From positions 1-64,000 of IMG/VR virus record IMGVR_UViG_3300017774_004101: a DNA stretch of 64,000 bases. One strand, written 5' to 3'. The position numbers were made by a program, and so were the translations under genes. The stretch comes from a virus (lineage: Duplodnaviria > Caudoviricetes). The notes beneath the pieces were generated by a model. It made no database searches. It was not told where the DNA came from and worked only from the letters and a program-made list of their open reading frames with translations. This document shows, in pieces, positions 1-64,000 of the stretch; positions within the stretch are counted from its first letter, which is position 1, and each line of letters starts with the position of its first letter.

Positions 1-123
1 GGTGTAGATGGAAACGAATTATATCCAATTGAAATGCATGAAGTGTTAAGGTTAATGGAAACCCAGCCAATCAAAAGTATGTTTACATTTGACCACCACG
101 AAATAGTTGAAAATTATAAATAA
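1..123 (+). CDS. 3' end of a gene, probably a calcineurin-like metallophosphoesterase (truncated by window)
   Basis: Frame 1 reads GVDGNELYPIEMHEVL...ENYK*; (DV)GVD is the usual C-terminal motif of phage metallophosphoesterases; sits next to kinase and RNA ligase. Confidence 0.45.
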   Translation, partial: GVDGNELYPIEMHEVLRLMETQPIKSMFTFDHHEIVENYK

Positions 124-129
124 AAATAT

Positions 130-546
130 ATGATACCAAAAGTATTAACATTAGTAAGAGGTTTGCCAGGTAGTGGTAAATCAACATTTGCAAATTTAAT
201 CACAAACAAATTTTCAATTTGTGAAGCTGATTTATTCTTCTATGATAAGGAAGGTAATTATAACTTTGATGGTTCTAAAATAAGACAAGCACATAATTGG
301 TGTAAAGAACAAGTCGAAATTCGTATGAAAGATAACGAAGCTAATCCACAATTCTATCCAGAAATTGTAGTATCAAATACATTTACTCAAGAATGGGAGA
401 TGGAAGAATATTTTAAGTTAGCTGAAAAGTATGGTTATATGGTATTTACTATTATTGTAGAGAATAGACATGGTGGTGTAAATCAGCACGGAGTTCCTGC
501 TGAAAAGTTAGAACAAATGAAAAACCGATTTGAAATAAAATTATAA
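130..546 (+). CDS. P-loop kinase (AAA_33 / polynucleotide kinase-like)
   Basis: Walker A RGLPGSGKST, EAD motif, VVSNTF and HGVP motifs. Confidence 0.85.
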   Translation: MIPKVLTLVRGLPGSGKSTFANLITNKFSICEADLFFYDKEGNYNFDGSKIRQAHNWCKEQVEIRMKDNEANPQFYPEIVVSNTFTQEWEMEEYFKLAEKYGYMVFTIIVENRHGGVNQHGVPAEKLEQMKNRFEIKL

Positions 547-713
547 TGAATAAAAGAGAATCATTATCAAATAGAATCCAAAACCTAAAAGGATTAGTAA
601 CTCATATGATACGAATAGGTGAGGGGGATATGGCAAGAAGGGTACGAAATGATATAGATAAATACGAAAGGGAATTAGAAGGAATGAAACGAACAAATAG
701 ATATTATGAATAA
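546..713 (+). CDS. small hypothetical protein (55 aa)
   Basis: Own translation MNKRESLSNRIQNLKG...RYYE*; TAATG coupling to upstream stop. Confidence 0.55.
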   Translation: MNKRESLSNRIQNLKGLVTHMIRIGEGDMARRVRNDIDKYERELEGMKRTNRYYE

Positions 714-825
714 GAAAATAGGAAATAATCCTTTGGGTGAATTGGTTAAGATACTTAAAGAGATTTGGTTAGGGTTTAAGATTGCAGAAAAAAATAGAGA
801 TAAATCCCAATGGGGTAAATTTTAA
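706..825 (+). CDS. small hypothetical protein (39 aa)
   Basis: Own translation MNKKIGNNPLGELVKILKEIWLGFKIAEKNRDKSQWGKF*; fills gap before ligase. Confidence 0.5.
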   Translation: MNKKIGNNPLGELVKILKEIWLGFKIAEKNRDKSQWGKF

Positions 826-828
826 TAT

Positions 829-1941
829 ATGGAAAATAATAATTCAGTTTGCTACGTTGCAACAATAAATGAAATCAAACCAATTGAAAGAGCTGATAAT
901 ATTGAATTAGCAGTAGTTGGTGGGTGGAATTGTATAGTAAAAAAAGATGCCCATAGTGTTGGTGAGTTGGTAGTATGTGCAACAACCGATGCAGTTATAC
1001 CATTTGAGTTATCTGAAAAATTAGGAGTAACCAATTACCTTCGTAATGGCGGTAGGGTTAGAACTGTTAAGTTAAGAGGAGTTTATAGTGAGTGTTTGAT
1101 TATCTCATCTGGTAGTAAAAACTATAAAGAAGGTGATGATGTAATGACCAAATATGGTATTTACAAATACGAACCACCTATTAAACAAATTCAATTGTCA
1201 AGTGGTAAAAAGATTCGTTATCAAGATAATCCATATTTTCATGTCTACTATAAGTTTCCTAACTTAAAAAATGTACCGGGAATGTTTACTGAAGATGACA
1301 CTGTGGAAATCACTCGTAAGATTCACGGAACAAATGCAAGATATGGTATTGTTAAAAAGAATAAATTATCAATATTAGATAGAATTAAAAAATTCTTTGG
1401 TAACAAATGGGCTGAATATGAATTCGTAGTAGGTTCACACAATGTAGAAAAAGGTTCTGATTCTCAAGGATTTTATGATACCAATGTTTGGTATGATATT
1501 GAAAAAAAATACGATATCAAAAATAAGTTGTGGGGATATGTTAAAGATAAAATTTATGGTGATAATATAGGTGATGGGGTTACCTTATATGGTGAGATTT
1601 ACGGAGCGGGAATCCAAAAGGGATATGATTATGGACTGAAGGAGATTAAGTTCGCAGGATTTGATGTAAAAGAGAATAGTGAGTATTTAAGTGTTATTAA
1701 TTCAAAGTTGTTAATAGCAAATATTTTGGAATTACCTTATGTAGAGATTTTACACTATGGAAATTGGTCACAAGAAGTACAAGATAAATTTACATTCAAT
1801 AACTTTATCCCAAACACAAAAGTACCAGAAGAGGGAATTGTAATCAAACATCAAACAGGTGAAAGACAAAAGATTGCAAAAGTAATCAACCCTGATTATT
1901 TAATCTTTGCAGAAAAACATAATGTGGAAGATTCACATTAA
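829..1941 (+). CDS. RNA ligase, DRB0094 (Rnl5-like) family
   Basis: N-terminal OB-like domain (ADNIELAVVGGWNCIVKK, KLRGVYSECL), adenylylation motif TRKIHGTN, LYGEIYG, FDV, EEGIVIK, KVINPDYL. Confidence 0.9.
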   Translation: MENNNSVCYVATINEIKPIERADNIELAVVGGWNCIVKKDAHSVGELVVCATTDAVIPFELSEKLGVTNYLRNGGRVRTVKLRGVYSECLIISSGSKNYKEGDDVMTKYGIYKYEPPIKQIQLSSGKKIRYQDNPYFHVYYKFPNLKNVPGMFTEDDTVEITRKIHGTNARYGIVKKNKLSILDRIKKFFGNKWAEYEFVVGSHNVEKGSDSQGFYDTNVWYDIEKKYDIKNKLWGYVKDKIYGDNIGDGVTLYGEIYGAGIQKGYDYGLKEIKFAGFDVKENSEYLSVINSKLLIANILELPYVEILHYGNWSQEVQDKFTFNNFIPNTKVPEEGIVIKHQTGERQKIAKVINPDYLIFAEKHNVEDSH

Positions 1942-1952
1942 AATTATAAATT

Positions 1953-2132
1953 ATGAACGAATCATTTTCAAATTACTTAAAAGGAATCCTTACGATACTA
2001 TTGATAACCCTAGCAGTATATGTATATGATGGACACCTCCACCCAACTAATCAATCATCTCTACTAGAAATATTTGGTGCATTGATGTTGGTAATGGTTG
2101 TTATCGTTGGATTCAAAGAATACAATAAATAA
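1953..2132 (+). CDS. small two-TM membrane protein (59 aa)
   Basis: Own translation MNESFSNYLKGILTILLITLAVYVY...LLEIFGALMLVMVVIVGFKEYNK*. Confidence 0.6.
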   Translation: MNESFSNYLKGILTILLITLAVYVYDGHLHPTNQSSLLEIFGALMLVMVVIVGFKEYNK

Positions 2133-2341
2133 TGCGTAACTCAGGAATACCATTTCCCATACAAAAAATAAATGATAATCTATATCAAGTTGTAGCAGAA
2201 TACCCAACCGAGCGAATACCTGATGTTGCCCCAATAAAGGAATGGTTAAATTGTGATTCTGCTTTTAGAACAAAAAATGCTACCTATATTTTCTGCAGAA
2301 CAATTGAAGAAGCAGAAATAGTAGAAGACCCTCCACAATAA
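2132..2341 (+). CDS. hypothetical protein
   Basis: 69-aa ORF translationally coupled to previous gene. Confidence 0.65.
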   Translation: MRNSGIPFPIQKINDNLYQVVAEYPTERIPDVAPIKEWLNCDSAFRTKNATYIFCRTIEEAEIVEDPPQ

Positions 2342-2369
2342 TATTTTTCAGTTATCCATATTTATAGAT

Positions 2370-3296
2370 ATGGAGTATACTCGATTAGAAAATTTACGAA
2401 ACACTTATCCGGCACAAACAACTACCGATTTGAATAATATAAAAACATTTTATTCAAAGGAGGAAGGATACGTGCGTAAATATGGAAAAGATAGAACAAA
2501 TGCATATCTTGATTTTAAAACATACCCAGTTGATAAATTAAATGTATTAGACCCCATTATATATCCATATGTTGATTTCAAATTCATTGTTCAATTTTAC
2601 GATGAGAAAGAAGGGTTTTTAGAAGAATGGACATCTGCTCCTTTTAAAAAATTATTATTAAAAGCACAAGAAGACGGTAACCCATATTTTAATAAATTTA
2701 CAGTTCCAATAATACCAATGGATTATGGTGAATTAAAAAATCATCATAGGATAAATAAATTATCAATAGGAGAACTTTATTCAGAAACAAAAGTTATAAA
2801 AACTATTTCTACGATTGAAGAAATGTTATTACATATTCAATGGTTGGTGGTCTTTACCGATGAATTTAGAAATACTGAATCTGGTAAAACAATTAGTGAC
2901 CCTATATACCCAATTGATGGTATTGGTACTTGGATAACTACTCATGACCCACAGGGAACGTTTGGACTAGGTTGGAGTGATTACCTAAAACAAACCCTTA
3001 ATGATAAAGAATTTGCAATTGAAATAACCTCCGATACCCTTAAACCTAAAGAAGTAACTATAACAAAACCTTCAAATAAAAGTTTAAATATCGTAGAACC
3101 TCCGAAATCAGAGCCATCTCCACCAACCCCACCTTCTTCACCTTATACCCCGTCTAATTATACACAAGATTATTCGTCCGGTGGTTATAGAAATGGTGGA
3201 ATATATTATCCGACCGATTACTATGGACCAGGATATTATAACGATAGTTATAATTCACAAATACAATTTCGCAACGATTATTACAACATACGATAA
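2370..3296 (+). CDS. hypothetical protein with Pro-rich linker and Tyr/Gly/Asn-rich tail
   Basis: 308-aa ORF; EPSPPTPPSSP then YSSGGYRNGGIYYPTDYYGPGYYNDSYN; preceded by ATATTTATA (2358-2366). Confidence 0.75.
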   Translation: MEYTRLENLRNTYPAQTTTDLNNIKTFYSKEEGYVRKYGKDRTNAYLDFKTYPVDKLNVLDPIIYPYVDFKFIVQFYDEKEGFLEEWTSAPFKKLLLKAQEDGNPYFNKFTVPIIPMDYGELKNHHRINKLSIGELYSETKVIKTISTIEEMLLHIQWLVVFTDEFRNTESGKTISDPIYPIDGIGTWITTHDPQGTFGLGWSDYLKQTLNDKEFAIEITSDTLKPKEVTITKPSNKSLNIVEPPKSEPSPPTPPSSPYTPSNYTQDYSSGGYRNGGIYYPTDYYGPGYYNDSYNSQIQFRNDYYNIR

Positions 3297-3346
3297 GCCT
3301 AAAAGTTTTAGTAGTTTATATTTAATAGTAATCTAATAATTTCATC

Positions 3347-3706
3347 ATGAAAAGCAGAACGTTTACTACACTTGATTGGAAAAAGTATTTAGACCCAAAT
3401 AATAATTTAAGGGTTGCACGGTTTTTAGAAAAGCGTGGATTCGAAGTAATGAATCAGGTTTCCCAAAACATTCATAAGGCAGCAACAAAGGGAATGAATG
3501 AAGTAGCAATATTAGTTCATCCAAACGCTAGTGCAATTTCAATTGTACCTAAGACCGATTTCATTGAAGCATTAGACCATTGTAAAGATTGGTTTCAAGC
3601 GAAGGAAGAGTATGAAATGTGTGCACGAATAGTCAAATATAAAGAAGACATCGTAAATTTAAGAAAACCAATTCAGAAAAAAAAAGAAGTACGAAAATTA
3701 ATTTAA
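3347..3706 (+). CDS. hypothetical protein (UVR-like C-terminal helix EEYEMCARI)
   Basis: 119-aa ORF. Confidence 0.7.
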   Translation: MKSRTFTTLDWKKYLDPNNNLRVARFLEKRGFEVMNQVSQNIHKAATKGMNEVAILVHPNASAISIVPKTDFIEALDHCKDWFQAKEEYEMCARIVKYKEDIVNLRKPIQKKKEVRKLI

Positions 3707-3724
3707 CTTTATAAAAAAAAACTT

Positions 3725-4447
3725 ATGGCGGATAATTCATCATTAAAGCATAAAGAGATTACAGAAAATATCAAAAACGAAAAACAAAGACCTAAGAGTC
3801 CAATAAAGTTTCAACTAACTCTTAACGAAGAACAAAAAGAAGCTAAAGATAAAATCCTAAATAATGCAATTACCATTTTAAGTGGTAAGGCTGGAAGTGG
3901 TAAAACACTTTTAGCATGTCAGGTAGCGTTAGATTTACTTTTCAAAAAAACCATAAATAAAATTATTATTACTCGACCGACAGTGAGTAAAGAAGAAATT
4001 GGTTTCTTACCCGGTGACCTTAGAGAAAAGATGGAGCCGTGGATGCAACCAATCTATTCTAATTTTTATCAATTGTATAATAAAGAAAAGATTGATAAGA
4101 TATTAGAAAGTGGCGAAGTTGAAATCGTACCCCTTGCGTTTATGAGAGGTAGAACTTTCTTAGATGCATTTATTATCGTAGATGAGGCACAAAACTGCAC
4201 CAATGACCAGATGGAAATGATTACATCTCGTTTGGGATTAAGGAGCAAGATGGTAGTGTGTGGCGATTCACAACAAGTGGATTTAAAATATAGAGGAGAT
4301 AGTGGATTCAAATTCTTAGTAACTGCCGCAAAGAAAATCAAAGATATGGATTCTCAAACCCTACTTATAAATCACCGTCATCCAGTTGTGGATGCCCTAT
4401 TAGATGCATACGAAGAATTTAAGGAAAAAAGTAACCCTACTCGCTAA
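3725..4447 (+). CDS. phoH: PhoH-like ATPase
   Basis: GKAGSGKT, IIITRP, IGFLPG, FMRGRTF, IVDEAQN, GDSQQVD, HRHPVV. Confidence 0.95.
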   Translation: MADNSSLKHKEITENIKNEKQRPKSPIKFQLTLNEEQKEAKDKILNNAITILSGKAGSGKTLLACQVALDLLFKKTINKIIITRPTVSKEEIGFLPGDLREKMEPWMQPIYSNFYQLYNKEKIDKILESGEVEIVPLAFMRGRTFLDAFIIVDEAQNCTNDQMEMITSRLGLRSKMVVCGDSQQVDLKYRGDSGFKFLVTAAKKIKDMDSQTLLINHRHPVVDALLDAYEEFKEKSNPTR

Positions 4448-4451
4448 CTAA

Positions 4452-4462
4452 TTGATTATCAA
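4452..4462. promoter_or_regulatory. palindrome TTGATTATCAA (candidate operator)
   Basis: Core of imperfect inverted repeat AACTAATTGATTATCAATTGGTT (4446-4468); same core at 6861-6871; both just upstream of host-type promoters. Confidence 0.4.
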
Positions 4463-4488
4463 TTGGTTCGAAAAAACATCAAAAAATA

Positions 4489-4520
4489 TTTGGTAATACC
4501 AATAATTGTTCGTATATTAG
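4489..4520 (+). promoter_or_regulatory. Bacteroidota sigma70-type promoter (-33/-7)
   Basis: TTTG(4489-92)-N20-TATATTAG(4513-20). Confidence 0.7.
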
Positions 4521-4526
4521 CTTTAT

Positions 4527-4904
4527 ATGAATGAGAATGGTATTACCAATATAATTAATGTTTACTATGATAAAATATGTAAACACTATGGATATTCTAA
4601 ATATCACGATGATTTTCCATATCTATTAATAGAAGATTCCCCATATTCAGATGCAGATGAACCGAACTTAATCGGTGAGTTTTGTTTTAGTGAAAACGAA
4701 TTAATTGTATATTGGAAAAATATCAAATCAACCGAAGAGTTAGTTCGGACTCTTATTCACGAATATCAACACTATTTACAATCTCCTAATTGGATGACCC
4801 GATACTATAATATGGGATGTGATTATCATACTCACCCATATGAAATTGCGGCATACGAACGAGAAAACGAATACAAACTATTTTATGAAAACGAAACAAT
4901 TTAG
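4527..4904 (+). CDS. HExxH zincin-like metallopeptidase domain protein
   Basis: TLIHEYQHYLQ ... HPYEIAAY. Confidence 0.75.
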   Translation: MNENGITNIINVYYDKICKHYGYSKYHDDFPYLLIEDSPYSDADEPNLIGEFCFSENELIVYWKNIKSTEELVRTLIHEYQHYLQSPNWMTRYYNMGCDYHTHPYEIAAYERENEYKLFYENETI

Positions 4905-5262
4905 AAGTGAATTTGGTAACGATATCATTGTCAATATAATTGGCTCTGATGATTTCCGTTATTCAGTTGTTAAACCATTATTTGAATCATATGGATTTGG
5001 GTTTATGATACCCGCTAACATATCTGAAAAATTGATGTTAATAGATGGTGAACAAAAATTAAATAAACATATTCTAAAATGGATTGAAGCACATGAAGTT
5101 GCACACTTTATGTTAGGACACGGATTAACAAAGAATAATTCTGCAGAAGAAGAGATTCAGGCAGATAGATTAGCATACCAAATGTTAGATGGTAAGGGGT
5201 ATACTAAATCTGCACAAATGGTTAAAGATAAGTTTGAAGAAAGACACGGAATAAAATATTAA
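4885..5262 (+). CDS. HExxH (ImmA/IrrE-like) metallopeptidase domain protein
   Basis: EAHEVAHFMLGH ... EEEIQADRLA; start moved to MKTKQF at 4885. Confidence 0.75.
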   Translation: MKTKQFRSEFGNDIIVNIIGSDDFRYSVVKPLFESYGFGFMIPANISEKLMLIDGEQKLNKHILKWIEAHEVAHFMLGHGLTKNNSAEEEIQADRLAYQMLDGKGYTKSAQMVKDKFEERHGIKY

Positions 5263-5270
5263 AATATACT

Positions 5271-5705
5271 ATGGGTAAATATAAATTTAAAAATCGTAAG
5301 TTTCCAATACAATTTCAAAAAGTAGTTGATTGGATTTCTGATACAAAAGGAGTTGATGTTATATTGAGTGATTCCACTTTGTTTATGGGGCATTTTACAC
5401 GTCGTATAACAATACACCATAATTATGATTTAAATAACAATGGGTTATATGCCTTACTACACGAGTGTGGTCACGTCCTACAACCTGCAACTAATGTTGG
5501 ATGTAATGCATATAAAAATATTGATGATACCGACCACCCAAAAGAATTTATGATGGGACAGTTCTTAAATGAATTGGATGCGTGGAATAGAGGAATGGAA
5601 ATCGCAAAAAAGTTAAACCTTAAAATAAATGAAAAACAATTTGAAAAAGAAAAATCTGAAGCACTACTTACCTATTTTACTACTACCCCTCCTACTTTTA
5701 GCTAG
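5271..5705 (+). CDS. HExxH metallopeptidase-like protein
   Basis: LLHECGHVL ... NELDAWNRG. Confidence 0.75.
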   Translation: MGKYKFKNRKFPIQFQKVVDWISDTKGVDVILSDSTLFMGHFTRRITIHHNYDLNNNGLYALLHECGHVLQPATNVGCNAYKNIDDTDHPKEFMMGQFLNELDAWNRGMEIAKKLNLKINEKQFEKEKSEALLTYFTTTPPTFS

Positions 5706-6864
5706 TTGTAGTAAAGAGGATATCCCATTACCTCAACCTAAGCAAATAGAACCACCGGTTGTTGTTATAAAAAAATCAGATACATTATATTCACAATCAT
5801 ATCTCAATCAAAAATCTGGAATATTTTTTATGTGGTATTATAACATCCAAATAAATTCTGCTAAAAAAATATTAAACAATAATGAGAAGGGTGATTATGG
5901 TGCCGGTCAAGCATATTACGATGTTAATGGTGATGGGTTTGTAGATATTCTTACATCATATAGTAATGGTACAAATGGATATAAAGGAATTCGTTGGTAT
6001 ATCAATAAAGGAGATAATAAAAATTTCTATTCAGATACAACCTATATTAATGGTAATACGTTTGGTAATACCGCACATAAAGTTTTAAAAACTGATATCA
6101 ATAAAGATGGTAAAGCAGATTTTGTAATATTGGGAGTAGATGAAAGAGTGGTTGGCGATTATAGTGGTAATTTCAATGTACTATTATCAACCACTACAAA
6201 TAAATTTCAATATATCACAATTCCAAACCCAAATAAATATTGGTTTCATAATGGTGCCACCGGCGATTTAAATGGTGATGGAAATGTAGATGTGGTTGCA
6301 GGGACATTTGTTTGGTACGGAGATGGTAGTGGAAATTTTACAAAATCAAATATTGAATTAAATAATTATACATCGGCTATTTTGGTGTACGAAATATTAG
6401 ACATCGATAATGATGGTAAAGATGATATTTTAATTGGTGGTAATGATGCGTATGGGAATACTACTATTATTTTTAACAATAGAACATTTATAAATTCTAA
6501 AACTATACAATTTAAAAAACGTACTGATTTTCCATTTTGTGTTGATTTTGAATTTATAGATTTGGATTTAGATGGGGATTTGGATATGATAGAACTAAGG
6601 GCAGATAAGGAACAAATACAAACTAAACTCTTTGCATATATAAAGACCAGTGATGGTTACTCATTAGACCCCGCTTATTTCAATGATTCGTTAGATGGTG
6701 GGGGTGTATATGGTCAAACTGATAAATACGGATGGAGCACCTTTAAAGTCGATGATGTGGATGGAGATAAGGTATTGGATATTGTGGCTGAGAATTTCCA
6801 CGACTCCCAATCAAATGGGTATAAAAAAGTAGGGGGAAATTGGGTTAAATTCTCCTTCAATTGA
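5629..6864 (+). CDS. lipoprotein with FG-GAP/VCBS Ca-binding repeats (beta-propeller)
   Basis: Signal II LLLLASC-SKED; repeats DVNGDGFVD, DINKDGKAD, DLNGDGNVD, DIDNDGKDD, DLDLDGDLD, DVDGDKVLD. Confidence 0.85.
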   Translation: MKNNLKKKNLKHYLPILLLPLLLLASCSKEDIPLPQPKQIEPPVVVIKKSDTLYSQSYLNQKSGIFFMWYYNIQINSAKKILNNNEKGDYGAGQAYYDVNGDGFVDILTSYSNGTNGYKGIRWYINKGDNKNFYSDTTYINGNTFGNTAHKVLKTDINKDGKADFVILGVDERVVGDYSGNFNVLLSTTTNKFQYITIPNPNKYWFHNGATGDLNGDGNVDVVAGTFVWYGDGSGNFTKSNIELNNYTSAILVYEILDIDNDGKDDILIGGNDAYGNTTIIFNNRTFINSKTIQFKKRTDFPFCVDFEFIDLDLDGDLDMIELRADKEQIQTKLFAYIKTSDGYSLDPAYFNDSLDGGGVYGQTDKYGWSTFKVDDVDGDKVLDIVAENFHDSQSNGYKKVGGNWVKFSFN

Positions 6865-6871
6865 TAATCAA
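6861..6871. promoter_or_regulatory. palindrome TTGATAATCAA (candidate operator)
   Basis: Same core as 4452-4462, upstream of promoter at 6914. Confidence 0.35.
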
Positions 6872-6913
6872 CGAGTTACATATTAAAATAATTTATAAAT
6901 AGAGGGTAAAAAA

Positions 6914-6945
6914 TTTGGAAAATCCAATTATTCTTCGTATCTTTA
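6914..6945 (+). promoter_or_regulatory. Bacteroidota sigma70-type promoter
   Basis: TTTG(6914-17)-N20-TATCTTTA(6938-45). Confidence 0.7.
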
Positions 6946-6983
6946 TTGTATAAGAAAGAGAGATAATAACAACAATTAACATT

Positions 6984-7469
6984 ATGACTGAAAATAAAAA
7001 AATACTTTACATTGACATGGATGGCGTTTTAGTAGATTTAAAGGCCGAGTTTGATAAGTGGTTTGAGAACCACCCACATTTGATTGATAAATACAAAAAA
7101 TATCCTGACCATATTCCTGGTATATTCCGAAACCCACCTCCATATGAGGGGGCCATTGAGGCTGTTAAGAAGTTGGCCGAAAGTGGTAAGTACGAAATAT
7201 TCATCGCTACCGCAGCACCGTGGGGAAACCCTGATGCTTCAACTGACAAACGATATTGGATTGAGAATCACTTTGGAAATCTCTTTCACAAAAAAATGGT
7301 TGTTACACACCGAAAAGACCTTTTGGCTGGTGATTATCTAATTGATGACCGAATTAAGAATGGAGCCGGAGAGTTCAAAGGTAAGTTACTTAAATTTGGT
7401 TGGGCATATGAAACAAAGGAATGGAATGAATATCCGACTTGGGAATCAATCTTAAACAAATTGTTATGA
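6984..7469 (+). CDS. 5'(3')-deoxyribonucleotidase (NT5C, HAD family)
   Basis: YIDMDGVLVD, K..W, GDYLIDDR. Confidence 0.9.
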   Translation: MTENKKILYIDMDGVLVDLKAEFDKWFENHPHLIDKYKKYPDHIPGIFRNPPPYEGAIEAVKKLAESGKYEIFIATAAPWGNPDASTDKRYWIENHFGNLFHKKMVVTHRKDLLAGDYLIDDRIKNGAGEFKGKLLKFGWAYETKEWNEYPTWESILNKLL

Positions 7470-8035
7470 GAATCAAATGGTTAGTATTAAGTTCTTTACT
7501 ATTTACTGCTTGCAGTAAAGATGATATACCCACCCCTATCCAAAAATGGGGACCGGAAGTTCAAACAAAAACAAATACCATACCAACAAAGGTTAGTTAT
7601 AATCCGAATGATTTTACATTAGATGGTCGATTACCACAAGATGCGAATGGGTATTATCATTTACAATTGAATCCAAATACAAACCAAACAACACATAGGG
7701 TTACCGGTACACTTAAAAATACTACACAACCTATTAAAGTAGAATGGGAAAGTAATTTATATTGGTGGTTATGGAAAGATGATGTTGTAGCAAGAATTAC
7801 TAAAACCTACATCAATGAATTTACAGGTCAACTTACTTATATAAACTTACCACCACTTACGAATTGGAGAGATGTACTAATACCTACTTGTAATTCTACA
7901 TCATATAGTGGAACGAATGGTGAGATAAACACAATGATTGCACCGGTTAATAAAATGAGAGGGGATACCCTACGTTTAAAATGTACAATGATTGAAGCAA
8001 AAATTACTAAACAAATTAATATAGTTTTAGAATGA
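7466..8035 (+). CDS. lipoprotein of unknown function
   Basis: MRIKWLVLSSLLFTAC-SKDDIP lipobox; start moved to 7466 (ATGA overlap). Confidence 0.75.
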   Translation: MRIKWLVLSSLLFTACSKDDIPTPIQKWGPEVQTKTNTIPTKVSYNPNDFTLDGRLPQDANGYYHLQLNPNTNQTTHRVTGTLKNTTQPIKVEWESNLYWWLWKDDVVARITKTYINEFTGQLTYINLPPLTNWRDVLIPTCNSTSYSGTNGEINTMIAPVNKMRGDTLRLKCTMIEAKITKQINIVLE

Positions 8036-8379
8036 GTATAGAAGAAACCCCAATAGAATTTCCAGAAACACCCATAACCGAAGAAACGTTTGAAAGACAG
8101 GGATGGGAAAAGATAGATGAGATGGCTGAAGAGGGTGATGATGAGGAATCTGCTCCAAGTGGGATGTACTATTATGTATTACCCCTACCGAAAGATAATC
8201 CATCTGAAGATGCACCTTGTTTAATATCATCTATAAACGATGAATGGAAACATATGGAATTACCAAAGGGAAGTTATATAGTTGAAATTGGAGATGCGGT
8301 TGGGTTGGGATATTGTGAGAGTGAAGAACAATTAGAAATTCTATATAGGGCATTGACAGGACAAGAAATTGAAGATTAA
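8032..8379 (+). CDS. acidic hypothetical protein
   Basis: 115-aa ORF, ATGA-coupled. Confidence 0.7.
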   Translation: MSIEETPIEFPETPITEETFERQGWEKIDEMAEEGDDEESAPSGMYYYVLPLPKDNPSEDAPCLISSINDEWKHMELPKGSYIVEIGDAVGLGYCESEEQLEILYRALTGQEIED

Positions 8380-8389
8380 AATATAAATT

Positions 8390-9049
8390 ATGAAAAACTA
8401 TTCAGCAGAAGACCTACAAAAGAATTATGATAGATTCATTGAGGCATTAAGTAAAGTATTTAGTGGTGAACGTTTAGAGAAATTAAAGTTCATGTATTCA
8501 CAAGAGGAATTGGGAACTGAATTGGTTCTTGCCCCTGCAAGTAGTAAAGAACATTATCATTCTGCATATGTTGGTGGATATTTAGACCACGTGATGAACG
8601 TTGCCCGAAACGCGTATAAGATGAAAAAGATTTACGAGGAGGGTGGAATCAAAGTAGATTTTACCGATGAGGAATTATTCTTCGCAGCCTTTCATCATGA
8701 TTTGGGTAAGTTAGGGGTGAAGGGTCAACCTCATTATGTAGAGGAGGGTTCTGATTGGCATAAGAAGAATCAAGGTGCATTATTTAAGATTAATGGTGAG
8801 AATCATTATATGGATGTAACCCATAGGGCATTGTGGTTACTTAACCAATATGGTATTACCTATTCCGAAAAGGAGATGATTGGGATTATGTTAGCAGACG
8901 GATTATACAACGAAGGTACTAAACCTTACTTTATCAGTTTCCGTCCCGAGATGAGGTTAAAAACCGACCTTCCGTACATTCTACATTGGGCTGACCATAT
9001 GAGTTGCAGACAGGAGAATAAACAATGGGAAGATTCAAAACCTTTCTAA
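8390..9049 (+). CDS. HD-domain phosphohydrolase (YhaM-like HD domain)
   Basis: APAS..HYHSAYVGGYLDH, FHHDLGKLG, LHWADHM. Confidence 0.85.
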   Translation: MKNYSAEDLQKNYDRFIEALSKVFSGERLEKLKFMYSQEELGTELVLAPASSKEHYHSAYVGGYLDHVMNVARNAYKMKKIYEEGGIKVDFTDEELFFAAFHHDLGKLGVKGQPHYVEEGSDWHKKNQGALFKINGENHYMDVTHRALWLLNQYGITYSEKEMIGIMLADGLYNEGTKPYFISFRPEMRLKTDLPYILHWADHMSCRQENKQWEDSKPF

Positions 9050-9050
9050 C

Positions 9051-9094
9051 TGACAAGTTGTCAAATAGGGTTTTAAAATACTGACAATATGTCA
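9051..9094. promoter_or_regulatory. two TGACA-N3-TGTCA palindromes (transcription-factor sites)
   Basis: TGACAAGTTGTCA 9051-9063 and TGACAATATGTCA 9082-9094, 31 bp apart, upstream of hsp20. Confidence 0.65.
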
Positions 9095-9106
9095 TAAAGT
9101 ACCCTT

Positions 9107-9121
9107 TGGTATAACAATTGT
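9107..9121 (+). promoter_or_regulatory. sigma54-like (-24/-12) promoter
   Basis: TGGTATA-ACAA-TTGT matches TGGYAYR-N4-TTGY spacing. Confidence 0.5.
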
Positions 9122-9158
9122 AATATTAGAGGTATTGTTTAACTAAAATAAAAAAATT

Positions 9159-9539
9159 ATGTACACAGCAAACATTACAAACTTATTGGATTTATTTGAA
9201 TCCGAATTACCAACTTGGAATTCAACATCAACCTATTCATCTTTCAATAGATATGAGGGTAAGGTATTGGAAGATGGGAAGTATCAATTAACTCTAAATG
9301 TATTAGGCCACAATCCAAAGAACATTAAATTAGAAGTTACTGAAACTCAGATTCTAATTAAATCAAAAAAAGAAGAGGCTAGTTCTTCATTAGTTTCAGA
9401 TATTGATTTAACTTTTACACTTGGTAAGGATTATGATGGAACTAAATCGGAAGCTAAATTTGATAATGGTTTATTAATCATTACAACTGATAAATACGAT
9501 GAGGCAAAACCAAAAAAAGTTCAAATCAAAATTGGGTAA
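9159..9539 (+). CDS. small heat shock protein (Hsp20/alpha-crystallin)
   Basis: 126 aa; A.FDNGLLII motif, K.V.I C-terminal IxI motif. Confidence 0.85.
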   Translation: MYTANITNLLDLFESELPTWNSTSTYSSFNRYEGKVLEDGKYQLTLNVLGHNPKNIKLEVTETQILIKSKKEEASSSLVSDIDLTFTLGKDYDGTKSEAKFDNGLLIITTDKYDEAKPKKVQIKIG

Positions 9540-9561
9540 TTAAATTAATAAAAAATTAATT

Positions 9562-9593
9562 AAGGGTCATCATCGTTGGTGACCTTTTTTTTT
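9562..9593 (+). terminator. intrinsic terminator
   Basis: AAGGGTCATC-ATCGTT-GGTGACCTT followed by long T run. Confidence 0.8.
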
Positions 9594-9602
9594 ATTATCT
9601 GT

Positions 9603-9611
9603 ATATTTATA
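9603..9611 (+). promoter_or_regulatory. candidate phage late promoter ATATTTATA
   Basis: Recurrent intergenic motif, here 24 nt before ATG 9636 and right after a terminator. Confidence 0.6.
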
Positions 9612-9635
9612 GACAACGAAAACAAACGAAAACAT

Positions 9636-11009
9636 ATGAAAGGTGTATTAATAGGTTCAGATTTTTTAAAATTAGCAACTGGTGTAAAATTTTTAGAAAC
9701 AAACACAGATGTAGATATAACTGATACGATGTTATCAAAATTAGAATTAGATAATTTATTTAATTATTTAACAACTAATGCTTATACTAAATTAGTTTTA
9801 ATTTACAAAATAAAGCATATAGCAGAGAGTGTAGTTAATTTATTTGAATCAACTGCTACTACAAATGGTATTACACTTGAAAAAATCATAATACCAAATA
9901 ATAGTATTACAATACCATCTATTACAACCGAATCAAACACATTTTATTTAAGATGTGCATATGATGTAACTGCTATTGTAGATGATACATATTGTAGAGA
10001 TAAATCAGAAATGACCAGTTTGTTATTTAAAACAAATAACGAAAACATTATACCAGCAACGTATGTAAAAGATATAACCGATGATACTATACGTGATAAT
10101 TTTACTACAATTAGTGATAATGGAGCCCATCCAAATGCAATTATTAAAAAGGTATTACCTGATTTTGAAAAAACAACATATCCACAATTTCGTAAACTTA
10201 ATTCTAATTCCGAATTGGAGGTATTAAAATCATCTCTTACCGACGGATTGATGTTACAAGAATATAATTTTAATAACACCGCATTAGTAGATAATAGAAT
10301 ATATGATGTTATTAGAACTTGGAATATTTTATTAGAAGATGTAGAAACAATGATTTATTTAGGTGGATATGTAACGGCAAACCAAATTGAATTAGATGAA
10401 TCAAAAATAACTTATACGGATAATATATTAGATACCAAATGGAGAACAATGTATTATTCAAATCCATTCAACGTAGCTGGTGGTGTTCCCGGTGAATATG
10501 AAGTTATAAAAATAGTAGATGGTGTGGAAGTAGTAACTAATATTACAGATATAGTTTCGGGTGATACCATTAAATCAGTAAGTTTGACAGGGTTGGCAGG
10601 TAGAGGACCTAATTATGAATTCACTGGTTCATTATCAGAATTATTCACATATACTACAGCTTCCGTTCAAAGTATAAGTACTATAAATTTTTCAGGCTGG
10701 CTACCCCATATGCATTATGAATTTAATTCTATGACCGGTAGTAGTATGCTTACATTGAATGATAAACTTATAGTAAAAGAAAATGATTCTTTTAAATTTA
10801 AAACGTTAGGACTAATTGAAAATACTGATTTACTTGTACTTTCAAATGATACCACTGCTAGTATAAATTCTATAAATTTAGAATGGTATAGTGGAAGTAT
10901 AAGTACAATAGATATAGAACAAGATGATGTGTTTGTAGCAGGTACTGAATTAAATCAAATCGGTATTGATATAACCATAGGAGGTTTAATTTTACACAAT
11001 AAAAACTAA
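9636..11009 (+). CDS. circularly permuted ATP-grasp-like ligase fused to a C-terminal Hint-like domain
   Basis: N-terminal GSDF...VKFLETNTD, NAIIKK, MLQEY; C-terminal ITDIVSGDTIKS, TIDIEQDDVFVAG, LILHN-KN; start moved to 9636 (after terminator and promoter). Confidence 0.6.
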   Translation: MKGVLIGSDFLKLATGVKFLETNTDVDITDTMLSKLELDNLFNYLTTNAYTKLVLIYKIKHIAESVVNLFESTATTNGITLEKIIIPNNSITIPSITTESNTFYLRCAYDVTAIVDDTYCRDKSEMTSLLFKTNNENIIPATYVKDITDDTIRDNFTTISDNGAHPNAIIKKVLPDFEKTTYPQFRKLNSNSELEVLKSSLTDGLMLQEYNFNNTALVDNRIYDVIRTWNILLEDVETMIYLGGYVTANQIELDESKITYTDNILDTKWRTMYYSNPFNVAGGVPGEYEVIKIVDGVEVVTNITDIVSGDTIKSVSLTGLAGRGPNYEFTGSLSELFTYTTASVQSISTINFSGWLPHMHYEFNSMTGSSMLTLNDKLIVKENDSFKFKTLGLIENTDLLVLSNDTTASINSINLEWYSGSISTIDIEQDDVFVAGTELNQIGIDITIGGLILHNKN

Positions 11010-11015
11010 AATAAA

Positions 11016-11132
11016 ATGGCAATATTACTAACACCCCTACCAATTATAACTCCAATACAAACAACGGATAAAGCAACTTGTACAACATTGTTACAAATTA
11101 TATTTGCAGCAATAAAATCAGAACATAGTTAA
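11016..11132 (+). CDS. 38-aa peptide (candidate substrate or partner)
   Basis: Own translation MAILLTPLPIITPIQTTDKATCTTLLQIIFAAIKSEHS*; A-rich leader; fills the gap exactly. Confidence 0.6.
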   Translation: MAILLTPLPIITPIQTTDKATCTTLLQIIFAAIKSEHS

Positions 11133-11144
11133 TAACTATTTACC

Positions 11145-11831
11145 ATGAATACGTTATGGGTTTTTGGTGATAGTTATAGTGCACCATTTTCTAAGATACA
11201 ACATGAGGGCCCTTGGAAATCGAATTATATACAATGGAAAGGATATACACCAAAATGTTATAGTGAATTTGTAGCAGATAAATTACAACTAAAACATATA
11301 AATTTAGCTGTTGGTGGAACTGATAATTATACCATACTTGATTCTATTATTTCAAAGGTAGATTCAATTGATACAAATGATATCATTATTATTGGATGGT
11401 CTAATACAATACGATTTAGAGTAGTAAATATACATAACGATTTCACTACAATATTAGTTTATAACGCAACTAAAACATCACGGCCGAATAATGGCTTCAA
11501 TTCTAGTACTGAATTATCCGATTCTACATTAACAGAACTAATTATTAATAGAGATAGTTCAAAGTATATTGATGAATTAAATAATTATATAAAATTAATT
11601 AATTTTTCCTTTAAAAAAAATAAAGTAATTCACTGGTCCCCATTCGTAAACGTTAGAGATAGAATATTACCAACCAAAAAATGTTTGATTAATTTAGAAA
11701 CGGTAACACAAGAAACCAATGGAATAGTAGATGATGGCCATTTTAGTGAAAATGCACATTATGAATTAGCCGAATATTTTTTAGATATAATTAATAGTTA
11801 CGAATATCCATCGGATAAAAAATACATATAA
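11145..11831 (+). CDS. SGNH/GDSL-like hydrolase or acyltransferase 1
   Basis: WVFGDSYS, NLAVGGTDN, IIGWS, DGHF. Confidence 0.8.
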   Translation: MNTLWVFGDSYSAPFSKIQHEGPWKSNYIQWKGYTPKCYSEFVADKLQLKHINLAVGGTDNYTILDSIISKVDSIDTNDIIIIGWSNTIRFRVVNIHNDFTTILVYNATKTSRPNNGFNSSTELSDSTLTELIINRDSSKYIDELNNYIKLINFSFKKNKVIHWSPFVNVRDRILPTKKCLINLETVTQETNGIVDDGHFSENAHYELAEYFLDIINSYEYPSDKKYI

Positions 11832-11832
11832 T

Positions 11833-12486
11833 ATGAATAAGTTATGGATATTTGGCGATTCTTTTTCTGCTACAAATAAACGAAAAAATATTGAACATTG
11901 GCGTATAGATTATATCAAATGGAAAGGATATGTTACTAAGGTGTGGCCTGAATATTTAAACGATAAATTAAATTTTAAATTAATAAATCTTTCTATAAGT
12001 GCAACTGATAACTATACTATATTTGATACAATAATTGATAATATAGATAAAATTGAACAAAATGATATTATAATAATAGGTTGGACATCTACTTTACGAT
12101 TTCGATTGGTTGACAAAACAAATTCCTTTAATACTATACGACCTTCTTCTAATTTTAAAACCAGTACACTTAATTTTCCGTTTGAATATAATAATATTTC
12201 ATTGAATACAATTAATGAAGTATTGGTAAATAGAGATACCGAACTATATGAATGGGAATTAAATAGATTTATTAAAATTATAAATTTATATTTAAAAGAT
12301 ATAAAAATATTACATTGGTCTCCATTTCAATTACATCACCCTCATTTAAAAATAAAAAGAATATCAGAAATAGATAAGTTGGAAACTATATCAATGGAAA
12401 CTAATGACGAATTAAATGATTACCATTATAGCGAAAATGCACATTCTATATTGAGTGAAAAAATCCATACATTACTATATGAATAA
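11833..12486 (+). CDS. SGNH/GDSL-like protein 2
   Basis: WIFGDSFS, SATDNYTI, IIGWT, DYHY. Confidence 0.8.
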   Translation: MNKLWIFGDSFSATNKRKNIEHWRIDYIKWKGYVTKVWPEYLNDKLNFKLINLSISATDNYTIFDTIIDNIDKIEQNDIIIIGWTSTLRFRLVDKTNSFNTIRPSSNFKTSTLNFPFEYNNISLNTINEVLVNRDTELYEWELNRFIKIINLYLKDIKILHWSPFQLHHPHLKIKRISEIDKLETISMETNDELNDYHYSENAHSILSEKIHTLLYE

Positions 12487-13165
12487 ACTATGGGTATTTG
12501 GAGATTCTTTTACAGAGGGGTGGGATTCATCTATGTACTATTCAAAAGATGTGTTGCCTACTTGGAGAAGTAAATATATAAATTGGAAAGGATATGTTCC
12601 AAAAGTATTCAATGAAATTCTTGCCGATAAATTAAAAATTGAAACCATAAATTGTGGTATCGGTGGAGCAGACAATTATACCATCTTCCATGCTATAATT
12701 AAAAATTTAGAAAAAATAAAAAAAAATGATATTGTAATAATAGGATGGTCTTCCGTTTTACGAATTCGAGTTGCAAACCATAATAATATATTTACACCCA
12801 TACAGGCTTGGATGTTAGGATTGACCGATGATGGGTTAAGAGATAGAGAAATAAATATTTCTCAAAAAACAATAAGGGAACTATTTGCTAATAGAACTAG
12901 CTCTGTATATGTTGATGAAATTAACGATTTAATAAAAGTTTTAAAATTACTATTAAAAGAACAAAAAGTTATAAATTGGTCTCCGTTTTATGATAATTTT
13001 AAAATGGGAATGAATATTTTACCAATACCACTATTAGATACGATAATAGATGAAACAAAATATAAAATATTAGATGGTCATTTTTGTGAACCATCTCATT
13101 TTGCATTGGCTGAATATTTTTATGATTTGATAATTAGATATAATGATAAAAAAACTTTATTATGA
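12479..13165 (+). CDS. SGNH/GDSL-like protein 3
   Basis: MNKLWVFGDSFT, GIGGADN, IIGWS, DGHF; start moved to 12479 by paralog alignment. Confidence 0.8.
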   Translation: MNKLWVFGDSFTEGWDSSMYYSKDVLPTWRSKYINWKGYVPKVFNEILADKLKIETINCGIGGADNYTIFHAIIKNLEKIKKNDIVIIGWSSVLRIRVANHNNIFTPIQAWMLGLTDDGLRDREINISQKTIRELFANRTSSVYVDEINDLIKVLKLLLKEQKVINWSPFYDNFKMGMNILPIPLLDTIIDETKYKILDGHFCEPSHFALAEYFYDLIIRYNDKKTLL

Positions 13166-13839
13166 GTAGTTTATGGATATTTGGAGATAATAATTCCGCT
13201 ATTTTTGGCAAAACACCAGAACGAAGATTTAAATACTACAAAGAATACAGAGGTGGGATATTTCCAAAAACCTGGTCAGAATTATTGTCACAAGAAATTA
13301 AACATACATTACGAAATTTAGCAGTATCCGGTCAATCTAATTATGATATTTTTGATATGTTTTGTAAATGTATAGAACAAATTCAAAAAGATGATATTGT
13401 TATAATTGGTTGGGGATATGTACAAAGATTTAGATTAATAGATGAAAATAAAAATAGTTTTATAACAATACGACCGAACCAATTTAAAGAACATCAAGTT
13501 AATATTCCCAATATGTTAAATGGTATAGATAAACATACGATAGATTTGATATTAAATAATAGAAAAAATATTTATTGGAATACCGAAATATATAACTGGG
13601 AAACTATAATAAATTTATTATCAAAATTAATCGGATTTAAGATATTATATTGGACATTTGATACTACTTTAAATAAATCCTATTATTTATCAACAAATAG
13701 TTTTAGAGAAGATTTAATTAAAAAAGGAGCTGAAGATTTTACTATGGAAACTAATGGTATTTTGAAAGATGATAATTTTGGAGAAAAAGGACATTTAGTT
13801 CAATTTGAATACTTTTTAAAACATATACAAAATGAATAA
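13162..13839 (+). CDS. SGNH-like protein 4, catalytic Ser/His replaced
   Basis: WIFGDNNS and KDDNF where paralogs have GDS and DxH. Confidence 0.75.
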   Translation: MSSLWIFGDNNSAIFGKTPERRFKYYKEYRGGIFPKTWSELLSQEIKHTLRNLAVSGQSNYDIFDMFCKCIEQIQKDDIVIIGWGYVQRFRLIDENKNSFITIRPNQFKEHQVNIPNMLNGIDKHTIDLILNNRKNIYWNTEIYNWETIINLLSKLIGFKILYWTFDTTLNKSYYLSTNSFREDLIKKGAEDFTMETNGILKDDNFGEKGHLVQFEYFLKHIQNE

Positions 13840-14680
13840 GTTATGGTGCTTCGGAGATAGTATTACAGCTGGACATGGTTGTAAATTTGAAATTATTGAT
13901 AATTTTTTAAATGAAAATACATATTATTATTTAAAATTTAAAGATTATATTGATGTTGATAAAAAAATATGGCCGGAGATTGTATCTGACAATTTAAATT
14001 TACAATTAATAAATAAAAGTAAAAATGGAATGACTAACGAATCTATATCCGATACTTGCTTAAAATTTTTAATTGAAATGAATAAAAATGATATTGTAAT
14101 ATTGCAAATAGCTAGAAATGGTAGATATGACTTTCCATTCAAAAAAGAAAAAACATTGGCTGGGTATAATGAAAAGAAATATAAAAATGATGATGAACTA
14201 TTTAATATACCAAATTCTCCATATTACTTTGAAACAATTTTTGTTTCAAATATAGAAAAAGAATGGGATGTATCAATGAAAGATGCGTTAAGACATGTAG
14301 CTATACAAGAAAAATTAGGCCCTAAAGAATTAGTATCAAATGAATCAAAATACAATTTAATAAGAGGATTTTTTGCTGAATTTGTTAATACTCAAAAATA
14401 TGATGAAAGAAGTATTTGGAGAATTATTGAACTTTCAAAGTTATTAACATCATTGGGAATTAAAAATTATATAATAAACACACCACAATGGTCGGTGTAT
14501 TTAAATAAACCAAACAATTTAATAGAAATGAGTAGTGGTGGGATAGCTGAGTATGTTGCTAAAAATAAAAAACAAATATATCACGAAAGTTTAGGAAAGA
14601 TAGATGATGGCCATCCTGGTTATTCTGGTCATATTGATATAGCTAATCATATTATAAATTTTATTAAAGATGGAAATTAA
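13832..14680 (+). CDS. SGNH/GDSL-like protein 5
   Basis: WCFGDSITAG, NKSKNGMTN, DDGHPGYSGH. Confidence 0.8.
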   Translation: MNKLWCFGDSITAGHGCKFEIIDNFLNENTYYYLKFKDYIDVDKKIWPEIVSDNLNLQLINKSKNGMTNESISDTCLKFLIEMNKNDIVILQIARNGRYDFPFKKEKTLAGYNEKKYKNDDELFNIPNSPYYFETIFVSNIEKEWDVSMKDALRHVAIQEKLGPKELVSNESKYNLIRGFFAEFVNTQKYDERSIWRIIELSKLLTSLGIKNYIINTPQWSVYLNKPNNLIEMSSGGIAEYVAKNKKQIYHESLGKIDDGHPGYSGHIDIANHIINFIKDGN

Positions 14681-15206
14681 TATTATTGAAGATTTCCTAT
14701 CAGATAGTGAGTGTGATTATATTTTAAATAAATGTAAATCAGAATTAACGTTATCTGAATTTGATAATTATTATGGTAAATTTAATAGAAAACAAAAATC
14801 TGCACGAATATACGATTTGGACTTTGTAAATCTAAAATTAAAAAATGTATTAAAAACAAAAATTAATATTAATGGAATGGAAATTTCCGATGTTATACAT
14901 AAATTTAAATTTGCAGAATATAAAATAGGTGATTATTTTGATTGGCATACCGATAATTCACCATCTTATACAAATGGTGTTATTACAACTATAATTGAAC
15001 TCAATGATAATTATGTAGGTGGTAGTTTTGAAATTAAAAATTCAAATGGTGAATTGATTCCTATTGAAAATAAAAAAGGTTCACTTTATATTTTTGATTC
15101 AGGGTTACTACATAGGGTAACCGAAATTCAATCAGGTGTTAGATATTCATTATCAAATTGGTTTTCATTAATTAAAACAAATAAAACAAAACAAAATTTA
15201 ATATAA
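14670..15206 (+). CDS. 2OG-Fe(II) oxygenase (prolyl-hydroxylase-like)
   Basis: FDWHTD, LNDNYVGG, LLHRVT, RYSLSNW. Confidence 0.9.
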   Translation: MEINIIEDFLSDSECDYILNKCKSELTLSEFDNYYGKFNRKQKSARIYDLDFVNLKLKNVLKTKININGMEISDVIHKFKFAEYKIGDYFDWHTDNSPSYTNGVITTIIELNDNYVGGSFEIKNSNGELIPIENKKGSLYIFDSGLLHRVTEIQSGVRYSLSNWFSLIKTNKTKQNLI

Positions 15207-15746
15207 ATGGAATCAAATAATATTATTGTTATTGAAAATTTTTTAACAAATGATGAGTGTGATAGTGCTTTAAATAAATGTAAAAATATTGTTCTTAAAG
15301 ATGTAGATATTCGTAATAGTGCATTTAATAGAAAAGTATCAATAGGATTTGTACATGATTTAGAATTTATAAAAATTAGATTACAAGATGTATTAAAGAA
15401 TTCAATTAATATTAATGGTATGGAAATGTCTGTGGATTATTTCCAATTTACAGAATATAAAAAAGGTGATTATTTTGATTGGCATGAAGATAGAAGTTCT
15501 AATCTTTATAGAATTGGAGTTTTTTCAACTGTTATTCAATTGAATGATAATTATGATGGTGGTATTTTAGAAATTAAAAATTTAAATGGTGAATTAGTTC
15601 CTATTGAAAATAAAAAAGGTTCACTTTATATTTTCAATCCAAATTTACTACATAGAATTACAAAAATAGAATCAGGTAGTAGGCATTCATTAATCAGCTG
15701 GATTTCGTTAATTAAAACAAATAAAACAAAACAAAATTTAATATAA
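15168..15746 (+). repeat. 39-nt exact direct repeat at the 3' ends of the two oxygenase genes (540-nt period)
   Basis: TTAATTAAAACAAATAAAACAAAACAAAATTTAATATAA at 15168-15206 and 15708-15746. Confidence 0.9.
15207..15746 (+). CDS. 2OG-Fe(II) oxygenase, tandem paralog
   Basis: FDWHED, LNDNYDGG, LLHRIT, RHSLISW. Confidence 0.9.
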   Translation: MESNNIIVIENFLTNDECDSALNKCKNIVLKDVDIRNSAFNRKVSIGFVHDLEFIKIRLQDVLKNSININGMEMSVDYFQFTEYKKGDYFDWHEDRSSNLYRIGVFSTVIQLNDNYDGGILEIKNLNGELVPIENKKGSLYIFNPNLLHRITKIESGSRHSLISWISLIKTNKTKQNLI

Positions 15747-16246
15747 TGTTACTATTTATAAAAAAATCATACGCAGATATATTTGAAGATTTTTATAATA
15801 TTACTAATGGTGATATTATAATAGGTGGTTCATTGAGTTTAAAATTACAAGATATAATTGATAGAGATATAAATGATTTAGATTTAGATATATCCAAATC
15901 TGATTGGTATAAATATGAATCTAAAATTATTAAAAAATATAAAATATATTATGAAGGAATTACGTCATTAATGCCAAGCGTAAAATATGAATATATAAAT
16001 AATACATGTTTAAATAAACAAAATAAAAATGAATTTCATTTATTTATTAATAACATTGATGATACTAAATTAGAATATAATACTATAATTTATAATAATA
16101 CCCCAATCAGAGTACGAAAACCTGAATTAGTTTTATTAGATAAAGAATGTATGTTATTAGATGATACGACAGGAAAACATATATTAGATATTGCCATAAT
16201 AAAAAAATATTTAAATGAAAAAGAAACTACTAATAGCTGGGGATAG
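15746..16246 (+). CDS. Pol-beta-superfamily nucleotidyltransferase-like protein
   Basis: IIGGSLSL ... RDINDLDLDI; KH..D near C-terminus. Confidence 0.7.
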   Translation: MLLFIKKSYADIFEDFYNITNGDIIIGGSLSLKLQDIIDRDINDLDLDISKSDWYKYESKIIKKYKIYYEGITSLMPSVKYEYINNTCLNKQNKNEFHLFINNIDDTKLEYNTIIYNNTPIRVRKPELVLLDKECMLLDDTTGKHILDIAIIKKYLNEKETTNSWG

Positions 16247-16790
16247 CTTTGCAGCTGATTGGACGAAAAAATACAAAAATGTATGTGGTTGGGTTAACAT
16301 GTTAGAATCCGACTATGATGTTACAAATATCGCACAAGCTGGAGTTAGTGAATACAAAATTTACAAACAATTAGAAAAAATAGACACTACAAAATTTGAA
16401 CATATTATAATATCACATACATCTGCATATAGAATACCAATAGAAGAACATCCAATTCATAAAGATGATTCACTGCATGATGATTGTGATATAATTTATT
16501 CAGATGCAGAGGTACATATTGAAAATAATATAATGAAAACTGCAGTTGATTTTTATGTAAATATTTTTCATCCTGAGTATTTTTGTTTTGTAAATGATTT
16601 AATTTTTAAAGAAATAAAAAAAATCACACCAAACGCAATCCATATAACATTTTTTGATAATTTTTATGATAATAGTATTTTAAAATTTGAAGATATTTTC
16701 TTATCTCACAAAGGAAATATAAATCATTTAGACGAAAAAGGAAATAGTTTATTTTATAATATTATAAAAAATATATTAAATGAAAAATAA
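16215..16790 (+). CDS. SGNH-like protein 6
   Basis: LIAGDSFAAD, NIAQAGVSEY, INHL. Confidence 0.75.
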   Translation: MKKKLLIAGDSFAADWTKKYKNVCGWVNMLESDYDVTNIAQAGVSEYKIYKQLEKIDTTKFEHIIISHTSAYRIPIEEHPIHKDDSLHDDCDIIYSDAEVHIENNIMKTAVDFYVNIFHPEYFCFVNDLIFKEIKKITPNAIHITFFDNFYDNSILKFEDIFLSHKGNINHLDEKGNSLFYNIIKNILNEK

Positions 16791-17340
16791 AATTGCAATA
16801 TTTGTATGTGGTAGCGGTGGCAGCGGTAAATCTACTTTTGTAAAAACACATTTTACTGAATATATTCATATAGATATGGATATAATATATGAAGAATTAC
16901 TATTATTAAATAACTTAGGATTAAAAATAAAAGATTTTAATGAATCACAATCGCAACTAGCATTGGAATTATTTGAAACCGCAAAGGAATTAAATAATGA
17001 AAAATTAAAAAATACAATAATTGCGGGTAATAATTTAGTAATAGATGGAGTTGGTAGAGATTCTAATATTATTTTAAATCAAAGAAAACATTTAGAAAAT
17101 TTAGGATATACAACCCATATGGTGATGTTGTATGTTGATTTAGAAGTATGTATTGATAGGGTTGAGCGTAGAGAACGGGTTTATAACCAAAGCATTATAA
17201 AAGATAGTTGGTATCGTTCTTATAATAATATTGGGACTTATAAAAAAGAATTTGATGATAAATTTAAATTTGTTTATGATATTAATAATTTTATATTAGA
17301 TGATTTCATCAAATTAAAACATAATATAAATTTAATTTAA
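16780..17340 (+). CDS. P-loop kinase (zeta-toxin/AAA_33-like)
   Basis: CGSGGSGKST, IDMD, LVIDG, RVERRER lid. Confidence 0.8.
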   Translation: MKNKIAIFVCGSGGSGKSTFVKTHFTEYIHIDMDIIYEELLLLNNLGLKIKDFNESQSQLALELFETAKELNNEKLKNTIIAGNNLVIDGVGRDSNIILNQRKHLENLGYTTHMVMLYVDLEVCIDRVERRERVYNQSIIKDSWYRSYNNIGTYKKEFDDKFKFVYDINNFILDDFIKLKHNINLI

Positions 17341-17871
17341 ATGAAAATATTAATTTACACAACACATAGAACCGGTTCAACATCTTTAGCACATTTATTG
17401 ATGACCCACTATAACTGTGATTATCAAAGAGAATCATTTTTTAAAAATAAAAACTTTTTTAAAACAATTGATAGTATTGAAAATATTATAATAAAATTAA
17501 CACCGGCTGAAATTGATTATAATTTAGTAAGAAATATATTTGATAAATGTATTGTATTAACTAGAAATGATATACGAGCACAATCAGAAAGTAGAGCTTA
17601 TGCTCATCATATTATAAAATACCACGTTCCATATATAATAGATGATTTATTTTTAAAAGAACGTGATGATGAATTAAATAAGTGGGATACCATAATAAAA
17701 AAAGAAAATGGGATATTAAATAAATGTGAAAATTGTTTACAAATTACATATGAAGATTTATATTATAGTGATGGTTTAAAAAAAATTGAAGAATATTTAA
17801 ATACAACTTTTAATCTTCTAAAATTAGATAATTCTAAAAAATATAGAAACGGAAAAAAAAGTATAATATAA
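17341..17871 (+). CDS. sulfotransferase-like protein (Stf0/P-loop type)
   Basis: YTTHRTGSTSL (5'-PSB-like), IVLTRND..AQSES, ITYEDLY. Confidence 0.7.
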   Translation: MKILIYTTHRTGSTSLAHLLMTHYNCDYQRESFFKNKNFFKTIDSIENIIIKLTPAEIDYNLVRNIFDKCIVLTRNDIRAQSESRAYAHHIIKYHVPYIIDDLFLKERDDELNKWDTIIKKENGILNKCENCLQITYEDLYYSDGLKKIEEYLNTTFNLLKLDNSKKYRNGKKSII

Positions 17872-17874
17872 ATT

Positions 17875-18468
17875 ATGAAAATATTAATATATACAGGCTA
17901 TAGAACTGGTTCCAATTCACTTGGAGAATGGTCATCTATTCAATTAGATTTACCATATCATCACGAACCATTTAATAAAATGAACAAAACAAGTGTCAAC
18001 CTTTTTACAAATAAAAATTTTTCAATAGAAGAAGCCGGAGATTGTATAATGAAAATATCACCATTTGATGGGTTTGATTATGAGGAATTAAAAAAATTAT
18101 TTGATAAGAGAATAGTGTTATATAGAGAAAATACCAGAGAACAATCTGAAAGTTTAATATGGTCTAATGAGAAAAAATTATGGCATCATACATATTTAGA
18201 TGATAAATTTATAAGTGCACACTACACTATACCAATTGAATGGTTGGATAAAAATGCAGAATCAATTAAATGTATGGAAGCGGATTTGCAAAAAGAAAAT
18301 GAATTGTTAAAATCATTAACCGATTGTTTACACATAACATACGAAGAATTATATTATTCAGATAATGGTATTAAAAAAATAGAAGATTATATAGGATTTA
18401 AATACAAAACAAAGTTTAACAAAATACATAAATTAAGAAATGGTTTTATTAAAAAATCATTAACATAA
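17875..18468 (+). CDS. sulfotransferase-like protein, paralog
   Basis: YTGYRTGSNSL, HEPF, VLYREN..EQSES, ITYEELY. Confidence 0.7.
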   Translation: MKILIYTGYRTGSNSLGEWSSIQLDLPYHHEPFNKMNKTSVNLFTNKNFSIEEAGDCIMKISPFDGFDYEELKKLFDKRIVLYRENTREQSESLIWSNEKKLWHHTYLDDKFISAHYTIPIEWLDKNAESIKCMEADLQKENELLKSLTDCLHITYEELYYSDNGIKKIEDYIGFKYKTKFNKIHKLRNGFIKKSLT

Positions 18469-18494
18469 TAAAAAATTTGATTTAACAAATTATA

Positions 18495-19178
18495 ATGATA
18501 AGAGTTTATTATCACATATATTCAATAGAAGGGGTAGAATCAATAATTGATGAACAGCTTTCTTTAATAGAAAAACATTTTGATTTTCCGTATATTTTAA
18601 ATATTGGTATCTCAATTGCAGATGATACTTCTCCAACCAATTCTATTATAAAACAATTACATACTTACAATAACGTAAAGAATATAGTAAAAGATACATA
18701 TAAAAAAGGAAACGAATTTGTTACATTAAATTTAATAGAAAAAGATAAAGAAACATTTGCAGATTCGGATTATATTTTTTATTTTCATACTAAAGGTGCA
18801 TCTAATTTAAAAAATAAAAATAAATATCCAAATGCTGTGAATTGGAGAAATTTAATGCAATATTTTAATATTGAAAGATATAAAGTTGTATTTAGAGTAT
18901 TTGATACTATGGATTTTAACACATATGGCATGGCCTTAAAAAATATATCAAATGCTATACCACGTGATATTCCATATTATCATGGTAATTTTTGGTGGAT
19001 GACTGCTGAATATGCAAAAACGATAAATATAGATAGTATTGATACATCTAAAAGATGGGAGGCTGAATTTCAATATATTCAAAAGGGTATAAATTGGAAA
19101 CCATATTCAGAATATAATAATGGTGAACCTAATTATAAAATAAATTTAAGAAAAGAAGATTATAATTCACTAATATAA
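18495..19178 (+). CDS. putative glycosyltransferase-like protein
   Basis: VYYHI, NEF.TL, FYFHTKG, WR..M.YF, YHGNFWW motifs typical of a viral GT-like family. Confidence 0.5.
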   Translation: MIRVYYHIYSIEGVESIIDEQLSLIEKHFDFPYILNIGISIADDTSPTNSIIKQLHTYNNVKNIVKDTYKKGNEFVTLNLIEKDKETFADSDYIFYFHTKGASNLKNKNKYPNAVNWRNLMQYFNIERYKVVFRVFDTMDFNTYGMALKNISNAIPRDIPYYHGNFWWMTAEYAKTINIDSIDTSKRWEAEFQYIQKGINWKPYSEYNNGEPNYKINLRKEDYNSLI

Positions 19179-19185
19179 TCAATTC

Positions 19186-19220
19186 GGTAATATATAAATA
19201 TATAAAATTACCTCTTTTTT
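19186..19220 (+). terminator. weak possible terminator ending the accessory cluster
   Basis: GGTAAT...ATTACC stem followed by TCTTTTTT. Confidence 0.35.
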
Positions 19221-19229
19221 ATATCGGAC

Positions 19230-19238
19230 ATATTTATA
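19230..19238 (+). promoter_or_regulatory. candidate phage late promoter ATATTTATA
   Basis: 22 nt upstream of ATG 19261. Confidence 0.55.
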
Positions 19239-19260
19239 GGTGTACATTTAAATACAAATT

Positions 19261-19440
19261 ATGAAACCAGAATACAAAATGAGAGCTCAAGAAAATTTAG
19301 AAGCAATTACTAAAAGAGCTAAAGTTATCGCAGAAATGTTAAAGGGTGAACGTCCTGCTAATCAAGCGGAGGCAGTTAAGTTATCAAATGAAATTGAAAA
19401 ATTAGTAGAACTAACAACAAACATCGTAGATTTATCGTAA
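19261..19440 (+). CDS. small helical hypothetical protein (59 aa)
   Basis: Own translation MKPEYKMRAQENLEAITKRAKVIAEMLKGERP...VDLS*. Confidence 0.7.
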   Translation: MKPEYKMRAQENLEAITKRAKVIAEMLKGERPANQAEAVKLSNEIEKLVELTTNIVDLS

Positions 19441-19441
19441 A

Positions 19442-20644
19442 ATGAATTGGTTAAAGTATTTAGTCGGATTATCAGCGGTAATCGTTGCCGGATGTGCTGC
19501 GTACTTTTCAGTAACGGGATTAGGTGTTTTATTTGCTGGAGCTTCACTTTCAGTAATGGTGATGGCAGGTTCATTAGAATTTGCTAAATTAGTTGCTGCT
19601 ACTTATCTAAAACAAAAGTGGGATGATATCGGTGGGTTTAACAAATGGTATCTAACAAGTGCCGTAGGTATTCTTATGTTGATTACCTCTGCAGGCATTT
19701 TTGGATATCTTTCTAATGCGTTTCAACAACAAAATTTAGGATTGCAAAAAGTAGATAGAGATATTGCAGTTTACCAAACTCAAATTACTAAGAACGACGG
19801 GGAGATAGTAAGATACACTACTCAACTAACTAACCAACAAAATATCAGAAATTCACAAGAGAGTAACTTATCTAAACAAATTGATAAGGATAAATCTACA
19901 TCTAGAGTATCTCAGATGATTAAATCTGCAGATAGGGAAATTACTTCGATATCAAAACGAATTGATGAATTAACTATAAAAAATAACGCAGCGTTAGATT
20001 CTATAAATGTTATTAAAAATAATAATATTGAATTAGAAAAAGAAGTTGGTGGGTTTCGTTTTGTGGCAGAAGCGTTTAACGTACCACTTAACTCCGTTGT
20101 TAAATTTTTTATATTCATTATCGTATTTGTATTTGACCCACTTGCAGTTGCACTTATCATTGCATTCAATGGATTGATTGGTAAAAAAAATATGTATGGT
20201 GAGAAAGAACCCTTAGTGGAAAAAAATTATCAAATATATAAAGATAGTGAAAAAAATTCTACAAAAGAAGATATTTTAAGTGGTATGGTGGAAGATAATC
20301 AACAAGCAGGATTATACGAACCTCCTTTTGAAAATCCACTAATAGATGAACCAGATGAAGATTTATTAAACCTCAAACCTGATTATACGGTCAGACCGAT
20401 TGATTATGATAGAGATGGTTCTATTGATGGATATGATACCGATGGTGATGGATTAATAAATGAAGTAACCGCACATCCAAATAGAGCTCAGATAATTAGA
20501 GATTATAAACCCTATTACGCATTTGAAGGATTTGATTGGAGTGATAAGACAAAATGGATAAATGACCAGAATGCGGTTAACTATTGGATTAGATATATAA
20601 AACCATCTCAATATCCAACCGATTTTTCAAGTAAAACTTATTAA
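19442..20644 (+). CDS. multi-TM membrane protein with coiled coil and DxDxDG motifs
   Basis: N-terminal TM helices, coiled coil, IVFVFDPLAV TM, DYDRDGSIDGYDTDGDG. Confidence 0.8.
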   Translation: MNWLKYLVGLSAVIVAGCAAYFSVTGLGVLFAGASLSVMVMAGSLEFAKLVAATYLKQKWDDIGGFNKWYLTSAVGILMLITSAGIFGYLSNAFQQQNLGLQKVDRDIAVYQTQITKNDGEIVRYTTQLTNQQNIRNSQESNLSKQIDKDKSTSRVSQMIKSADREITSISKRIDELTIKNNAALDSINVIKNNNIELEKEVGGFRFVAEAFNVPLNSVVKFFIFIIVFVFDPLAVALIIAFNGLIGKKNMYGEKEPLVEKNYQIYKDSEKNSTKEDILSGMVEDNQQAGLYEPPFENPLIDEPDEDLLNLKPDYTVRPIDYDRDGSIDGYDTDGDGLINEVTAHPNRAQIIRDYKPYYAFEGFDWSDKTKWINDQNAVNYWIRYIKPSQYPTDFSSKTY

Positions 20645-20646
20645 CA

Positions 20647-20970
20647 ATGGTAACAGTATCAGAAACCGCAGCTAAGAAACTAAGTTCACTCATTGAAGAA
20701 AGTGGATTTAAAACTCCCTTTGTTAGAGTTTCCATTAAAGGTGGTGGATGTAGTGGATTGTCATATGACCTTTCATTTGATACTGACCAACAGGCAGGAG
20801 ATAATCTTGCAGAAGATAAAGGAGTAAAAATTTTAGTAGACAATAAATCATTATTATATCTTTTCGGAACAGAATTAAATTTCTCAGACGGATTGAATGG
20901 TAAGGGATTTGAATTTATAAACCCAAATGCATCCCGTACATGTGGATGTGGAGAATCTTTCGCAGTATGA
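20647..20970 (+). CDS. iscA: A-type Fe-S carrier (IscA/HesB)
   Basis: GGGCSGLSY, NPNASRTCGCGESF. Confidence 0.95.
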   Translation: MVTVSETAAKKLSSLIEESGFKTPFVRVSIKGGGCSGLSYDLSFDTDQQAGDNLAEDKGVKILVDNKSLLYLFGTELNFSDGLNGKGFEFINPNASRTCGCGESFAV

Positions 20971-21341
20971 TAATAACAAGACCAACAAAAGTACAAAAGC
21001 CGTGGGGATATGAACTATGGGTTCATAACGATGCACAATATTGTGGTAAACTTTTAGTTTTCGCAGAAAAAGGTGACAAGTTTTCAATGCATTATCATAT
21101 GCTTAAAAACGAAACGTGGTATATACAAGATGGACAATTTGAGTTCAGATGGATTGATACTAAGATTGGTATAATAAAAAAAGAAATTCTAAACGAAGGC
21201 GATTCCGTTTATATTGAAAAGGGTACACCACATCAACTTACTTCTTTGCAAGAAAAGGGAGTTGTGTATGAGGTAAGTACGGAACACTTTGATTCGGATT
21301 CATATCGAATTTATAGAAAAACACCAAATGATTTATTATGA
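20967..21341 (+). CDS. cupin (mannose-6-phosphate isomerase-like)
   Basis: KPWGYE, SMHYH..KNETWY, PHQL, EVST; start moved to 20967. Confidence 0.85.
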   Translation: MIITRPTKVQKPWGYELWVHNDAQYCGKLLVFAEKGDKFSMHYHMLKNETWYIQDGQFEFRWIDTKIGIIKKEILNEGDSVYIEKGTPHQLTSLQEKGVVYEVSTEHFDSDSYRIYRKTPNDLL

Positions 21342-21736
21342 TAAAAGTTTGGGTAAATGGTACATTTGATATTGTTCATTTAGGACACATTCAATTATTA
21401 AAGAGGGCAGCAGAGTTAGGGGATTTCCTAGTTGTTGGGGTTGATGGTGATAAGAGGGTTACCGAATTAAAAGGAGAACAACGACCTATAAATAATATTG
21501 TAAGTAGAATCACCTTATTAGAAGCTATCAAATATGTTGATAGAGTTGTAATATTTGATTCGGATGAACAATTGGAAACCCACATTAAAACAATGAGACC
21601 GGCCATTATGGTTATTGGAGAAGAATATAGGGGTAAACGAATTGTAGGGAGTGAATATGTAGGTGAAATCGTATATTTCCCTAAGATGGAAGGCTTCAGC
21701 TCAACCCATATAATAAATAAATTATATGATAAATAA
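21338..21736 (+). CDS. cytidylyl/adenylyltransferase (HldC/RfaE domain II or TagD-like)
   Basis: NGTFDIVHLGH, LKGEQRPIN, FSSTHII. Confidence 0.9.
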   Translation: MIKVWVNGTFDIVHLGHIQLLKRAAELGDFLVVGVDGDKRVTELKGEQRPINNIVSRITLLEAIKYVDRVVIFDSDEQLETHIKTMRPAIMVIGEEYRGKRIVGSEYVGEIVYFPKMEGFSSTHIINKLYDK

Positions 21737-21768
21737 TTTGGTATTATCAGATATATTTCGTATATTTG
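21737..21768 (+). promoter_or_regulatory. Bacteroidota sigma70-type promoter (consensus)
   Basis: TTTG(21737-40)-N20-TATATTTG(21761-68). Confidence 0.8.
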
Positions 21769-21790
21769 TATAACAACAAATTGTATTAGA

Positions 21791-22684
21791 ATGATGAATT
21801 TAGGATATGCTTGTATTAATATGAGTATGGGTAAGAAAGTAACTACTAACCGAAGTATGGTTAACCGAACATTCCAAGCCAAAGGTATGGATTATGTATC
21901 CGAATTAACCTTACTCAACTCCAAAGATGTTATTAAGATTTTAGAATGGAATAGAATGAACGGAATTAAATTGTTTCGTTTATCATCCGCCATTATCCCG
22001 TGGGGCGACCATATCGATATTACTCAACTCAAAGATTATAAAGAAATTAAATCAGAACTTAAAAAGGCTGGTGATTTTGCTAAGTTTCATAATATTCGTA
22101 TTACCTCCCACCCTGGTCCATTCAATGTATTAGTTTCACCTAACGAATCAGTTGTATTAAAAACACTTGCTGATTTAGAATTGCATGGTAAGATATTCGA
22201 TATAATGGGATTATCTAAAACTCCTTACAATAAAATTAATATCCATTGTAATGGTGTTTACGGAGATAAAAAATCTGCATTGGATAGATTCATACTTAAC
22301 TTCCAAAGACTCTCTCCATCGGTTCGTAAGCGGTTAACAATAGAGAATGATGATAAGGCATCTATGTATTCAGTTAAAGACCTTATGTATGTCCATAATG
22401 CAATCGGTGTTCCTATTGTATTCGATTATCATCATCACCAATTTTGTACCGGTGATTTATCCGAAGAACAAGCACTTAAACTCGCAATCACAACTTGGCC
22501 AGCAGGAATTACACCAGTTGTACATTATTCAGAATCAAAAGCATTACACGAAAATAACCCAAAAGAAAAACCACAAGCCCATTCCCTTTATATCAATTCA
22601 TTACCTAACACATATGGTAACAATGTAGATATTATGGTAGAGGCCAAAGCAAAAGAATTAGCAATATTACCTTTTATAAAATAA
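21791..22684 (+). CDS. uvsE: UV-damage endonuclease
   Basis: LGYACIN, FRLSS, HPGPF, IENDDK, FDYHHH, HYSES, MVEAKAKE. Confidence 0.95.
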   Translation: MMNLGYACINMSMGKKVTTNRSMVNRTFQAKGMDYVSELTLLNSKDVIKILEWNRMNGIKLFRLSSAIIPWGDHIDITQLKDYKEIKSELKKAGDFAKFHNIRITSHPGPFNVLVSPNESVVLKTLADLELHGKIFDIMGLSKTPYNKINIHCNGVYGDKKSALDRFILNFQRLSPSVRKRLTIENDDKASMYSVKDLMYVHNAIGVPIVFDYHHHQFCTGDLSEEQALKLAITTWPAGITPVVHYSESKALHENNPKEKPQAHSLYINSLPNTYGNNVDIMVEAKAKELAILPFIK

Positions 22685-22685
22685 T

Positions 22686-22805
22686 ATGGAAAATCAAGGA
22701 AAAACAAAACAACAAGTTGAAGATTCAGAAAATTTCACATCAATAGCGGTAGTCGGAGGAATCGTTACACTATTGAGTATAATTTTAATTGAATTATTTT
22801 TTTAA
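22686..22805 (+). CDS. small membrane protein (39 aa)
   Basis: Own translation MENQGKTKQQVEDSENFTSIAVVGGIVTLLSIILIELFF*. Confidence 0.6.
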   Translation: MENQGKTKQQVEDSENFTSIAVVGGIVTLLSIILIELFF

Positions 22806-24191
22806 ATGAAATTAAGAGATTATCAATTAGAACCAGTTGCTATTGGTATTGAGTTTTTTAATACCCCAAAAATGGCACCATCGATTATCGTTGCACCTAC
22901 TGCATTCGGTAAGTCAATTGTTATTGCCTATATCGCAAAGGGTATTAATGAAAAGGTATTGGTAATCCAACCTTCAAAAGAATTATTAGAACAGAACTAT
23001 AATAAACTTATTAACTTAGGTGGTAAAGCATCAATCTATTCGGCATCAATGGGTGAGAAGGAGATTGGTGATATTACCTATGCAACAATTGGTTCTATCA
23101 TAAACATTGCATGGAAATTCAGAGAGTTAGGAATTACCAAAGTTATAATAGATGAGTGTGATAGATATCCAAGAGATAAGAATGGTCAACTAAGAAAGTT
23201 TATAGATGGAATGAAGGCAACTCATGTATTGGGTTTAACTGCAACTCCACTTAAACTACAAACCAATATGGGTGAGACTGGTCCATATTCTAAATTGGTA
23301 ATGTTAACGAATCGTTCTAAACACGGAACATTTTTTAAACATATCATTCACGTTTCTCAAATTGAAGAAATTGTGAAGATGGGGTTTTGGACTCCATTAG
23401 AATATCAATCTTATGATTTTGATACGGGAGCATTAGTATATAATTCATCTGGTGCTGAATATACAAATGATTCCATTGCACGTGCATATGAGAATCAAAA
23501 TTTACAAGATAAAATTGTAAAGAAAGTTAGAGAACTACAAGATAGAAAATCAATATTGATTGCAGTACCAACCATTGAACAAGCAACCCAATTAGCAGGA
23601 AAGATTCCATCTGCAGCAGTAGTGCACGGAGAAACCCCAACCGGAGAACGTAATCGAATCATTGAAGAATTTCGTAATCAAAAAATTAGAGTAATTGTTC
23701 AGGTGAATGTATTGACAGTTGGATTTGATTATCCAGAATTAGATTGTTTAATCACCGGTCGACCTACTGCATCAATTTCGTGGTGGTATCAGTTTGTGGG
23801 CAGAGGAACTCGTATTCACGATAATAAACAAAATTGTTTAGTTGTGGATTTTGTTGGTGCAGTTGATAAGTTCGGTAAAGTAGAATCTCTTTACTATAAA
23901 GAAGATGCGGATGGTATATGGGAATTGTATGGTGAAAATAAAAAGAAACTTACAGGTATCCCAATGCACGAAATTGGAATCCACTTAGAGGGTGGTATCA
24001 ATTTATCAGAACAACGAAATGAAGAGGGGGAGATACAAAAGATTTATATGACATTTGGTAAGTATGCAAACAAACCAGTAGCATCCATTCCACCCTACTA
24101 TCGTAAGTGGTTATTGGATAATATAAAATGGAATCCATATAATCAGAAAATTAAAGATGAAATTCTTCGTTTAGAAAATCTTAGGAAATAA
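22806..24191 (+). CDS. SF2 DNA helicase (RadD/YejH-like)
   Basis: LRDYQ, APTAFGKS, IIDECD, GLTATP, TVGFD, QFVGRGTR; C-terminal MTFGKY module. Confidence 0.9.
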   Translation: MKLRDYQLEPVAIGIEFFNTPKMAPSIIVAPTAFGKSIVIAYIAKGINEKVLVIQPSKELLEQNYNKLINLGGKASIYSASMGEKEIGDITYATIGSIINIAWKFRELGITKVIIDECDRYPRDKNGQLRKFIDGMKATHVLGLTATPLKLQTNMGETGPYSKLVMLTNRSKHGTFFKHIIHVSQIEEIVKMGFWTPLEYQSYDFDTGALVYNSSGAEYTNDSIARAYENQNLQDKIVKKVRELQDRKSILIAVPTIEQATQLAGKIPSAAVVHGETPTGERNRIIEEFRNQKIRVIVQVNVLTVGFDYPELDCLITGRPTASISWWYQFVGRGTRIHDNKQNCLVVDFVGAVDKFGKVESLYYKEDADGIWELYGENKKKLTGIPMHEIGIHLEGGINLSEQRNEEGEIQKIYMTFGKYANKPVASIPPYYRKWLLDNIKWNPYNQKIKDEILRLENLRK

Positions 24192-24223
24192 TTTGGTATT
24201 CTAAGATTTTTTTCGTATCTTAG
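24192..24223 (+). promoter_or_regulatory. Bacteroidota sigma70-type promoter
   Basis: TTTG(24192-95)-N20-TATCTTAG(24216-23). Confidence 0.7.
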
Positions 24224-24231
24224 CTTTTAAT

Positions 24232-24516
24232 ATGAAAAAACTATTAATAGTACTAATGTTATTGGGAGTAATAACGTTAGAAGCAAAACCAAAGTATCGA
24301 ATTGAAACTTTTGTTATCAATGGAACCCGAATGTACCAACCACAACAAAAAGTTTGGTTTAGAACAAGTATGGGTACATTGCCTTTTAAAGTATGGGTAT
24401 CGGGTGATTATCCATTTCAAAATAAATTTCAAGCAGAAGAAATTATTAAAAATTGGAAATTGGATTACCAACTAAAAAAAGAGTATAAACGTTCAGAATA
24501 TATACAAATAAAATAA
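24232..24516 (+). CDS. secreted hypothetical protein
   Basis: Signal peptide MKKLLIVLMLLGVITLEA. Confidence 0.7.
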   Translation: MKKLLIVLMLLGVITLEAKPKYRIETFVINGTRMYQPQQKVWFRTSMGTLPFKVWVSGDYPFQNKFQAEEIIKNWKLDYQLKKEYKRSEYIQIK

Positions 24517-24517
24517 T

Positions 24518-24880
24518 ATGAGAACTACAAATATATTAGCTATAATATTAGTAATAACAATTATAATAATTGCATATGGATTGAGTAGAAATTCATCGGA
24601 AAAGCAAATTACTACAATTAGTTATAATAATATAGATTCATTACAACGTACAATTGATTCATTACAACTTGAAATAAAAGTTCAAGGGGATGGGTTTGAT
24701 TATAAAGAATTAAGATATGATGAAACCATATTCAGATATGAATTAGGAATAGAACATATTAAACATTATCATAGAGAAGCATATGAAGAGTTTGTTAGAA
24801 TTTCACAATTTAAAGAACGCTATGATAGAAATACTGAAAGAGAATTTAGAGAAAGAAACAATTTAAAAACAATAAAATAA
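24518..24880 (+). CDS. membrane-anchored coiled-coil protein
   Basis: N-terminal TM; IDSLQRTIDSLQ. Confidence 0.7.
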   Translation: MRTTNILAIILVITIIIIAYGLSRNSSEKQITTISYNNIDSLQRTIDSLQLEIKVQGDGFDYKELRYDETIFRYELGIEHIKHYHREAYEEFVRISQFKERYDRNTEREFRERNNLKTIK

Positions 24881-24887
24881 ACGAAAA

Positions 24888-25160
24888 ATGGAATTAATTA
24901 TCACAAAACAAGAATTAGTAGAGAAATTACAAACTGAAGTTGTATCAGTAACATTTACAAAAGCAGATGGTACGGATAGAACAATGTTATGTACAAAACT
25001 AATTAGTAAAATCCCACAAGAGTTTCATCCTAAAACTGATAAGGTTGTTAGATTAGATGAAAGTGGAAATGTAGTTGAATCAGATTTGATTACCGTATTT
25101 GATGTAGAAAAAACAGGTTGGAGAAGTTTTAATTTTACAAAAGTAAAAGCAATTGCTTAA
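24888..25160 (+). CDS. WYL_2/SH3-fold phage protein
   Basis: VTFTKADGTDRTMLCT ... VFDVEKTGWRSF. Confidence 0.8.
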   Translation: MELIITKQELVEKLQTEVVSVTFTKADGTDRTMLCTKLISKIPQEFHPKTDKVVRLDESGNVVESDLITVFDVEKTGWRSFNFTKVKAIA

Positions 25161-26275
25161 TGAATACCTTAGATAAAAAGTATCAACAATTACTTAGTGA
25201 TATCATTGCGTTTGGGGTAGAGAAAAAAGATAGAACCGGAACTGGTACTATATCAGAATTTGGTCATCAGATACGTCATAAGATGAGTGAAGGATTTCCT
25301 TTACTTACTACAAAGAAGATGCATTGGAATTCTATTGTAACCGAACTCTTATGGTTTTTAAGAGGTAGTACTAATATCAAATTCCTATTAGATTATGATT
25401 GTCATATTTGGGATGGTGATGCTTACAAAAACTATTTAGAAGAAACCCAACATGAAGCATCTTATACAAAAGAACAATTTATCAATTTAATTAAAACTGA
25501 TAAAGCTTGGGCAAATGTGTGGGGAGATTTAGGACCAATCTATGGTAAACAATGGAGAAGTTGGAAAGGTGATACGTGGGTAGAAGGAAACACCGATGGA
25601 ACGGATGGAGTGTATCTTCAATCTGAATATGTTGACCAAATTCAAAACCTTATTACCGAACTTAAAATAAATCCCGATAGTAGAAGATTAATGGTATCTG
25701 CTTGGAATGTAGGTGAGTTAGACCAAATGGTGTTACCACCTTGTCATTATGGATTCCAAATGTATACACAAGAGTTGAGTGATGAGAGACGATATAATAT
25801 TTGGTTTAATAATAATTATGAAACAGGTATGGAAAGATTCTTTGACCCGAACAAATTACCTGATTTTGATAATTCATATTATACACCAACCCCAAAGAGG
25901 TCTATATCTTTAATGTGGAATCAAAGAAGTGTGGATACATTTTTAGGATTACCATTTAATATTGCTTCTTATGGATTGTTGTTGGAGATTATTGCAAAGG
26001 AAGTTAATATGGTGCCAGACGAACTGATTGGTAATTTAGGAGATGTTCATTTATATAAAAACCACATTGAACAAGCAAAAGAACAAATCAGTAGAACCCC
26101 ATATGATTTACCAAAGATTCAAATAACGGAAAGGAATTGGTATCAACATCAGTTGGTTAAAGAAAGATTGGGTGAAAAAACTTTAGATGAAAAACTTAAA
26201 AGTTATAGACCTGATTGTTTTGAATTAATAGGATATGAATCACATCCAAAAATTAAAGCACCCCTAAGTAATTAA
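25160..26275 (+). CDS. thyA: thymidylate synthase
   Basis: DRTGTGT, FPLLTTKK, ELLWFL, GPIYGKQWR, LPPCH, QRSVDTFLGLPFNIASY, GDVHLY. Confidence 0.97.
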   Translation: MNTLDKKYQQLLSDIIAFGVEKKDRTGTGTISEFGHQIRHKMSEGFPLLTTKKMHWNSIVTELLWFLRGSTNIKFLLDYDCHIWDGDAYKNYLEETQHEASYTKEQFINLIKTDKAWANVWGDLGPIYGKQWRSWKGDTWVEGNTDGTDGVYLQSEYVDQIQNLITELKINPDSRRLMVSAWNVGELDQMVLPPCHYGFQMYTQELSDERRYNIWFNNNYETGMERFFDPNKLPDFDNSYYTPTPKRSISLMWNQRSVDTFLGLPFNIASYGLLLEIIAKEVNMVPDELIGNLGDVHLYKNHIEQAKEQISRTPYDLPKIQITERNWYQHQLVKERLGEKTLDEKLKSYRPDCFELIGYESHPKIKAPLSN

Positions 26276-26280
26276 ATAGA

Positions 26281-26613
26281 ATGGGAAAGCAAAGGGCTAA
26301 AATAGATAAGATAATTAAAGAATGGAAAGATTGCACCACACAAGAAATATGGGAAGGTGTAAGAGATAATTTTATTTTTGGTTTTTTAGGAGCAATGTTA
26401 GTTGTATTCATTGCAACTCGAGCCGATATTGCAGTACTAATAGGGTATATAACGTATTATACCTTTATGGGTAGAATTGTAAATAGACCTAAATATGTAA
26501 CTGATTTTGGAAAATTAATAATATTCCCATTCCCATCAGCAATAGGTGCGTTTGTTGGTTATAAACTATCGTATATACTATTGGGATTGATAAATAAATT
26601 TTTTACATTTTAA
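26281..26613 (+). CDS. membrane protein
   Basis: 110 aa with about three hydrophobic segments. Confidence 0.7.
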   Translation: MGKQRAKIDKIIKEWKDCTTQEIWEGVRDNFIFGFLGAMLVVFIATRADIAVLIGYITYYTFMGRIVNRPKYVTDFGKLIIFPFPSAIGAFVGYKLSYILLGLINKFFTF

Positions 26614-26622
26614 ATTTACTAT

Positions 26623-26868
26623 ATGGCAAAGAAACCAGAACCATCCGTAAAAGATAAACCATTAAAATTTGAACACATCTATGAAGATGATGACTGTATT
26701 TCTATTTGGAAATATGATAAAACTAAATTTGCCAATGGCCCAATATCAGTTGAATTTAAATACAAACCTGCTTGGACACAACGAATGAAATTAATAGAAA
26801 CTCAAACCAAAGAGGCAAAGAAAGCAAAGACAAAAAGTAATGAAAAAACATTATCTAAATTCAAATAA
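26623..26868 (+). CDS. hypothetical protein
   Basis: 81-aa ORF in operon. Confidence 0.65.
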   Translation: MAKKPEPSVKDKPLKFEHIYEDDDCISIWKYDKTKFANGPISVEFKYKPAWTQRMKLIETQTKEAKKAKTKSNEKTLSKFK

Positions 26869-26877
26869 TGAAAAACA

Positions 26878-26909
26878 TTTGGTTTTATCAAAAAAATGTT
26901 GTATCTTTG
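26878..26909 (+). promoter_or_regulatory. Bacteroidota sigma70-type promoter (consensus)
   Basis: TTTG(26878-81)-N20-TATCTTTG(26902-09). Confidence 0.8.
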
Positions 26910-26935
26910 TAAGATAATATTTTAAAATAAATAGT

Positions 26936-27151
26936 ATGAATAAATTAACAATTGAAATTCCACTTTCTTTAATAAACGAAACACCAAACAATTATGAATT
27001 GGGTGAAAAAATTAGAAAGATAGCAAACAAATTAGTAGAACCCAAAAATGAATATGGTAAACAATTATCCATATTTCCAGAGGAGTTAGAATATACTGAT
27101 GAATATTTTAAACCAAATTATATAAATCCATATCATCCATTAAGAAAATAA
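26936..27151 (+). CDS. hypothetical protein
   Basis: 71-aa ORF after promoter; TPNNYELGEKIR. Confidence 0.65.
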   Translation: MNKLTIEIPLSLINETPNNYELGEKIRKIANKLVEPKNEYGKQLSIFPEELEYTDEYFKPNYINPYHPLRK

Positions 27152-27156
27152 TTAAA

Positions 27157-27774
27157 ATGAACATAGTAAAAGACAAATTAAAATTATCAAAATCAATTAG
27201 TGAAACTAAATTCACACCTGCTGATATAGAATCTATTTCTACAATATTAGCAAGTGGATTAGTTAAGTTCGGTGGTATTGGGTTATCCGCTAATCAATTA
27301 GGATTAGATGTTAGAGCATGTATAATTAATGTAAAAGACCCATTAGTATTAATCAATCCAAAGATTGTAGAATACTCACAGGATTCAGTTGCATATGTAG
27401 AACAATGTTTATCAATTGATAAAACAATGAAGAGTCCGGTTAAAACTATCCGTGCAAAGAAGATTACGGTCGAATGTGATAACTTAGGGACGGTTGTATT
27501 TTCACCTGATAATGAGTTGGGCGATTGGAAAGATTCGGAAGAATTTTTTAATGATTTAGGATTAATGGAATGTGTTGTTGCACAACATGAAATAGACCAC
27601 TTAAATGGAATTCTAATTACAAATCCAAATCGTAGATATTCAACAACTTATATTGCACCAAAAACTTATGGTAGAAATGAGATGGTGATGGTTCAATTAA
27701 AAGATGGTACTACTGAATTTGTGAAATATAAAAAAGCACAAAGTTTAATTGAACAAGGAGGAAAAATCCTATAA
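27157..27774 (+). CDS. def: peptide deformylase with C-terminal extension
   Basis: GIGLSANQLG, EQCLS, QHEIDHLNG. Confidence 0.93.
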   Translation: MNIVKDKLKLSKSISETKFTPADIESISTILASGLVKFGGIGLSANQLGLDVRACIINVKDPLVLINPKIVEYSQDSVAYVEQCLSIDKTMKSPVKTIRAKKITVECDNLGTVVFSPDNELGDWKDSEEFFNDLGLMECVVAQHEIDHLNGILITNPNRRYSTTYIAPKTYGRNEMVMVQLKDGTTEFVKYKKAQSLIEQGGKIL

Positions 27775-27781
27775 GTAAATT

Positions 27782-28981
27782 ATGATTTATAATCCAGAAT
27801 TACATAATTTTAAACAATTTATATCTAATTGGGATATTGAAACTGAATATGTTTTATTTGGTGCAAGTAAAGAATGTGTCCAATTTATTAGAAGTATGGA
27901 TTTTTTATTTGGGAGTGGTGTATTAAAAATAAAATATATTGTTGACCACGATATAAAAAATAGTACGATTATAAATAATTTAAATGAAATAAGTTCTTAT
28001 TATAGAGAAGCCAAATATTATAAAAGTGATAGAAGGAATATAAAATTAATTCATATTGATGAATTTAAAGGCGATGAAAAAGTTATTATTACAACAGATG
28101 AATATAGACAACGATATACAAAGTATTTGGATGAACGTAATGTAACCCACACCACATACAAACACATAGCAGGTATCTGGCCGTTGATGTATAAAAATTT
28201 AGTTCATATATTTCAAACGGATGTATTGGTAACTGAAAGGTGTAATTTAGCGTGTTCACATTGTAATATGTTTATACCACATTATGATAACCCAAATCAT
28301 AGAAATATATCAACTATTATAACTGATATAGATTCATATTTTAAAGTTGTAGATTTTGTAAGTGTATTTCATTTAGTTGGAGGAGAACCATTTCTACATC
28401 CAGATATTGAAAATATAATCCAACATATTTTATTAAACCATATAAATAAATTAGATAAATTTATAATCACTACTAATGGTACGGTTATTCCAAAAGAAAG
28501 CACTCTACAATTATTAAAAGATAGTGATGTTATTTTAAGTATAAGTAATTATTCAGATAAATTACCTAAACTTAAAAATAAAGTTATGCGTACTATTGAG
28601 GAATATAAAAATTATGACATTAAACATTATGTTAGAAATGAAATTGAATGGTATGATTTTGGGGATTTGAGAGTTAAGAAGAATTTAGAAATAGATAAAT
28701 TAATTAAACACTTTGATAGTTGTACCGCACCGTTTAGAGGATTGAACGATGGTAAGTTTTATTATTGTCATCTTAATACCTCAGCAGTAAGAACAAATCT
28801 ATTCCCTTTAAGTGATAATGATTTTGTTACTTTAAATGAAATATCAAATGAAGAGTTAATTAAATTTGATTTAGGTTATACTGAGTTGGGATATATTACA
28901 TTTTGTGATAATTGTAATGGTTGTAATACCGGAATTAAAGTACCTGTAAGTTATGAAAAACAAGGTTTAAGAGAATTATGA
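27782..28981 (+). CDS. radical SAM protein with N-terminal Rossmann-like domain
   Basis: CNLACSHC, LVGGEPFLH, ITTNGT, C-terminal CDNCNGC. Confidence 0.9.
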   Translation: MIYNPELHNFKQFISNWDIETEYVLFGASKECVQFIRSMDFLFGSGVLKIKYIVDHDIKNSTIINNLNEISSYYREAKYYKSDRRNIKLIHIDEFKGDEKVIITTDEYRQRYTKYLDERNVTHTTYKHIAGIWPLMYKNLVHIFQTDVLVTERCNLACSHCNMFIPHYDNPNHRNISTIITDIDSYFKVVDFVSVFHLVGGEPFLHPDIENIIQHILLNHINKLDKFIITTNGTVIPKESTLQLLKDSDVILSISNYSDKLPKLKNKVMRTIEEYKNYDIKHYVRNEIEWYDFGDLRVKKNLEIDKLIKHFDSCTAPFRGLNDGKFYYCHLNTSAVRTNLFPLSDNDFVTLNEISNEELIKFDLGYTELGYITFCDNCNGCNTGIKVPVSYEKQGLREL

Positions 28982-29418
28982 TAGTAATAATTGATATAGA
29001 TAATACTTTGTCTTTAAGTAATAAACGATTTGAATTAGCAAAGAAAGAAAATGGAAAATTAGATTGGGATATTGTCCATTCATCTAAAAATATAATAATG
29101 GATGAGCCTAATTTACCAATGATTGAATTGGCAAAGAATTATAAAGAAAATGGGACTGAAGTTATTATATTAACAGGTCGACCTGAATCCACTAGAAAGG
29201 TTACTAAAGAGTGGTTAGAAAAATACGATATCCCATATGATAAATTATATATGAGAAGTTGGGAAAATAATTTTTTAAAAGCACCCGTTTTTAAAAGAAA
29301 AATATATGAAACTGAAATTAAGGAAAACATTTTTTGTGCATATGATGATGATGAACGAATAATAGATATGTGGGTTGAATTAGGTATACCATCATTTAAA
29401 GTAATAGGAATACAATGA
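28978..29418 (+). CDS. HAD phosphatase (PNKP 3'-phosphatase-like)
   Basis: IDIDNTL, LTGRPE, LYMR, YDDD. Confidence 0.85.
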   Translation: MIVIIDIDNTLSLSNKRFELAKKENGKLDWDIVHSSKNIIMDEPNLPMIELAKNYKENGTEVIILTGRPESTRKVTKEWLEKYDIPYDKLYMRSWENNFLKAPVFKRKIYETEIKENIFCAYDDDERIIDMWVELGIPSFKVIGIQ

Positions 29419-30410
29419 TAAGTCATCAAACTAAATTATTATTAGATAGAGGAGATTGGATAAGTATAACCTCATTAGAAGATTTAGGATACATTTACTA
29501 CGGCCCATTACTATTCAATTATTTTGATTGGTTAAAAACCGAAATAGGTGATTCTGACAAAATCCTTTTTAATTCAAGAGAAGGGTTCTTTTTACAAGAA
29601 ATATACGAATTATTTAGGGAGAAATATAATTTACCACCATCAGTATATTTTAAAACATCTCGTACATTATCAACAATAGTTTCAATTTTTAATACTACTG
29701 ATATATTTAGAACATTTGATTTACATAGATATAATGGAAAACTATCTAATTTATTAAAACGTAGATTTGGCATAAGACCAATTATTGAAAACGATGTAAT
29801 AGTAGATAGTAATGAGACATTACCAAATTTAGATTTGTATTTAAAGGAAATAATACAAAAATCTAAAATAACACGAGATGCGTATAAAAAATATATAACA
29901 GAAGTTATTGGAGATTCTAAAAATGTATTGATGGTTGATACTGGTTATCAAGGAACAACACAATACAATATAGAAAAAGCATACGGATTAAAATTTAAAG
30001 GTAGATATATTACTTATAAAGGAAACCCCGTATTAGACGATGTTAAGGGATTTTATGATTTTGAAACCCATAAATTAAAAGATAATATAATATTTTTAGA
30101 ATCAGTATTAACCGATAAAGTTGGCACCTATATTGATATTATTAATGGTGAGTTTATAAATGAAGACCCAAGTGAGAATCAAATTTATTTTGATAAAAAA
30201 ATTGAAATAGTAAACGGAATTAAAAAATTTGTGTTAGATATGTTTGATTCTAACGATATATCAAATGAGTATATTTCTAAAACATTACCAGATTATATGT
30301 TTGATTTAATGTGTAAAGATGGATATATAAAAAATGATTCACTATTTGATAGTTTTTTTCATGATAACAATTATACAAGAGATATTACAAAAAAAATAAA
30401 TAGAAACTAA
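29415..30410 (+). CDS. HAD-associated protein resembling the C-terminal part of capsule-locus HAD hydrolases
   Basis: LGY..YGPLL, FNSREG, MVDTGYQGTTQ. Confidence 0.55.
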   Translation: MISHQTKLLLDRGDWISITSLEDLGYIYYGPLLFNYFDWLKTEIGDSDKILFNSREGFFLQEIYELFREKYNLPPSVYFKTSRTLSTIVSIFNTTDIFRTFDLHRYNGKLSNLLKRRFGIRPIIENDVIVDSNETLPNLDLYLKEIIQKSKITRDAYKKYITEVIGDSKNVLMVDTGYQGTTQYNIEKAYGLKFKGRYITYKGNPVLDDVKGFYDFETHKLKDNIIFLESVLTDKVGTYIDIINGEFINEDPSENQIYFDKKIEIVNGIKKFVLDMFDSNDISNEYISKTLPDYMFDLMCKDGYIKNDSLFDSFFHDNNYTRDITKKINRN

Positions 30411-30420
30411 AAACAATACA

Positions 30421-30711
30421 ATGGCAAAATTAATGTTTAAATATACCGATGATGAGTATATAGAACACGCAAGAGAAGCATCTGAAATAGAATTTACAAT
30501 ACCAGATGAATTAAACATTTTTGAATTTAAAACTATATGTGCAAGATTGGCTTCTGCATTAGGTTATCATGAAGAATCAATTAAAAAAGCATTTGGTAAT
30601 TTAGATGAAAATAATAATTTTACTATAAAAGATTTAATAAATGAAATTAACCAAAAAGGAGCAGAAGAAATTGATTCTTCAACAGATAGAACAACACACT
30701 TTAAACCATAG
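30421..30711 (+). CDS. hypothetical protein
   Basis: 96-aa ORF. Confidence 0.7.
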   Translation: MAKLMFKYTDDEYIEHAREASEIEFTIPDELNIFEFKTICARLASALGYHEESIKKAFGNLDENNNFTIKDLINEINQKGAEEIDSSTDRTTHFKP

Positions 30712-30895
30712 TATTGTAATAGATACCCTTGTAAATATCTTAATAGATAAAGGTATAATTTTAGAAAAAGAATGGTATGAAAAAGTTGAATTAAAAGTAA
30801 AACAATTAGAAAACAATATAAAAAAAGCAAACACTCAAACATCCGATGATGATTCCAAATTAGGAATATATTACGGACCGGTGGGTGAAGCGTAA
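30641..30895 (+). CDS. hypothetical protein
   Basis: 84-aa ORF overlapping previous gene. Confidence 0.6.
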   Translation: MKLTKKEQKKLILQQIEQHTLNHSIVIDTLVNILIDKGIILEKEWYEKVELKVKQLENNIKKANTQTSDDDSKLGIYYGPVGEA

Positions 30896-30904
30896 AAACA
30901 ACCT

Positions 30905-31168
30905 ATGACATTCATTTACATCATTTTACTAATTTCAGTAGTGTTAAATATAACATTTACTATTGGTATAATCAATTTACTCAAACAAAACGAAGAATTA
31001 GAAGACACTCTTGTAGAAACTACATTAGAGGTTAAACTTAAAGTATCTAACGCATTAGAGAATTTAAGGAACGTAGATTCTCGTGGTTCATTCGAATCCG
31101 ATGATGAAGTTGGTGCTACATTTACCGAATTAAAAACAATTGTTGAAAACTTAAACGAAATATTATAA
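30905..31168 (+). CDS. membrane-anchored hypothetical protein
   Basis: N-terminal TM; GSFESDDEVG. Confidence 0.7.
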   Translation: MTFIYIILLISVVLNITFTIGIINLLKQNEELEDTLVETTLEVKLKVSNALENLRNVDSRGSFESDDEVGATFTELKTIVENLNEIL

Positions 31169-31176
31169 TTACCAAA

Positions 31177-31938
31177 ATGGCAAAACAAAGAAAACCAAAA
31201 TCAAAAATATATTTCGGTACACCTGCGCAAGATGCAATTGTAGAATATAATAAGTTGAAAGACCCCGTAAAACGCAGTAAACTTTACGAAGAAAAAATCA
31301 AAGCACCTTTTGAGAAATTAGCAGAAAACGTAATTAACACTTTTAAATTTTCATATTTTGATGTCCCTAAAAAAGATATTCAAACGGAAGTTGTATCTAC
31401 ATTAGTAGAGAAAATGCATATGTTTCAAGAAGGTAAAGGAAGAGCCTTTTCCTATTTTACTATTATTGCAAAGAATCATTTAATCTTAAAGAATAATGGT
31501 AACTACAAACGTTGGAAACAAAATGCATTGATATCCGATATGCCAGAAAGTTGGAATCCGGAGAATGATTTTTATGAAGTGGAAGAAGGAAGTGAGTTTA
31601 GAGAATTTAAAGACCTAATGTTATTGTATTGGGATAAACATCTTACTACTATTTTTAATAAAAAAAGAGATATACAAATTGCAGATGCAGTCTTAGAATT
31701 ATTCCGTAGAAGTGAGTTTATAGAAAATTTTAATAAAAAACATCTATATCTACTTATAAGAGAAATGACAGATTGTAAGACACACTACATTACAAAAGTT
31801 GTAAATATAATGAAACAACATCAGAAAAAAATGTTGAATGATTATTTAGAAACAGGTGACTTTATTGTTAAGAATGAACCATTTTGGGTTGATATTTCAA
31901 AAATTGATTTAACTGAAGATGATATAGATGATGAATAA
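31177..31938 (+). CDS. putative phage late sigma factor (T4 gp55-like)
   Basis: Sigma region-2-like KLAENVIN..FSY...DIQTE...F...KGRAFSYFTIIAKN; acidic C-terminal tail. Confidence 0.6.
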   Translation: MAKQRKPKSKIYFGTPAQDAIVEYNKLKDPVKRSKLYEEKIKAPFEKLAENVINTFKFSYFDVPKKDIQTEVVSTLVEKMHMFQEGKGRAFSYFTIIAKNHLILKNNGNYKRWKQNALISDMPESWNPENDFYEVEEGSEFREFKDLMLLYWDKHLTTIFNKKRDIQIADAVLELFRRSEFIENFNKKHLYLLIREMTDCKTHYITKVVNIMKQHQKKMLNDYLETGDFIVKNEPFWVDISKIDLTEDDIDDE

Positions 31939-33643
31939 AAAATATATTTTAGGTATAGCATGTGGATATCACGATTCCTCAGCCGCATTAATATTAGATG
32001 GGTTGGTTATCGGTGCAATGGAAGAGGAACGTTTTACAGTAATAAAACACGATTCAGCATTTCCAACTAATGCTATCAATTGGTTGTATAAGGATAATAA
32101 AATAACAGGTGATGATATATCAGTTGTTACCTTTTACGAAAACCCTAAATTAAAATTAGAACGAATTGAAGAATCTACTAAAAGAGGTGGATTAGTTAAT
32201 TTCTTTAAACGAAAATCTATTATTGATTCAAATAAAGAACAGGCTAAAGAAATTGAATCTAAAATATATGAGATTACAAATCCAAATATAATCTTAGCAT
32301 ATGGTGACCATCACCTATCCCATATAGCATATTCCTATTACACCTCTCCATTTGAAAGGGCAACTATATTATCAGTAGATGGGGTAGGCGAATGGGAAAG
32401 TACTGTTTTAGCATTTGCAGAAGGAAATCATATTACAAAATTACAAAATATTAAATTTCCACATTCATTAGGAATGTTATATTCTGCAATGACAGCGTTC
32501 TTAGGATTTAAACCAAATGAAGGCGAGTATAAGGTAATGGGTTTAGCACCATATGGTAATTCCCAAACGTATTTAGATAAATTTCAGCAATTATATAAAT
32601 TGATGGAAGATGGTGGGTTTGAAATCAATATGAATTATTTTACATATGATTATTCAACCAATTCAATGTTTAATGAAAAATTAGGGGAGTTGTTTGAACT
32701 CCCAAATCGATTGCCAGAGGATGAATTAACACAAGAACATAAAGATTTAGCAGCAACAATCCAACATCAATATGAATTTTTATTTTTTAGATTATTAAAT
32801 AAAATGTTTGCTGTTAGGGCAACGAATAATTTATGTCTAAGTGGTGGTTGTGCATATAACGGAACTGCAAATGGGAAGATTCTAAAAAATACTGGTTATA
32901 AACAATTATGGATTCCACCTGCTCCATCTGATGCGGGTTCTTCTATTGGGTCTGCATTAAATTATTACTATACACATAACGAATCCGCTGTTAGAGTAAT
33001 AAATACAAATCCGTATTTAGGTACATTTAATACTAATGATGAAATCGAAACCGAATTAAAAAACTATGAAAATGAAGTATGGTATGAATATAAAAATCAT
33101 TCAGAAATTATTACAACCATTTCTAGAGAAATTACAAATGGTAATGTTATCGGTTGGTACGAAGGTAGAATGGAATTTGGTTCAAGAGCCCTTGGCAATC
33201 GGTCTATATTTGCTAATCCGCGAGACCCTCAAATGAAAGCAAGAGTAAATAAGGTAATTAAAAAAAGAGAAGGATTTAGACCATTCGCTCCGATTGTAAA
33301 AGAGGAAGATAGATTAAAATACTTTGATTACAAACCATTAGTACCCTATATGAATCAAGTGGTACAAGTAAAAGAAGAACACAAAAAAAATCTACCGGCA
33401 ATTACACACATAGATGGTTCAGCAAGAATACAAACTTTAAATTTTAAACAACATCGTATAGTATATTCCTTGCTTAGACAATTAGAGGAGGATAACGGAT
33501 ATCCAATTGTTTTGAATACATCATTCAACGTTAAAGATAAGACCATTGTAAACACTCCGAAAGATGCAATAGATACATTTTTAGATTGCGATATGGATAC
33601 ATTAGTGCTTAACAATTACATCGTTAAGAAAAAAATAAAATAG
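31928..33643 (+). CDS. carbamoyltransferase (NodU/CmcH/TobZ family)
   Basis: HDSSAA, EEERF, HHLSH, VDGVGE, EYKVMGLAPYG, GGCAYN, EFGSRALGNRS, KREGFRPFAP, LNTSFN. Confidence 0.95.
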   Translation: MMNKKYILGIACGYHDSSAALILDGLVIGAMEEERFTVIKHDSAFPTNAINWLYKDNKITGDDISVVTFYENPKLKLERIEESTKRGGLVNFFKRKSIIDSNKEQAKEIESKIYEITNPNIILAYGDHHLSHIAYSYYTSPFERATILSVDGVGEWESTVLAFAEGNHITKLQNIKFPHSLGMLYSAMTAFLGFKPNEGEYKVMGLAPYGNSQTYLDKFQQLYKLMEDGGFEINMNYFTYDYSTNSMFNEKLGELFELPNRLPEDELTQEHKDLAATIQHQYEFLFFRLLNKMFAVRATNNLCLSGGCAYNGTANGKILKNTGYKQLWIPPAPSDAGSSIGSALNYYYTHNESAVRVINTNPYLGTFNTNDEIETELKNYENEVWYEYKNHSEIITTISREITNGNVIGWYEGRMEFGSRALGNRSIFANPRDPQMKARVNKVIKKREGFRPFAPIVKEEDRLKYFDYKPLVPYMNQVVQVKEEHKKNLPAITHIDGSARIQTLNFKQHRIVYSLLRQLEEDNGYPIVLNTSFNVKDKTIVNTPKDAIDTFLDCDMDTLVLNNYIVKKKIK

Positions 33644-33658
33644 AATACAATTAATAAG

Positions 33659-33681
33659 AAAGGAGTTTATCTCCTTTTTTT
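33659..33681 (+). terminator. intrinsic terminator
   Basis: AAAGGAG-TTTAT-CTCCTTT + T run. Confidence 0.75.
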
Positions 33682-33691
33682 ATTTATAACT

Positions 33692-33700
33692 ATATTTATT
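33692..33700 (+). promoter_or_regulatory. candidate phage late promoter ATATTTATT
   Basis: Follows terminator, upstream of ATG 33737. Confidence 0.5.
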
Positions 33701-33736
33701 GTAGAGATTTGTAACCAACTCATACGAACACCTAAA

Positions 33737-34564
33737 ATGAATATCATACAAGAATGTATTATAGTTTCTAAAGAAATAGATGATAAATTTATTTTAGCAA
33801 AGAATCGTGATAGAGGATATCATCCTAAATTAGAAGTAATCCACGAATTAATCGATGGAGTTGAAGTTGCGTATTTACACGATGAGGTAACTGATTGGAG
33901 TGAGGGTATGAATGAGTATGGTTTGGGAGTAGTTAATTCAGCACTTTTAGTTGGATACGATGAGGCGGAAGGAAAGTTGATTCAAAACATGAGAGGATAT
34001 GGAGCAGATGGTGCGAAGATGAGAAGTATATTCTCAAAGAAAACTCTTAAAGAAGCAATCAAAGCAACAATAGTTTGGAAGGGAAATAAAAATAAAGGAT
34101 TATCTGGCCATACATTTATTTCTACCCCTAAACAAATGGTAAGTGTTGAAAATATACCAAATCTTAAACCTCAATTAGAATTACAAAATACGGAGAGTCC
34201 CGTTGTCCGAACAAATCACGGCCACGTTTATGTTGGTACGGGTTATTCTGATGGTAAAAAGTATCTAAGTTCTAAAATGAGAAAATTAAGTGCTGAAAAG
34301 ATAATTGATAAAATTACTGATTGGAAACAAGTAGGTATTGCATTAAGAAAACAATTCTTTAAAAAAGATAGTGTATTAAATATGAGAAAGGATACTCCTA
34401 AAATGTGGACATCATCTCAAACTATAATGAACTTAACCGAAACCATATTAGAGGTAAACTATTACGACCATAAAGTTAAATCATTTAAAGGAATTATCAA
34501 TAAACTACCTAAAGGATATACCCCTAAAATCCAAATTATTATAAACAAACTAGAAAAGGAATAA
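33737..34564 (+). CDS. Ntn-hydrolase-like protein (Cys nucleophile; NRD/C45-like)
   Basis: C-IIV...ILAKNRDR, WSEGMNEYGLGVVNSAL, VRTNHG. Confidence 0.7.
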   Translation: MNIIQECIIVSKEIDDKFILAKNRDRGYHPKLEVIHELIDGVEVAYLHDEVTDWSEGMNEYGLGVVNSALLVGYDEAEGKLIQNMRGYGADGAKMRSIFSKKTLKEAIKATIVWKGNKNKGLSGHTFISTPKQMVSVENIPNLKPQLELQNTESPVVRTNHGHVYVGTGYSDGKKYLSSKMRKLSAEKIIDKITDWKQVGIALRKQFFKKDSVLNMRKDTPKMWTSSQTIMNLTETILEVNYYDHKVKSFKGIINKLPKGYTPKIQIIINKLEKE

Positions 34565-34568
34565 TGCA

Positions 34569-34673
34569 ATGGCAGCCACAAAAAAAGAAGTAAAAGATAA
34601 GAACCGAAAAAAACTTGCTAAAAAGACAGTATCAGAACAGCAGAAAAAAGGAAATTATAAAAAGAAATCTTAA
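34569..34673 (+). CDS. very basic 34-aa peptide
   Basis: Own translation MAATKKEVKDKNRKKLAKKTVSEQQKKGNYKKKS*. Confidence 0.55.
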   Translation: MAATKKEVKDKNRKKLAKKTVSEQQKKGNYKKKS

Positions 34674-34678
34674 TTGAG

Positions 34679-34706
34679 AAAAACCCCACTAAAATGGGGT
34701 TTTTTT
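34679..34706 (+). terminator. intrinsic terminator
   Basis: AAAAACCCCA-CTAAAA-TGGGGTTTTTTT. Confidence 0.8.
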
Positions 34707-34713
34707 ATTCCTT

Positions 34714-34722
34714 ATATTTATA
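34714..34722 (+). promoter_or_regulatory. candidate phage late promoter ATATTTATA
   Basis: After terminator, 22 nt before ATG 34745, heads the baseplate operon. Confidence 0.6.
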
Positions 34723-34744
34723 TAATGAACTTAATTATAAAAAT

Positions 34745-35155
34745 ATGAGTATACATTTTGAGTTATTTCCGGGCAAGGATTTAAGTGGATTGTTTAAAGA
34801 CATCTATGATAACCAACAAAACAAAAGAAAAAGAATTTCTGAATTAATAGCAGAAATGAAAAATATTATTCGTCACGCAGGTGATATGGCAGTTATCGGC
34901 CCAATCATAAAAGACCTAGTCGATGTATCGGTTAGGAACGATGATTCTCTAATAAAATTAGCAGCAATTGCACAAAGAATAATTAGTGCGAATTCAAAAT
35001 CCGAAGGAGATGTTGGGTTCTTATCTGATGCAGAAAAAGAACAATTATTAAAAGAAATTGAAATAACTGTCTTAGAGGTAAAAGATGAACAAGATGCTAA
35101 GGTTGATGAGTTAACAAACGAAGTAGAAGAGATAAAACAAAAAATTAAAAAGTAA
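34745..35155 (+). CDS. helical hypothetical protein in structural module
   Basis: Start moved to MSIHFELF at 34745 because the ORF-track start lies in the terminator. Confidence 0.75.
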   Translation: MSIHFELFPGKDLSGLFKDIYDNQQNKRKRISELIAEMKNIIRHAGDMAVIGPIIKDLVDVSVRNDDSLIKLAAIAQRIISANSKSEGDVGFLSDAEKEQLLKEIEITVLEVKDEQDAKVDELTNEVEEIKQKIKK

Positions 35156-36423
35156 TGGCTACTAGTAGATTAGGTATATCAAATAGTGGGTTCAACCCCA
35201 ATTCAACATCTACAGCAGGAAGTGCGAGTAACACAGTAGGTATTGTAGTAGATATTATATTAGATGACACAAGTGAGTTATTACTTAAATATGATTTTAG
35301 CGAAGTAGAACAAAAAAATACATCTACTATTGGATATGCCGCAATAAGACCAGTAAAAGATGCTACATCTGCTACTAAACAAAACAAAGCATATCCACCA
35401 TTTAATCCAGAAGAAGGTATTCCATTAGTAGGTGAGACAGTTCAACTTATAGATGTAGCAGGTAAATTGCATTATAAAAGAACGGTCACTGGAAATATTA
35501 ATATAGGTAATGCTAGAAAAGATGTAGATATTAAAACATATCCACATACTCAACCAGCTGGAAGTGATACTAATGAACTTAGTACTGTCAGTGCTACCGG
35601 TACACCAAGTGGAGGGAGTGGTACTGATGATAGAAAAACCGAAATAGGTAAATACTTTAAAGAACAACAAGTTAATCCCCTAAAATTATATGAAGGTGAT
35701 AAAGTAATACAATCACGATTTGGTCAATCAATTCGTTTTAGTGGATACAATAATGGTGATGGTGAAGATAGAAAATTTGCACCAACTATCATTTTAAGAA
35801 ATAGACAAAATAGTGAATCACTTAATAAACTAAAAAAAGGGTCTTTAACGGAAGAAGATGTAAATAAAGATGGTACAATTATTGCAATTACATCAGGTGA
35901 TTACAAATTAAATTTCCAACCAGGTATTATTGATGATGGTGGTTCTTCAAATTTTGAAACCAAACCAACTCATTTTGAAGCGTATCCATCGGAACTAAAA
36001 GGTAGTGACCAGTTATTAGTAAATTCGGAAAGAATTATAATATCTGCTAAATCTAAAGAAATGATTTTCTATTCAAAAGGAAATTATGGATTTATATCAG
36101 ATGGTAAAATGTCAATTGATAATGGTAAAGCTGGTGCAGATTTAGATTTTAATGGTGATGTTAGAATTACAACAAATGATAACAATACTTACATCTTAGG
36201 TGGTAAAGGACAAATATATCTTAATACCGAAAGTGATGCCGAACCATTAGTGAGAGGTGAAACCTTGCAAGGATTGTTAGGAGAACTTATTGATGCTATT
36301 AATGCACAGATATTTAAAACCCCTTCTGGTCCAACTGCAACTGGTCCTGAAAATAGAGGTACATTTAACGATATTAAAGGTAGATTAGAAAAATTCAAAT
36401 CAACTTTAAATTTTACTGAATAA
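35155..36423 (+). CDS. baseplate hub/central spike protein (T4 gp5/VgrG-like, no lysozyme domain)
   Basis: OB-like PLVGETV, EGDKVIQSRFGQSIRFS, beta-rich C-terminus, EPLVRGE..TPSGPT; baseplate context. Confidence 0.65.
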   Translation: MATSRLGISNSGFNPNSTSTAGSASNTVGIVVDIILDDTSELLLKYDFSEVEQKNTSTIGYAAIRPVKDATSATKQNKAYPPFNPEEGIPLVGETVQLIDVAGKLHYKRTVTGNINIGNARKDVDIKTYPHTQPAGSDTNELSTVSATGTPSGGSGTDDRKTEIGKYFKEQQVNPLKLYEGDKVIQSRFGQSIRFSGYNNGDGEDRKFAPTIILRNRQNSESLNKLKKGSLTEEDVNKDGTIIAITSGDYKLNFQPGIIDDGGSSNFETKPTHFEAYPSELKGSDQLLVNSERIIISAKSKEMIFYSKGNYGFISDGKMSIDNGKAGADLDFNGDVRITTNDNNTYILGGKGQIYLNTESDAEPLVRGETLQGLLGELIDAINAQIFKTPSGPTATGPENRGTFNDIKGRLEKFKSTLNFTE

Positions 36424-36424
36424 G

Positions 36425-37672
36425 ATGTCATTAGAAATATTCAAACAAAATATGTTGAGTTATATGCAAAACCAAGCAGGAATTAGTTCCTATGGTGCTT
36501 TTGCAAAAAAACTTACATTAGAATATGATATGGCAGTTAAAAGAGGATTTGATTCCGTTAATAATATTACAGTTGCAAAGGGTAATACTGAATTAATGGA
36601 GAGTACCTTAAATGGTATTCTTGCGACAGCATTCCAACAACCATCAGGTGAACATCCTATTATTACTAATATGGGGCCTGCGTTTCTAGCTTATTGGACA
36701 GGTGCAACGATGAGTCAAGTCCCACCTCCAATTATACCATCTCCTGGTGCAATTATAAATATTGTGACAGTTAGTAGTATGATTACAAATCCCGGAACTT
36801 GGCAACCAACTGATATACAAAGTTTAGAACCAATATTAATAAAACCAACGGATGCTGCTTCTGATGCACCTGTTGGAAAAGTATTTGAAGACCCATATGA
36901 ATTATCAGATGAAGATATTGAGGTGAAAAAAGAAGAAATTAAAAGGGCATCTAACACAATTAATAATTCCGGTGCAACGGAAGAACAACGTGATGGTGCT
37001 AGAGAATATATTGATAAAACACAAAAAGAAATTGATACAAGACAAGCAAATTCAATAGAATCGAATGAACCTATAAATTCAACTCCGGTTAAAATTGATG
37101 GTAATGTTGATACTTCATGTCCTATTGGATTAAAGGTAGTTGAATTTGCTAAAAAGGATGTTGGTATATTAGAAACCGGTACAAAAGCAAATAAAGGTGC
37201 AGGACTAAACTATGGTGGAAATCAAGCGGGTGGAGAAACCCCACCGGGTAAACCTGGTCGTATTGATATAATGGTTCAATTAACGGGATTAGATAATCAG
37301 GGACAGGTCCGAGCAACAGGTGAGGGATATTACTGGTGTGCAGCTGCAGTAACTGCTTGGTGGAAATCTGCGGGGTTAAAAACACCTCCTGGTTCTGCAT
37401 CTTGTAGGAATTGGGCTACATGGGGTAAAAAAAATGGTACATATAGTAAATCACCTAAGATTGGTGCTGCAGCGTTGTATGGACCTGAAGGTAAGGAACA
37501 TCACATTGGAGTTGTAGCAGCAATATCAAAAGATGGTAAAATAACTACAATAGAAGGAAATACCGGCGGTGGTGGATTCAATAGAAATGGATGTGGATGT
37601 TTTGTAAAAACTCCAAAAGTATCAACTATTTCTGGTTTTGTAATTCCACCAACTTGTGTGGATAAAAAATAA
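36425..37672 (+). CDS. virion-associated protein with C-terminal CHAP amidase/peptidase
   Basis: YYWCAAAVTAW, HHIGVV, TIEGNT. Confidence 0.85.
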   Translation: MSLEIFKQNMLSYMQNQAGISSYGAFAKKLTLEYDMAVKRGFDSVNNITVAKGNTELMESTLNGILATAFQQPSGEHPIITNMGPAFLAYWTGATMSQVPPPIIPSPGAIINIVTVSSMITNPGTWQPTDIQSLEPILIKPTDAASDAPVGKVFEDPYELSDEDIEVKKEEIKRASNTINNSGATEEQRDGAREYIDKTQKEIDTRQANSIESNEPINSTPVKIDGNVDTSCPIGLKVVEFAKKDVGILETGTKANKGAGLNYGGNQAGGETPPGKPGRIDIMVQLTGLDNQGQVRATGEGYYWCAAAVTAWWKSAGLKTPPGSASCRNWATWGKKNGTYSKSPKIGAAALYGPEGKEHHIGVVAAISKDGKITTIEGNTGGGGFNRNGCGCFVKTPKVSTISGFVIPPTCVDKK

Positions 37673-37694
37673 AATTATAATATAGTTAAACGAA

Positions 37695-38675
37695 ATGGCA
37701 AAACCAACAGATGATTCGGCAGTATTTTTAGACCAATTGATTGCATCAATTCAAACCCATCTGCCCACTATTCAAGGGATGTATTTAACCACTTCGTTAT
37801 ATCCACCACTATTAACACCTGGGCCGGGTGCAATCCCATTCGTTGGTTATACAATACCACCCGCGGGGAAGGGTACTCCGGCTGGAGGTAGTAATAGTAT
37901 ACCAGCAACACCTGAAGAAAAAGCAGCAGAACAAAAACAAGTTGAAGAAGCTATAAAATTATCACCAGAACAAGAAGCTATAGCAGATGATGCTACTGAA
38001 AAGGGATATGGTATAAACGAATCTACCTCAGCAGGTTTAAGTGGTCAATCACAATCAAGTCCTGCAATTAGAAATAATGATAGTAGTAATGCATCACAAA
38101 ATAGTGAAGATTCCACTGCAGTCCAAGCAACTAATTCCGAAAGAATTGAAGAGTGTGGAAATGTAAAATTAAAAGAACCACCACAAGTTGTGATTGATGC
38201 GATGCGTAAATGGGGTATAACTACTCCATTACAAAAGGCACACTTTTTAGCTCAATGTGCACATGAGAGCGGTAATTTTATTTATACAAAAGAAATATGG
38301 GGGCCATCTGCAACTCAACAAAGGTATGAGGGTAGAAAAGATTTAGGTAACTTACAAGCGGGAGATGGGTTTAGATATGCTGGACGGGGTTATATCCAAC
38401 TTACAGGTCGTGCAAATTATACTCAATTTAGAAAAGGTGTTTCTGATGATGTAGTTGCAAACTCTACATTAGTTGAAAAAAAATATGTTGCAGAAACTGC
38501 GTGTTGGTTTTGGAGAACTCGTAAATTAAATGAAGCAGCAGTAGATGATTCGATGGGAACACTAAAATATATTACAAAACGAATTAATGGGGGGTACAAT
38601 GGATTGGAGGATAGAAAACAAAAATTTTGTGGATATTGGAAAAAATTAAAAGAAAATCCCAATTTGTACTCATAA
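37695..38675 (+). CDS. virion-associated protein with GH19 (lysozyme/chitinase-like) domain
   Basis: AHFLAQCAHESG, GRGYIQLTGRANY, ITKRINGGYNGLEDR. Confidence 0.9.
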   Translation: MAKPTDDSAVFLDQLIASIQTHLPTIQGMYLTTSLYPPLLTPGPGAIPFVGYTIPPAGKGTPAGGSNSIPATPEEKAAEQKQVEEAIKLSPEQEAIADDATEKGYGINESTSAGLSGQSQSSPAIRNNDSSNASQNSEDSTAVQATNSERIEECGNVKLKEPPQVVIDAMRKWGITTPLQKAHFLAQCAHESGNFIYTKEIWGPSATQQRYEGRKDLGNLQAGDGFRYAGRGYIQLTGRANYTQFRKGVSDDVVANSTLVEKKYVAETACWFWRTRKLNEAAVDDSMGTLKYITKRINGGYNGLEDRKQKFCGYWKKLKENPNLYS

Positions 38676-38697
38676 AAATGCAAAATACTCAAAACAT

Positions 38698-38706
38698 ATA
38701 TTTATA
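38698..38706 (+). promoter_or_regulatory. candidate phage late promoter ATATTTATA
   Basis: 23 nt upstream of ATG 38730. Confidence 0.6.
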
Positions 38707-38729
38707 GTAAGTTAACAAATATTTTTAAA

Positions 38730-39362
38730 ATGGATTCTAAAAAATTAGCACAACTAATCAAATTAGTTGTAGAACAAGAAATTAAGAAACAGCTTCCTAA
38801 AATGATTAAAGAGGAAGTTAGTAAGTTATTGAACGAAACTTCTGCTCCAAAACCTAAAAAGGATATTTTGGAAGAAGTTGACCCGTTTGAATTAGCAACT
38901 CTATTATTAGAAAAAGATAGAACAACAACTACTGCTATTAAAGAAGAAGTACGACAAGTTCAACCAACAAAACAATTGAGTAGAAATTCAACTATAAATG
39001 AAATATTAAATCAAACAAAACCATTTACTGCTGCACAAAGAAGTGCAGGACAAGTGGGAGGTGGTTCATCTATTTTAGATAATTACCAAATGGAACAACC
39101 AATAAATGAAGGTTACACAAATTCACACATTCCAAACTATATGGATGCGGAAGCTGATATAGATGAAACAATATCATACGGAGGTGGAGCACAAGGTGGG
39201 ATTGAAACAATGAGAAGTCAAATGGCTTCTAAAATGGGATATGGTGATATGGGAGGAAGTGGTATTAAAAAAGGTGGGTTAGGTGTTACGACTGGATTAG
39301 CAGGATTAGACAGAATTTTAAATAGAGATAATTCGGAATTAGTTAAGAGGTTTAAGAAATAA
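38730..39362 (+). CDS. hypothetical late protein
   Basis: 210 aa; helical N-terminus IKEEVSKLLNE. Confidence 0.75.
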   Translation: MDSKKLAQLIKLVVEQEIKKQLPKMIKEEVSKLLNETSAPKPKKDILEEVDPFELATLLLEKDRTTTTAIKEEVRQVQPTKQLSRNSTINEILNQTKPFTAAQRSAGQVGGGSSILDNYQMEQPINEGYTNSHIPNYMDAEADIDETISYGGGAQGGIETMRSQMASKMGYGDMGGSGIKKGGLGVTTGLAGLDRILNRDNSELVKRFKK

Positions 39363-39363
39363 T

Positions 39364-39795
39364 ATGGCTTATGTACTTGGTAGTAAAATTGTAAAGGATA
39401 CGAAAGAATTTGATTCTTACGCGTACGGGATAACTTTACCTATTAAAAAGGGTAATACTGGTTATTTTGAACAAGCCTTTACATCTTTCGAACAAGCAAA
39501 AGCAAATTTAAAAAATTTACTATTAACGGCAAAAGGTGAAAGAGTAATGCAACCAGAGTTTGGTACGGGATTACAATCACTTTTGTTCGAACCAATGGAT
39601 GATATGTTTGAAGACAAATTACAAGATGTAATTACCCAAACTGTTAGTTATTGGTTACCATATATTAATATTGAACAAATTGATGTAGAAATGACTGATG
39701 CTATGAAAGATAAACACACAGCATATATGACAATTCAGTTTACGGTCGGAAATACAATTGAAACACAAGAAATAACTTTTACAGTTAGGGGATAA
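39364..39795 (+). CDS. baseplate wedge subunit, gp25-like
   Basis: NLKNLLLTAKGERVMQPEFGTGL..LLFEP, WLPYI. Confidence 0.9.
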   Translation: MAYVLGSKIVKDTKEFDSYAYGITLPIKKGNTGYFEQAFTSFEQAKANLKNLLLTAKGERVMQPEFGTGLQSLLFEPMDDMFEDKLQDVITQTVSYWLPYINIEQIDVEMTDAMKDKHTAYMTIQFTVGNTIETQEITFTVRG

Positions 39796-39800
39796 TAATA

Positions 39801-41819
39801 ATGGCATTAAATAGTATAACAAGAAAAAGTAATCAAGGTAGAGATATAAAATATCTTAATAAAGATTTTGCCGGTTTCCGTCAAAATTTAATTGAGTACG
39901 CAAAAACTTATTTCCCACAAACATATTCAGATTTTAATGAAACCTCACCGGGTATGATGTTCATAGAAATGGCATCGTATATTGGTGATGTTTTGGGATA
40001 TTATATAGATGATACATTAAAAGAATCCTTAATGTTATATGCAGAGGATAAAGAAAATGTTATCGCACTTGCACAATATTTAGGATACAAACCAAAAGTA
40101 ACATCACCTGCATTAGTAAGATTGTCAGTTTATCAATTAGTTCCTGCAACCGGTCAAGGACCAAATAATAGACCAGATTCTGATTATTTTCTTAGAGTTA
40201 AAGAGGGAATGGTAGTAGAGGCAAATACAACGGGTACACTATTTAGAACAACTGAATTATTAGATTTTAACGTTGAAGATGAAAGAGAGATTACAATATA
40301 TAGAAAAGATACTAACAACGAACCGACCTTTTATTTAGTTAAAAAGTATGTTAATGCAATATCTGCAGAATTAAAGACAGTAGATGTTTCATTTGGAACT
40401 GCACAAGAATTTTCAAAAATAGATTTGGCAGAAACAAATATAATTCAAATATATGATGTAAGAGATAGTAGTGGAAATAAATGGTATGAAGTTCCCTATC
40501 TTGCACAAGAGATGGTATTTGTTGATTATGCGGTATCAAATCAAACTGATAAGGATTTAGTTCAATTCAAAGATTCAGTTTCAAATATTTTGAAGTTAAT
40601 AAAAACTTCTCGTAGATTTGTAACAAAAGTAAATTCAGATAATACTACAACTATTGTGTTCGGTGGTGGTAATTCTACTTCATCTGATGAAACTCTTATA
40701 CCAAACTTCAAAAATGTAGGATTAGGATTAAATTCATCAATAGATAATTTAGGTGCATCATTTGACCCTGCAAACTTTTTAAAGACAAGAAGTTATGGTC
40801 AAGCACCCGCTAATACTACTATTACAGTTTCGTACTTAGTGGGTGGCGGTATAACTGCAAACACACCAAAAGGTGAAATAAATAGAATAACAAACGTTTC
40901 ATTTGATGAAGATACAATTTCACTTAGTGGAGATGAATTATCAACATACAAAGTAGCTAAGGGTTCAATAGCAGTTGAAAATGAAACAGCAGCAAACGGA
41001 GCAAGAGGTGCAGAAACCATTGATGAAATCAGAGAAAACGCCCTAGCAACATTTGGTTCTCAAAATAGAGCAGTAACTCGTAAAGATTATCAAGTAAGAG
41101 CCCTATCACTTCCTGCAAAGTATGGTGGTATTGCTAAAGCATATTGTGCACCTGATGGGGAATTGGATAACAACTCACCATCGTCTATCCTTGCAAATCC
41201 AGATACTCTAAGTGAATTCACAGGTATTGTAACAAGTTTACAAGGTAAGAGTGAAATGGAAATTAAAGATGCGGTTAACAAATTTTTAGTAGGAAAGAAA
41301 AATAATACAAACGAAAAGAATAATCCATTTGCAATTAACTTATATATTTTAGGATATAATTCTAATAAGAATTTAGTACAAATCGGAACAAATCAAGCAT
41401 TAAAAGAAAATCTTAAAACTTATTTAAATGAATATCGTTTGTTGACAGATGGTGTAAATTTAATGGATGGGTTTATTATAAACATTGGGGTTGATTTTGA
41501 AATTAGAACTTATAGTGGATATAATAAAAGAGAAGTATTAGTAAGGTGTATTGATGAAATTACAAATTATTTTAATATAGATGATTGGACATTTAATATG
41601 GCAATTAACATAAGTGAATTAGAATTATTAATTGCAGGAATAGAAGGAGTTCAATCAGTTCCAAAATGTGAAATAGTAAATAAATGTTTAGGTCAATATT
41701 CAAGTAATTCATATAACATTGCAGAAGCAACAAAAGGTAAAATGGTATACCCATCATTAGACCCATCAATATTTGAAGTTAAGTTTCCAGCAAAAGATAT
41801 TAAAGGGAGGGTTGTTTAA
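39801..41819 (+). CDS. baseplate wedge subunit, T4 gp6-like
   Basis: KDFAGFRQNL, DFNETSPG, FGGG, SYLVGGG..AN, ETIDEIRENA, QNRAVTRKDY. Confidence 0.9.
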   Translation: MALNSITRKSNQGRDIKYLNKDFAGFRQNLIEYAKTYFPQTYSDFNETSPGMMFIEMASYIGDVLGYYIDDTLKESLMLYAEDKENVIALAQYLGYKPKVTSPALVRLSVYQLVPATGQGPNNRPDSDYFLRVKEGMVVEANTTGTLFRTTELLDFNVEDEREITIYRKDTNNEPTFYLVKKYVNAISAELKTVDVSFGTAQEFSKIDLAETNIIQIYDVRDSSGNKWYEVPYLAQEMVFVDYAVSNQTDKDLVQFKDSVSNILKLIKTSRRFVTKVNSDNTTTIVFGGGNSTSSDETLIPNFKNVGLGLNSSIDNLGASFDPANFLKTRSYGQAPANTTITVSYLVGGGITANTPKGEINRITNVSFDEDTISLSGDELSTYKVAKGSIAVENETAANGARGAETIDEIRENALATFGSQNRAVTRKDYQVRALSLPAKYGGIAKAYCAPDGELDNNSPSSILANPDTLSEFTGIVTSLQGKSEMEIKDAVNKFLVGKKNNTNEKNNPFAINLYILGYNSNKNLVQIGTNQALKENLKTYLNEYRLLTDGVNLMDGFIINIGVDFEIRTYSGYNKREVLVRCIDEITNYFNIDDWTFNMAINISELELLIAGIEGVQSVPKCEIVNKCLGQYSSNSYNIAEATKGKMVYPSLDPSIFEVKFPAKDIKGRVV

Positions 41820-42883
41820 TGTATACTTTTTTAACAGCATCAAAAGATGCAACAATCTATAAATTACAACCAACACAAAACACTGGTTTAGATGAGATAT
41901 TAGAAATATCTGCAGTTTATTACGGGAATTCAAAAGATGTTGCCCATACTCTAATAAAGTTTGAAACAACTGCTCTTTCTGCATCTCTTGCTAGTGGTGC
42001 GGTTACTATGAGTTCTGCTGAATTAATTCTTAGAGAATGTGAAGCAAATGAAATACCAATAGATTATGTAATCTATGCAAACCCAATTACACAAAGTTGG
42101 GATATGGGAATCGGCACTCGTTTTGATGATATCTCAACGGATGGTGTTACTTGGAATCATAGAACAACTGGGATAGATTGGATTACAAATGAATTATATA
42201 TTACAGGCAGTGTAACGGGTTCATATAATGGTAAGGGTGGAGTGTGGTGGACTGGTTCGGCAACATCACAATCATTTAGTTATCAAAGTGCAGATATTAA
42301 TATGAATGTAAAAACTATGTTTACTTCGTGGGTATCGGGTTCATTGCCAAATGAGGGTATAATTTTAAGACATTCAAGTGTATTAGAAAACGATGAGGAA
42401 GATTACGGACAATTAAAATTCTTTGCAAAAGAAACAAATACTATATATCAACCAAAAGTTAGAATTGGTTGGAATGACCAATCATTTATAACCGGTTCGT
42501 TAACTCAACTGACTTCTGATGATATTCATGTAACATTTAAAAAATTAAAAACAAAATATAAAGTAGGAAGTACTCCTGAAATTGGAGTTTTTGCTAGAGA
42601 AAAATACCCACTTAAAACTTATTCAAATTCATTTGCATATAACGATATAAAATATTTACCATCTACAACGTATTATCAAATTAAAGATGTGATTACTGAT
42701 GAAATTATTGTTCCATTTAGTGATTATACAAAAGTAAGTTGTAATAGTAATGGAAATTATTTTAAATTAAATTTAACAAATTGGGAAACTAATAGAAGTT
42801 ATTATGTTGAAATAAAAATAGATAGAAGTGGTGTAATAGAATATTTTTCAGATAAAGATTTAACGTTTACAATAGAGAAATAA
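41819..42883 (+). CDS. virion structural protein (DNRLRE-like N-terminus)
   Basis: ASKDATIY...QNTGLDEILE; structural context. Confidence 0.6.
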   Translation: MYTFLTASKDATIYKLQPTQNTGLDEILEISAVYYGNSKDVAHTLIKFETTALSASLASGAVTMSSAELILRECEANEIPIDYVIYANPITQSWDMGIGTRFDDISTDGVTWNHRTTGIDWITNELYITGSVTGSYNGKGGVWWTGSATSQSFSYQSADINMNVKTMFTSWVSGSLPNEGIILRHSSVLENDEEDYGQLKFFAKETNTIYQPKVRIGWNDQSFITGSLTQLTSDDIHVTFKKLKTKYKVGSTPEIGVFAREKYPLKTYSNSFAYNDIKYLPSTTYYQIKDVITDEIIVPFSDYTKVSCNSNGNYFKLNLTNWETNRSYYVEIKIDRSGVIEYFSDKDLTFTIEK

Positions 42884-42886
42884 AAT

Positions 42887-43972
42887 ATGTCATTACAAAA
42901 CGAATTTAGAGTTTCAGAATTAATATCAAGTGGTTCTGCTGTGATTACTTCTCAAGATGAGCAAGGTAATCATACTTTTTATGTCAAACCCACTGCTGAA
43001 GATTTTGATGGTGAAACCTCTGGATATGTTGAAAGACCAAAGTATAACGAAGACCAATTAAAAAAGGCAGTTAATGTAGTTGTTGATGAATTAATAGCAG
43101 CACCTGCAAAACCACAACCAAAAGTTGTTCCTCAAAAAACATACGATAGATTAGAAGTATCATATAATGAATCATTAGGAAAAAATACCGATTTAAGTAA
43201 ACAATTAGGTGATGCCCTAGCAGAGATTGAAACTCTAAATACTGCAAACGAAGCACTTGCTACTCAAATAGATGTAGAAAGATTATTAAGAGCATCGGCA
43301 GAGAACGAATCCGAAATTACAAATAATAAATATGTTTCACTAATTCAAGATTTTCAAAATGCACTTTCAAAAGGTATTAAAGAAGGTATTGAGAGGGTTT
43401 CGTTAGAAGCACAACTTAGAGGATTACAGGCTGAGAAAGAAACATTTAATGAATTACAAAAAAATTTAACATCTCAATTAGAAGCTGCTAATGCAAGGGC
43501 AATAGAATTACAAAATCAAGTTACAAATGCTCAACAATTATTGGCATCAGCTCAAATTGAAGCATCAAAGGCAAATGCAAATGCTGCAATAGCTAACCAA
43601 AATCTTACTGCCGCAACTACAAAAAAGAAAAAGATTATTTGTAACGAATTATATAATCAAGGATTCTTACCTCAACATATTTGGAACGCGGATGAATTAT
43701 ATGGTGAAATGATGTATAAGAAAGACCCATCATTAGTTTTAGGATATATGATGTGGGCTAAGAATGTGGTTAGGTTTATGAAAGCAAAACCACAATATAC
43801 AAAATGGATTTATACAATGGTAAAGCCGTGGACAGAACATATGGCATACGAAGTTGGAATCCTACCTAACGATAATTGGATAGGAAAAATAATTCATAAA
43901 GTTGGTAAACAATATTGTTATTATGTTTACAATAAACAAATGAGTAAAAGAAAAATACTAGCATGGCAATAA
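42887..43972 (+). CDS. coiled-coil virion-module protein with C-terminal KIIC-type domain
   Basis: Long heptad region then KKKKIICNELYNQG...GYMMWAK...W..HMAY. Confidence 0.7.
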   Translation: MSLQNEFRVSELISSGSAVITSQDEQGNHTFYVKPTAEDFDGETSGYVERPKYNEDQLKKAVNVVVDELIAAPAKPQPKVVPQKTYDRLEVSYNESLGKNTDLSKQLGDALAEIETLNTANEALATQIDVERLLRASAENESEITNNKYVSLIQDFQNALSKGIKEGIERVSLEAQLRGLQAEKETFNELQKNLTSQLEAANARAIELQNQVTNAQQLLASAQIEASKANANAAIANQNLTAATTKKKKIICNELYNQGFLPQHIWNADELYGEMMYKKDPSLVLGYMMWAKNVVRFMKAKPQYTKWIYTMVKPWTEHMAYEVGILPNDNWIGKIIHKVGKQYCYYVYNKQMSKRKILAWQ

Positions 43973-45792
43973 ATCAATTCAAAGAAATAGTAGATAAAAA
44001 AGGCTACAAAGTTGATAGTAAAGATAGAGCAATTTTTGAAAAAGAAGTTGCTAAATCTTACTTTGGACTAGGTGATGCAGATACTATTGAATTTATCTTA
44101 TATGATTCAAGTGATAATTTATTACCACAAGGTGAGAATGGAGATTTAGTTAGATATATTTTTTTAGATGATGCAAATATTACAAAATATTTTATTTTTA
44201 GTGAAAATAAATCTAATATAAAAACAAATGGTGCTAGAGAATATATTATTGATACTGAAAAATTAGTAAGAGATTCTGGCTATTCTAATGGTATGTTTAA
44301 AACTCAAACAACTCTATTAAATAGAAGAGTTGGTTCTGAAACAATTGAAAAAGATAAATTATGGATACATGAAATATCACCATCACGAACTGAAATCAGA
44401 GTCTTACCTTTAAAAGATATTAATGAAAATACTATTGAAGATTTAGATATCAGATTAAATGTTCTATTAAAAGATGGTCAATTTAAAGATGATACAATTT
44501 ATTTTGTAGAACCATTTATACAATCATTAAAAGTAGAGAATATTCTGAAATCATTTTTAATGCAAAAGGGAACAATTGCAGAAGGAGAACAATATAGAAA
44601 ATTAATTCAAACCGAATTTAAAATTCAAAATTGGGAAAATTTTATAAATATAATTAGAGAAAAATTAATTGAAACTACTAAACATTTTGTTGGTAATAGA
44701 GATACTAATATAACCTCTCTTAATTATGGAAAACCACTATCTACTCCAAAAGCAGTAGAATTATCAATAGTTAAAATAAAAGAATTTATAATCAGTTCAC
44801 TTATTCAAATTATAAGTTTTTATTTACCTAAACAAGATATACAAGAAGATAATATATTAACGAAAGAAGAACAAATTACATTAGATGCTACGAAGGAGAT
44901 TTTAAAATCAATAATCAGTGCTAATACAAATGAGACCAATGGTATCGGTAATAAACAAGGAGTAGTTAGAGGATGTACTGATAGAAACGCTAAAAACTAT
45001 AACCCATTAGCAACTGAATCAGATGGTTCGTGTCAGTATAACCCACCAATAGATTCAAATCCAATTGAAAAAGTTAAAGGTTGTATGGATTCATCTGCTT
45101 TAAATTATAATAAATTTGCAGTTGAAGATGATGGTTCTTGTAAATACGCAGATGTTACCAGAGCAGTAACAACAACTAAAACATTCTATGTTTGGTCATC
45201 TGAAGGTGGAATCCTATTTACTGATGCGAATGGTAATAAACAAACTAATGTATTTGGTAGAGAATATGAATCATTGACAATTACATACCAAACAATCGAG
45301 TCATTTAGTGGTGATGTAAGAGAAGTACCAAAAATTAGAGAAGTGTTAACAACGGGATTATATAGAGTTTTAAATGATTCATATTATACCTATAATCCAT
45401 ATGGTTATAATGGATATGATTCGTATGGCGGAACGGGATATAATGGATATCAATACTATAATAATAATGGGTATAATTATAATAATGGAACATCTGTTCC
45501 TATATTTTATAAAGATTCATCAGGTGCACCGGCAACAATACATTCATTACTACCTGGCCAATCAGTAGAAATATGTGCGGTTGAAAATACTATATCTGAA
45601 GGTCCGAATATACGAATTACATTGATAGGGCCGTGTGGAGGTGTAACTACACCTACCCCACCAACTACTCCCACAACAGGAGGCGGTGGTGGCAATACAT
45701 TTGGCGGAGGAGCTGGATATATTGGTAACCCAATGGGTGGGGGGTTTGATGGAGGACAATTCGATACACAATCATTACAAAATTTTACATAA
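43963..45792 (+). CDS. virion-module protein with two GC(T/M)D repeats and a Tyr/Gly/Asn-rich region
   Basis: EISPSRTEIR; GCTDRNAKNYNPLATESDGSC, GCMDSSALNYNKFAVEDDGSC. Confidence 0.7.
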   Translation: MAINQFKEIVDKKGYKVDSKDRAIFEKEVAKSYFGLGDADTIEFILYDSSDNLLPQGENGDLVRYIFLDDANITKYFIFSENKSNIKTNGAREYIIDTEKLVRDSGYSNGMFKTQTTLLNRRVGSETIEKDKLWIHEISPSRTEIRVLPLKDINENTIEDLDIRLNVLLKDGQFKDDTIYFVEPFIQSLKVENILKSFLMQKGTIAEGEQYRKLIQTEFKIQNWENFINIIREKLIETTKHFVGNRDTNITSLNYGKPLSTPKAVELSIVKIKEFIISSLIQIISFYLPKQDIQEDNILTKEEQITLDATKEILKSIISANTNETNGIGNKQGVVRGCTDRNAKNYNPLATESDGSCQYNPPIDSNPIEKVKGCMDSSALNYNKFAVEDDGSCKYADVTRAVTTTKTFYVWSSEGGILFTDANGNKQTNVFGREYESLTITYQTIESFSGDVREVPKIREVLTTGLYRVLNDSYYTYNPYGYNGYDSYGGTGYNGYQYYNNNGYNYNNGTSVPIFYKDSSGAPATIHSLLPGQSVEICAVENTISEGPNIRITLIGPCGGVTTPTPPTTPTTGGGGGNTFGGGAGYIGNPMGGGFDGGQFDTQSLQNFT

Positions 45793-45807
45793 GTAATAGA
45801 TAAAAAG

Positions 45808-45816
45808 ATACTTATA
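45808..45816 (+). promoter_or_regulatory. candidate phage late promoter ATACTTATA
   Basis: 20 nt before ATG 45837. Confidence 0.5.
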
Positions 45817-45836
45817 TAAATAAGGGATTAGAATAA

Positions 45837-48800
45837 ATGGCAGAAATGAATAAACAAGAGGGTGGCTATACCCCAAATAATCAAGATGCTGCTTTTGTCA
45901 ATGATTTCGTCAATGATAATAGTGGCGGAGGTGGTGGCGGAGGTGGAGGGGGAAACCCAACCTCACCAATATTTGGTTGTACTGACCCGCGTGCTAGTAA
46001 TTATAACGCATCTGCTACATATAATGATGGTTCGTGTACCTATGCACCAACTAACGTATACAATACACAAAATTTAGTAGTTGAAATAGGAATACAATCT
46101 AATCCACAAGATGGAATAGTATTGGTAGATGGGGTAATACAAAATGTAAAAACAACACCTACTCAATTAAGTTTTAATCAAAAAGAATTACTTACTCCTA
46201 AACAAATAACACTTCAAAAATCAGGATTAGAATCTTCAGATGTTTATAAAGTTTATACTTTAAAAAAAGAAAATAGAAAACAAATCCCGGTAGAAATTCC
46301 ATTTGATGATGTGATTGGTTATACGTTTGAACAAGACCCACAAAATCCAAACGCAGTAATTAGAAAAAGGGAAGAAAGACCAAAGGTATATGAAAGTTTA
46401 GTATACTTTACTTATTATCAATTAGTAGTTGAAAAATTAATTGATGGTAATTTTATTCAACAAAATATATTAGAAGCAAGTACTGAAACTGATGCTGTAT
46501 TAAGTACTACATTAAAATTTGATTTTAAAACATTTCCAGTACCAATTGACCTACTTCCTGAAGCAGTTGCAAGAATACAAATAAATGGTGATGTTTATCA
46601 AAATGATTTAATATCATATCGTGCAACAAATGGTGTAACTGGAAATGTTACATCTGGAAGAACTGAATTTGATTTTTCACCTAGTTCAGGTGGTTATTGT
46701 ATTGATTTTATTTCAAATGGATTATCTGCACAAACACACGCAGTTGTTTATGAAGTAATTACAAAGGGAAATAGTGTTAAGTATGATAGATTAGATTTTA
46801 AATTAGAACCAGGAATTGATAATGTAATAGTTAATATTTCCGTATCTAAAAAATCAAATGATAATATACCCCAAGCAGATGCACCTACATTACGAACCGA
46901 AGGTATATCTTTTGAATTTAATATAGCAGGTGATAATAATTTAAACATACCATATAATAGTGTTAACGCATCGGAGATTATCTATTCATTAGGTTCTACC
47001 CAACGTACCCTATCTCCAAATGGTTCAATTGTTTTATCTAAAAACGATTTTTATAATGGTGTTGGTAACTATGTAGTTTATTTACAACCTCGTTCGGATA
47101 GGGCAGGTAGTGGTCAAACTACAAAGATTACAATTAATGTAGTTAATAAATATTATTTACCAGGACCAGATATTACACATATTAATTATCCGCAGAATAT
47201 TAAAGGTGCGGATTTTAAAGGATTTAATGTTGATTTTGATATTAGTTGGCAATCAATTAATACAAACTACATTGAGATGTATGTCTCAAAGTATGATAAA
47301 CAATATGCAATTGGTAAACTATCACCTGCAGGTTTAATTACATTAAATGTAGAAGAGGTTTTAAAGAAAGCACAAAATCAATTTAATGAAGATACTGATA
47401 AAGTTCAATTTGAAATTTTATTAGTTCCATTTAACGCGGAAGGCGATGAATTAACCGAAGGTAAGATTGAAAGAATTTCCATTTTATTTGATAAGGGAGA
47501 TTTAAAATTACGAAGAGGTAGTGTAATTGCCGATATTAGAAGTGCGTTTGAAATTAACTTAGACCAAAAAATATTAGAAGAAGAAATTTCTAAATTTTTA
47601 ACTCACTATCTACACTTAGGTGATGGTGATAATAAATTAATTGCAACGTGGGGAGTTGATACTGAAACTTTTTCTGAATATAAAACTGATGCAGAAACGG
47701 GAACTCGTACAAAAACTAAAGAACAAAAATCATTAGTTTTAAAGTTGTATGAACCACTTCCTCGTGAGATACAACCTAATCAACAATTATGGATATCTAA
47801 AATTCAATCGATTCCTATAATAGAACAAGTTACTATTATTGATGAATTAAAAAGTGATTGTACACCATTAAAACCAAATTTTAATGTAACAATTGGTGAT
47901 GAAATTGGATATCAAATATTAGATGATTTAATTTCAAGCGGTTCTAATACCTCTACTGATTTAATTAACTCATATGTAAGTTCAAGTGAATTTTCATTGG
48001 AGAATTTAAATATTCAATATGAAAGTGGTTCAACTTATGCGTGGTCTAACTTTGTAAAATACTCATCAGCAGAAGAAAGAGTTAAAAACTTTTTATATAA
48101 AGTAGAATTAATTGAATTTTATGATACTAAAATAAATTTTGTATCAAGTAGTTTATCGTATACATCGGGTTCAGTAACATCATCATTAGAATTACAAAAA
48201 CACGTTCAAAGTAAACACAAAGTTAAAGCCGGATTTGATGGATTTGAAAAATATTTATATACAACATCTGGTTCGGATGGTACATTAACATATCCCGGAG
48301 CAGGTGGTTCTTCAGTAAGTCAATCTACGGATTCTTCGGTTACCAATTGGTATAATGGAATTATAGATGATGCACAACAATATGATTACAACAACAAAAA
48401 TATATTAGTAAATAATATTCCTGCACATATTACAAACGATGCTGAAAATGCTGAGTTTGTTTTATTTTTAAATATGATGGGTCAACACTTTGATACCCTA
48501 TGGTCATATACAAAAGGGATTGCACAATCTAAAAAATTAGAACATAAATACGAAGATGGAATTGGTAACGATTTAATATATCATATGTTAGAATCATTAG
48601 GTTGGAACGCCGATATGGGAGTTCAATCTCAATACCTATGGGAATACGCATTTGGTAAGAATTCAGATGGGTCTTCTTCATCATCAATGAGTGGAAAATC
48701 TCGTCAACATCAAGTATGGAGACGAATACTAAATAACTTACCATATCTATTAAAACATAAGGGTACAAAAAGGGCATTAAGTGCAGCAATGGCTTGTTAT

Positions 48801-50933
48801 GGTGTTCCATCCTCCATGTTAACAATAATGGAATATGGTGGACCACAAGACCCATCATCTGATGCGACTACAACATTTACATTTGATGATAGAACCTGTG
48901 CTTTACACTTTGAAACCGGTTCATTCTTACAAATTCCGTTTAAAAATTATTCTGATACTAATGGAACTGATTTTCCTAACGCAATTGAGTTTAGTATTAA
49001 TACTTTGCAAAGTAGTCTTACTCAAAGTTTATTAAGAACTGATAAATGGGTATTAGATTTAGTACCAGGAACAGGTTCTCTTGCTAAATTAGAATTTAAA
49101 ATTACAGGTAGTAATGTAACTCAATCAGTATCTACTGATTATATACCATTCTACAATGATGCATATACAAATATTGTTTTAAATAGAAGAACTGGTTCTA
49201 CTACCGAAGTGTTTGAATTATATTTCAAAGAAGGATTTCAAGGAAGAATCAGAAATGAAGCAACTGCTACTTTATCATTACCAACCGGTTCAACTACTTG
49301 GAAAAGTGGTTCTATATTATATATTGGTGAAGGATTAACTGGTTCATTAGATGAATTCCGTTTATGGAGAACACCATTATCAGAATCTCGTATTGATAAC
49401 CATACCCTATTACCTGATGCAATTGATGGTTCACATATTTCTGCATCAACGATTGATTTATTGTTCCGTTTGGATTTTGAATATCCAATCAGTTTAACGC
49501 AAGGGACATCAAATATACCGTCAGGGTCAATTAAGAACGTTTCTATTAATGAAGGGTATTCAAATTTTGCAAGTGCTTCTAATTTTACTGCAAATACAAC
49601 TTATCCATATCAGTACATACCATATGAAAGAACTGTAACAGCAAAAGTTCCTTCAAGTGGATTGACGGTAGGAAATAAATTCCGTTTTGAAACACAAACC
49701 CTATCAGGTGATTTAAACTATAAAAGTAGAGCAACTAAAAAATCATATGACCAAGCACCAATAGATACGGATAGATTGGGATTATTTTTCTCACCTATGA
49801 AAGAAGTGAATATGGATATTCTACGTTCTTTAGGTGAATTTAATATAGATGATTATATCGGTAATCCTGCAGATGAATACAACGATTCATACTCAGATTT
49901 AGCTACTTTAAGAAATTATTATTTCCAACGATATAATTTAAATACTCACGAATATATTCAATTAGTAAGATATATTGATAAATCACTTTTTGAAACATTA
50001 GAATCATTAGTTCCTGCAAGGGCAAAGGTTTCATCTGGTTTATTGATTGAACCACATATTTTAGAAAGAAGTAAAGTTAAATGGAACAAACCATCTGCAG
50101 TAAATGCTCAACATGAAGTTACTATTGATACAAATGAAACTACAAATCAGTTTGCATCATACCAAAATATAAATGCGTTTATTTCTACATCTAATGCAAT
50201 TGATTTAAATGTAACAAACCCACAATATTCTGTTGAAATTCAAACACAAGGGGATTTAAATTTAGTTGGGACAAATAATTCTTATAATAGTGAAATAGAT
50301 ACATTTAGTACTACAAACGTCTTTGGAACAATTACAACTGATTCAACCAAAACAATGGGTGGAATTTTTGCACCAATAGATGCTACTATTACTGGTTCGA
50401 TAACGGGTGAATACGACCAAACTGAATTTATTCAAGTTGGGCTGGATAGAGATTCTCTATCCGTTGCCGGATTTGGATTATTTGGTTCTAATGGGAATGT
50501 AATTAGAACGTATAGAGATGTTTGGGGTAATTTTATAAAAGAAAGAAATAAAGTATTTTTAATAAAAGAAAGTTATACAAAAAATATACCTGAAAACATA
50601 AACGCTTTAGATAAAAGTTTAGGAACAGAATTAATTTCAAGGACTTTTTATAGAACAAAGGTTACTATATTAGATTGGGATGGCATAACACCAACTGTCG
50701 GTGGTAATATTGTAGAGGTAACTCCGTTAAATGGGTATTTTTCAACCCATTATAGAAATACTGGTGATTTATCAACCGGATTACAAAATAGTTATTTTAA
50801 TGGGTCTAAACAAACCTCTACAACTAATATTTTAGGTGGTTCACCGGTTCAAACATTCACAACTAACCCTAATATACTAAAAGTTTCAGATACAGGAAGA
50901 GGAAGTGGAGAACCAATTTTAGTAGTTGATTAA
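45837..50933 (+). CDS. large baseplate/tail protein (1698 aa; gp7/P2-I-like segment, LamG-like region)
   Basis: LNMMGQHFD, NNLPYLLKHKGTKRAL, EYGG; GSLDEFRLW; N-terminal GCTD repeat. Confidence 0.7.
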   Translation: MAEMNKQEGGYTPNNQDAAFVNDFVNDNSGGGGGGGGGGNPTSPIFGCTDPRASNYNASATYNDGSCTYAPTNVYNTQNLVVEIGIQSNPQDGIVLVDGVIQNVKTTPTQLSFNQKELLTPKQITLQKSGLESSDVYKVYTLKKENRKQIPVEIPFDDVIGYTFEQDPQNPNAVIRKREERPKVYESLVYFTYYQLVVEKLIDGNFIQQNILEASTETDAVLSTTLKFDFKTFPVPIDLLPEAVARIQINGDVYQNDLISYRATNGVTGNVTSGRTEFDFSPSSGGYCIDFISNGLSAQTHAVVYEVITKGNSVKYDRLDFKLEPGIDNVIVNISVSKKSNDNIPQADAPTLRTEGISFEFNIAGDNNLNIPYNSVNASEIIYSLGSTQRTLSPNGSIVLSKNDFYNGVGNYVVYLQPRSDRAGSGQTTKITINVVNKYYLPGPDITHINYPQNIKGADFKGFNVDFDISWQSINTNYIEMYVSKYDKQYAIGKLSPAGLITLNVEEVLKKAQNQFNEDTDKVQFEILLVPFNAEGDELTEGKIERISILFDKGDLKLRRGSVIADIRSAFEINLDQKILEEEISKFLTHYLHLGDGDNKLIATWGVDTETFSEYKTDAETGTRTKTKEQKSLVLKLYEPLPREIQPNQQLWISKIQSIPIIEQVTIIDELKSDCTPLKPNFNVTIGDEIGYQILDDLISSGSNTSTDLINSYVSSSEFSLENLNIQYESGSTYAWSNFVKYSSAEERVKNFLYKVELIEFYDTKINFVSSSLSYTSGSVTSSLELQKHVQSKHKVKAGFDGFEKYLYTTSGSDGTLTYPGAGGSSVSQSTDSSVTNWYNGIIDDAQQYDYNNKNILVNNIPAHITNDAENAEFVLFLNMMGQHFDTLWSYTKGIAQSKKLEHKYEDGIGNDLIYHMLESLGWNADMGVQSQYLWEYAFGKNSDGSSSSSMSGKSRQHQVWRRILNNLPYLLKHKGTKRALSAAMACYGVPSSMLTIMEYGGPQDPSSDATTTFTFDDRTCALHFETGSFLQIPFKNYSDTNGTDFPNAIEFSINTLQSSLTQSLLRTDKWVLDLVPGTGSLAKLEFKITGSNVTQSVSTDYIPFYNDAYTNIVLNRRTGSTTEVFELYFKEGFQGRIRNEATATLSLPTGSTTWKSGSILYIGEGLTGSLDEFRLWRTPLSESRIDNHTLLPDAIDGSHISASTIDLLFRLDFEYPISLTQGTSNIPSGSIKNVSINEGYSNFASASNFTANTTYPYQYIPYERTVTAKVPSSGLTVGNKFRFETQTLSGDLNYKSRATKKSYDQAPIDTDRLGLFFSPMKEVNMDILRSLGEFNIDDYIGNPADEYNDSYSDLATLRNYYFQRYNLNTHEYIQLVRYIDKSLFETLESLVPARAKVSSGLLIEPHILERSKVKWNKPSAVNAQHEVTIDTNETTNQFASYQNINAFISTSNAIDLNVTNPQYSVEIQTQGDLNLVGTNNSYNSEIDTFSTTNVFGTITTDSTKTMGGIFAPIDATITGSITGEYDQTEFIQVGLDRDSLSVAGFGLFGSNGNVIRTYRDVWGNFIKERNKVFLIKESYTKNIPENINALDKSLGTELISRTFYRTKVTILDWDGITPTVGGNIVEVTPLNGYFSTHYRNTGDLSTGLQNSYFNGSKQTSTTNILGGSPVQTFTTNPNILKVSDTGRGSGEPILVVD

Positions 50934-50946
50934 TGAAAATTATTAA

Positions 50947-50961
50947 ATACTTATATTTATA
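50947..50961 (+). promoter_or_regulatory. overlapping candidate late promoter motifs ATACTTATA/ATATTTATA
   Basis: ATACTTATATTTATA upstream of ATG 50992. Confidence 0.6.
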
Positions 50962-50991
50962 TACGAAAGTAAAAAAGAAAATACAAAAATT

Positions 50992-51615
50992 ATGGCATAC
51001 TTAGATAATTCCGAAATCACAGTTGATGCGATTCTTACTAAGAAAGGTAGAGAAAAATTAGCATCTGGACAAGGTCTTAACATTACTAAATTCGCATTAG
51101 GTGATGATGAGATTGATTACACACTTTATGAACCAGCACACCCAAAGGGTTCTGCTTATTATGATGCAGCAATCAGAGCGATTCCTGTAACTGAAGCATC
51201 TCCTGATGAAACTCAAGTTCTAAAATATAAATTGGTAACTTTACCAAAAGGTACAACTAAAATTCCTAAAGTAGAATTTGGCGTTCCTTCAATTTCAGTA
51301 AACCAAAGAAGTGGTCAGGTATCTTTAACTCCAACAACATCACCAAGTGGAAACGGACAGTCAGGATATACAATTGTATTAGCAAATAAAAATGCAGGTT
51401 CAATTGTTGGTAGTGGTATCGCAGCAGGTACGGGTACAATACCAGTATTCTTAGGCGATGAAATCACAACAACTGCAGCAGTAGAAAGAGGATTAACATT
51501 CTCATTCATTCCTAACCCAAATACAACACAAACTATTAAGACAACTATAACAGTATATGGTAACGAAACAGGTGGTTCTCAAACTATTCCTGTAACCGTA
51601 TCTTATATAGCTTAA
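50992..51615 (+). CDS. virion structural protein (tail-collar/fibre-attachment-like)
   Basis: VDAILTKKGRE..A, ITKFALGDDEIDY. Confidence 0.6.
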   Translation: MAYLDNSEITVDAILTKKGREKLASGQGLNITKFALGDDEIDYTLYEPAHPKGSAYYDAAIRAIPVTEASPDETQVLKYKLVTLPKGTTKIPKVEFGVPSISVNQRSGQVSLTPTTSPSGNGQSGYTIVLANKNAGSIVGSGIAAGTGTIPVFLGDEITTTAAVERGLTFSFIPNPNTTQTIKTTITVYGNETGGSQTIPVTVSYIA

Positions 51616-51632
51616 ACGGAGAATAAAATAAT

Positions 51633-52850
51633 ATGGCACAAATAACAGGACAAGCAGGAGTAAATTTAACATCAGAATTAGCAGCATATTTGCAATCTAG
51701 TAATGGAAATATAACTACCGAGCAATTATCAAATCTTATAAACCAATATGTGACAGGTGGTGATAAATTAGCTGCACAAGGTGGTTCAATTACAACTGGT
51801 ATCTACAAAAGATTTGGCGAATTTGACCAAATTACAGGAAAAGTAGAGGTTGTAACGACTGGTCTTTGGAGTGGTGATACGGGAAGTTTAAATTATTATG
51901 CAACATCTTCAACTCAAGCGGTAGCAGCAAGTTCAAATTATTATTTAGATGTATATAAATCAGGTTCGGATGATATTCAATTTGCTGTAGCATACGGACA
52001 CAAATATGCAAGTGGTTCGGTTTCATTAGACAACGACAATGATTCAACTCTAGCAACAAAAGCAACATATGCACAATATCGTTCTATTTTATTAGACCAA
52101 ACGGACGAATTTTTCACATTTGATTCAGCATCAGGCGAAGGTTTACACGATTCTAGCGATATCTATGTTATTAACGTAGCAAGAGCTAGATATAAAGAAA
52201 CAATGGATGCCGGTAATTGGGAATTATCCCTAAGTGGTTCAAATGGTATTACTACATTTATTGATGATAGTGGTAAAAAATTCTCTGATACTGTTGGTAA
52301 AGCAGGTAGATTATTTTATGTTGTATCTGGTTCTTTAAATTTAGGACAAGATGCAGAAGCAACAATTAGTGGTAGATATGATACAAGTGGTAGAGGATTT
52401 GGATTATTTTATCCAGACCAAGGTCTTATTGTATTAAATCCTACAGCAATTCATTCAAAAATTGGTGCATCAAAAGATAGCGGTTCAGTAGGTGGAAAAT
52501 CAATTTATAGTGGTGTTACATATGAAGGTAAAAATCATTTCTTATTGTATAATGCAATTAAGGGTGGAGCAGATTTTGAAGCAAGAAGAACTGAAAACGT
52601 TTCAACCTCTCATTACTTTGTAAGGGCAACAAATAGAGAATTTAACTTCTCAAATAATCCAACATTTACAAGTGGTTCATCTGATGGTTCATTTGTTGAA
52701 TCTACATTTGAAAGAGACCCGAGAACATATATTACAACAATTGGTCTATACAACGATGCTAACGAAATGTTGGCAGTTGCTAAAACTTCACAACCGATTG
52801 CAAAATCATTTGATAAAGAAGTTTTAATAGCGGTTAAATTAGATTTCTAA
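51633..52850 (+). CDS. virion structural protein
   Basis: C-terminal YITTIGLYNDANEMLAVAKTSQPIAK...VKLDF. Confidence 0.65.
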   Translation: MAQITGQAGVNLTSELAAYLQSSNGNITTEQLSNLINQYVTGGDKLAAQGGSITTGIYKRFGEFDQITGKVEVVTTGLWSGDTGSLNYYATSSTQAVAASSNYYLDVYKSGSDDIQFAVAYGHKYASGSVSLDNDNDSTLATKATYAQYRSILLDQTDEFFTFDSASGEGLHDSSDIYVINVARARYKETMDAGNWELSLSGSNGITTFIDDSGKKFSDTVGKAGRLFYVVSGSLNLGQDAEATISGRYDTSGRGFGLFYPDQGLIVLNPTAIHSKIGASKDSGSVGGKSIYSGVTYEGKNHFLLYNAIKGGADFEARRTENVSTSHYFVRATNREFNFSNNPTFTSGSSDGSFVESTFERDPRTYITTIGLYNDANEMLAVAKTSQPIAKSFDKEVLIAVKLDF

Positions 52851-52904
52851 TTAAAAAATTATTTGGGAGTATCGTAGAACAAAAACCAAATAACATATTT
52901 AAAG

Positions 52905-52931
52905 AACCCAACCCTAAAAAGTTGGGTTTTT
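52905..52931 (+). terminator. intrinsic terminator
   Basis: AACCCAAC-CCTAAAAA-GTTGGGTT-TTT. Confidence 0.75.
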
Positions 52932-52941
52932 AGTTATTAAA

Positions 52942-52950
52942 ATACTTATA
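52942..52950 (+). promoter_or_regulatory. candidate phage late promoter ATACTTATA
   Basis: After terminator, 17 nt before ATG 52968. Confidence 0.55.
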
Positions 52951-52967
52951 TAGGTAAGGAATTCACT

Positions 52968-54098
52968 ATGTTTAAATCAATACCCAAATCAAATATATCT
53001 AAAAGGTCATTCAATGTATACAAACTTTGGAATGCTGACCAGGGTGATTATCCTATTATAAAGGTATATAATGAAACTGGTTTATTTGATGAAAACTCAG
53101 ACAAAAGTGAAGGTTATTTTGTTCACACCTTATACAATTCATTAAAAAGTAAATACTATTCAAAAGAAGGTAATTCATTTACAACATTTGGGTCAACAAA
53201 AAATTTAGCAGATTTAAAATCAGAAAGAATATTACCAGATACCTTTCAGATAATAGCAATTGATAGAAATCGATTTGGTGAAGAGATAAAAAAAGAAAGT
53301 ATAGAATTATTAATAGACGATTTAACTTATGTTGATGATGGATTTGGTATTATTAGAGAAGAGGGTAATGTATACACATTAGTTAGTCTTGATTTAGATA
53401 ATAATGGAGTTGGGTATTTAACTATTGATGATGGTATTCAATATTATAACATTGAAGTCCTATCAATAGATTTAAATGACGGGTCATCTACCTTAATTTA
53501 TAACGGAGATACTGATGAATATTTTATAATTTCTATTAATTTTCAAACTAATAAAATTAATTTTACAGCTCAATTACAATTTGAAAATACTGATATAAAA
53601 TTAAAAAGTAATGGTAATGTATTTTATGATGATGGTTTAATTGCTATGACTAATGATATTGATTTTACTAGTTACGCATTAGAATATCGTTCAACACAAA
53701 CAATATATGAAACCGAAATTTTAATTTCTGCTAATAGTGGAGAATTTAATTATTCACAAAATCCAACCGCAGTTAAGGTATTAGTTAGTGGTTCGTATGA
53801 TTTTGAAATAACAGGAGTAAATAATTCATTCCCAGCAGGAACTAAAAAAATAAAAGAGGTATTAGATATATCACGTAGAGAGTTCTTTAGCGGGTCTATT
53901 GGTTCGATTAGTGGTTCGTGGGAGGATTACTATACAAATGTATCAACTGACCCGACTGGTTCTTATTTAACCACCTATATCACTACAATTGGATTGTACG
54001 ATGATGATGATAATCTATTAGTTGTTGCTAAATTACCGAAACCAATAAAAAATTTACCGGATTATAATCTTAATTTTTTAGTCCGTTTTGATACTTAA
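52968..54098 (+). CDS. virion structural protein, paralog of 51633
   Basis: EFNYSQNPT and YITTIGLYDDDDNLLVVAKLPKPIK...VRFD shared with 51633. Confidence 0.65.
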   Translation: MFKSIPKSNISKRSFNVYKLWNADQGDYPIIKVYNETGLFDENSDKSEGYFVHTLYNSLKSKYYSKEGNSFTTFGSTKNLADLKSERILPDTFQIIAIDRNRFGEEIKKESIELLIDDLTYVDDGFGIIREEGNVYTLVSLDLDNNGVGYLTIDDGIQYYNIEVLSIDLNDGSSTLIYNGDTDEYFIISINFQTNKINFTAQLQFENTDIKLKSNGNVFYDDGLIAMTNDIDFTSYALEYRSTQTIYETEILISANSGEFNYSQNPTAVKVLVSGSYDFEITGVNNSFPAGTKKIKEVLDISRREFFSGSIGSISGSWEDYYTNVSTDPTGSYLTTYITTIGLYDDDDNLLVVAKLPKPIKNLPDYNLNFLVRFDT

Positions 54099-54100
54099 TG

Positions 54101-54109
54101 ATATTTATA
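54101..54109 (+). promoter_or_regulatory. candidate phage late promoter ATATTTATA
   Basis: 21 nt before ATG 54131. Confidence 0.55.
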
Positions 54110-54130
54110 AGCATATAACACAAAAAACCT

Positions 54131-54346
54131 ATGGCACAAATTAACATTCTTGATGTAAATGATAATATCATTGAATCAAATATTACTGAAGAACGAGTAA
54201 CAGAATTGATAAATAGAGACCTTTCACCTGATGGGTTAGCTTATTATTATTATCCTGGTGATGAAGCTCAAATAAATGAGTTTAAATCAACAGAATATTC
54301 TGAAAGTATTAGATTTATCAAAAAAATAGAAACTACAAACGAATAA
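54131..54346 (+). CDS. small acidic protein, paralog A
   Basis: NILDVN..IESN..EE...YYYYP...ESIRFIK. Confidence 0.7.
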   Translation: MAQINILDVNDNIIESNITEERVTELINRDLSPDGLAYYYYPGDEAQINEFKSTEYSESIRFIKKIETTNE

Positions 54347-54361
54347 AAAAAGGAAAAAACT

Positions 54362-54562
54362 ATGTATAATATATTAGATGTAAATGAAACAGTTATAGAA
54401 TCAAATTTATCAGAAGAAGCAGTAGCATTATTATTAGAAGATACTACTACTACCGGTGGATTTTCTTATTTTTATTATCCAATTGAATCGGTAATAATGG
54501 AAAAACTTAAAGAAGAAAAAGGCGAATCTATTAGATTTATCAAACCAGTAGTTGCTAATTAA
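54362..54562 (+). CDS. small acidic protein, paralog B
   Basis: NILDVN..IESN..EE...YFYYP...ESIRFIK. Confidence 0.7.
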   Translation: MYNILDVNETVIESNLSEEAVALLLEDTTTTGGFSYFYYPIESVIMEKLKEEKGESIRFIKPVVAN

Positions 54563-54576
54563 TAGGAAACAAAATT

Positions 54577-54759
54577 ATGGCTAGTATATTAGACTTATAT
54601 AAAAATTCTATTTTTGCTAAATTAGCAGATAAATCTAAAGATAAGACACCTGTCTCTGAGGATGCCTCTTTCAAAGCAAATATAGATGAAGCAAAACTTG
54701 CAAAATCTAGAGGTGGTAAGTTGAAAGAAACAAAGTATTCTACTACCGTTAAACCTTAA
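54577..54759 (+). CDS. small basic hypothetical protein
   Basis: 60-aa ORF MASILDLYKN... Confidence 0.65.
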   Translation: MASILDLYKNSIFAKLADKSKDKTPVSEDASFKANIDEAKLAKSRGGKLKETKYSTTVKP

Positions 54760-54769
54760 ATAAATTTGT

Positions 54770-55342
54770 TTGGCCTTATTAATAAACCATTCCGAAAAGT
54801 GGGCGTTTCTTCACATACCTAAAACAGGTGGTAACTCCCTTAGTGAAATTCTTTTAACAATTAAAGGAACAGAGTTTGTAACTACCCATAACGATTTATC
54901 GGCATTCGGTAATATTGAAAATTATTTTATTTTTACATTTATAAGAAACCCATTTACACGATTGGCATCGTGGTATCATCATGAAGTAAGAATGGGCTGT
55001 GATAAAACTTTTGGTAATTTTATTAAATCTATTTTTGAACATAATTTCTTATACTATCCTCAAACATTTTTTTTAAATAATAATAAAACTGAAAAACGAA
55101 ATATTAGTTTTATAGGTAGGTATGAAAATTACTCAAACGATATAAGTTTCCTATTCCAAAAATTAGGACACCCTACTCCTAAAATACCACATCTTAATAA
55201 AAATTCTATATACGAAAGACACCCAACTTTAAATCAACATAAATATTATAAATCTTTGTATAAGGAAGATTGGATAAAAGATTGGGTTAGAACTAAATAT
55301 AAAGACGATTTTCAAAATTTTAATTATGAATTGGATATATAA
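54770..55342 (+). CDS. sulfotransferase family 2 protein
   Basis: FLHIPKTGGNS, FIRNPFTRLASWY, FIGRYEN, Y..DF..FNY; TTG start. Confidence 0.85.
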   Translation: MALLINHSEKWAFLHIPKTGGNSLSEILLTIKGTEFVTTHNDLSAFGNIENYFIFTFIRNPFTRLASWYHHEVRMGCDKTFGNFIKSIFEHNFLYYPQTFFLNNNKTEKRNISFIGRYENYSNDISFLFQKLGHPTPKIPHLNKNSIYERHPTLNQHKYYKSLYKEDWIKDWVRTKYKDDFQNFNYELDI

Positions 55343-55730
55343 AGAAAAGGTCATATCAGAAATTTCTGAAATGCCAGAAGGTACAATTGGTTTTATTTAT
55401 AAAATAACACACAATACCACCGGCCAATATTATATTGGTAAAAAGAGTTTATACTCACATAGAACTCTAGCCCCATTAAAGGGGTATAAACGAAATCGTA
55501 AAGTTGTCAAAGAAATGAAATGGCAGGATTATTGTTCATCAAATGATGTTGTTAAAACATGGACAAATGAACCAATTACTAAAGAAATCTTACGATTCTG
55601 TCAATCAAAGAAATCCCTTACATATTACGAATTACAAGAACAATTTGCAAACAACGTATTAGCAGATGAAAAATCCCTAAATGAGAACTTAATGGGAAAA
55701 TTTTTCAAAAGAGATTTGGAAATCTCATAA
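55326..55730 (+). CDS. GIY-YIG-like nuclease domain protein
   Basis: GFIYKIT...YYIGKK, W..YCSS, E..EQF..VL, N.N. Confidence 0.7.
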   Translation: MNWIYKEKVISEISEMPEGTIGFIYKITHNTTGQYYIGKKSLYSHRTLAPLKGYKRNRKVVKEMKWQDYCSSNDVVKTWTNEPITKEILRFCQSKKSLTYYELQEQFANNVLADEKSLNENLMGKFFKRDLEIS

Positions 55731-55813
55731 ATTTGTTGTATCTTTGTTAGACTTAATGCAAATATAATAAATGTACATAAATTTGGAAATATCAGATTTA
55801 TTTCGTATCTTTA
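55715..55813 (+). promoter_or_regulatory. tandem Bacteroidota sigma70-type promoters before primase
   Basis: TTTG(55715)-N20-TATCTTTG(55739-46) and TTTG(55782)-N20-TATCTTTA(55806-13). Confidence 0.75.
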
Positions 55814-55836
55814 CTATATTAGTAGCGTTATAATAT

Positions 55837-56775
55837 ATGGTATCAAATACAGATAAATTAACAATCGTTAGTATTTTAGATGATGTCTTAGGACCAGGTT
55901 CGGCCTTAAAGGGAAATGAACAGGCTCATTATTGTCCGTTTTGTCATCATCATAAAAAGAAACTTCAAGTGAATTTAGATACACAGCAGTGGCATTGTTG
56001 GGTGTGTGATTCTAAGGGTAAGAGGATACAAGGATTACTTAAAAAATTACAAGTAGATGTTTCTAAACTTCGTAAAGTATATGAGATATATGGAGACGAT
56101 TATATCGTATCATCTCAAATAGAGGAAGACCAAATTGAATTACGATTGCCAAAAGAATTTAAATCGTTAATGGAAACCCCAATCGGGTTTAAACCCATAT
56201 ATAAAAAGGTAAAACACTACGCAACACTAAGAGGAATACGAAATTCAGATATTATTAAATACAATATTGGATATTGTGATAGTGGATTATATTCAGGTAG
56301 AATTATTATACCATCATATGATATAAACAATAAATTAAATTATTTTATTGCCCGTTCCGTATTTGATGACGAACCATACAAATATAAAAATCCACCAGTT
56401 TCAAAGAATGTAATTATGTTTGAAAACCAAATTAATTGGAACGAAGCCATTACTATTTGTGAAGGTGCTTTTGATGCAATGGCGGTTAGGAGAAATGCTA
56501 TTCCAATATTAGGAAAATTTATTCCTAAAAAATTAATGGATAGTATCTATGAAAGAGGGGTTCGTAATCTAAATATCTTATTAGATACCGATGCACAAGA
56601 CCAAGCCTTATACTATACAATGTATTTTCAAAAGCAAGGATTCCAAATAAAAAATATTATTCCATCTGGTAAAGATGCAGCTGATATTGGGTTTACCCAA
56701 ATCAACAAAATTATCAAAAACAAAATAGAAACAAATTATGAAGATATAATTCTTCAGAAATTAAATCAATTATGA
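55837..56775 (+). CDS. DNA primase (Zn finger + TOPRIM)
   Basis: CPFC...HCWVC, RIIIP, KYKNP, ICEGAFDA, LDTDA, KDAAD. Confidence 0.9.
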   Translation: MVSNTDKLTIVSILDDVLGPGSALKGNEQAHYCPFCHHHKKKLQVNLDTQQWHCWVCDSKGKRIQGLLKKLQVDVSKLRKVYEIYGDDYIVSSQIEEDQIELRLPKEFKSLMETPIGFKPIYKKVKHYATLRGIRNSDIIKYNIGYCDSGLYSGRIIIPSYDINNKLNYFIARSVFDDEPYKYKNPPVSKNVIMFENQINWNEAITICEGAFDAMAVRRNAIPILGKFIPKKLMDSIYERGVRNLNILLDTDAQDQALYYTMYFQKQGFQIKNIIPSGKDAADIGFTQINKIIKNKIETNYEDIILQKLNQL

Positions 56776-57911
56776 TTCACGTAATACCACAACATATTTC
56801 AAGAGGTTCTTATACTGCTTGGTATAGATTACTTAATATTAAAGATGAACATATATTTCATTCATTTGATGATACTGATGAAATTGAAAGAAAATTAATA
56901 GGAGACCCACCCTATGTTAATAAACTAATTGAAAAATTAAATAAAATAAATCCACAATCAGGCGATGTGGTTATTTTTGATTCTAAATATATTGATTCAC
57001 ATAGAGGTCAGGCAGTAATTGAATCTAATTTAATAGATTTATCTAAAAAATATAACGATTGTAAATTTGTGTTATTTGAGGATGATAATGCCGTTGAATA
57101 TATTGATACTGAACGATATACTTTTTTTTCAAATAAATTTTTAGTAAAAGATACTACTGAATTACATCATTATGAGCGTAATTGTAATTATTATAGATAT
57201 CGTAGTGCTTTGCAAGAATATTTTCCACATTTAAAATATATTATTAAAATATTTGATTTGAATATTCGTCAGAAAAAAATGAATATGATTATTGGCGTGG
57301 ATAAAAAAGAACGATTAGAAGTTTTTAAATATGTTTATAATATTGGGTTAGATTCTGATTCGTGGTTAGGATATAGTGGGTTTGCATGTGATTATGTAGA
57401 GGGTGATATTAGTTCTAAATTATTAGAATTTAAAAAAAATAAATTACCGGTAATATTAGATACACCAATGGAAAGAAGTATGCATGGTTCGGTAAATGTT
57501 GAAATCCCACCATTACCTATTACTATGACTTCATATATTAGTTGTATTTTAGAAACAATGGTGGTAGCAGAAGATATTATACATTTGAGTGAGAAATCAT
57601 GGAATCCATTTATATCAAAAAATATTCCCCTAATTTTAGGTAATAAATATCTAACTCAATACCTTAAAGGTTTAGGATTTTGGTTAGCAGAGGATTTATT
57701 TGATATAACTCCACAAGATAGTATTCCTGCAATCATTAATCAATACAAACGAAATTTAGATATCATACATAAAATGTCATATGAAGATATTCATTCATAC
57801 TATGTAAAAAATCAGGCAGGAATTGAACGAAATTTTAGTTTAATAGAAACTATAAAATTTGAATTTAAATTAGATAATTATCTACAACCAACAAAAAATA
57901 AGTTACTATAA
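56772..57911 (+). CDS. putative glycosyltransferase-like accessory protein
   Basis: ILET....HLSEKSWNPF...PLILG....YLK.LGF, resembling GT10-like C-terminal motifs. Confidence 0.45.
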   Translation: MIHVIPQHISRGSYTAWYRLLNIKDEHIFHSFDDTDEIERKLIGDPPYVNKLIEKLNKINPQSGDVVIFDSKYIDSHRGQAVIESNLIDLSKKYNDCKFVLFEDDNAVEYIDTERYTFFSNKFLVKDTTELHHYERNCNYYRYRSALQEYFPHLKYIIKIFDLNIRQKKMNMIIGVDKKERLEVFKYVYNIGLDSDSWLGYSGFACDYVEGDISSKLLEFKKNKLPVILDTPMERSMHGSVNVEIPPLPITMTSYISCILETMVVAEDIIHLSEKSWNPFISKNIPLILGNKYLTQYLKGLGFWLAEDLFDITPQDSIPAIINQYKRNLDIIHKMSYEDIHSYYVKNQAGIERNFSLIETIKFEFKLDNYLQPTKNKLL

Positions 57912-57924
57912 CTTAAATTAATTT

Positions 57925-60900
57925 ATGATTATTAACAAAATATATCACTTAGCAGATTTACACATTAGAAATTTGCAAAGACATAAAGAATACAAAGAGG
58001 TATTCAAAAAGTTTTTAAAACAAGTAGAAGACGATAAAATTCAAGATTCTATTATTTATTTAGCAGGGGATATTGCACATGCTAAAACTGAAATGTCTCC
58101 TGAACTTATTAGAGAGATTAGTTGGTTTTTAACTGAATGTTCAAAACTAAGAGAAACTTTTCTAATAACAGGTAACCACGATTGTAACTTAAACAATAAC
58201 CATAGACTAGATGTTCTTACGCCTATTATCGATAATCTTAATAATCCTCACATCCATTATCTCCGCGATACTGGTGTTTATAATTATAACAATATTACTT
58301 TTGTTGTTTATTCCATATTGGATAAGAAGGAAAATTGGCCGTTGGCTAAGGATATTGAGGGTGAAAACAAAATCTGTCTTTTCCACGGGCCGGTAAACAA
58401 AGCACAAACTGATATTGGGTATGTAGTATCATCAAATTCCTTTACTGTTGATATGTTTGAAGGATTTGATATGGCAATGTTAGGTGATATCCACAAACGT
58501 CAAACATTTGGTGAAGGGTGGGAACACGTAGCATATGCAGGTTCAATGGTTCAACAAAATCACGGGGAGATGTTGGAGAATCATGGGTATTTATTATGGG
58601 ATGTTCCAACTCGTACATTTACGGAACACCATCTTCATAATGATTATGGATTCCTTACAATCGATGTAGTCAACGGACAGATACCACAATGGGTATATGA
58701 TGAGATTGATACAAAATTACCTAAGAACCCACGTTTAAGATTAAGGTTTACCAGTACTGAAGCATCAGAAATGAAGTTGCGTATTACTGAACTTAAAGAA
58801 TTATTTAATGTAGCAGAGGTGACGGTAACAAGAACGGATACCATTGGTCAATTAAAGACAAATTCAAAATTAAACAAAAATATTGTTGGTAACGTAAAAG
58901 ATGAAACTTTTCAAAATCAATTGATTAGAGATTATTTAGAAAGACAATTTCTGTTAGAGGATTCAGATTTAGATAAAATTTCTGAAATCAATAAGGAGAT
59001 TAATCACCGAATTGATGATTCTGAATTGGCTGAAAACATTCTTTGGTTGCCTAAGACGTTGGAGTTCTCAAATATGTTTTCATATGGAGAAGGTAACAAA
59101 GTTAGATTTGAAAACGCACAGGGAGTGATTGGTATATTTGCACCAAATGCAAGTGGTAAATCATCTCTTTTTGATGCCCTTTCATTTTGTATCTTTGATA
59201 AGACATCAAGAAGTTCATCATCAAAAAATATTCTAAATAATCAAAAAGATAATTTCTATTGTAAATTTAACTTTGAAATTGATGGAGTAGATTACTTCAT
59301 TGAACGTAGTGCAAGATGGACACGTAAGGGAACTAACCTTTCCGTAAATGTAAACTTTTGGAAAGAAGATGGGGGAGTTACTACCTCATTAAATGGTGAA
59401 CAACGTAGAGATACGAATAAAAATATTGAACGATATTTAGGTAAATTTGAAGATTTTGTTCTAACATCCCTTTCCCTACAAGGAAACAATGCTCTATTCA
59501 TTGATAAATCACAATCAGAAAGAAAGGAGATACTTTCTCAATTTATTGGTGTAGATATCTTTGATAAATTATATACGATAGCAGCAGATGAGAATAGAGA
59601 TAACGCCACTTTAATCAAAAAATTCAAATCTGATGATTTTACTTCTAAGTTAGCCGATATCAAAACTCAATTGACTGAGTCAACAAATGAATACAAATTA
59701 GTTGATATTGAATTGGGTGGAATTAAAACCGAAGAGGAATCTTTAAATAAGGATTTAATTCGTTTGAATGGTAAAATTATAAAATTAAATTCTGATAATG
59801 TTGGAATTGAAGAATTAGAAAAAAGAAAAAGAATTCTTTCTGATAAGGAAACTGAGGTGTTAAATCTAAAAAATGCTACACAAGACCGCATTGGTAAATT
59901 AGAAGCGTTACAATTAGAATTAGAGGAAATTATTGATGGATTTAATGAAGATGAGTTAGAAACAAAGATAAACGAATTGGGAGTTGCTAAAACGGATTTG
60001 AGTAATACTAAACATGAATTAGATAAATTAGGGATTTGGCATACATCATTGGTTGACAAAAAAAAACATTTGGATTTACACAAATATAATCCAGAATGTA
60101 CTATTTGTATGGAAAATTCGGAAACAATCCTACAAAGTAAAGATGAGGTTGAAACAACGTTAAATGATGTAAATACATATATTACTACTGCAAATACTAC
60201 AAAGGATGCGTTAGAGTTAACGATTACATCATTGACTCCATATGAGACTGATTGGGTTAATTTAACGGATACTAAGGAAAAGGAAACCAAAATTGATAGA
60301 GAAATTTCTTCACTTATTAACAAGTTATCAACATCCGAAACTGAGGAAATCAGAGTTCAAACACAAATTGCCGAACAAATTAAACTAATTGATGAGTATT
60401 ATAAGAACGAAGAACAAATCAAAAAGAATGGTGAAATTAGGGAAGAAATCAAATTTGTAAGAGAAACCCTTGATACTAATAAGATTCAGTTTACAAAAAC
60501 AAATAAAAAATTATTAGAGTTAAATGGTAGAGTTTCATCCCTACAATCCCAAAGAGATACTTTAGAGGATAAAATCAAAGAGGTTAAGAATTTAGAGGAA
60601 CAATCGAAATTATACGAATATTATCTTAATGCACTAAATAAGGATGGGGTATCGTATGAATTGATTGAAAAATCTCTACCAATGATTGAGGGTGAGGTTA
60701 ATAACATTTTGGCACAAATTGTGGAGTTTGGAATGCAATTAGAGATGGATGGTAAAAACATCAATGCTTACCTCGTATACGGGGATAATAAGTGGTCTTT
60801 GGAGATGTGTAGTGGTATGGAGAGGTTTATCTCTGGGCTTGCAATTAGGGTGGCTTTAATCAACGTATGTAACCTTCCTCGTCCTAACTTCCTAGTTATA

Positions 60901-61080
60901 GATGAAGGGTTCGGAACATTAGATAGTGAGAACCTACAATCCCTATTCATGTTATTCACTTATTTGAAGACACAATTCGATTTTGTAATGATTATATCCC
61001 ATATCGACTCAATGAGAGATGTAGTAGATGGTTTAATAGAAATTAAAAAAACAAATGGATTTAGCTATGTAAAGTTTTAA
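57925..61080 (+). CDS. fused Mre11/SbcD nuclease - Rad50/SbcC ATPase (T4 gp47-gp46 equivalent)
   Basis: ADLH, GDI, GNHD, FHG, GDIHK; APNASGKSS, coiled coil with CTIC hook, CSGMERF, LVIDEGFG, IISH. Confidence 0.92.
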   Translation: MIINKIYHLADLHIRNLQRHKEYKEVFKKFLKQVEDDKIQDSIIYLAGDIAHAKTEMSPELIREISWFLTECSKLRETFLITGNHDCNLNNNHRLDVLTPIIDNLNNPHIHYLRDTGVYNYNNITFVVYSILDKKENWPLAKDIEGENKICLFHGPVNKAQTDIGYVVSSNSFTVDMFEGFDMAMLGDIHKRQTFGEGWEHVAYAGSMVQQNHGEMLENHGYLLWDVPTRTFTEHHLHNDYGFLTIDVVNGQIPQWVYDEIDTKLPKNPRLRLRFTSTEASEMKLRITELKELFNVAEVTVTRTDTIGQLKTNSKLNKNIVGNVKDETFQNQLIRDYLERQFLLEDSDLDKISEINKEINHRIDDSELAENILWLPKTLEFSNMFSYGEGNKVRFENAQGVIGIFAPNASGKSSLFDALSFCIFDKTSRSSSSKNILNNQKDNFYCKFNFEIDGVDYFIERSARWTRKGTNLSVNVNFWKEDGGVTTSLNGEQRRDTNKNIERYLGKFEDFVLTSLSLQGNNALFIDKSQSERKEILSQFIGVDIFDKLYTIAADENRDNATLIKKFKSDDFTSKLADIKTQLTESTNEYKLVDIELGGIKTEEESLNKDLIRLNGKIIKLNSDNVGIEELEKRKRILSDKETEVLNLKNATQDRIGKLEALQLELEEIIDGFNEDELETKINELGVAKTDLSNTKHELDKLGIWHTSLVDKKKHLDLHKYNPECTICMENSETILQSKDEVETTLNDVNTYITTANTTKDALELTITSLTPYETDWVNLTDTKEKETKIDREISSLINKLSTSETEEIRVQTQIAEQIKLIDEYYKNEEQIKKNGEIREEIKFVRETLDTNKIQFTKTNKKLLELNGRVSSLQSQRDTLEDKIKEVKNLEEQSKLYEYYLNALNKDGVSYELIEKSLPMIEGEVNNILAQIVEFGMQLEMDGKNINAYLVYGDNKWSLEMCSGMERFISGLAIRVALINVCNLPRPNFLVIDEGFGTLDSENLQSLFMLFTYLKTQFDFVMIISHIDSMRDVVDGLIEIKKTNGFSYVKF

Positions 61081-61231
61081 CTGCTAATATATTAGTTGGT
61101 TTGGGTTTGTTAATTCTTTGTTTAATTAACGACTCTACCAACCCACTTAACGTATACCCGTGTTCTCTACAATATTCTTGTAGAAGTGCATGGGTATCTT
61201 TTTTTATTTGAATTGTCGTATATTTGTTCAT
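61061..61231 (-). CDS. ribbon-helix-helix DNA-binding protein (56 aa)
   Basis: Own translation MNKYTTIQIKKDTHALLQEYCREHGYTLSGLVESLIKQRINKPKPTNILAVKTLHS*. Confidence 0.7.
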   Translation of the reverse strand: MNKYTTIQIKKDTHALLQEYCREHGYTLSGLVESLIKQRINKPKPTNILAVKTLHS

Positions 61232-61296
61232 TTCTATTGGTTTCTATGGGTTTCCATAGAATAAATATAATACAATCTTTTTTACTTATATTTATT
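61231..61296. promoter_or_regulatory. divergent control region: repeats plus back-to-back ATATTTATT motifs
   Basis: TTCTATGG-GTTT-CCATAGAA inverted repeat 61242-61261; ATATTTATT on - strand 61260-68 and + strand 61288-96. Confidence 0.55.
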
Positions 61297-61315
61297 ACCA
61301 TAACAAAGGATTCCA

Positions 61316-64000
61316 ATGGCAATAATTAAATCGTTCGCTTCTTATCAAAATTTATCAAACTTTGGTACATTTATAAATGACCAAGTTAGAACCTCTGAAT
61401 ATTTTAGAATTACAGAATTTAAAGATACGTTTACCGGTGGTAAGAATGGGTTTCTTATAGAGGGTTCTGAACATTTAAAGGAAACGACTGAAATTAAAAT
61501 AGAAATATTAGATGTCACCGGTACTCCAATTTATTATGAACCAGGTGATGGTATACCTGAATATTACGAAGGAATTTCAAAAATTGTATCCGTGCACGTC
61601 TATGAGGATACTCCTATTGGTTTAGGAAAAATTACTGTATTAGGTGAATTAAAAACCTATATTGATGAGACGGGTGTAGTTAGAGATGTTCCTGCAGAGT
61701 GGCGTGGTATCTATAATATTAAGTGGGAAAGAACATTTAATGTAAATAAAAATCTTGCTAATGAAACTATTGTTAGGTTTTATAAAAGACCAAAAATTAC
61801 AATTGATGAGATAAACAAGCCTATTTTTAACATAACAACCCCATCGGTTACTCAAACGGGATTGGTTGAGGGTATACCACAACAACCAGTTTATGGTACT
61901 GATATTCGAACTTGGACAGCCGGAACTTTATATAAATTGAAAATTACTGATGGTTCAAATTGGACATCATCGGTTGATGAAAATACCATAACAATACCAT
62001 CATTAGGGTATTCGGCAACTATAAGAGAGGTCTTAAATAACAAAGAAATATTTGTAGATGTTCCGTATCTAATATCATCCTCCGTTTCAAATTTTCCTGC
62101 TACTGCCTACACAACTACATTTGACCATATTGAAGGTCAGACGATTATCAACTCGGCGTTGACGGGTTCTTTTGCTAAAATTCAACTATCAGATTTAAAA
62201 ACATTTGTTGGTGATGTAGCAAGAGTAAAAGTTTATAGAAAATCTAGAAACGAAGTTGGTGATTACCAATTCATACAAGATACTAAATTAGAATCATCAG
62301 AAATACTAAAAGATATAACTACAACTGCTGCTACCGAATTATCTTACGGCCAGTTCACTCAATCAAATATAAAAAATTATTGGGTAAGTGGTTCAACTGC
62401 ACATCCAATTACAATCAATGTAGATAAATTAAACGCATCAGTACAAGTAAATTATAGTGGTTCAAATTATGATAACCCCGCCCTTTTTATCACATCGCAA
62501 TCACTTTCTCTAACAGAGGGGGTAGAGTATACTCTTTCATTTAAAACACTCCTAAGTGGTTCAAATGATTCAACTAAAACTTTAAAAGCTTATTTTAGTG
62601 GTTCGGCTTATCCACAACAAACGATTGTAAATGTCACTAATTCGGCCATATATACTACAAAACAAAACGTAACTCAAAACGTAAAGGCAACTAAGACCGG
62701 AGATGCTAAATTGGTATTTGAGTTTGCTGGAGATGATTGGTATTTAGCAAATGTAAGTTTACAAAACGCACAAGAAACTTCTTTTTCGCCTGATGAATTT
62801 ACTTTAATACAAGATATTCCTCGTAAACTTGCAAGTGAGACATATGATTTTAAATTTGAATTTTACGATATAAATAACAATTATATTCCGGTTGATGTAA
62901 AAACTTCAAAAACATTTAATGGTGGTAATAGTTTTACAACTACATCCAAAATCTTAACATTTGAATCAGATAGAACGGCATTTCGTTTTAGTAGTGGTTC
63001 GTTTGGTAATCCTGCTTTTCAACAAGTTGGATTCTCAATTGGTAGAACTAATTTAACAGGTTCAGTTACTTATGCATCTGCAGCATTTGATGTAGGAGGT
63101 GATTATATACGACCATCACATTATTCCGCATCCAATGGAACAATTTTACAATATCCTGGTTTTTTAACCAACGCCGGAGATGGTGGTGCAAGTTTAACTA
63201 TTGCTAATTTTAGTGGTAGTGTGGCATCGGTAATAGTTGGTTCTATAACTTATACTGCATCATGTGATGGGTTAAATGAGTTTGAAACCATTTATAGATT
63301 TGAAGATGGAGAAAATGCACCTGGTCTATTTGTAACTGCAAATACAAATCAATTTATTTATAAGGCGACTGATTTATCCCTCAATCCATCCGGTCAAATA
63401 ATTACAATCGAGGCTAAAAGAAAAAATTTAGCATCCGCATCAACTCCATTAACTATAAATTCTGGAAGTGGAAAACCACCATTAACATTAGTATCTACAA
63501 ATGCAACCAATGGTGTTGATACTTATACAATAGCCGGTTCATCATATCCATTCTCAACGAGTGAAACTTCATATTCTATTTCAGGCTCCGACCAATTTGG
63601 TAATGTTTTTTCTGATACAATAAAAATAACTCCTGTAAAAATATTAGATGGGTTTTCAGTTGCAACAAGTAATGAGAATACATCTTTTCCTGCTAATTCA
63701 ATCGGTTCGGTAATAGGTGGGTTTACTGCAAGTAGTGGTTCTATAACAGTTAAAGTTGGTAGTGAAGTTATAAATTATTCATCAACATTTGTAACTAATT
63801 CATTTAGTGCAAGTATTTCTTCAACGTCTGGTCTAACTCCAAATACATTTAACGGAACAAATTATTCAATAAACGCATTATCAGCAGATAGTGGTTCATT
63901 AACCCTATTAGTAAAATATAAAGATGGTGGGGAAACAATAATAAGTTCATCAAAAGAAATAACATATTCAAAAGTTAAAAAAGCAGCACCGATATTATCT
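61316..64000 (+). CDS. very large virion/tail-fibre-like protein (5' part, runs off window)
   Basis: Starts MAIIKSFASYQNLS...FTGGKNGFLIEGS; same frame reads ...TYSKVKKAAPILS at window end; Ser/Thr/Gly-rich; absent from ORF track, consistent with no stop. Confidence 0.8.
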   Translation, partial: MAIIKSFASYQNLSNFGTFINDQVRTSEYFRITEFKDTFTGGKNGFLIEGSEHLKETTEIKIEILDVTGTPIYYEPGDGIPEYYEGISKIVSVHVYEDTPIGLGKITVLGELKTYIDETGVVRDVPAEWRGIYNIKWERTFNVNKNLANETIVRFYKRPKITIDEINKPIFNITTPSVTQTGLVEGIPQQPVYGTDIRTWTAGTLYKLKITDGSNWTSSVDENTITIPSLGYSATIREVLNNKEIFVDVPYLISSSVSNFPATAYTTTFDHIEGQTIINSALTGSFAKIQLSDLKTFVGDVARVKVYRKSRNEVGDYQFIQDTKLESSEILKDITTTAATELSYGQFTQSNIKNYWVSGSTAHPITINVDKLNASVQVNYSGSNYDNPALFITSQSLSLTEGVEYTLSFKTLLSGSNDSTKTLKAYFSGSAYPQQTIVNVTNSAIYTTKQNVTQNVKATKTGDAKLVFEFAGDDWYLANVSLQNAQETSFSPDEFTLIQDIPRKLASETYDFKFEFYDINNNYIPVDVKTSKTFNGGNSFTTTSKILTFESDRTAFRFSSGSFGNPAFQQVGFSIGRTNLTGSVTYASAAFDVGGDYIRPSHYSASNGTILQYPGFLTNAGDGGASLTIANFSGSVASVIVGSITYTASCDGLNEFETIYRFEDGENAPGLFVTANTNQFIYKATDLSLNPSGQIITIEAKRKNLASASTPLTINSGSGKPPLTLVSTNATNGVDTYTIAGSSYPFSTSETSYSISGSDQFGNVFSDTIKITPVKILDGFSVATSNENTSFPANSIGSVIGGFTASSGSITVKVGSEVINYSSTFVTNSFSASISSTSGLTPNTFNGTNYSINALSADSGSLTLLVKYKDGGETIISSSKEITYSKVKKAAPILS

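What the first reader, a model, noticed from the sequence alone, without database searches (positions are those of the whole stretch)
9603..19178. Phage operon: permuted ATP-grasp-Hint fusion, 38-aa peptide and 13 tailoring enzymes (candidate novel modification system)
Seen: one tightly packed unit between a terminator plus ATATTTATA motif and a weak terminator. It starts with a protein carrying ATP-grasp-type D...ExN motifs at its N-terminus and a Hint-like C-terminus, then an unannotated 38-aa Thr-rich peptide, six SGNH proteins, two 2OG-Fe(II) oxygenases, an NTase, a kinase, two sulfotransferase-like proteins and a GT-like protein. Established: these families ligate, acylate/deacylate, hydroxylate, nucleotidylate, phosphorylate, sulfate and glycosylate. 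Inference: a RiPP-like or virion/cell-surface decoration pathway expressed late; I know of no characterised phage system with this layout.
Basis: partly seen in the sequence, partly recalled or inferred. Interest (0 to 1): 0.88.

Follow-up and report, generated by a model that had tools for sequence, protein, structure and literature searches.

The report
Phage ATP-grasp–Hint ligase with partner peptide
An uncultured freshwater phage carries an operon whose first protein joins a peptide-ligase-type ATP-grasp domain to an intein-like Hint domain, followed by a small conserved peptide predicted to dock onto it and a string of decorating enzymes, a layout not found described in the literature searched.

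Summary
Window 9636-19178 is one same-strand, tightly packed gene string behind a terminator (9562-9587).

**ORF1 (457 aa)** has no Pfam or PHROG match. Its AlphaFold model (pLDDT 93) has two domains:
- Residues 1-279 are a circularly permuted ATP-grasp of the glutathione-synthetase / glutathionylspermidine-synthetase / YgiC type.
- Residues 280-457 are a Hint/intein fold.

D9, E21, N23, R106, D116, R227 and N455 are invariant in 71 relatives; K171 and H454 are nearly so. The Hint domain has no conserved first-position nucleophile.

**The 38-aa ORF** recurs after the ORF1 homologue in 15 of 16 related contigs. It always ends in a helix plus K/A-H-S/T and is under purifying selection. It lies on exact-match contigs from RNA libraries. 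It is predicted to bind the ATP-grasp domain (score 0.81, best control 0.02).

**Other genes:** SGNH, 2OG oxygenase and P-loop kinase labels are confirmed. The nucleotidyltransferase and sulfotransferase labels are leads. 'GT-like' is unsupported (DUF8361).

Related phages keep the ligase, peptide, kinase, nucleotidyltransferase and SGNH genes, and add tryptophan halogenase, APS kinase and carbamoyltransferase.

**Best reading (about 0.5):** a peptide-centred ligation and tailoring pathway. The chemistry and product are unknown.

The parts
9562..9587 (+). Terminator-like hairpin (11 pairs) followed by a T run; ends the upstream Hsp20 gene
   Evidence: RNA-library contigs stop at 9535-9564 while a DNA contig runs on (weak hint).
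9603..9612 (+). ATATTTATAG motif, candidate phage promoter element 24 nt upstream of the ORF1 start
   Evidence: All 4 exact copies in the window are on the + strand, 3-22 nt upstream of a start codon. With 1 mismatch the count (27) is no more than chance (29 +/- 5.6).
9636..10472 (+). ORF1 residues 1-279: circularly permuted ATP-grasp domain (GS/GspS/YgiC type) with invariant D9, E21-x-N23, R106, D116, R227 and near-invariant K171
10473..11009 (+). ORF1 residues 280-457 plus stop: Hint/intein-fold domain. It has no conserved position-1 nucleophile. H454 is in 68 of 71 and N455 in 71 of 71 relatives. Only a 2-residue tail follows the Asn.
11016..11132 (+). 38-aa partner peptide: variable Thr/Pro-rich N-terminal part, invariant Lys19, amphipathic helix, C-terminal His-Ser
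11145..11831 (+). SGNH/GDSL-fold protein SG1
11833..12486 (+). SGNH paralogue SG2 (44% identical to SG1)
12479..13165 (+). SGNH paralogue SG3 (43% to SG1); ATG 12479 taken as the start by homology
13162..13839 (+). SGNH paralogue SG4; block I reads G-D-N, so the usual nucleophile Ser is replaced. The same holds in its orthologues in L005, L006 and L008.
13832..14680 (+). SGNH paralogue SG5 (longer, with an insertion)
14670..15206 (+). 2OG-Fe(II) oxygenase a (prolyl-hydroxylase-type, PF13640)
15207..15746 (+). 2OG-Fe(II) oxygenase b, tandem paralogue (59% identical)
15746..16246 (+). 166-aa protein, candidate minimal nucleotidyltransferase (AbiEii / aminoglycoside-NTase-like model neighbours)
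   Evidence: No Pfam, PHROG or NCBIfam family.
16215..16790 (+). Divergent SGNH-like protein SG6 (G-D-S block present, 23% to SG1)
   Evidence: no family match
16780..17340 (+). P-loop kinase (AAA_33 / Zeta-toxin type)
17341..17871 (+). Sulfotransferase-like protein ST1 (weak)
17875..18468 (+). Sulfotransferase-like protein ST2 (38% to ST1)
18495..19178 (+).
   Evidence: 66-67% identical homologues in L001, L002 and L017
19186..19220 (+). Weak hairpin (6-bp stem, 15-nt loop) plus T run after the last gene
   Evidence: read by eye; not reported by the scan
19230..19239 (+). Second exact ATATTTATAG motif, 22 nt upstream of the next gene (19261)

Best explanation
The operon is a phage-borne peptide ligation and tailoring module.

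Shown or predicted here:
- ORF1 is a two-domain protein. An ATP-grasp amide ligase of the permuted glutathione-synthetase / glutathionylspermidine-synthetase / YgiC kind is fused to a Hint domain. The Hint domain keeps only the C-terminal His-Asn pair.
- The small gene next to it encodes a 31-53 aa peptide.
- The peptide's conserved C-terminal helix is predicted to dock on the ATP-grasp domain.

Inferred:
- The ligase uses ATP to activate a carboxylate and joins it to an amine. That carboxylate is most likely the peptide's conserved C-terminal end; alternatively a small acid is joined to the peptide's invariant Lys.
- The neighbouring nucleotidyltransferase-like protein, P-loop kinase, SGNH acyl-hydrolases/transferases, 2OG oxygenases and sulfotransferase-like proteins then decorate the peptide or the group attached to it.
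- The Hint domain's terminal Asn cyclises to cut off whatever follows it. That is two residues here, and Cys-rich tails, a second Hint or a chaperone domain in relatives.

The product and its use to the phage are unknown.
For: Fold. The AlphaFold model from 71 sequences has pLDDT 93.3 and pTM 0.87.
- Residues 280-457 match inteins, BIL and Hedgehog Hint domains at Z 16.6-15.2, rmsd about 2 A over 135-145 residues. The family profile also hits the KlbA intein by sequence, E 9.4e-8.
- Residues 1-279 match only ATP-grasp ligases. YgiC gives Z 9.1 over 204 residues; GspS, glutathione and homoglutathione synthetases and Cp1B give Z 7-9. The top Foldseek hit is YgiC, E 1.8e-6.
- Classical ATP-grasps (LysX/ArgX, RimK) align only from model residue about 50. 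The permuted GS/GspS type aligns from residue 1-2, so the N-terminal D...ExN segment is permuted.
- YgiC and YjfC are cited as peptide-spermidine ligases in passages of PMC12568646.

Conservation. D9, E21, N23, R106, D116, R227 and N455 are in 71 of 71 relatives, K171 in 70 of 71 and H454 in 68 of 71.

Peptide.
- It is present directly downstream in 15 of 16 related contigs whose 3' flank is held, down to 24% ORF1 identity. Lys19 and His37 are invariant and Ser/Thr38 is conserved.
- pN/pS is below 1 in 54 of 55 pairs over the last 20 codons.
- Exact-match contigs from three RNA libraries lie over the peptide gene. Two span from the ORF1 3' end across it into SG1; the third covers most of it and the start of SG1.

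Binding. Complex score 0.81 (three runs 0.80-0.85) against a best control of 0.02. The calibration mark was reached by 58 of 80 solved complexes and 2 of 110 mismatched pairs. Runs agree in at least 75% of contacts and partner pLDDT is at least 77. My own alignments were used, so the calibration counts hold only roughly.

Synteny among 18 distinct related contigs:
- SGNH-like 14
- ST-like 12
- 2OG oxygenase 11
- NTase-like 10
- kinase 9
- the order NTase-like, kinase, ORF1, peptide in 9

Related islands add tryptophan halogenase (E 1e-97 and 3e-95), APS kinase (E 4e-17), a SPASM-domain protein and a methyltransferase-like protein, plus carbamoyltransferase.
Against: - No ATP-grasp Pfam family matches any of the 71 family members at E <= 1e-3, and no NCBIfam family matches ORF1. 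The ATP-grasp call therefore rests on a predicted structure at middling Z (about 9).
- The peptide helix packs between the sheet (residues 8, 10, 17, 19, 226-232) and helix 126-135. That looks like a buried structural element as much as a substrate.
- The last residue (38) is not among the confident contacts.
- I had no coordinates, so I could not check whether the peptide's end or Lys19 reaches the active site.
- The tailoring genes vary greatly between contigs, and the 12-18 kb part has a lower GC of 23-25%. This is also what a hypervariable island of unrelated auxiliary genes would look like.
- No background rate of these enzyme families in random phage stretches was measured. The loci were found through ORF1, and three of them are near-identical.
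- A two-residue tail gives the Hint Asn little to cleave in this copy.
- RNA-library contigs cannot exclude carried-over DNA.
Confidence: 0.5

Rival explanations
1. The small peptide is not a substrate. It is an obligate structural or regulatory subunit of the ligase: a split-off helix that completes the ATP-grasp fold or supplies Lys/His/Ser to the active site. The true substrates would be something else, such as a host protein, a polyamine-peptide or a glycan.
For: The peptide helix is predicted to be sandwiched between the central sheet and helix 126-135 of the ATP-grasp domain. ORF1 aligns to YgiC only from chain residue 94 and so lacks that enzyme's first ~93 residues; a trans helix could replace them. 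The conserved part of the peptide is the helix and its end, whereas the N-terminal part varies in length and sequence.
Against: A variable, low-complexity Thr/Ser/Pro/Ala-rich N-terminal part of 10-30 residues is kept in every copy, which a pure structural helix would not need. Residues 8-14 are also in confident contact. An invariant C-terminal His-Ser/Thr at the very end resembles carrier or substrate termini. The ORF1 model folds at pLDDT 93 without the peptide.
Confidence: 0.22
2. Only ORF1 and the peptide (perhaps with the kinase and nucleotidyltransferase-like protein) form a unit. The SGNH, sulfotransferase-like, 2OG, carbamoyltransferase and DUF8361 genes are independent auxiliary genes of a hypervariable island. 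They would modify host envelope glycans or small molecules, in the way of Nod-factor-type acetyl, sulfate and carbamoyl decoration.
For: Gene content and order of the tailoring part differ between contigs, and genes are duplicated in tandem: five adjacent SGNH paralogues plus a divergent sixth, two 2OG genes at 59% identity, and two ST-like genes. The part from 12 to 18 kb has a lower GC than the flanks. The nearest solved SGNH structures are carbohydrate esterases, peptidoglycan O-acetyltransferase PatB and thioesterases. The island sits at a fixed place beside the HD, Hsp20 and membrane-protein genes in many contigs.
Against: SGNH genes follow the peptide gene directly in the window and in 13 of the 15 contigs that have the peptide; the exceptions are L010 and L012, and in L018 a 2OG gene lies between. 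All genes are packed on one strand with no internal terminator found. Halogenase and SPASM-type genes in related islands are typical of peptide or small-molecule natural products rather than envelope glycans.
Confidence: 0.2
3. ORF1 is a virion or fibre-associated protein. Its C-terminal self-cleaving modules serve assembly, and the enzyme-like fold is incidental.
For: Eight of 71 family members carry a tail with the S-D-x-x-x-K-type motif, and 3 of 71 match Pfam Peptidase_S74, the intramolecular chaperone of tail fibres and spikes. In L001, L002 and L007 a giant ORF of 1709-2141 aa follows the island.
Against: The window copy has no such tail. The operon lies about 20 kb from the baseplate and tail genes. 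The invariant residues cluster in the ATP-grasp domain as expected of an enzyme. No PHROG structural family matches.
Confidence: 0.04
4. The Hint part is a selfish intein that happens to sit at the end of an ATP-grasp gene.
For: The best sequence match is a class-2 intein (KlbA, E 9.4e-8). Some relatives have Cys right after the His-Asn (5 of 71 at +1, 16 of 71 at +2).
Against: The domain is present in all 71 relatives down to about 20% identity with N455 invariant, so it co-evolves with the enzyme. There is no conserved position-1 nucleophile, no homing endonuclease insert (the domain is about 175 aa), and in the window copy no residue after the Asn that could splice.
Confidence: 0.03

Closest known systems
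Glutathionylspermidine synthetase family ATP-grasp ligases, especially E. coli YgiC/YjfC peptide-spermidine ligases (PDB 7uk8, 7uka, 7uk6; 2io7)
   Same: They are the best structural matches to ORF1 residues 1-279 (Foldseek E 1.8e-6; Z 9.1 over 204 residues). They share the permuted order, with the acidic D...ExN segment first. Their chemistry would suit a peptide with a conserved C-terminus: a peptide C-terminal carboxylate joined to an amine (passages of PMC12568646).
   Different: There is no detectable sequence relationship. ORF1 lacks the first ~93 residues of YgiC. It is fused to a Hint domain, paired with a dedicated small peptide gene, and phage-encoded.
Graspetide (microviridin-type) RiPP systems: ATP-grasp ligase plus precursor peptide whose conserved helix binds the enzyme (recalled)
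   Same: An ATP-grasp enzyme lies next to a small peptide gene. A conserved amphipathic helix of the peptide is predicted to dock on the enzyme. The variable part of the peptide is Thr/Ser-rich.
   Different: The ATP-grasp is of the GS/GspS type, not the MdnB/MdnC type; none of those appears among the listed matches (so this is inconclusive rather than excluded). The conserved helix is at the C-terminal end rather than in an N-terminal leader. There is only one conserved acidic residue. The Hint fusion and the many extra enzymes have no counterpart.
Amino-group carrier protein systems (LysW with LysX/ArgX) and scaffold-peptide (pearlin) pathways (the latter recalled)
   Same: A small peptide with a conserved C-terminal end serves an ATP-dependent ligase. 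The tethered group is then worked on by kinases and other enzymes. LysX/ArgX with LysW appear among the structural matches (Z 6.3 and 5.7). A tryptophan halogenase in related islands recalls the ammosamide scaffold pathway.
   Different: The peptide has no zinc ribbon and no acidic EDWGE-type end. The similarity to LysX is weaker than to GspS-type enzymes. No aminoacyl-tRNA-dependent ligase is present.
Hint superfamily: inteins, bacterial intein-like (BIL) domains, Hedgehog autoprocessing domain
   Same: The fold matches (Z 15-16.6) and the profile gives a sequence match. The penultimate His and terminal Asn that drive C-terminal cleavage by succinimide formation are kept.
   Different: There is no conserved Cys/Ser/Thr at position 1, and no other conserved His in the domain. 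The domain sits at the very end of an enzyme, with only two residues after the Asn in this copy. It is a fixed part of the family rather than a mobile insert.

Membership tests
ATP-grasp superfamily (permuted GS/GspS type) | ATP-grasp fold of the ligase core | tested here: met
   Predicted model only. YgiC Z 9.1, rmsd 4.4 A over 204 residues; GspS, GS, hGS and Cp1B Z 7-9. All N-domain rows are ATP-grasp ligases. Foldseek top hit is YgiC, E 1.8e-6.
ATP-grasp superfamily (permuted GS/GspS type) | Circular permutation placing the Mg-binding acidic/Asn segment before the rest of the fold | tested here: met
   GS/GspS/YgiC chains align from model residue 1-2. Classical LysX/ArgX and RimK align only from residue 49-51 to their own first ~205-216 residues.
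ATP-grasp superfamily (permuted GS/GspS type) | Conserved Mg/ATP-binding residues at the catalytic positions | tested here: inconclusive
   D9, E21, N23 and R227 are in 71 of 71 and K171 in 70 of 71. I had no residue-level superposition. Model residue 2 pairs with GspS residue 311. An ungapped reading puts D9/E21/N23 at 318/330/332, which I recall as the GspS Mg triad; this is recalled and not checked.
ATP-grasp superfamily (permuted GS/GspS type) | Sequence-profile membership in a curated ATP-grasp family | tested here: not met
   0 of 71 members match any ATP-grasp Pfam model at E <= 1e-3. ORF1 has no Pfam, PHROG, NCBIfam or PADLOC match.
ATP-grasp superfamily (permuted GS/GspS type) | ATP-dependent carboxylate-amine ligation | not testable with these tools
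   Needs an enzyme assay.
Hint / intein superfamily | Hint fold | tested here: met
   Z 16.6, rmsd 2.0 A over 135 residues to the NpuDnaB intein; 28 rows with Z >= 9.1 are Hint domains.
Hint / intein superfamily | Sequence similarity to known Hint domains | tested here: met
   Profile A2 against the PDB: KlbA intein E 9.4e-8, Pol II inteins about 5e-4, BIL2 about 7e-3. The window protein alone has no Pfam Hint match. The Pfam Hint matches in 19 of 71 relatives lie in their extra second Hint.
Hint / intein superfamily | Nucleophile (Cys/Ser/Thr) at position 1 | tested here: not met
   The column of G283 holds Gly 20, gap 19, Val 6, Lys 4, Thr 4 and others, of 71.
Hint / intein superfamily | Penultimate His and terminal Asn | tested here: met
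   H454 in 68 of 71, N455 in 71 of 71.
Hint / intein superfamily | Nucleophile at +1 for splicing | tested here: not met
   The window tail is Lys-Asn. Across the family Cys is at +1 in 5 of 71, with Ser 2 and Thr 2.
RiPP / graspetide-type system | Small precursor-like peptide gene next to the ATP-grasp gene, conserved across relatives | tested here: met
   15 of 16 contigs with a 3' flank, plus the window.
RiPP / graspetide-type system | Covalent modification of the peptide | not testable with these tools
   Needs mass spectrometry.
RiPP / graspetide-type system | Enzyme-peptide binding | tested here: met
   Prediction only: score 0.81 against best control 0.02. The mark was reached by 58 of 80 solved and 2 of 110 mismatched pairs. 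Contact agreement at least 75%, partner pLDDT at least 77.
SGNH/GDSL hydrolase superfamily (six ORFs) | SGNH fold | tested here: met
   SG1 model pLDDT 85.6. Z 12.6, rmsd 3.0 A over 157 residues; all 50 listed rows are GDSL/SGNH-type enzymes. Only SG1 was folded.
SGNH/GDSL hydrolase superfamily (six ORFs) | Ser, Gly, Asn and His of blocks I, II, III and V | tested here: met
   In A4 (24 sequences) G8 and D9 are invariant and G58, N61, D197 and H199 are at least 90% conserved. SG4 and its orthologues have Asn instead of the Ser.
SGNH/GDSL hydrolase superfamily (six ORFs) | Pfam score above the curated cut-off | tested here: not met
   Best is 22.3 bits against 32.9 (Lipase_GDSL_2) and 19.5 against 23.6 (Lipase_GDSL).
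2OG-Fe(II) oxygenase | Pfam 2OG-FeII_Oxy_3 above cut-off | tested here: met
   51.2 and 44.7 bits against 27; PHROG 61 at E 4.5e-27 and 1.2e-28.
P-loop kinase (AAA_33 / Zeta toxin) | Pfam above cut-off | tested here: met
   40.7 bits against 27, and 32.8 against 22.3.
Sulfotransferase | Family profile match | tested here: inconclusive
   ST1 E 0.013. Five of 23 relatives match (best 2.9e-4). PDB profile: CurM ST E 0.09, NodH 0.8. R10, G12, R75 and S84 are invariant in A5, and S13 and S15 are at least 90% conserved. This fits PAPS-loop motifs as I recall them. An APS kinase lies in related islands.
Nucleotidyltransferase (Pol-beta fold) | Fold and G-S...D-x-D motif | tested here: inconclusive
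   Atlas model neighbours at TM 0.64-0.72 are AbiEii, Aminoglyc_resit and DUF6036 clusters. No profile match.
Glycosyltransferase (18495-19178) | Any GT family or fold match | tested here: inconclusive
   No Pfam, PHROG or NCBIfam match. Nearest Atlas clusters are DUF8361; a GT-named cluster is at rank 28 only. No structure was made.

The most novel reading that the evidence does not exclude
This is a new class of self-processing peptide-ligase systems carried by phages. An ATP-grasp enzyme is permanently fused to a cleavage-only Hint domain and works with genetically encoded peptides in two forms. One is a trans peptide ending in Lys/Ala-His-Ser that acts as substrate or carrier scaffold. The other, in most relatives, is the enzyme's own tail, released by Asn cyclisation; these tails are typically 21-84 residues with an even number (4-12) of cysteines and often end in Lys. 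The ligase would join or cyclise these pieces. A changing set of halogenase, sulfation, carbamoylation, hydroxylation, acylation, phosphorylation and nucleotidylation enzymes would then build a phage-made natural product on them.
Probability: 0.3. Interest if true: 0.92.

Novelty: new variant of a known kind. Interest (0 to 1): 0.82.

Why it matters
- Phages are not usually regarded as makers of tailored peptides or peptide-borne small molecules. A conserved, transcribed ligase-peptide pair with up to a dozen decorating enzymes would add a biosynthetic capacity to large aquatic phages.
- A Hint domain kept only for its terminal His-Asn and fused to a ligase is an unexplored use of intein chemistry. 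It could be useful for protein engineering, for example ligation coupled to self-release.
- The family is large: 212 clusters at 50% identity in public metagenomes. It has no match in Pfam, PHROGs, NCBIfam or PADLOC, no match in 50,697 GenBank phage records, and no two-domain match among BFVD viral models.
- The prediction is directly testable with two small genes in E. coli.

Tried and rejected
- Megablast of 9000-20700 against GenBank phages: no match.
- tblastn of ORF1 against the same records: no match at E <= 1e-3.
- Pattern scan of 185,579 species genomes with two ORF1 motifs: 10 pattern hits, none a relative. This tests only those two patterns, so cellular homologues are not excluded.
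- Whole-genome search: no genome is held for this window.
- Profile searches of A1 (ORF1 close relatives) and A4 (SGNH) against PDB sequences gave nothing useful.
- PADLOC gave only a generic 2OG hit. NCBIfam gave only sub-threshold dioxygenase and kinase hits.
- R2K/CDC123-type ATP-grasp was considered after reading passages of PMC7824862 and PMC4431377. ORF1 gave no Pfam match at E <= 0.1, and no CDC123 structure is in the listed fold matches. That reading is left as unsupported, not excluded.
- Literature: searches for 'ATP-grasp' + 'Hint domain' + 'phage' (2 papers, unrelated), for ATP-grasp/intein/fusion/bacteriophage/peptide ligase (17 papers) and for RiPP/phage-encoded/BGC/ATP-grasp (98 papers, 12 listed) showed no description of this fusion in the listings and passages I saw. 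PMC3268129 (Iyer et al. 2009, amidoligases) is not held and might bear on it.
- Parts of the operon without RNA-library cover (for example 17850-19265 in X6, X7 and X17) say nothing, since these are contigs.
- The tblastn of the conserved neighbour 21791-22684 only showed it to be a UV-damage endonuclease, and the helicase gave 34-38% matches. The host remains open.
- Early searches used 9633 as the ORF1 start (one codon too far upstream), and one search used 12482 for SG3 (one codon short). Neither changes a result.

Full report
**Setting.** The window is part of a large uncultured myovirus-like phage. Its ORFs match PHROGs for RNA ligase, DNA helicase, baseplate wedge, a tail-lysozyme-like protein and an SbcC-like nuclease. 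GC is about 30%, falling to 23-25% between 12 and 18 kb. No whole genome is held. No GenBank phage matches the region at the DNA level. The helicase is only 34-38% identical to those of Bacteroides and Cellulophaga phages, so the host is open. Public runs that hold the stretch are labelled freshwater or lake metagenomes. One related contig is labelled marine.

**Checking the observation.** From ATG 9636 to the stop at 19178 there are sixteen + strand ORFs, separated by 0-26 nt or overlapping by 1-32 nt.
- Upstream, the Hsp20 gene ends in the only terminator-like hairpin found between 8900 and 19600 (9562-9587).
- This is followed by ATATTTATAG at 9603-9612. The same ten bases recur at 19230-19239, just after the last gene.
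- All four exact copies in the window are on the + strand, 3-22 nt upstream of a start codon. With one mismatch allowed, the count is at chance level.

**ORF1.** It has no match in Pfam, PHROGs, NCBIfam or PADLOC. It does have many relatives in metagenomes: 402 proteins at E <= 0.001 among the 8000 candidates scored, and 212 cluster representatives at E <= 0.001 in the exhaustive search. An AlphaFold model built on 71 diverse members is confident (pLDDT 93.3, pTM 0.87).
- *Hint domain.* Residues 280-457 superpose on inteins, bacterial intein-like domains and the Hedgehog autoprocessing domain (Z 16.6 to 15.2, rmsd about 2 A, 135-145 residues). The family profile also finds the KlbA intein by sequence (E 9.4e-8).
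- *ATP-grasp domain.* Residues 1-279 match only ATP-grasp amide ligases: YgiC, glutathionylspermidine synthetase, glutathione and homoglutathione synthetases, and the E-64 ligase Cp1B (Z 7-9.1 over 190-224 residues). The top Foldseek hit is YgiC at E 1.8e-6.
- *Permutation.* These enzymes align from model residue 1-2. Classical ATP-grasps (LysX/ArgX, RimK) align only from residue about 50.
- *Invariant residues.* D9, E21, N23, R106, D116, R227 and N455 are invariant in 71 sequences. K171 (70 of 71) and H454 (68 of 71) are nearly so.
- *Weak point.* No curated ATP-grasp profile matches any of the 71 members, so this assignment rests on the predicted fold.

**What kind of Hint domain.** The position that holds the nucleophile in inteins is Gly in the window protein and is not conserved in the family. 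No other His in the domain is conserved. The last two residues of the fold, His-Asn, are kept throughout. This is the residue set needed for C-terminal cleavage by Asn cyclisation (established intein chemistry, recalled), but not for the first steps of splicing.

What follows the Asn varies widely. By a rough length-and-motif sort, the 71 members fall into:

| Tail class | Members |
|---|---|
| 15 residues or fewer (the window has Lys-Asn) | 10 |
| 16-109 residues | 31 |
| 110 residues or more, largely a second Hint domain that begins with Cys | 22 |
| Motif of the Peptidase_S74 tail-fibre chaperone | 8 |

Pfam agrees with the last two classes: Intein_splicing matches 19 of 71 and Peptidase_S74 matches 3 of 71. 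In a separate listing of the 33 tails of 16-109 residues, made without the S74 sort, 31 contain cysteines (21-84 residues long). All 31 have an even number of them (4-12), and 15 end in Lys. No protein in the BFVD viral library shares the two-domain architecture (best TM by query 0.30, all hits through the Hint part).

**The peptide.** The 38-codon ORF at 11016-11132 starts 6 nt after ORF1 and ends 12 nt before the next gene.
- *Recurrence.* Sixteen distinct related contigs have the 3' flank of the ORF1 homologue. Fifteen of them have an ATG-started ORF of 31-53 codons in the same place. This holds even where ORF1 identity is only 24-26%. The exception is L011, a distant relative with a Cys-rich tail.
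- *Shape.* The N-terminal part varies in length and sequence. Then come an invariant Lys (usually preceded by Asp or Glu), an amphipathic helix and a C-terminal His-Ser; one copy has His-Thr and one has an extra Asn.
- *Selection.* Over the last 20 codons, non-synonymous change is lower than synonymous change in 54 of 55 pairs, while synonymous sites are often near saturation.
- *Transcription.* Contigs from three RNA libraries match the window without a single difference. In two of them one contig spans the ORF1 end, the whole peptide gene and the start of SG1. The third covers most of the peptide gene and the start of SG1. RNA-library contigs stop at 9535-9564 and resume at 9638-9643, while a DNA contig runs through. 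This is a weak hint of a transcript boundary at the terminator and motif. Carried-over DNA cannot be excluded.

**Predicted binding.** ORF1 and the peptide were folded together with their alignments and scored 0.81 (runs 0.80-0.85). The best of three controls scored 0.02. The calibration mark was reached by 58 of 80 solved complexes and 2 of 110 mismatched pairs. The runs agree in at least 75% of contacts, and partner pLDDT is at least 77. My own alignments were used, so the calibration counts hold only roughly. Peptide residues 21-37 lie between the ATP-grasp sheet (8, 10, 17, 19, 226-232) and helix 126-135. Residues 8-14 and 18-19 also touch, and a few Hint residues (357, 374, 391-392) are in contact. 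This supports binding but does not show it. It also does not tell a substrate from a subunit.

**The other genes.**
- *SGNH.* SG1 folds as an SGNH/GDSL enzyme (Z 12.6, rmsd 3.0 A over 157 residues; all 50 listed rows are of that superfamily). The six paralogues and 18 relatives keep the Ser, Gly, Asn and His blocks. SG4 and its orthologues have Asn for the Ser.
- *2OG oxygenases.* The two are solid and 59% identical to each other.
- *Kinase.* It passes the Pfam cut-offs.
- *166-aa protein.* Nine of its ten Atlas structure neighbours are nucleotidyltransferase-type clusters (TM 0.64-0.72). This is a lead.
- *Sulfotransferase-like proteins.* These two are supported only weakly. However, related islands carry an APS kinase (E 4e-17), which makes the sulfate donor.
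- *Last gene.* It is a viral DUF8361 protein, and a glycosyltransferase label is not supported.

**Synteny.** Counts are over 18 distinct related contigs, labelled by BLASTP against the window's proteins at E <= 1e-3. Duplicates L009 and L019 are left out. L016 and L020 are cut inside ORF1. L001, L002 and L017 are near-identical.

| Family near the ORF1 homologue | Contigs (of 18) |
|---|---|
| SGNH-like | 14 |
| ST-like | 12 |
| 2OG oxygenase | 11 |
| NTase-like | 10 |
| Kinase | 9 |
| Carbamoyltransferase | 6 |
| DUF8361 | 3 |

Nine contigs have the order NTase-like, kinase, ORF1, peptide. Related islands also hold tryptophan halogenases (E 1e-97 and 3e-95), a SPASM-domain protein and a methyltransferase-like protein. 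I measured no background rate, so the co-occurrence is descriptive.

**How it most likely works.**
- *Shown or predicted here:* the two folds, the conserved residues, the conserved and selected peptide, the predicted docking, the RNA-library cover and the gene neighbourhood.
- *Inferred:* the ligase activates a carboxylate with ATP and forms an amide. By analogy with YgiC/YjfC and GspS, this would join a peptide's C-terminal carboxylate to an amine (passages of PMC12568646). The neighbours would then add or remove acyl, phosphate, nucleotide, sulfate and hydroxyl groups on the Thr-rich peptide or on the attached group. The Hint Asn would trim the enzyme's tail.
- *Odds:* I put about 0.5 on this peptide-centred pathway and about 0.2 on the peptide being a structural subunit. 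About 0.2 goes to the tailoring genes being an unrelated auxiliary island. Small odds go to a structural (fibre) role or a selfish intein.

**Comparison and novelty.** The parts are known kinds: a GspS-type ATP-grasp, a Hint domain, SGNH, 2OG, a kinase. The logic of a ligase plus a small peptide resembles graspetides, LysW/LysX and scaffold-peptide pathways. Several features are new as far as my searches reach:
- the permanent fusion of such a ligase to a cleavage-only Hint domain;
- the dedicated peptide with a conserved His-Ser end;
- the family's changing self-cleaving or Cys-rich tails;
- the phage setting.

I rate it a new variant of a known kind. There is a substantial chance that it is a new class of self-processing peptide-ligase system.

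Noticed in passing
window 2358-2367, 9603-9612, 19230-19239, 38698-38707: All four exact copies of ATATTTATAG are on the + strand in intergenic DNA, 3-22 nt upstream of a start codon (2370, 9636, 19261, 38730). This is a candidate phage promoter element. With one mismatch the count is at chance level.
   Followed up: partly
family of ORF1 (alignment A2, proteins P0122-P0270): After the invariant His-Asn, relatives carry very different tails. Among the 33 tails of 16-109 residues, 31 contain cysteines, and all 31 have an even number (4-12); 15 of them end in Lys. Other relatives carry a second Hint domain starting with Cys, or a Peptidase_S74 tail-fibre chaperone. This suggests peptides released by the Hint domain.
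   Followed up: partly
L005 5332-6594, L006 2508-3731, L002 7616-8050, L003 6507-7670, L002 9028-9675: Islands around ORF1 homologues in related phages hold tryptophan halogenases (E about 1e-95), an APS kinase (E 4e-17), a SPASM-domain protein and a methyltransferase-like protein. None of these is in the window.
   Followed up: partly
window 12000-18000: GC falls to 23-25% across the tailoring genes, against 30-33% in the flanks. The same stretch holds tandem paralogues: five adjacent SGNH genes plus a sixth, two 2OG genes at 59% identity with identical last 13 residues, and two ST-like genes.
   Followed up: partly
window 13162-13839; L005 9388-10089, L006 8781-9458, L008 10402-11073: One SGNH subfamily has Gly-Asp-Asn instead of Gly-Asp-Ser in block I. 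It may therefore be inactive or use another nucleophile.
   Followed up: no
L006 7107-7316, L007 11860-12069: In two contigs with the 617-aa form, a 69-aa hydrophobic ORF sits between the ORF1 homologue and the small peptide gene.
   Followed up: no
L011 10001-11611 and 12554-12694: The one distant relative without the His-Ser peptide has a Cys-rich tail on the ligase. A separate 46-aa ORF with 8 cysteines lies about 0.9 kb downstream.
   Followed up: no
window 8390-9539, 19442-22684, 31928-33643: The island sits between the HD-phosphohydrolase-like and Hsp20 genes and a 400-aa membrane protein. An IscA/HesB-like gene (phrog_17776) and a UV-damage endonuclease follow. A NodU-type carbamoyltransferase lies 13 kb further on. 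The same neighbours recur in related contigs.
   Followed up: partly
window 9535-9643: Contigs from RNA libraries of three studies end at 9535-9564 and, in two of them, resume at 9638-9643. A DNA-run contig covers the gap.
   Followed up: partly
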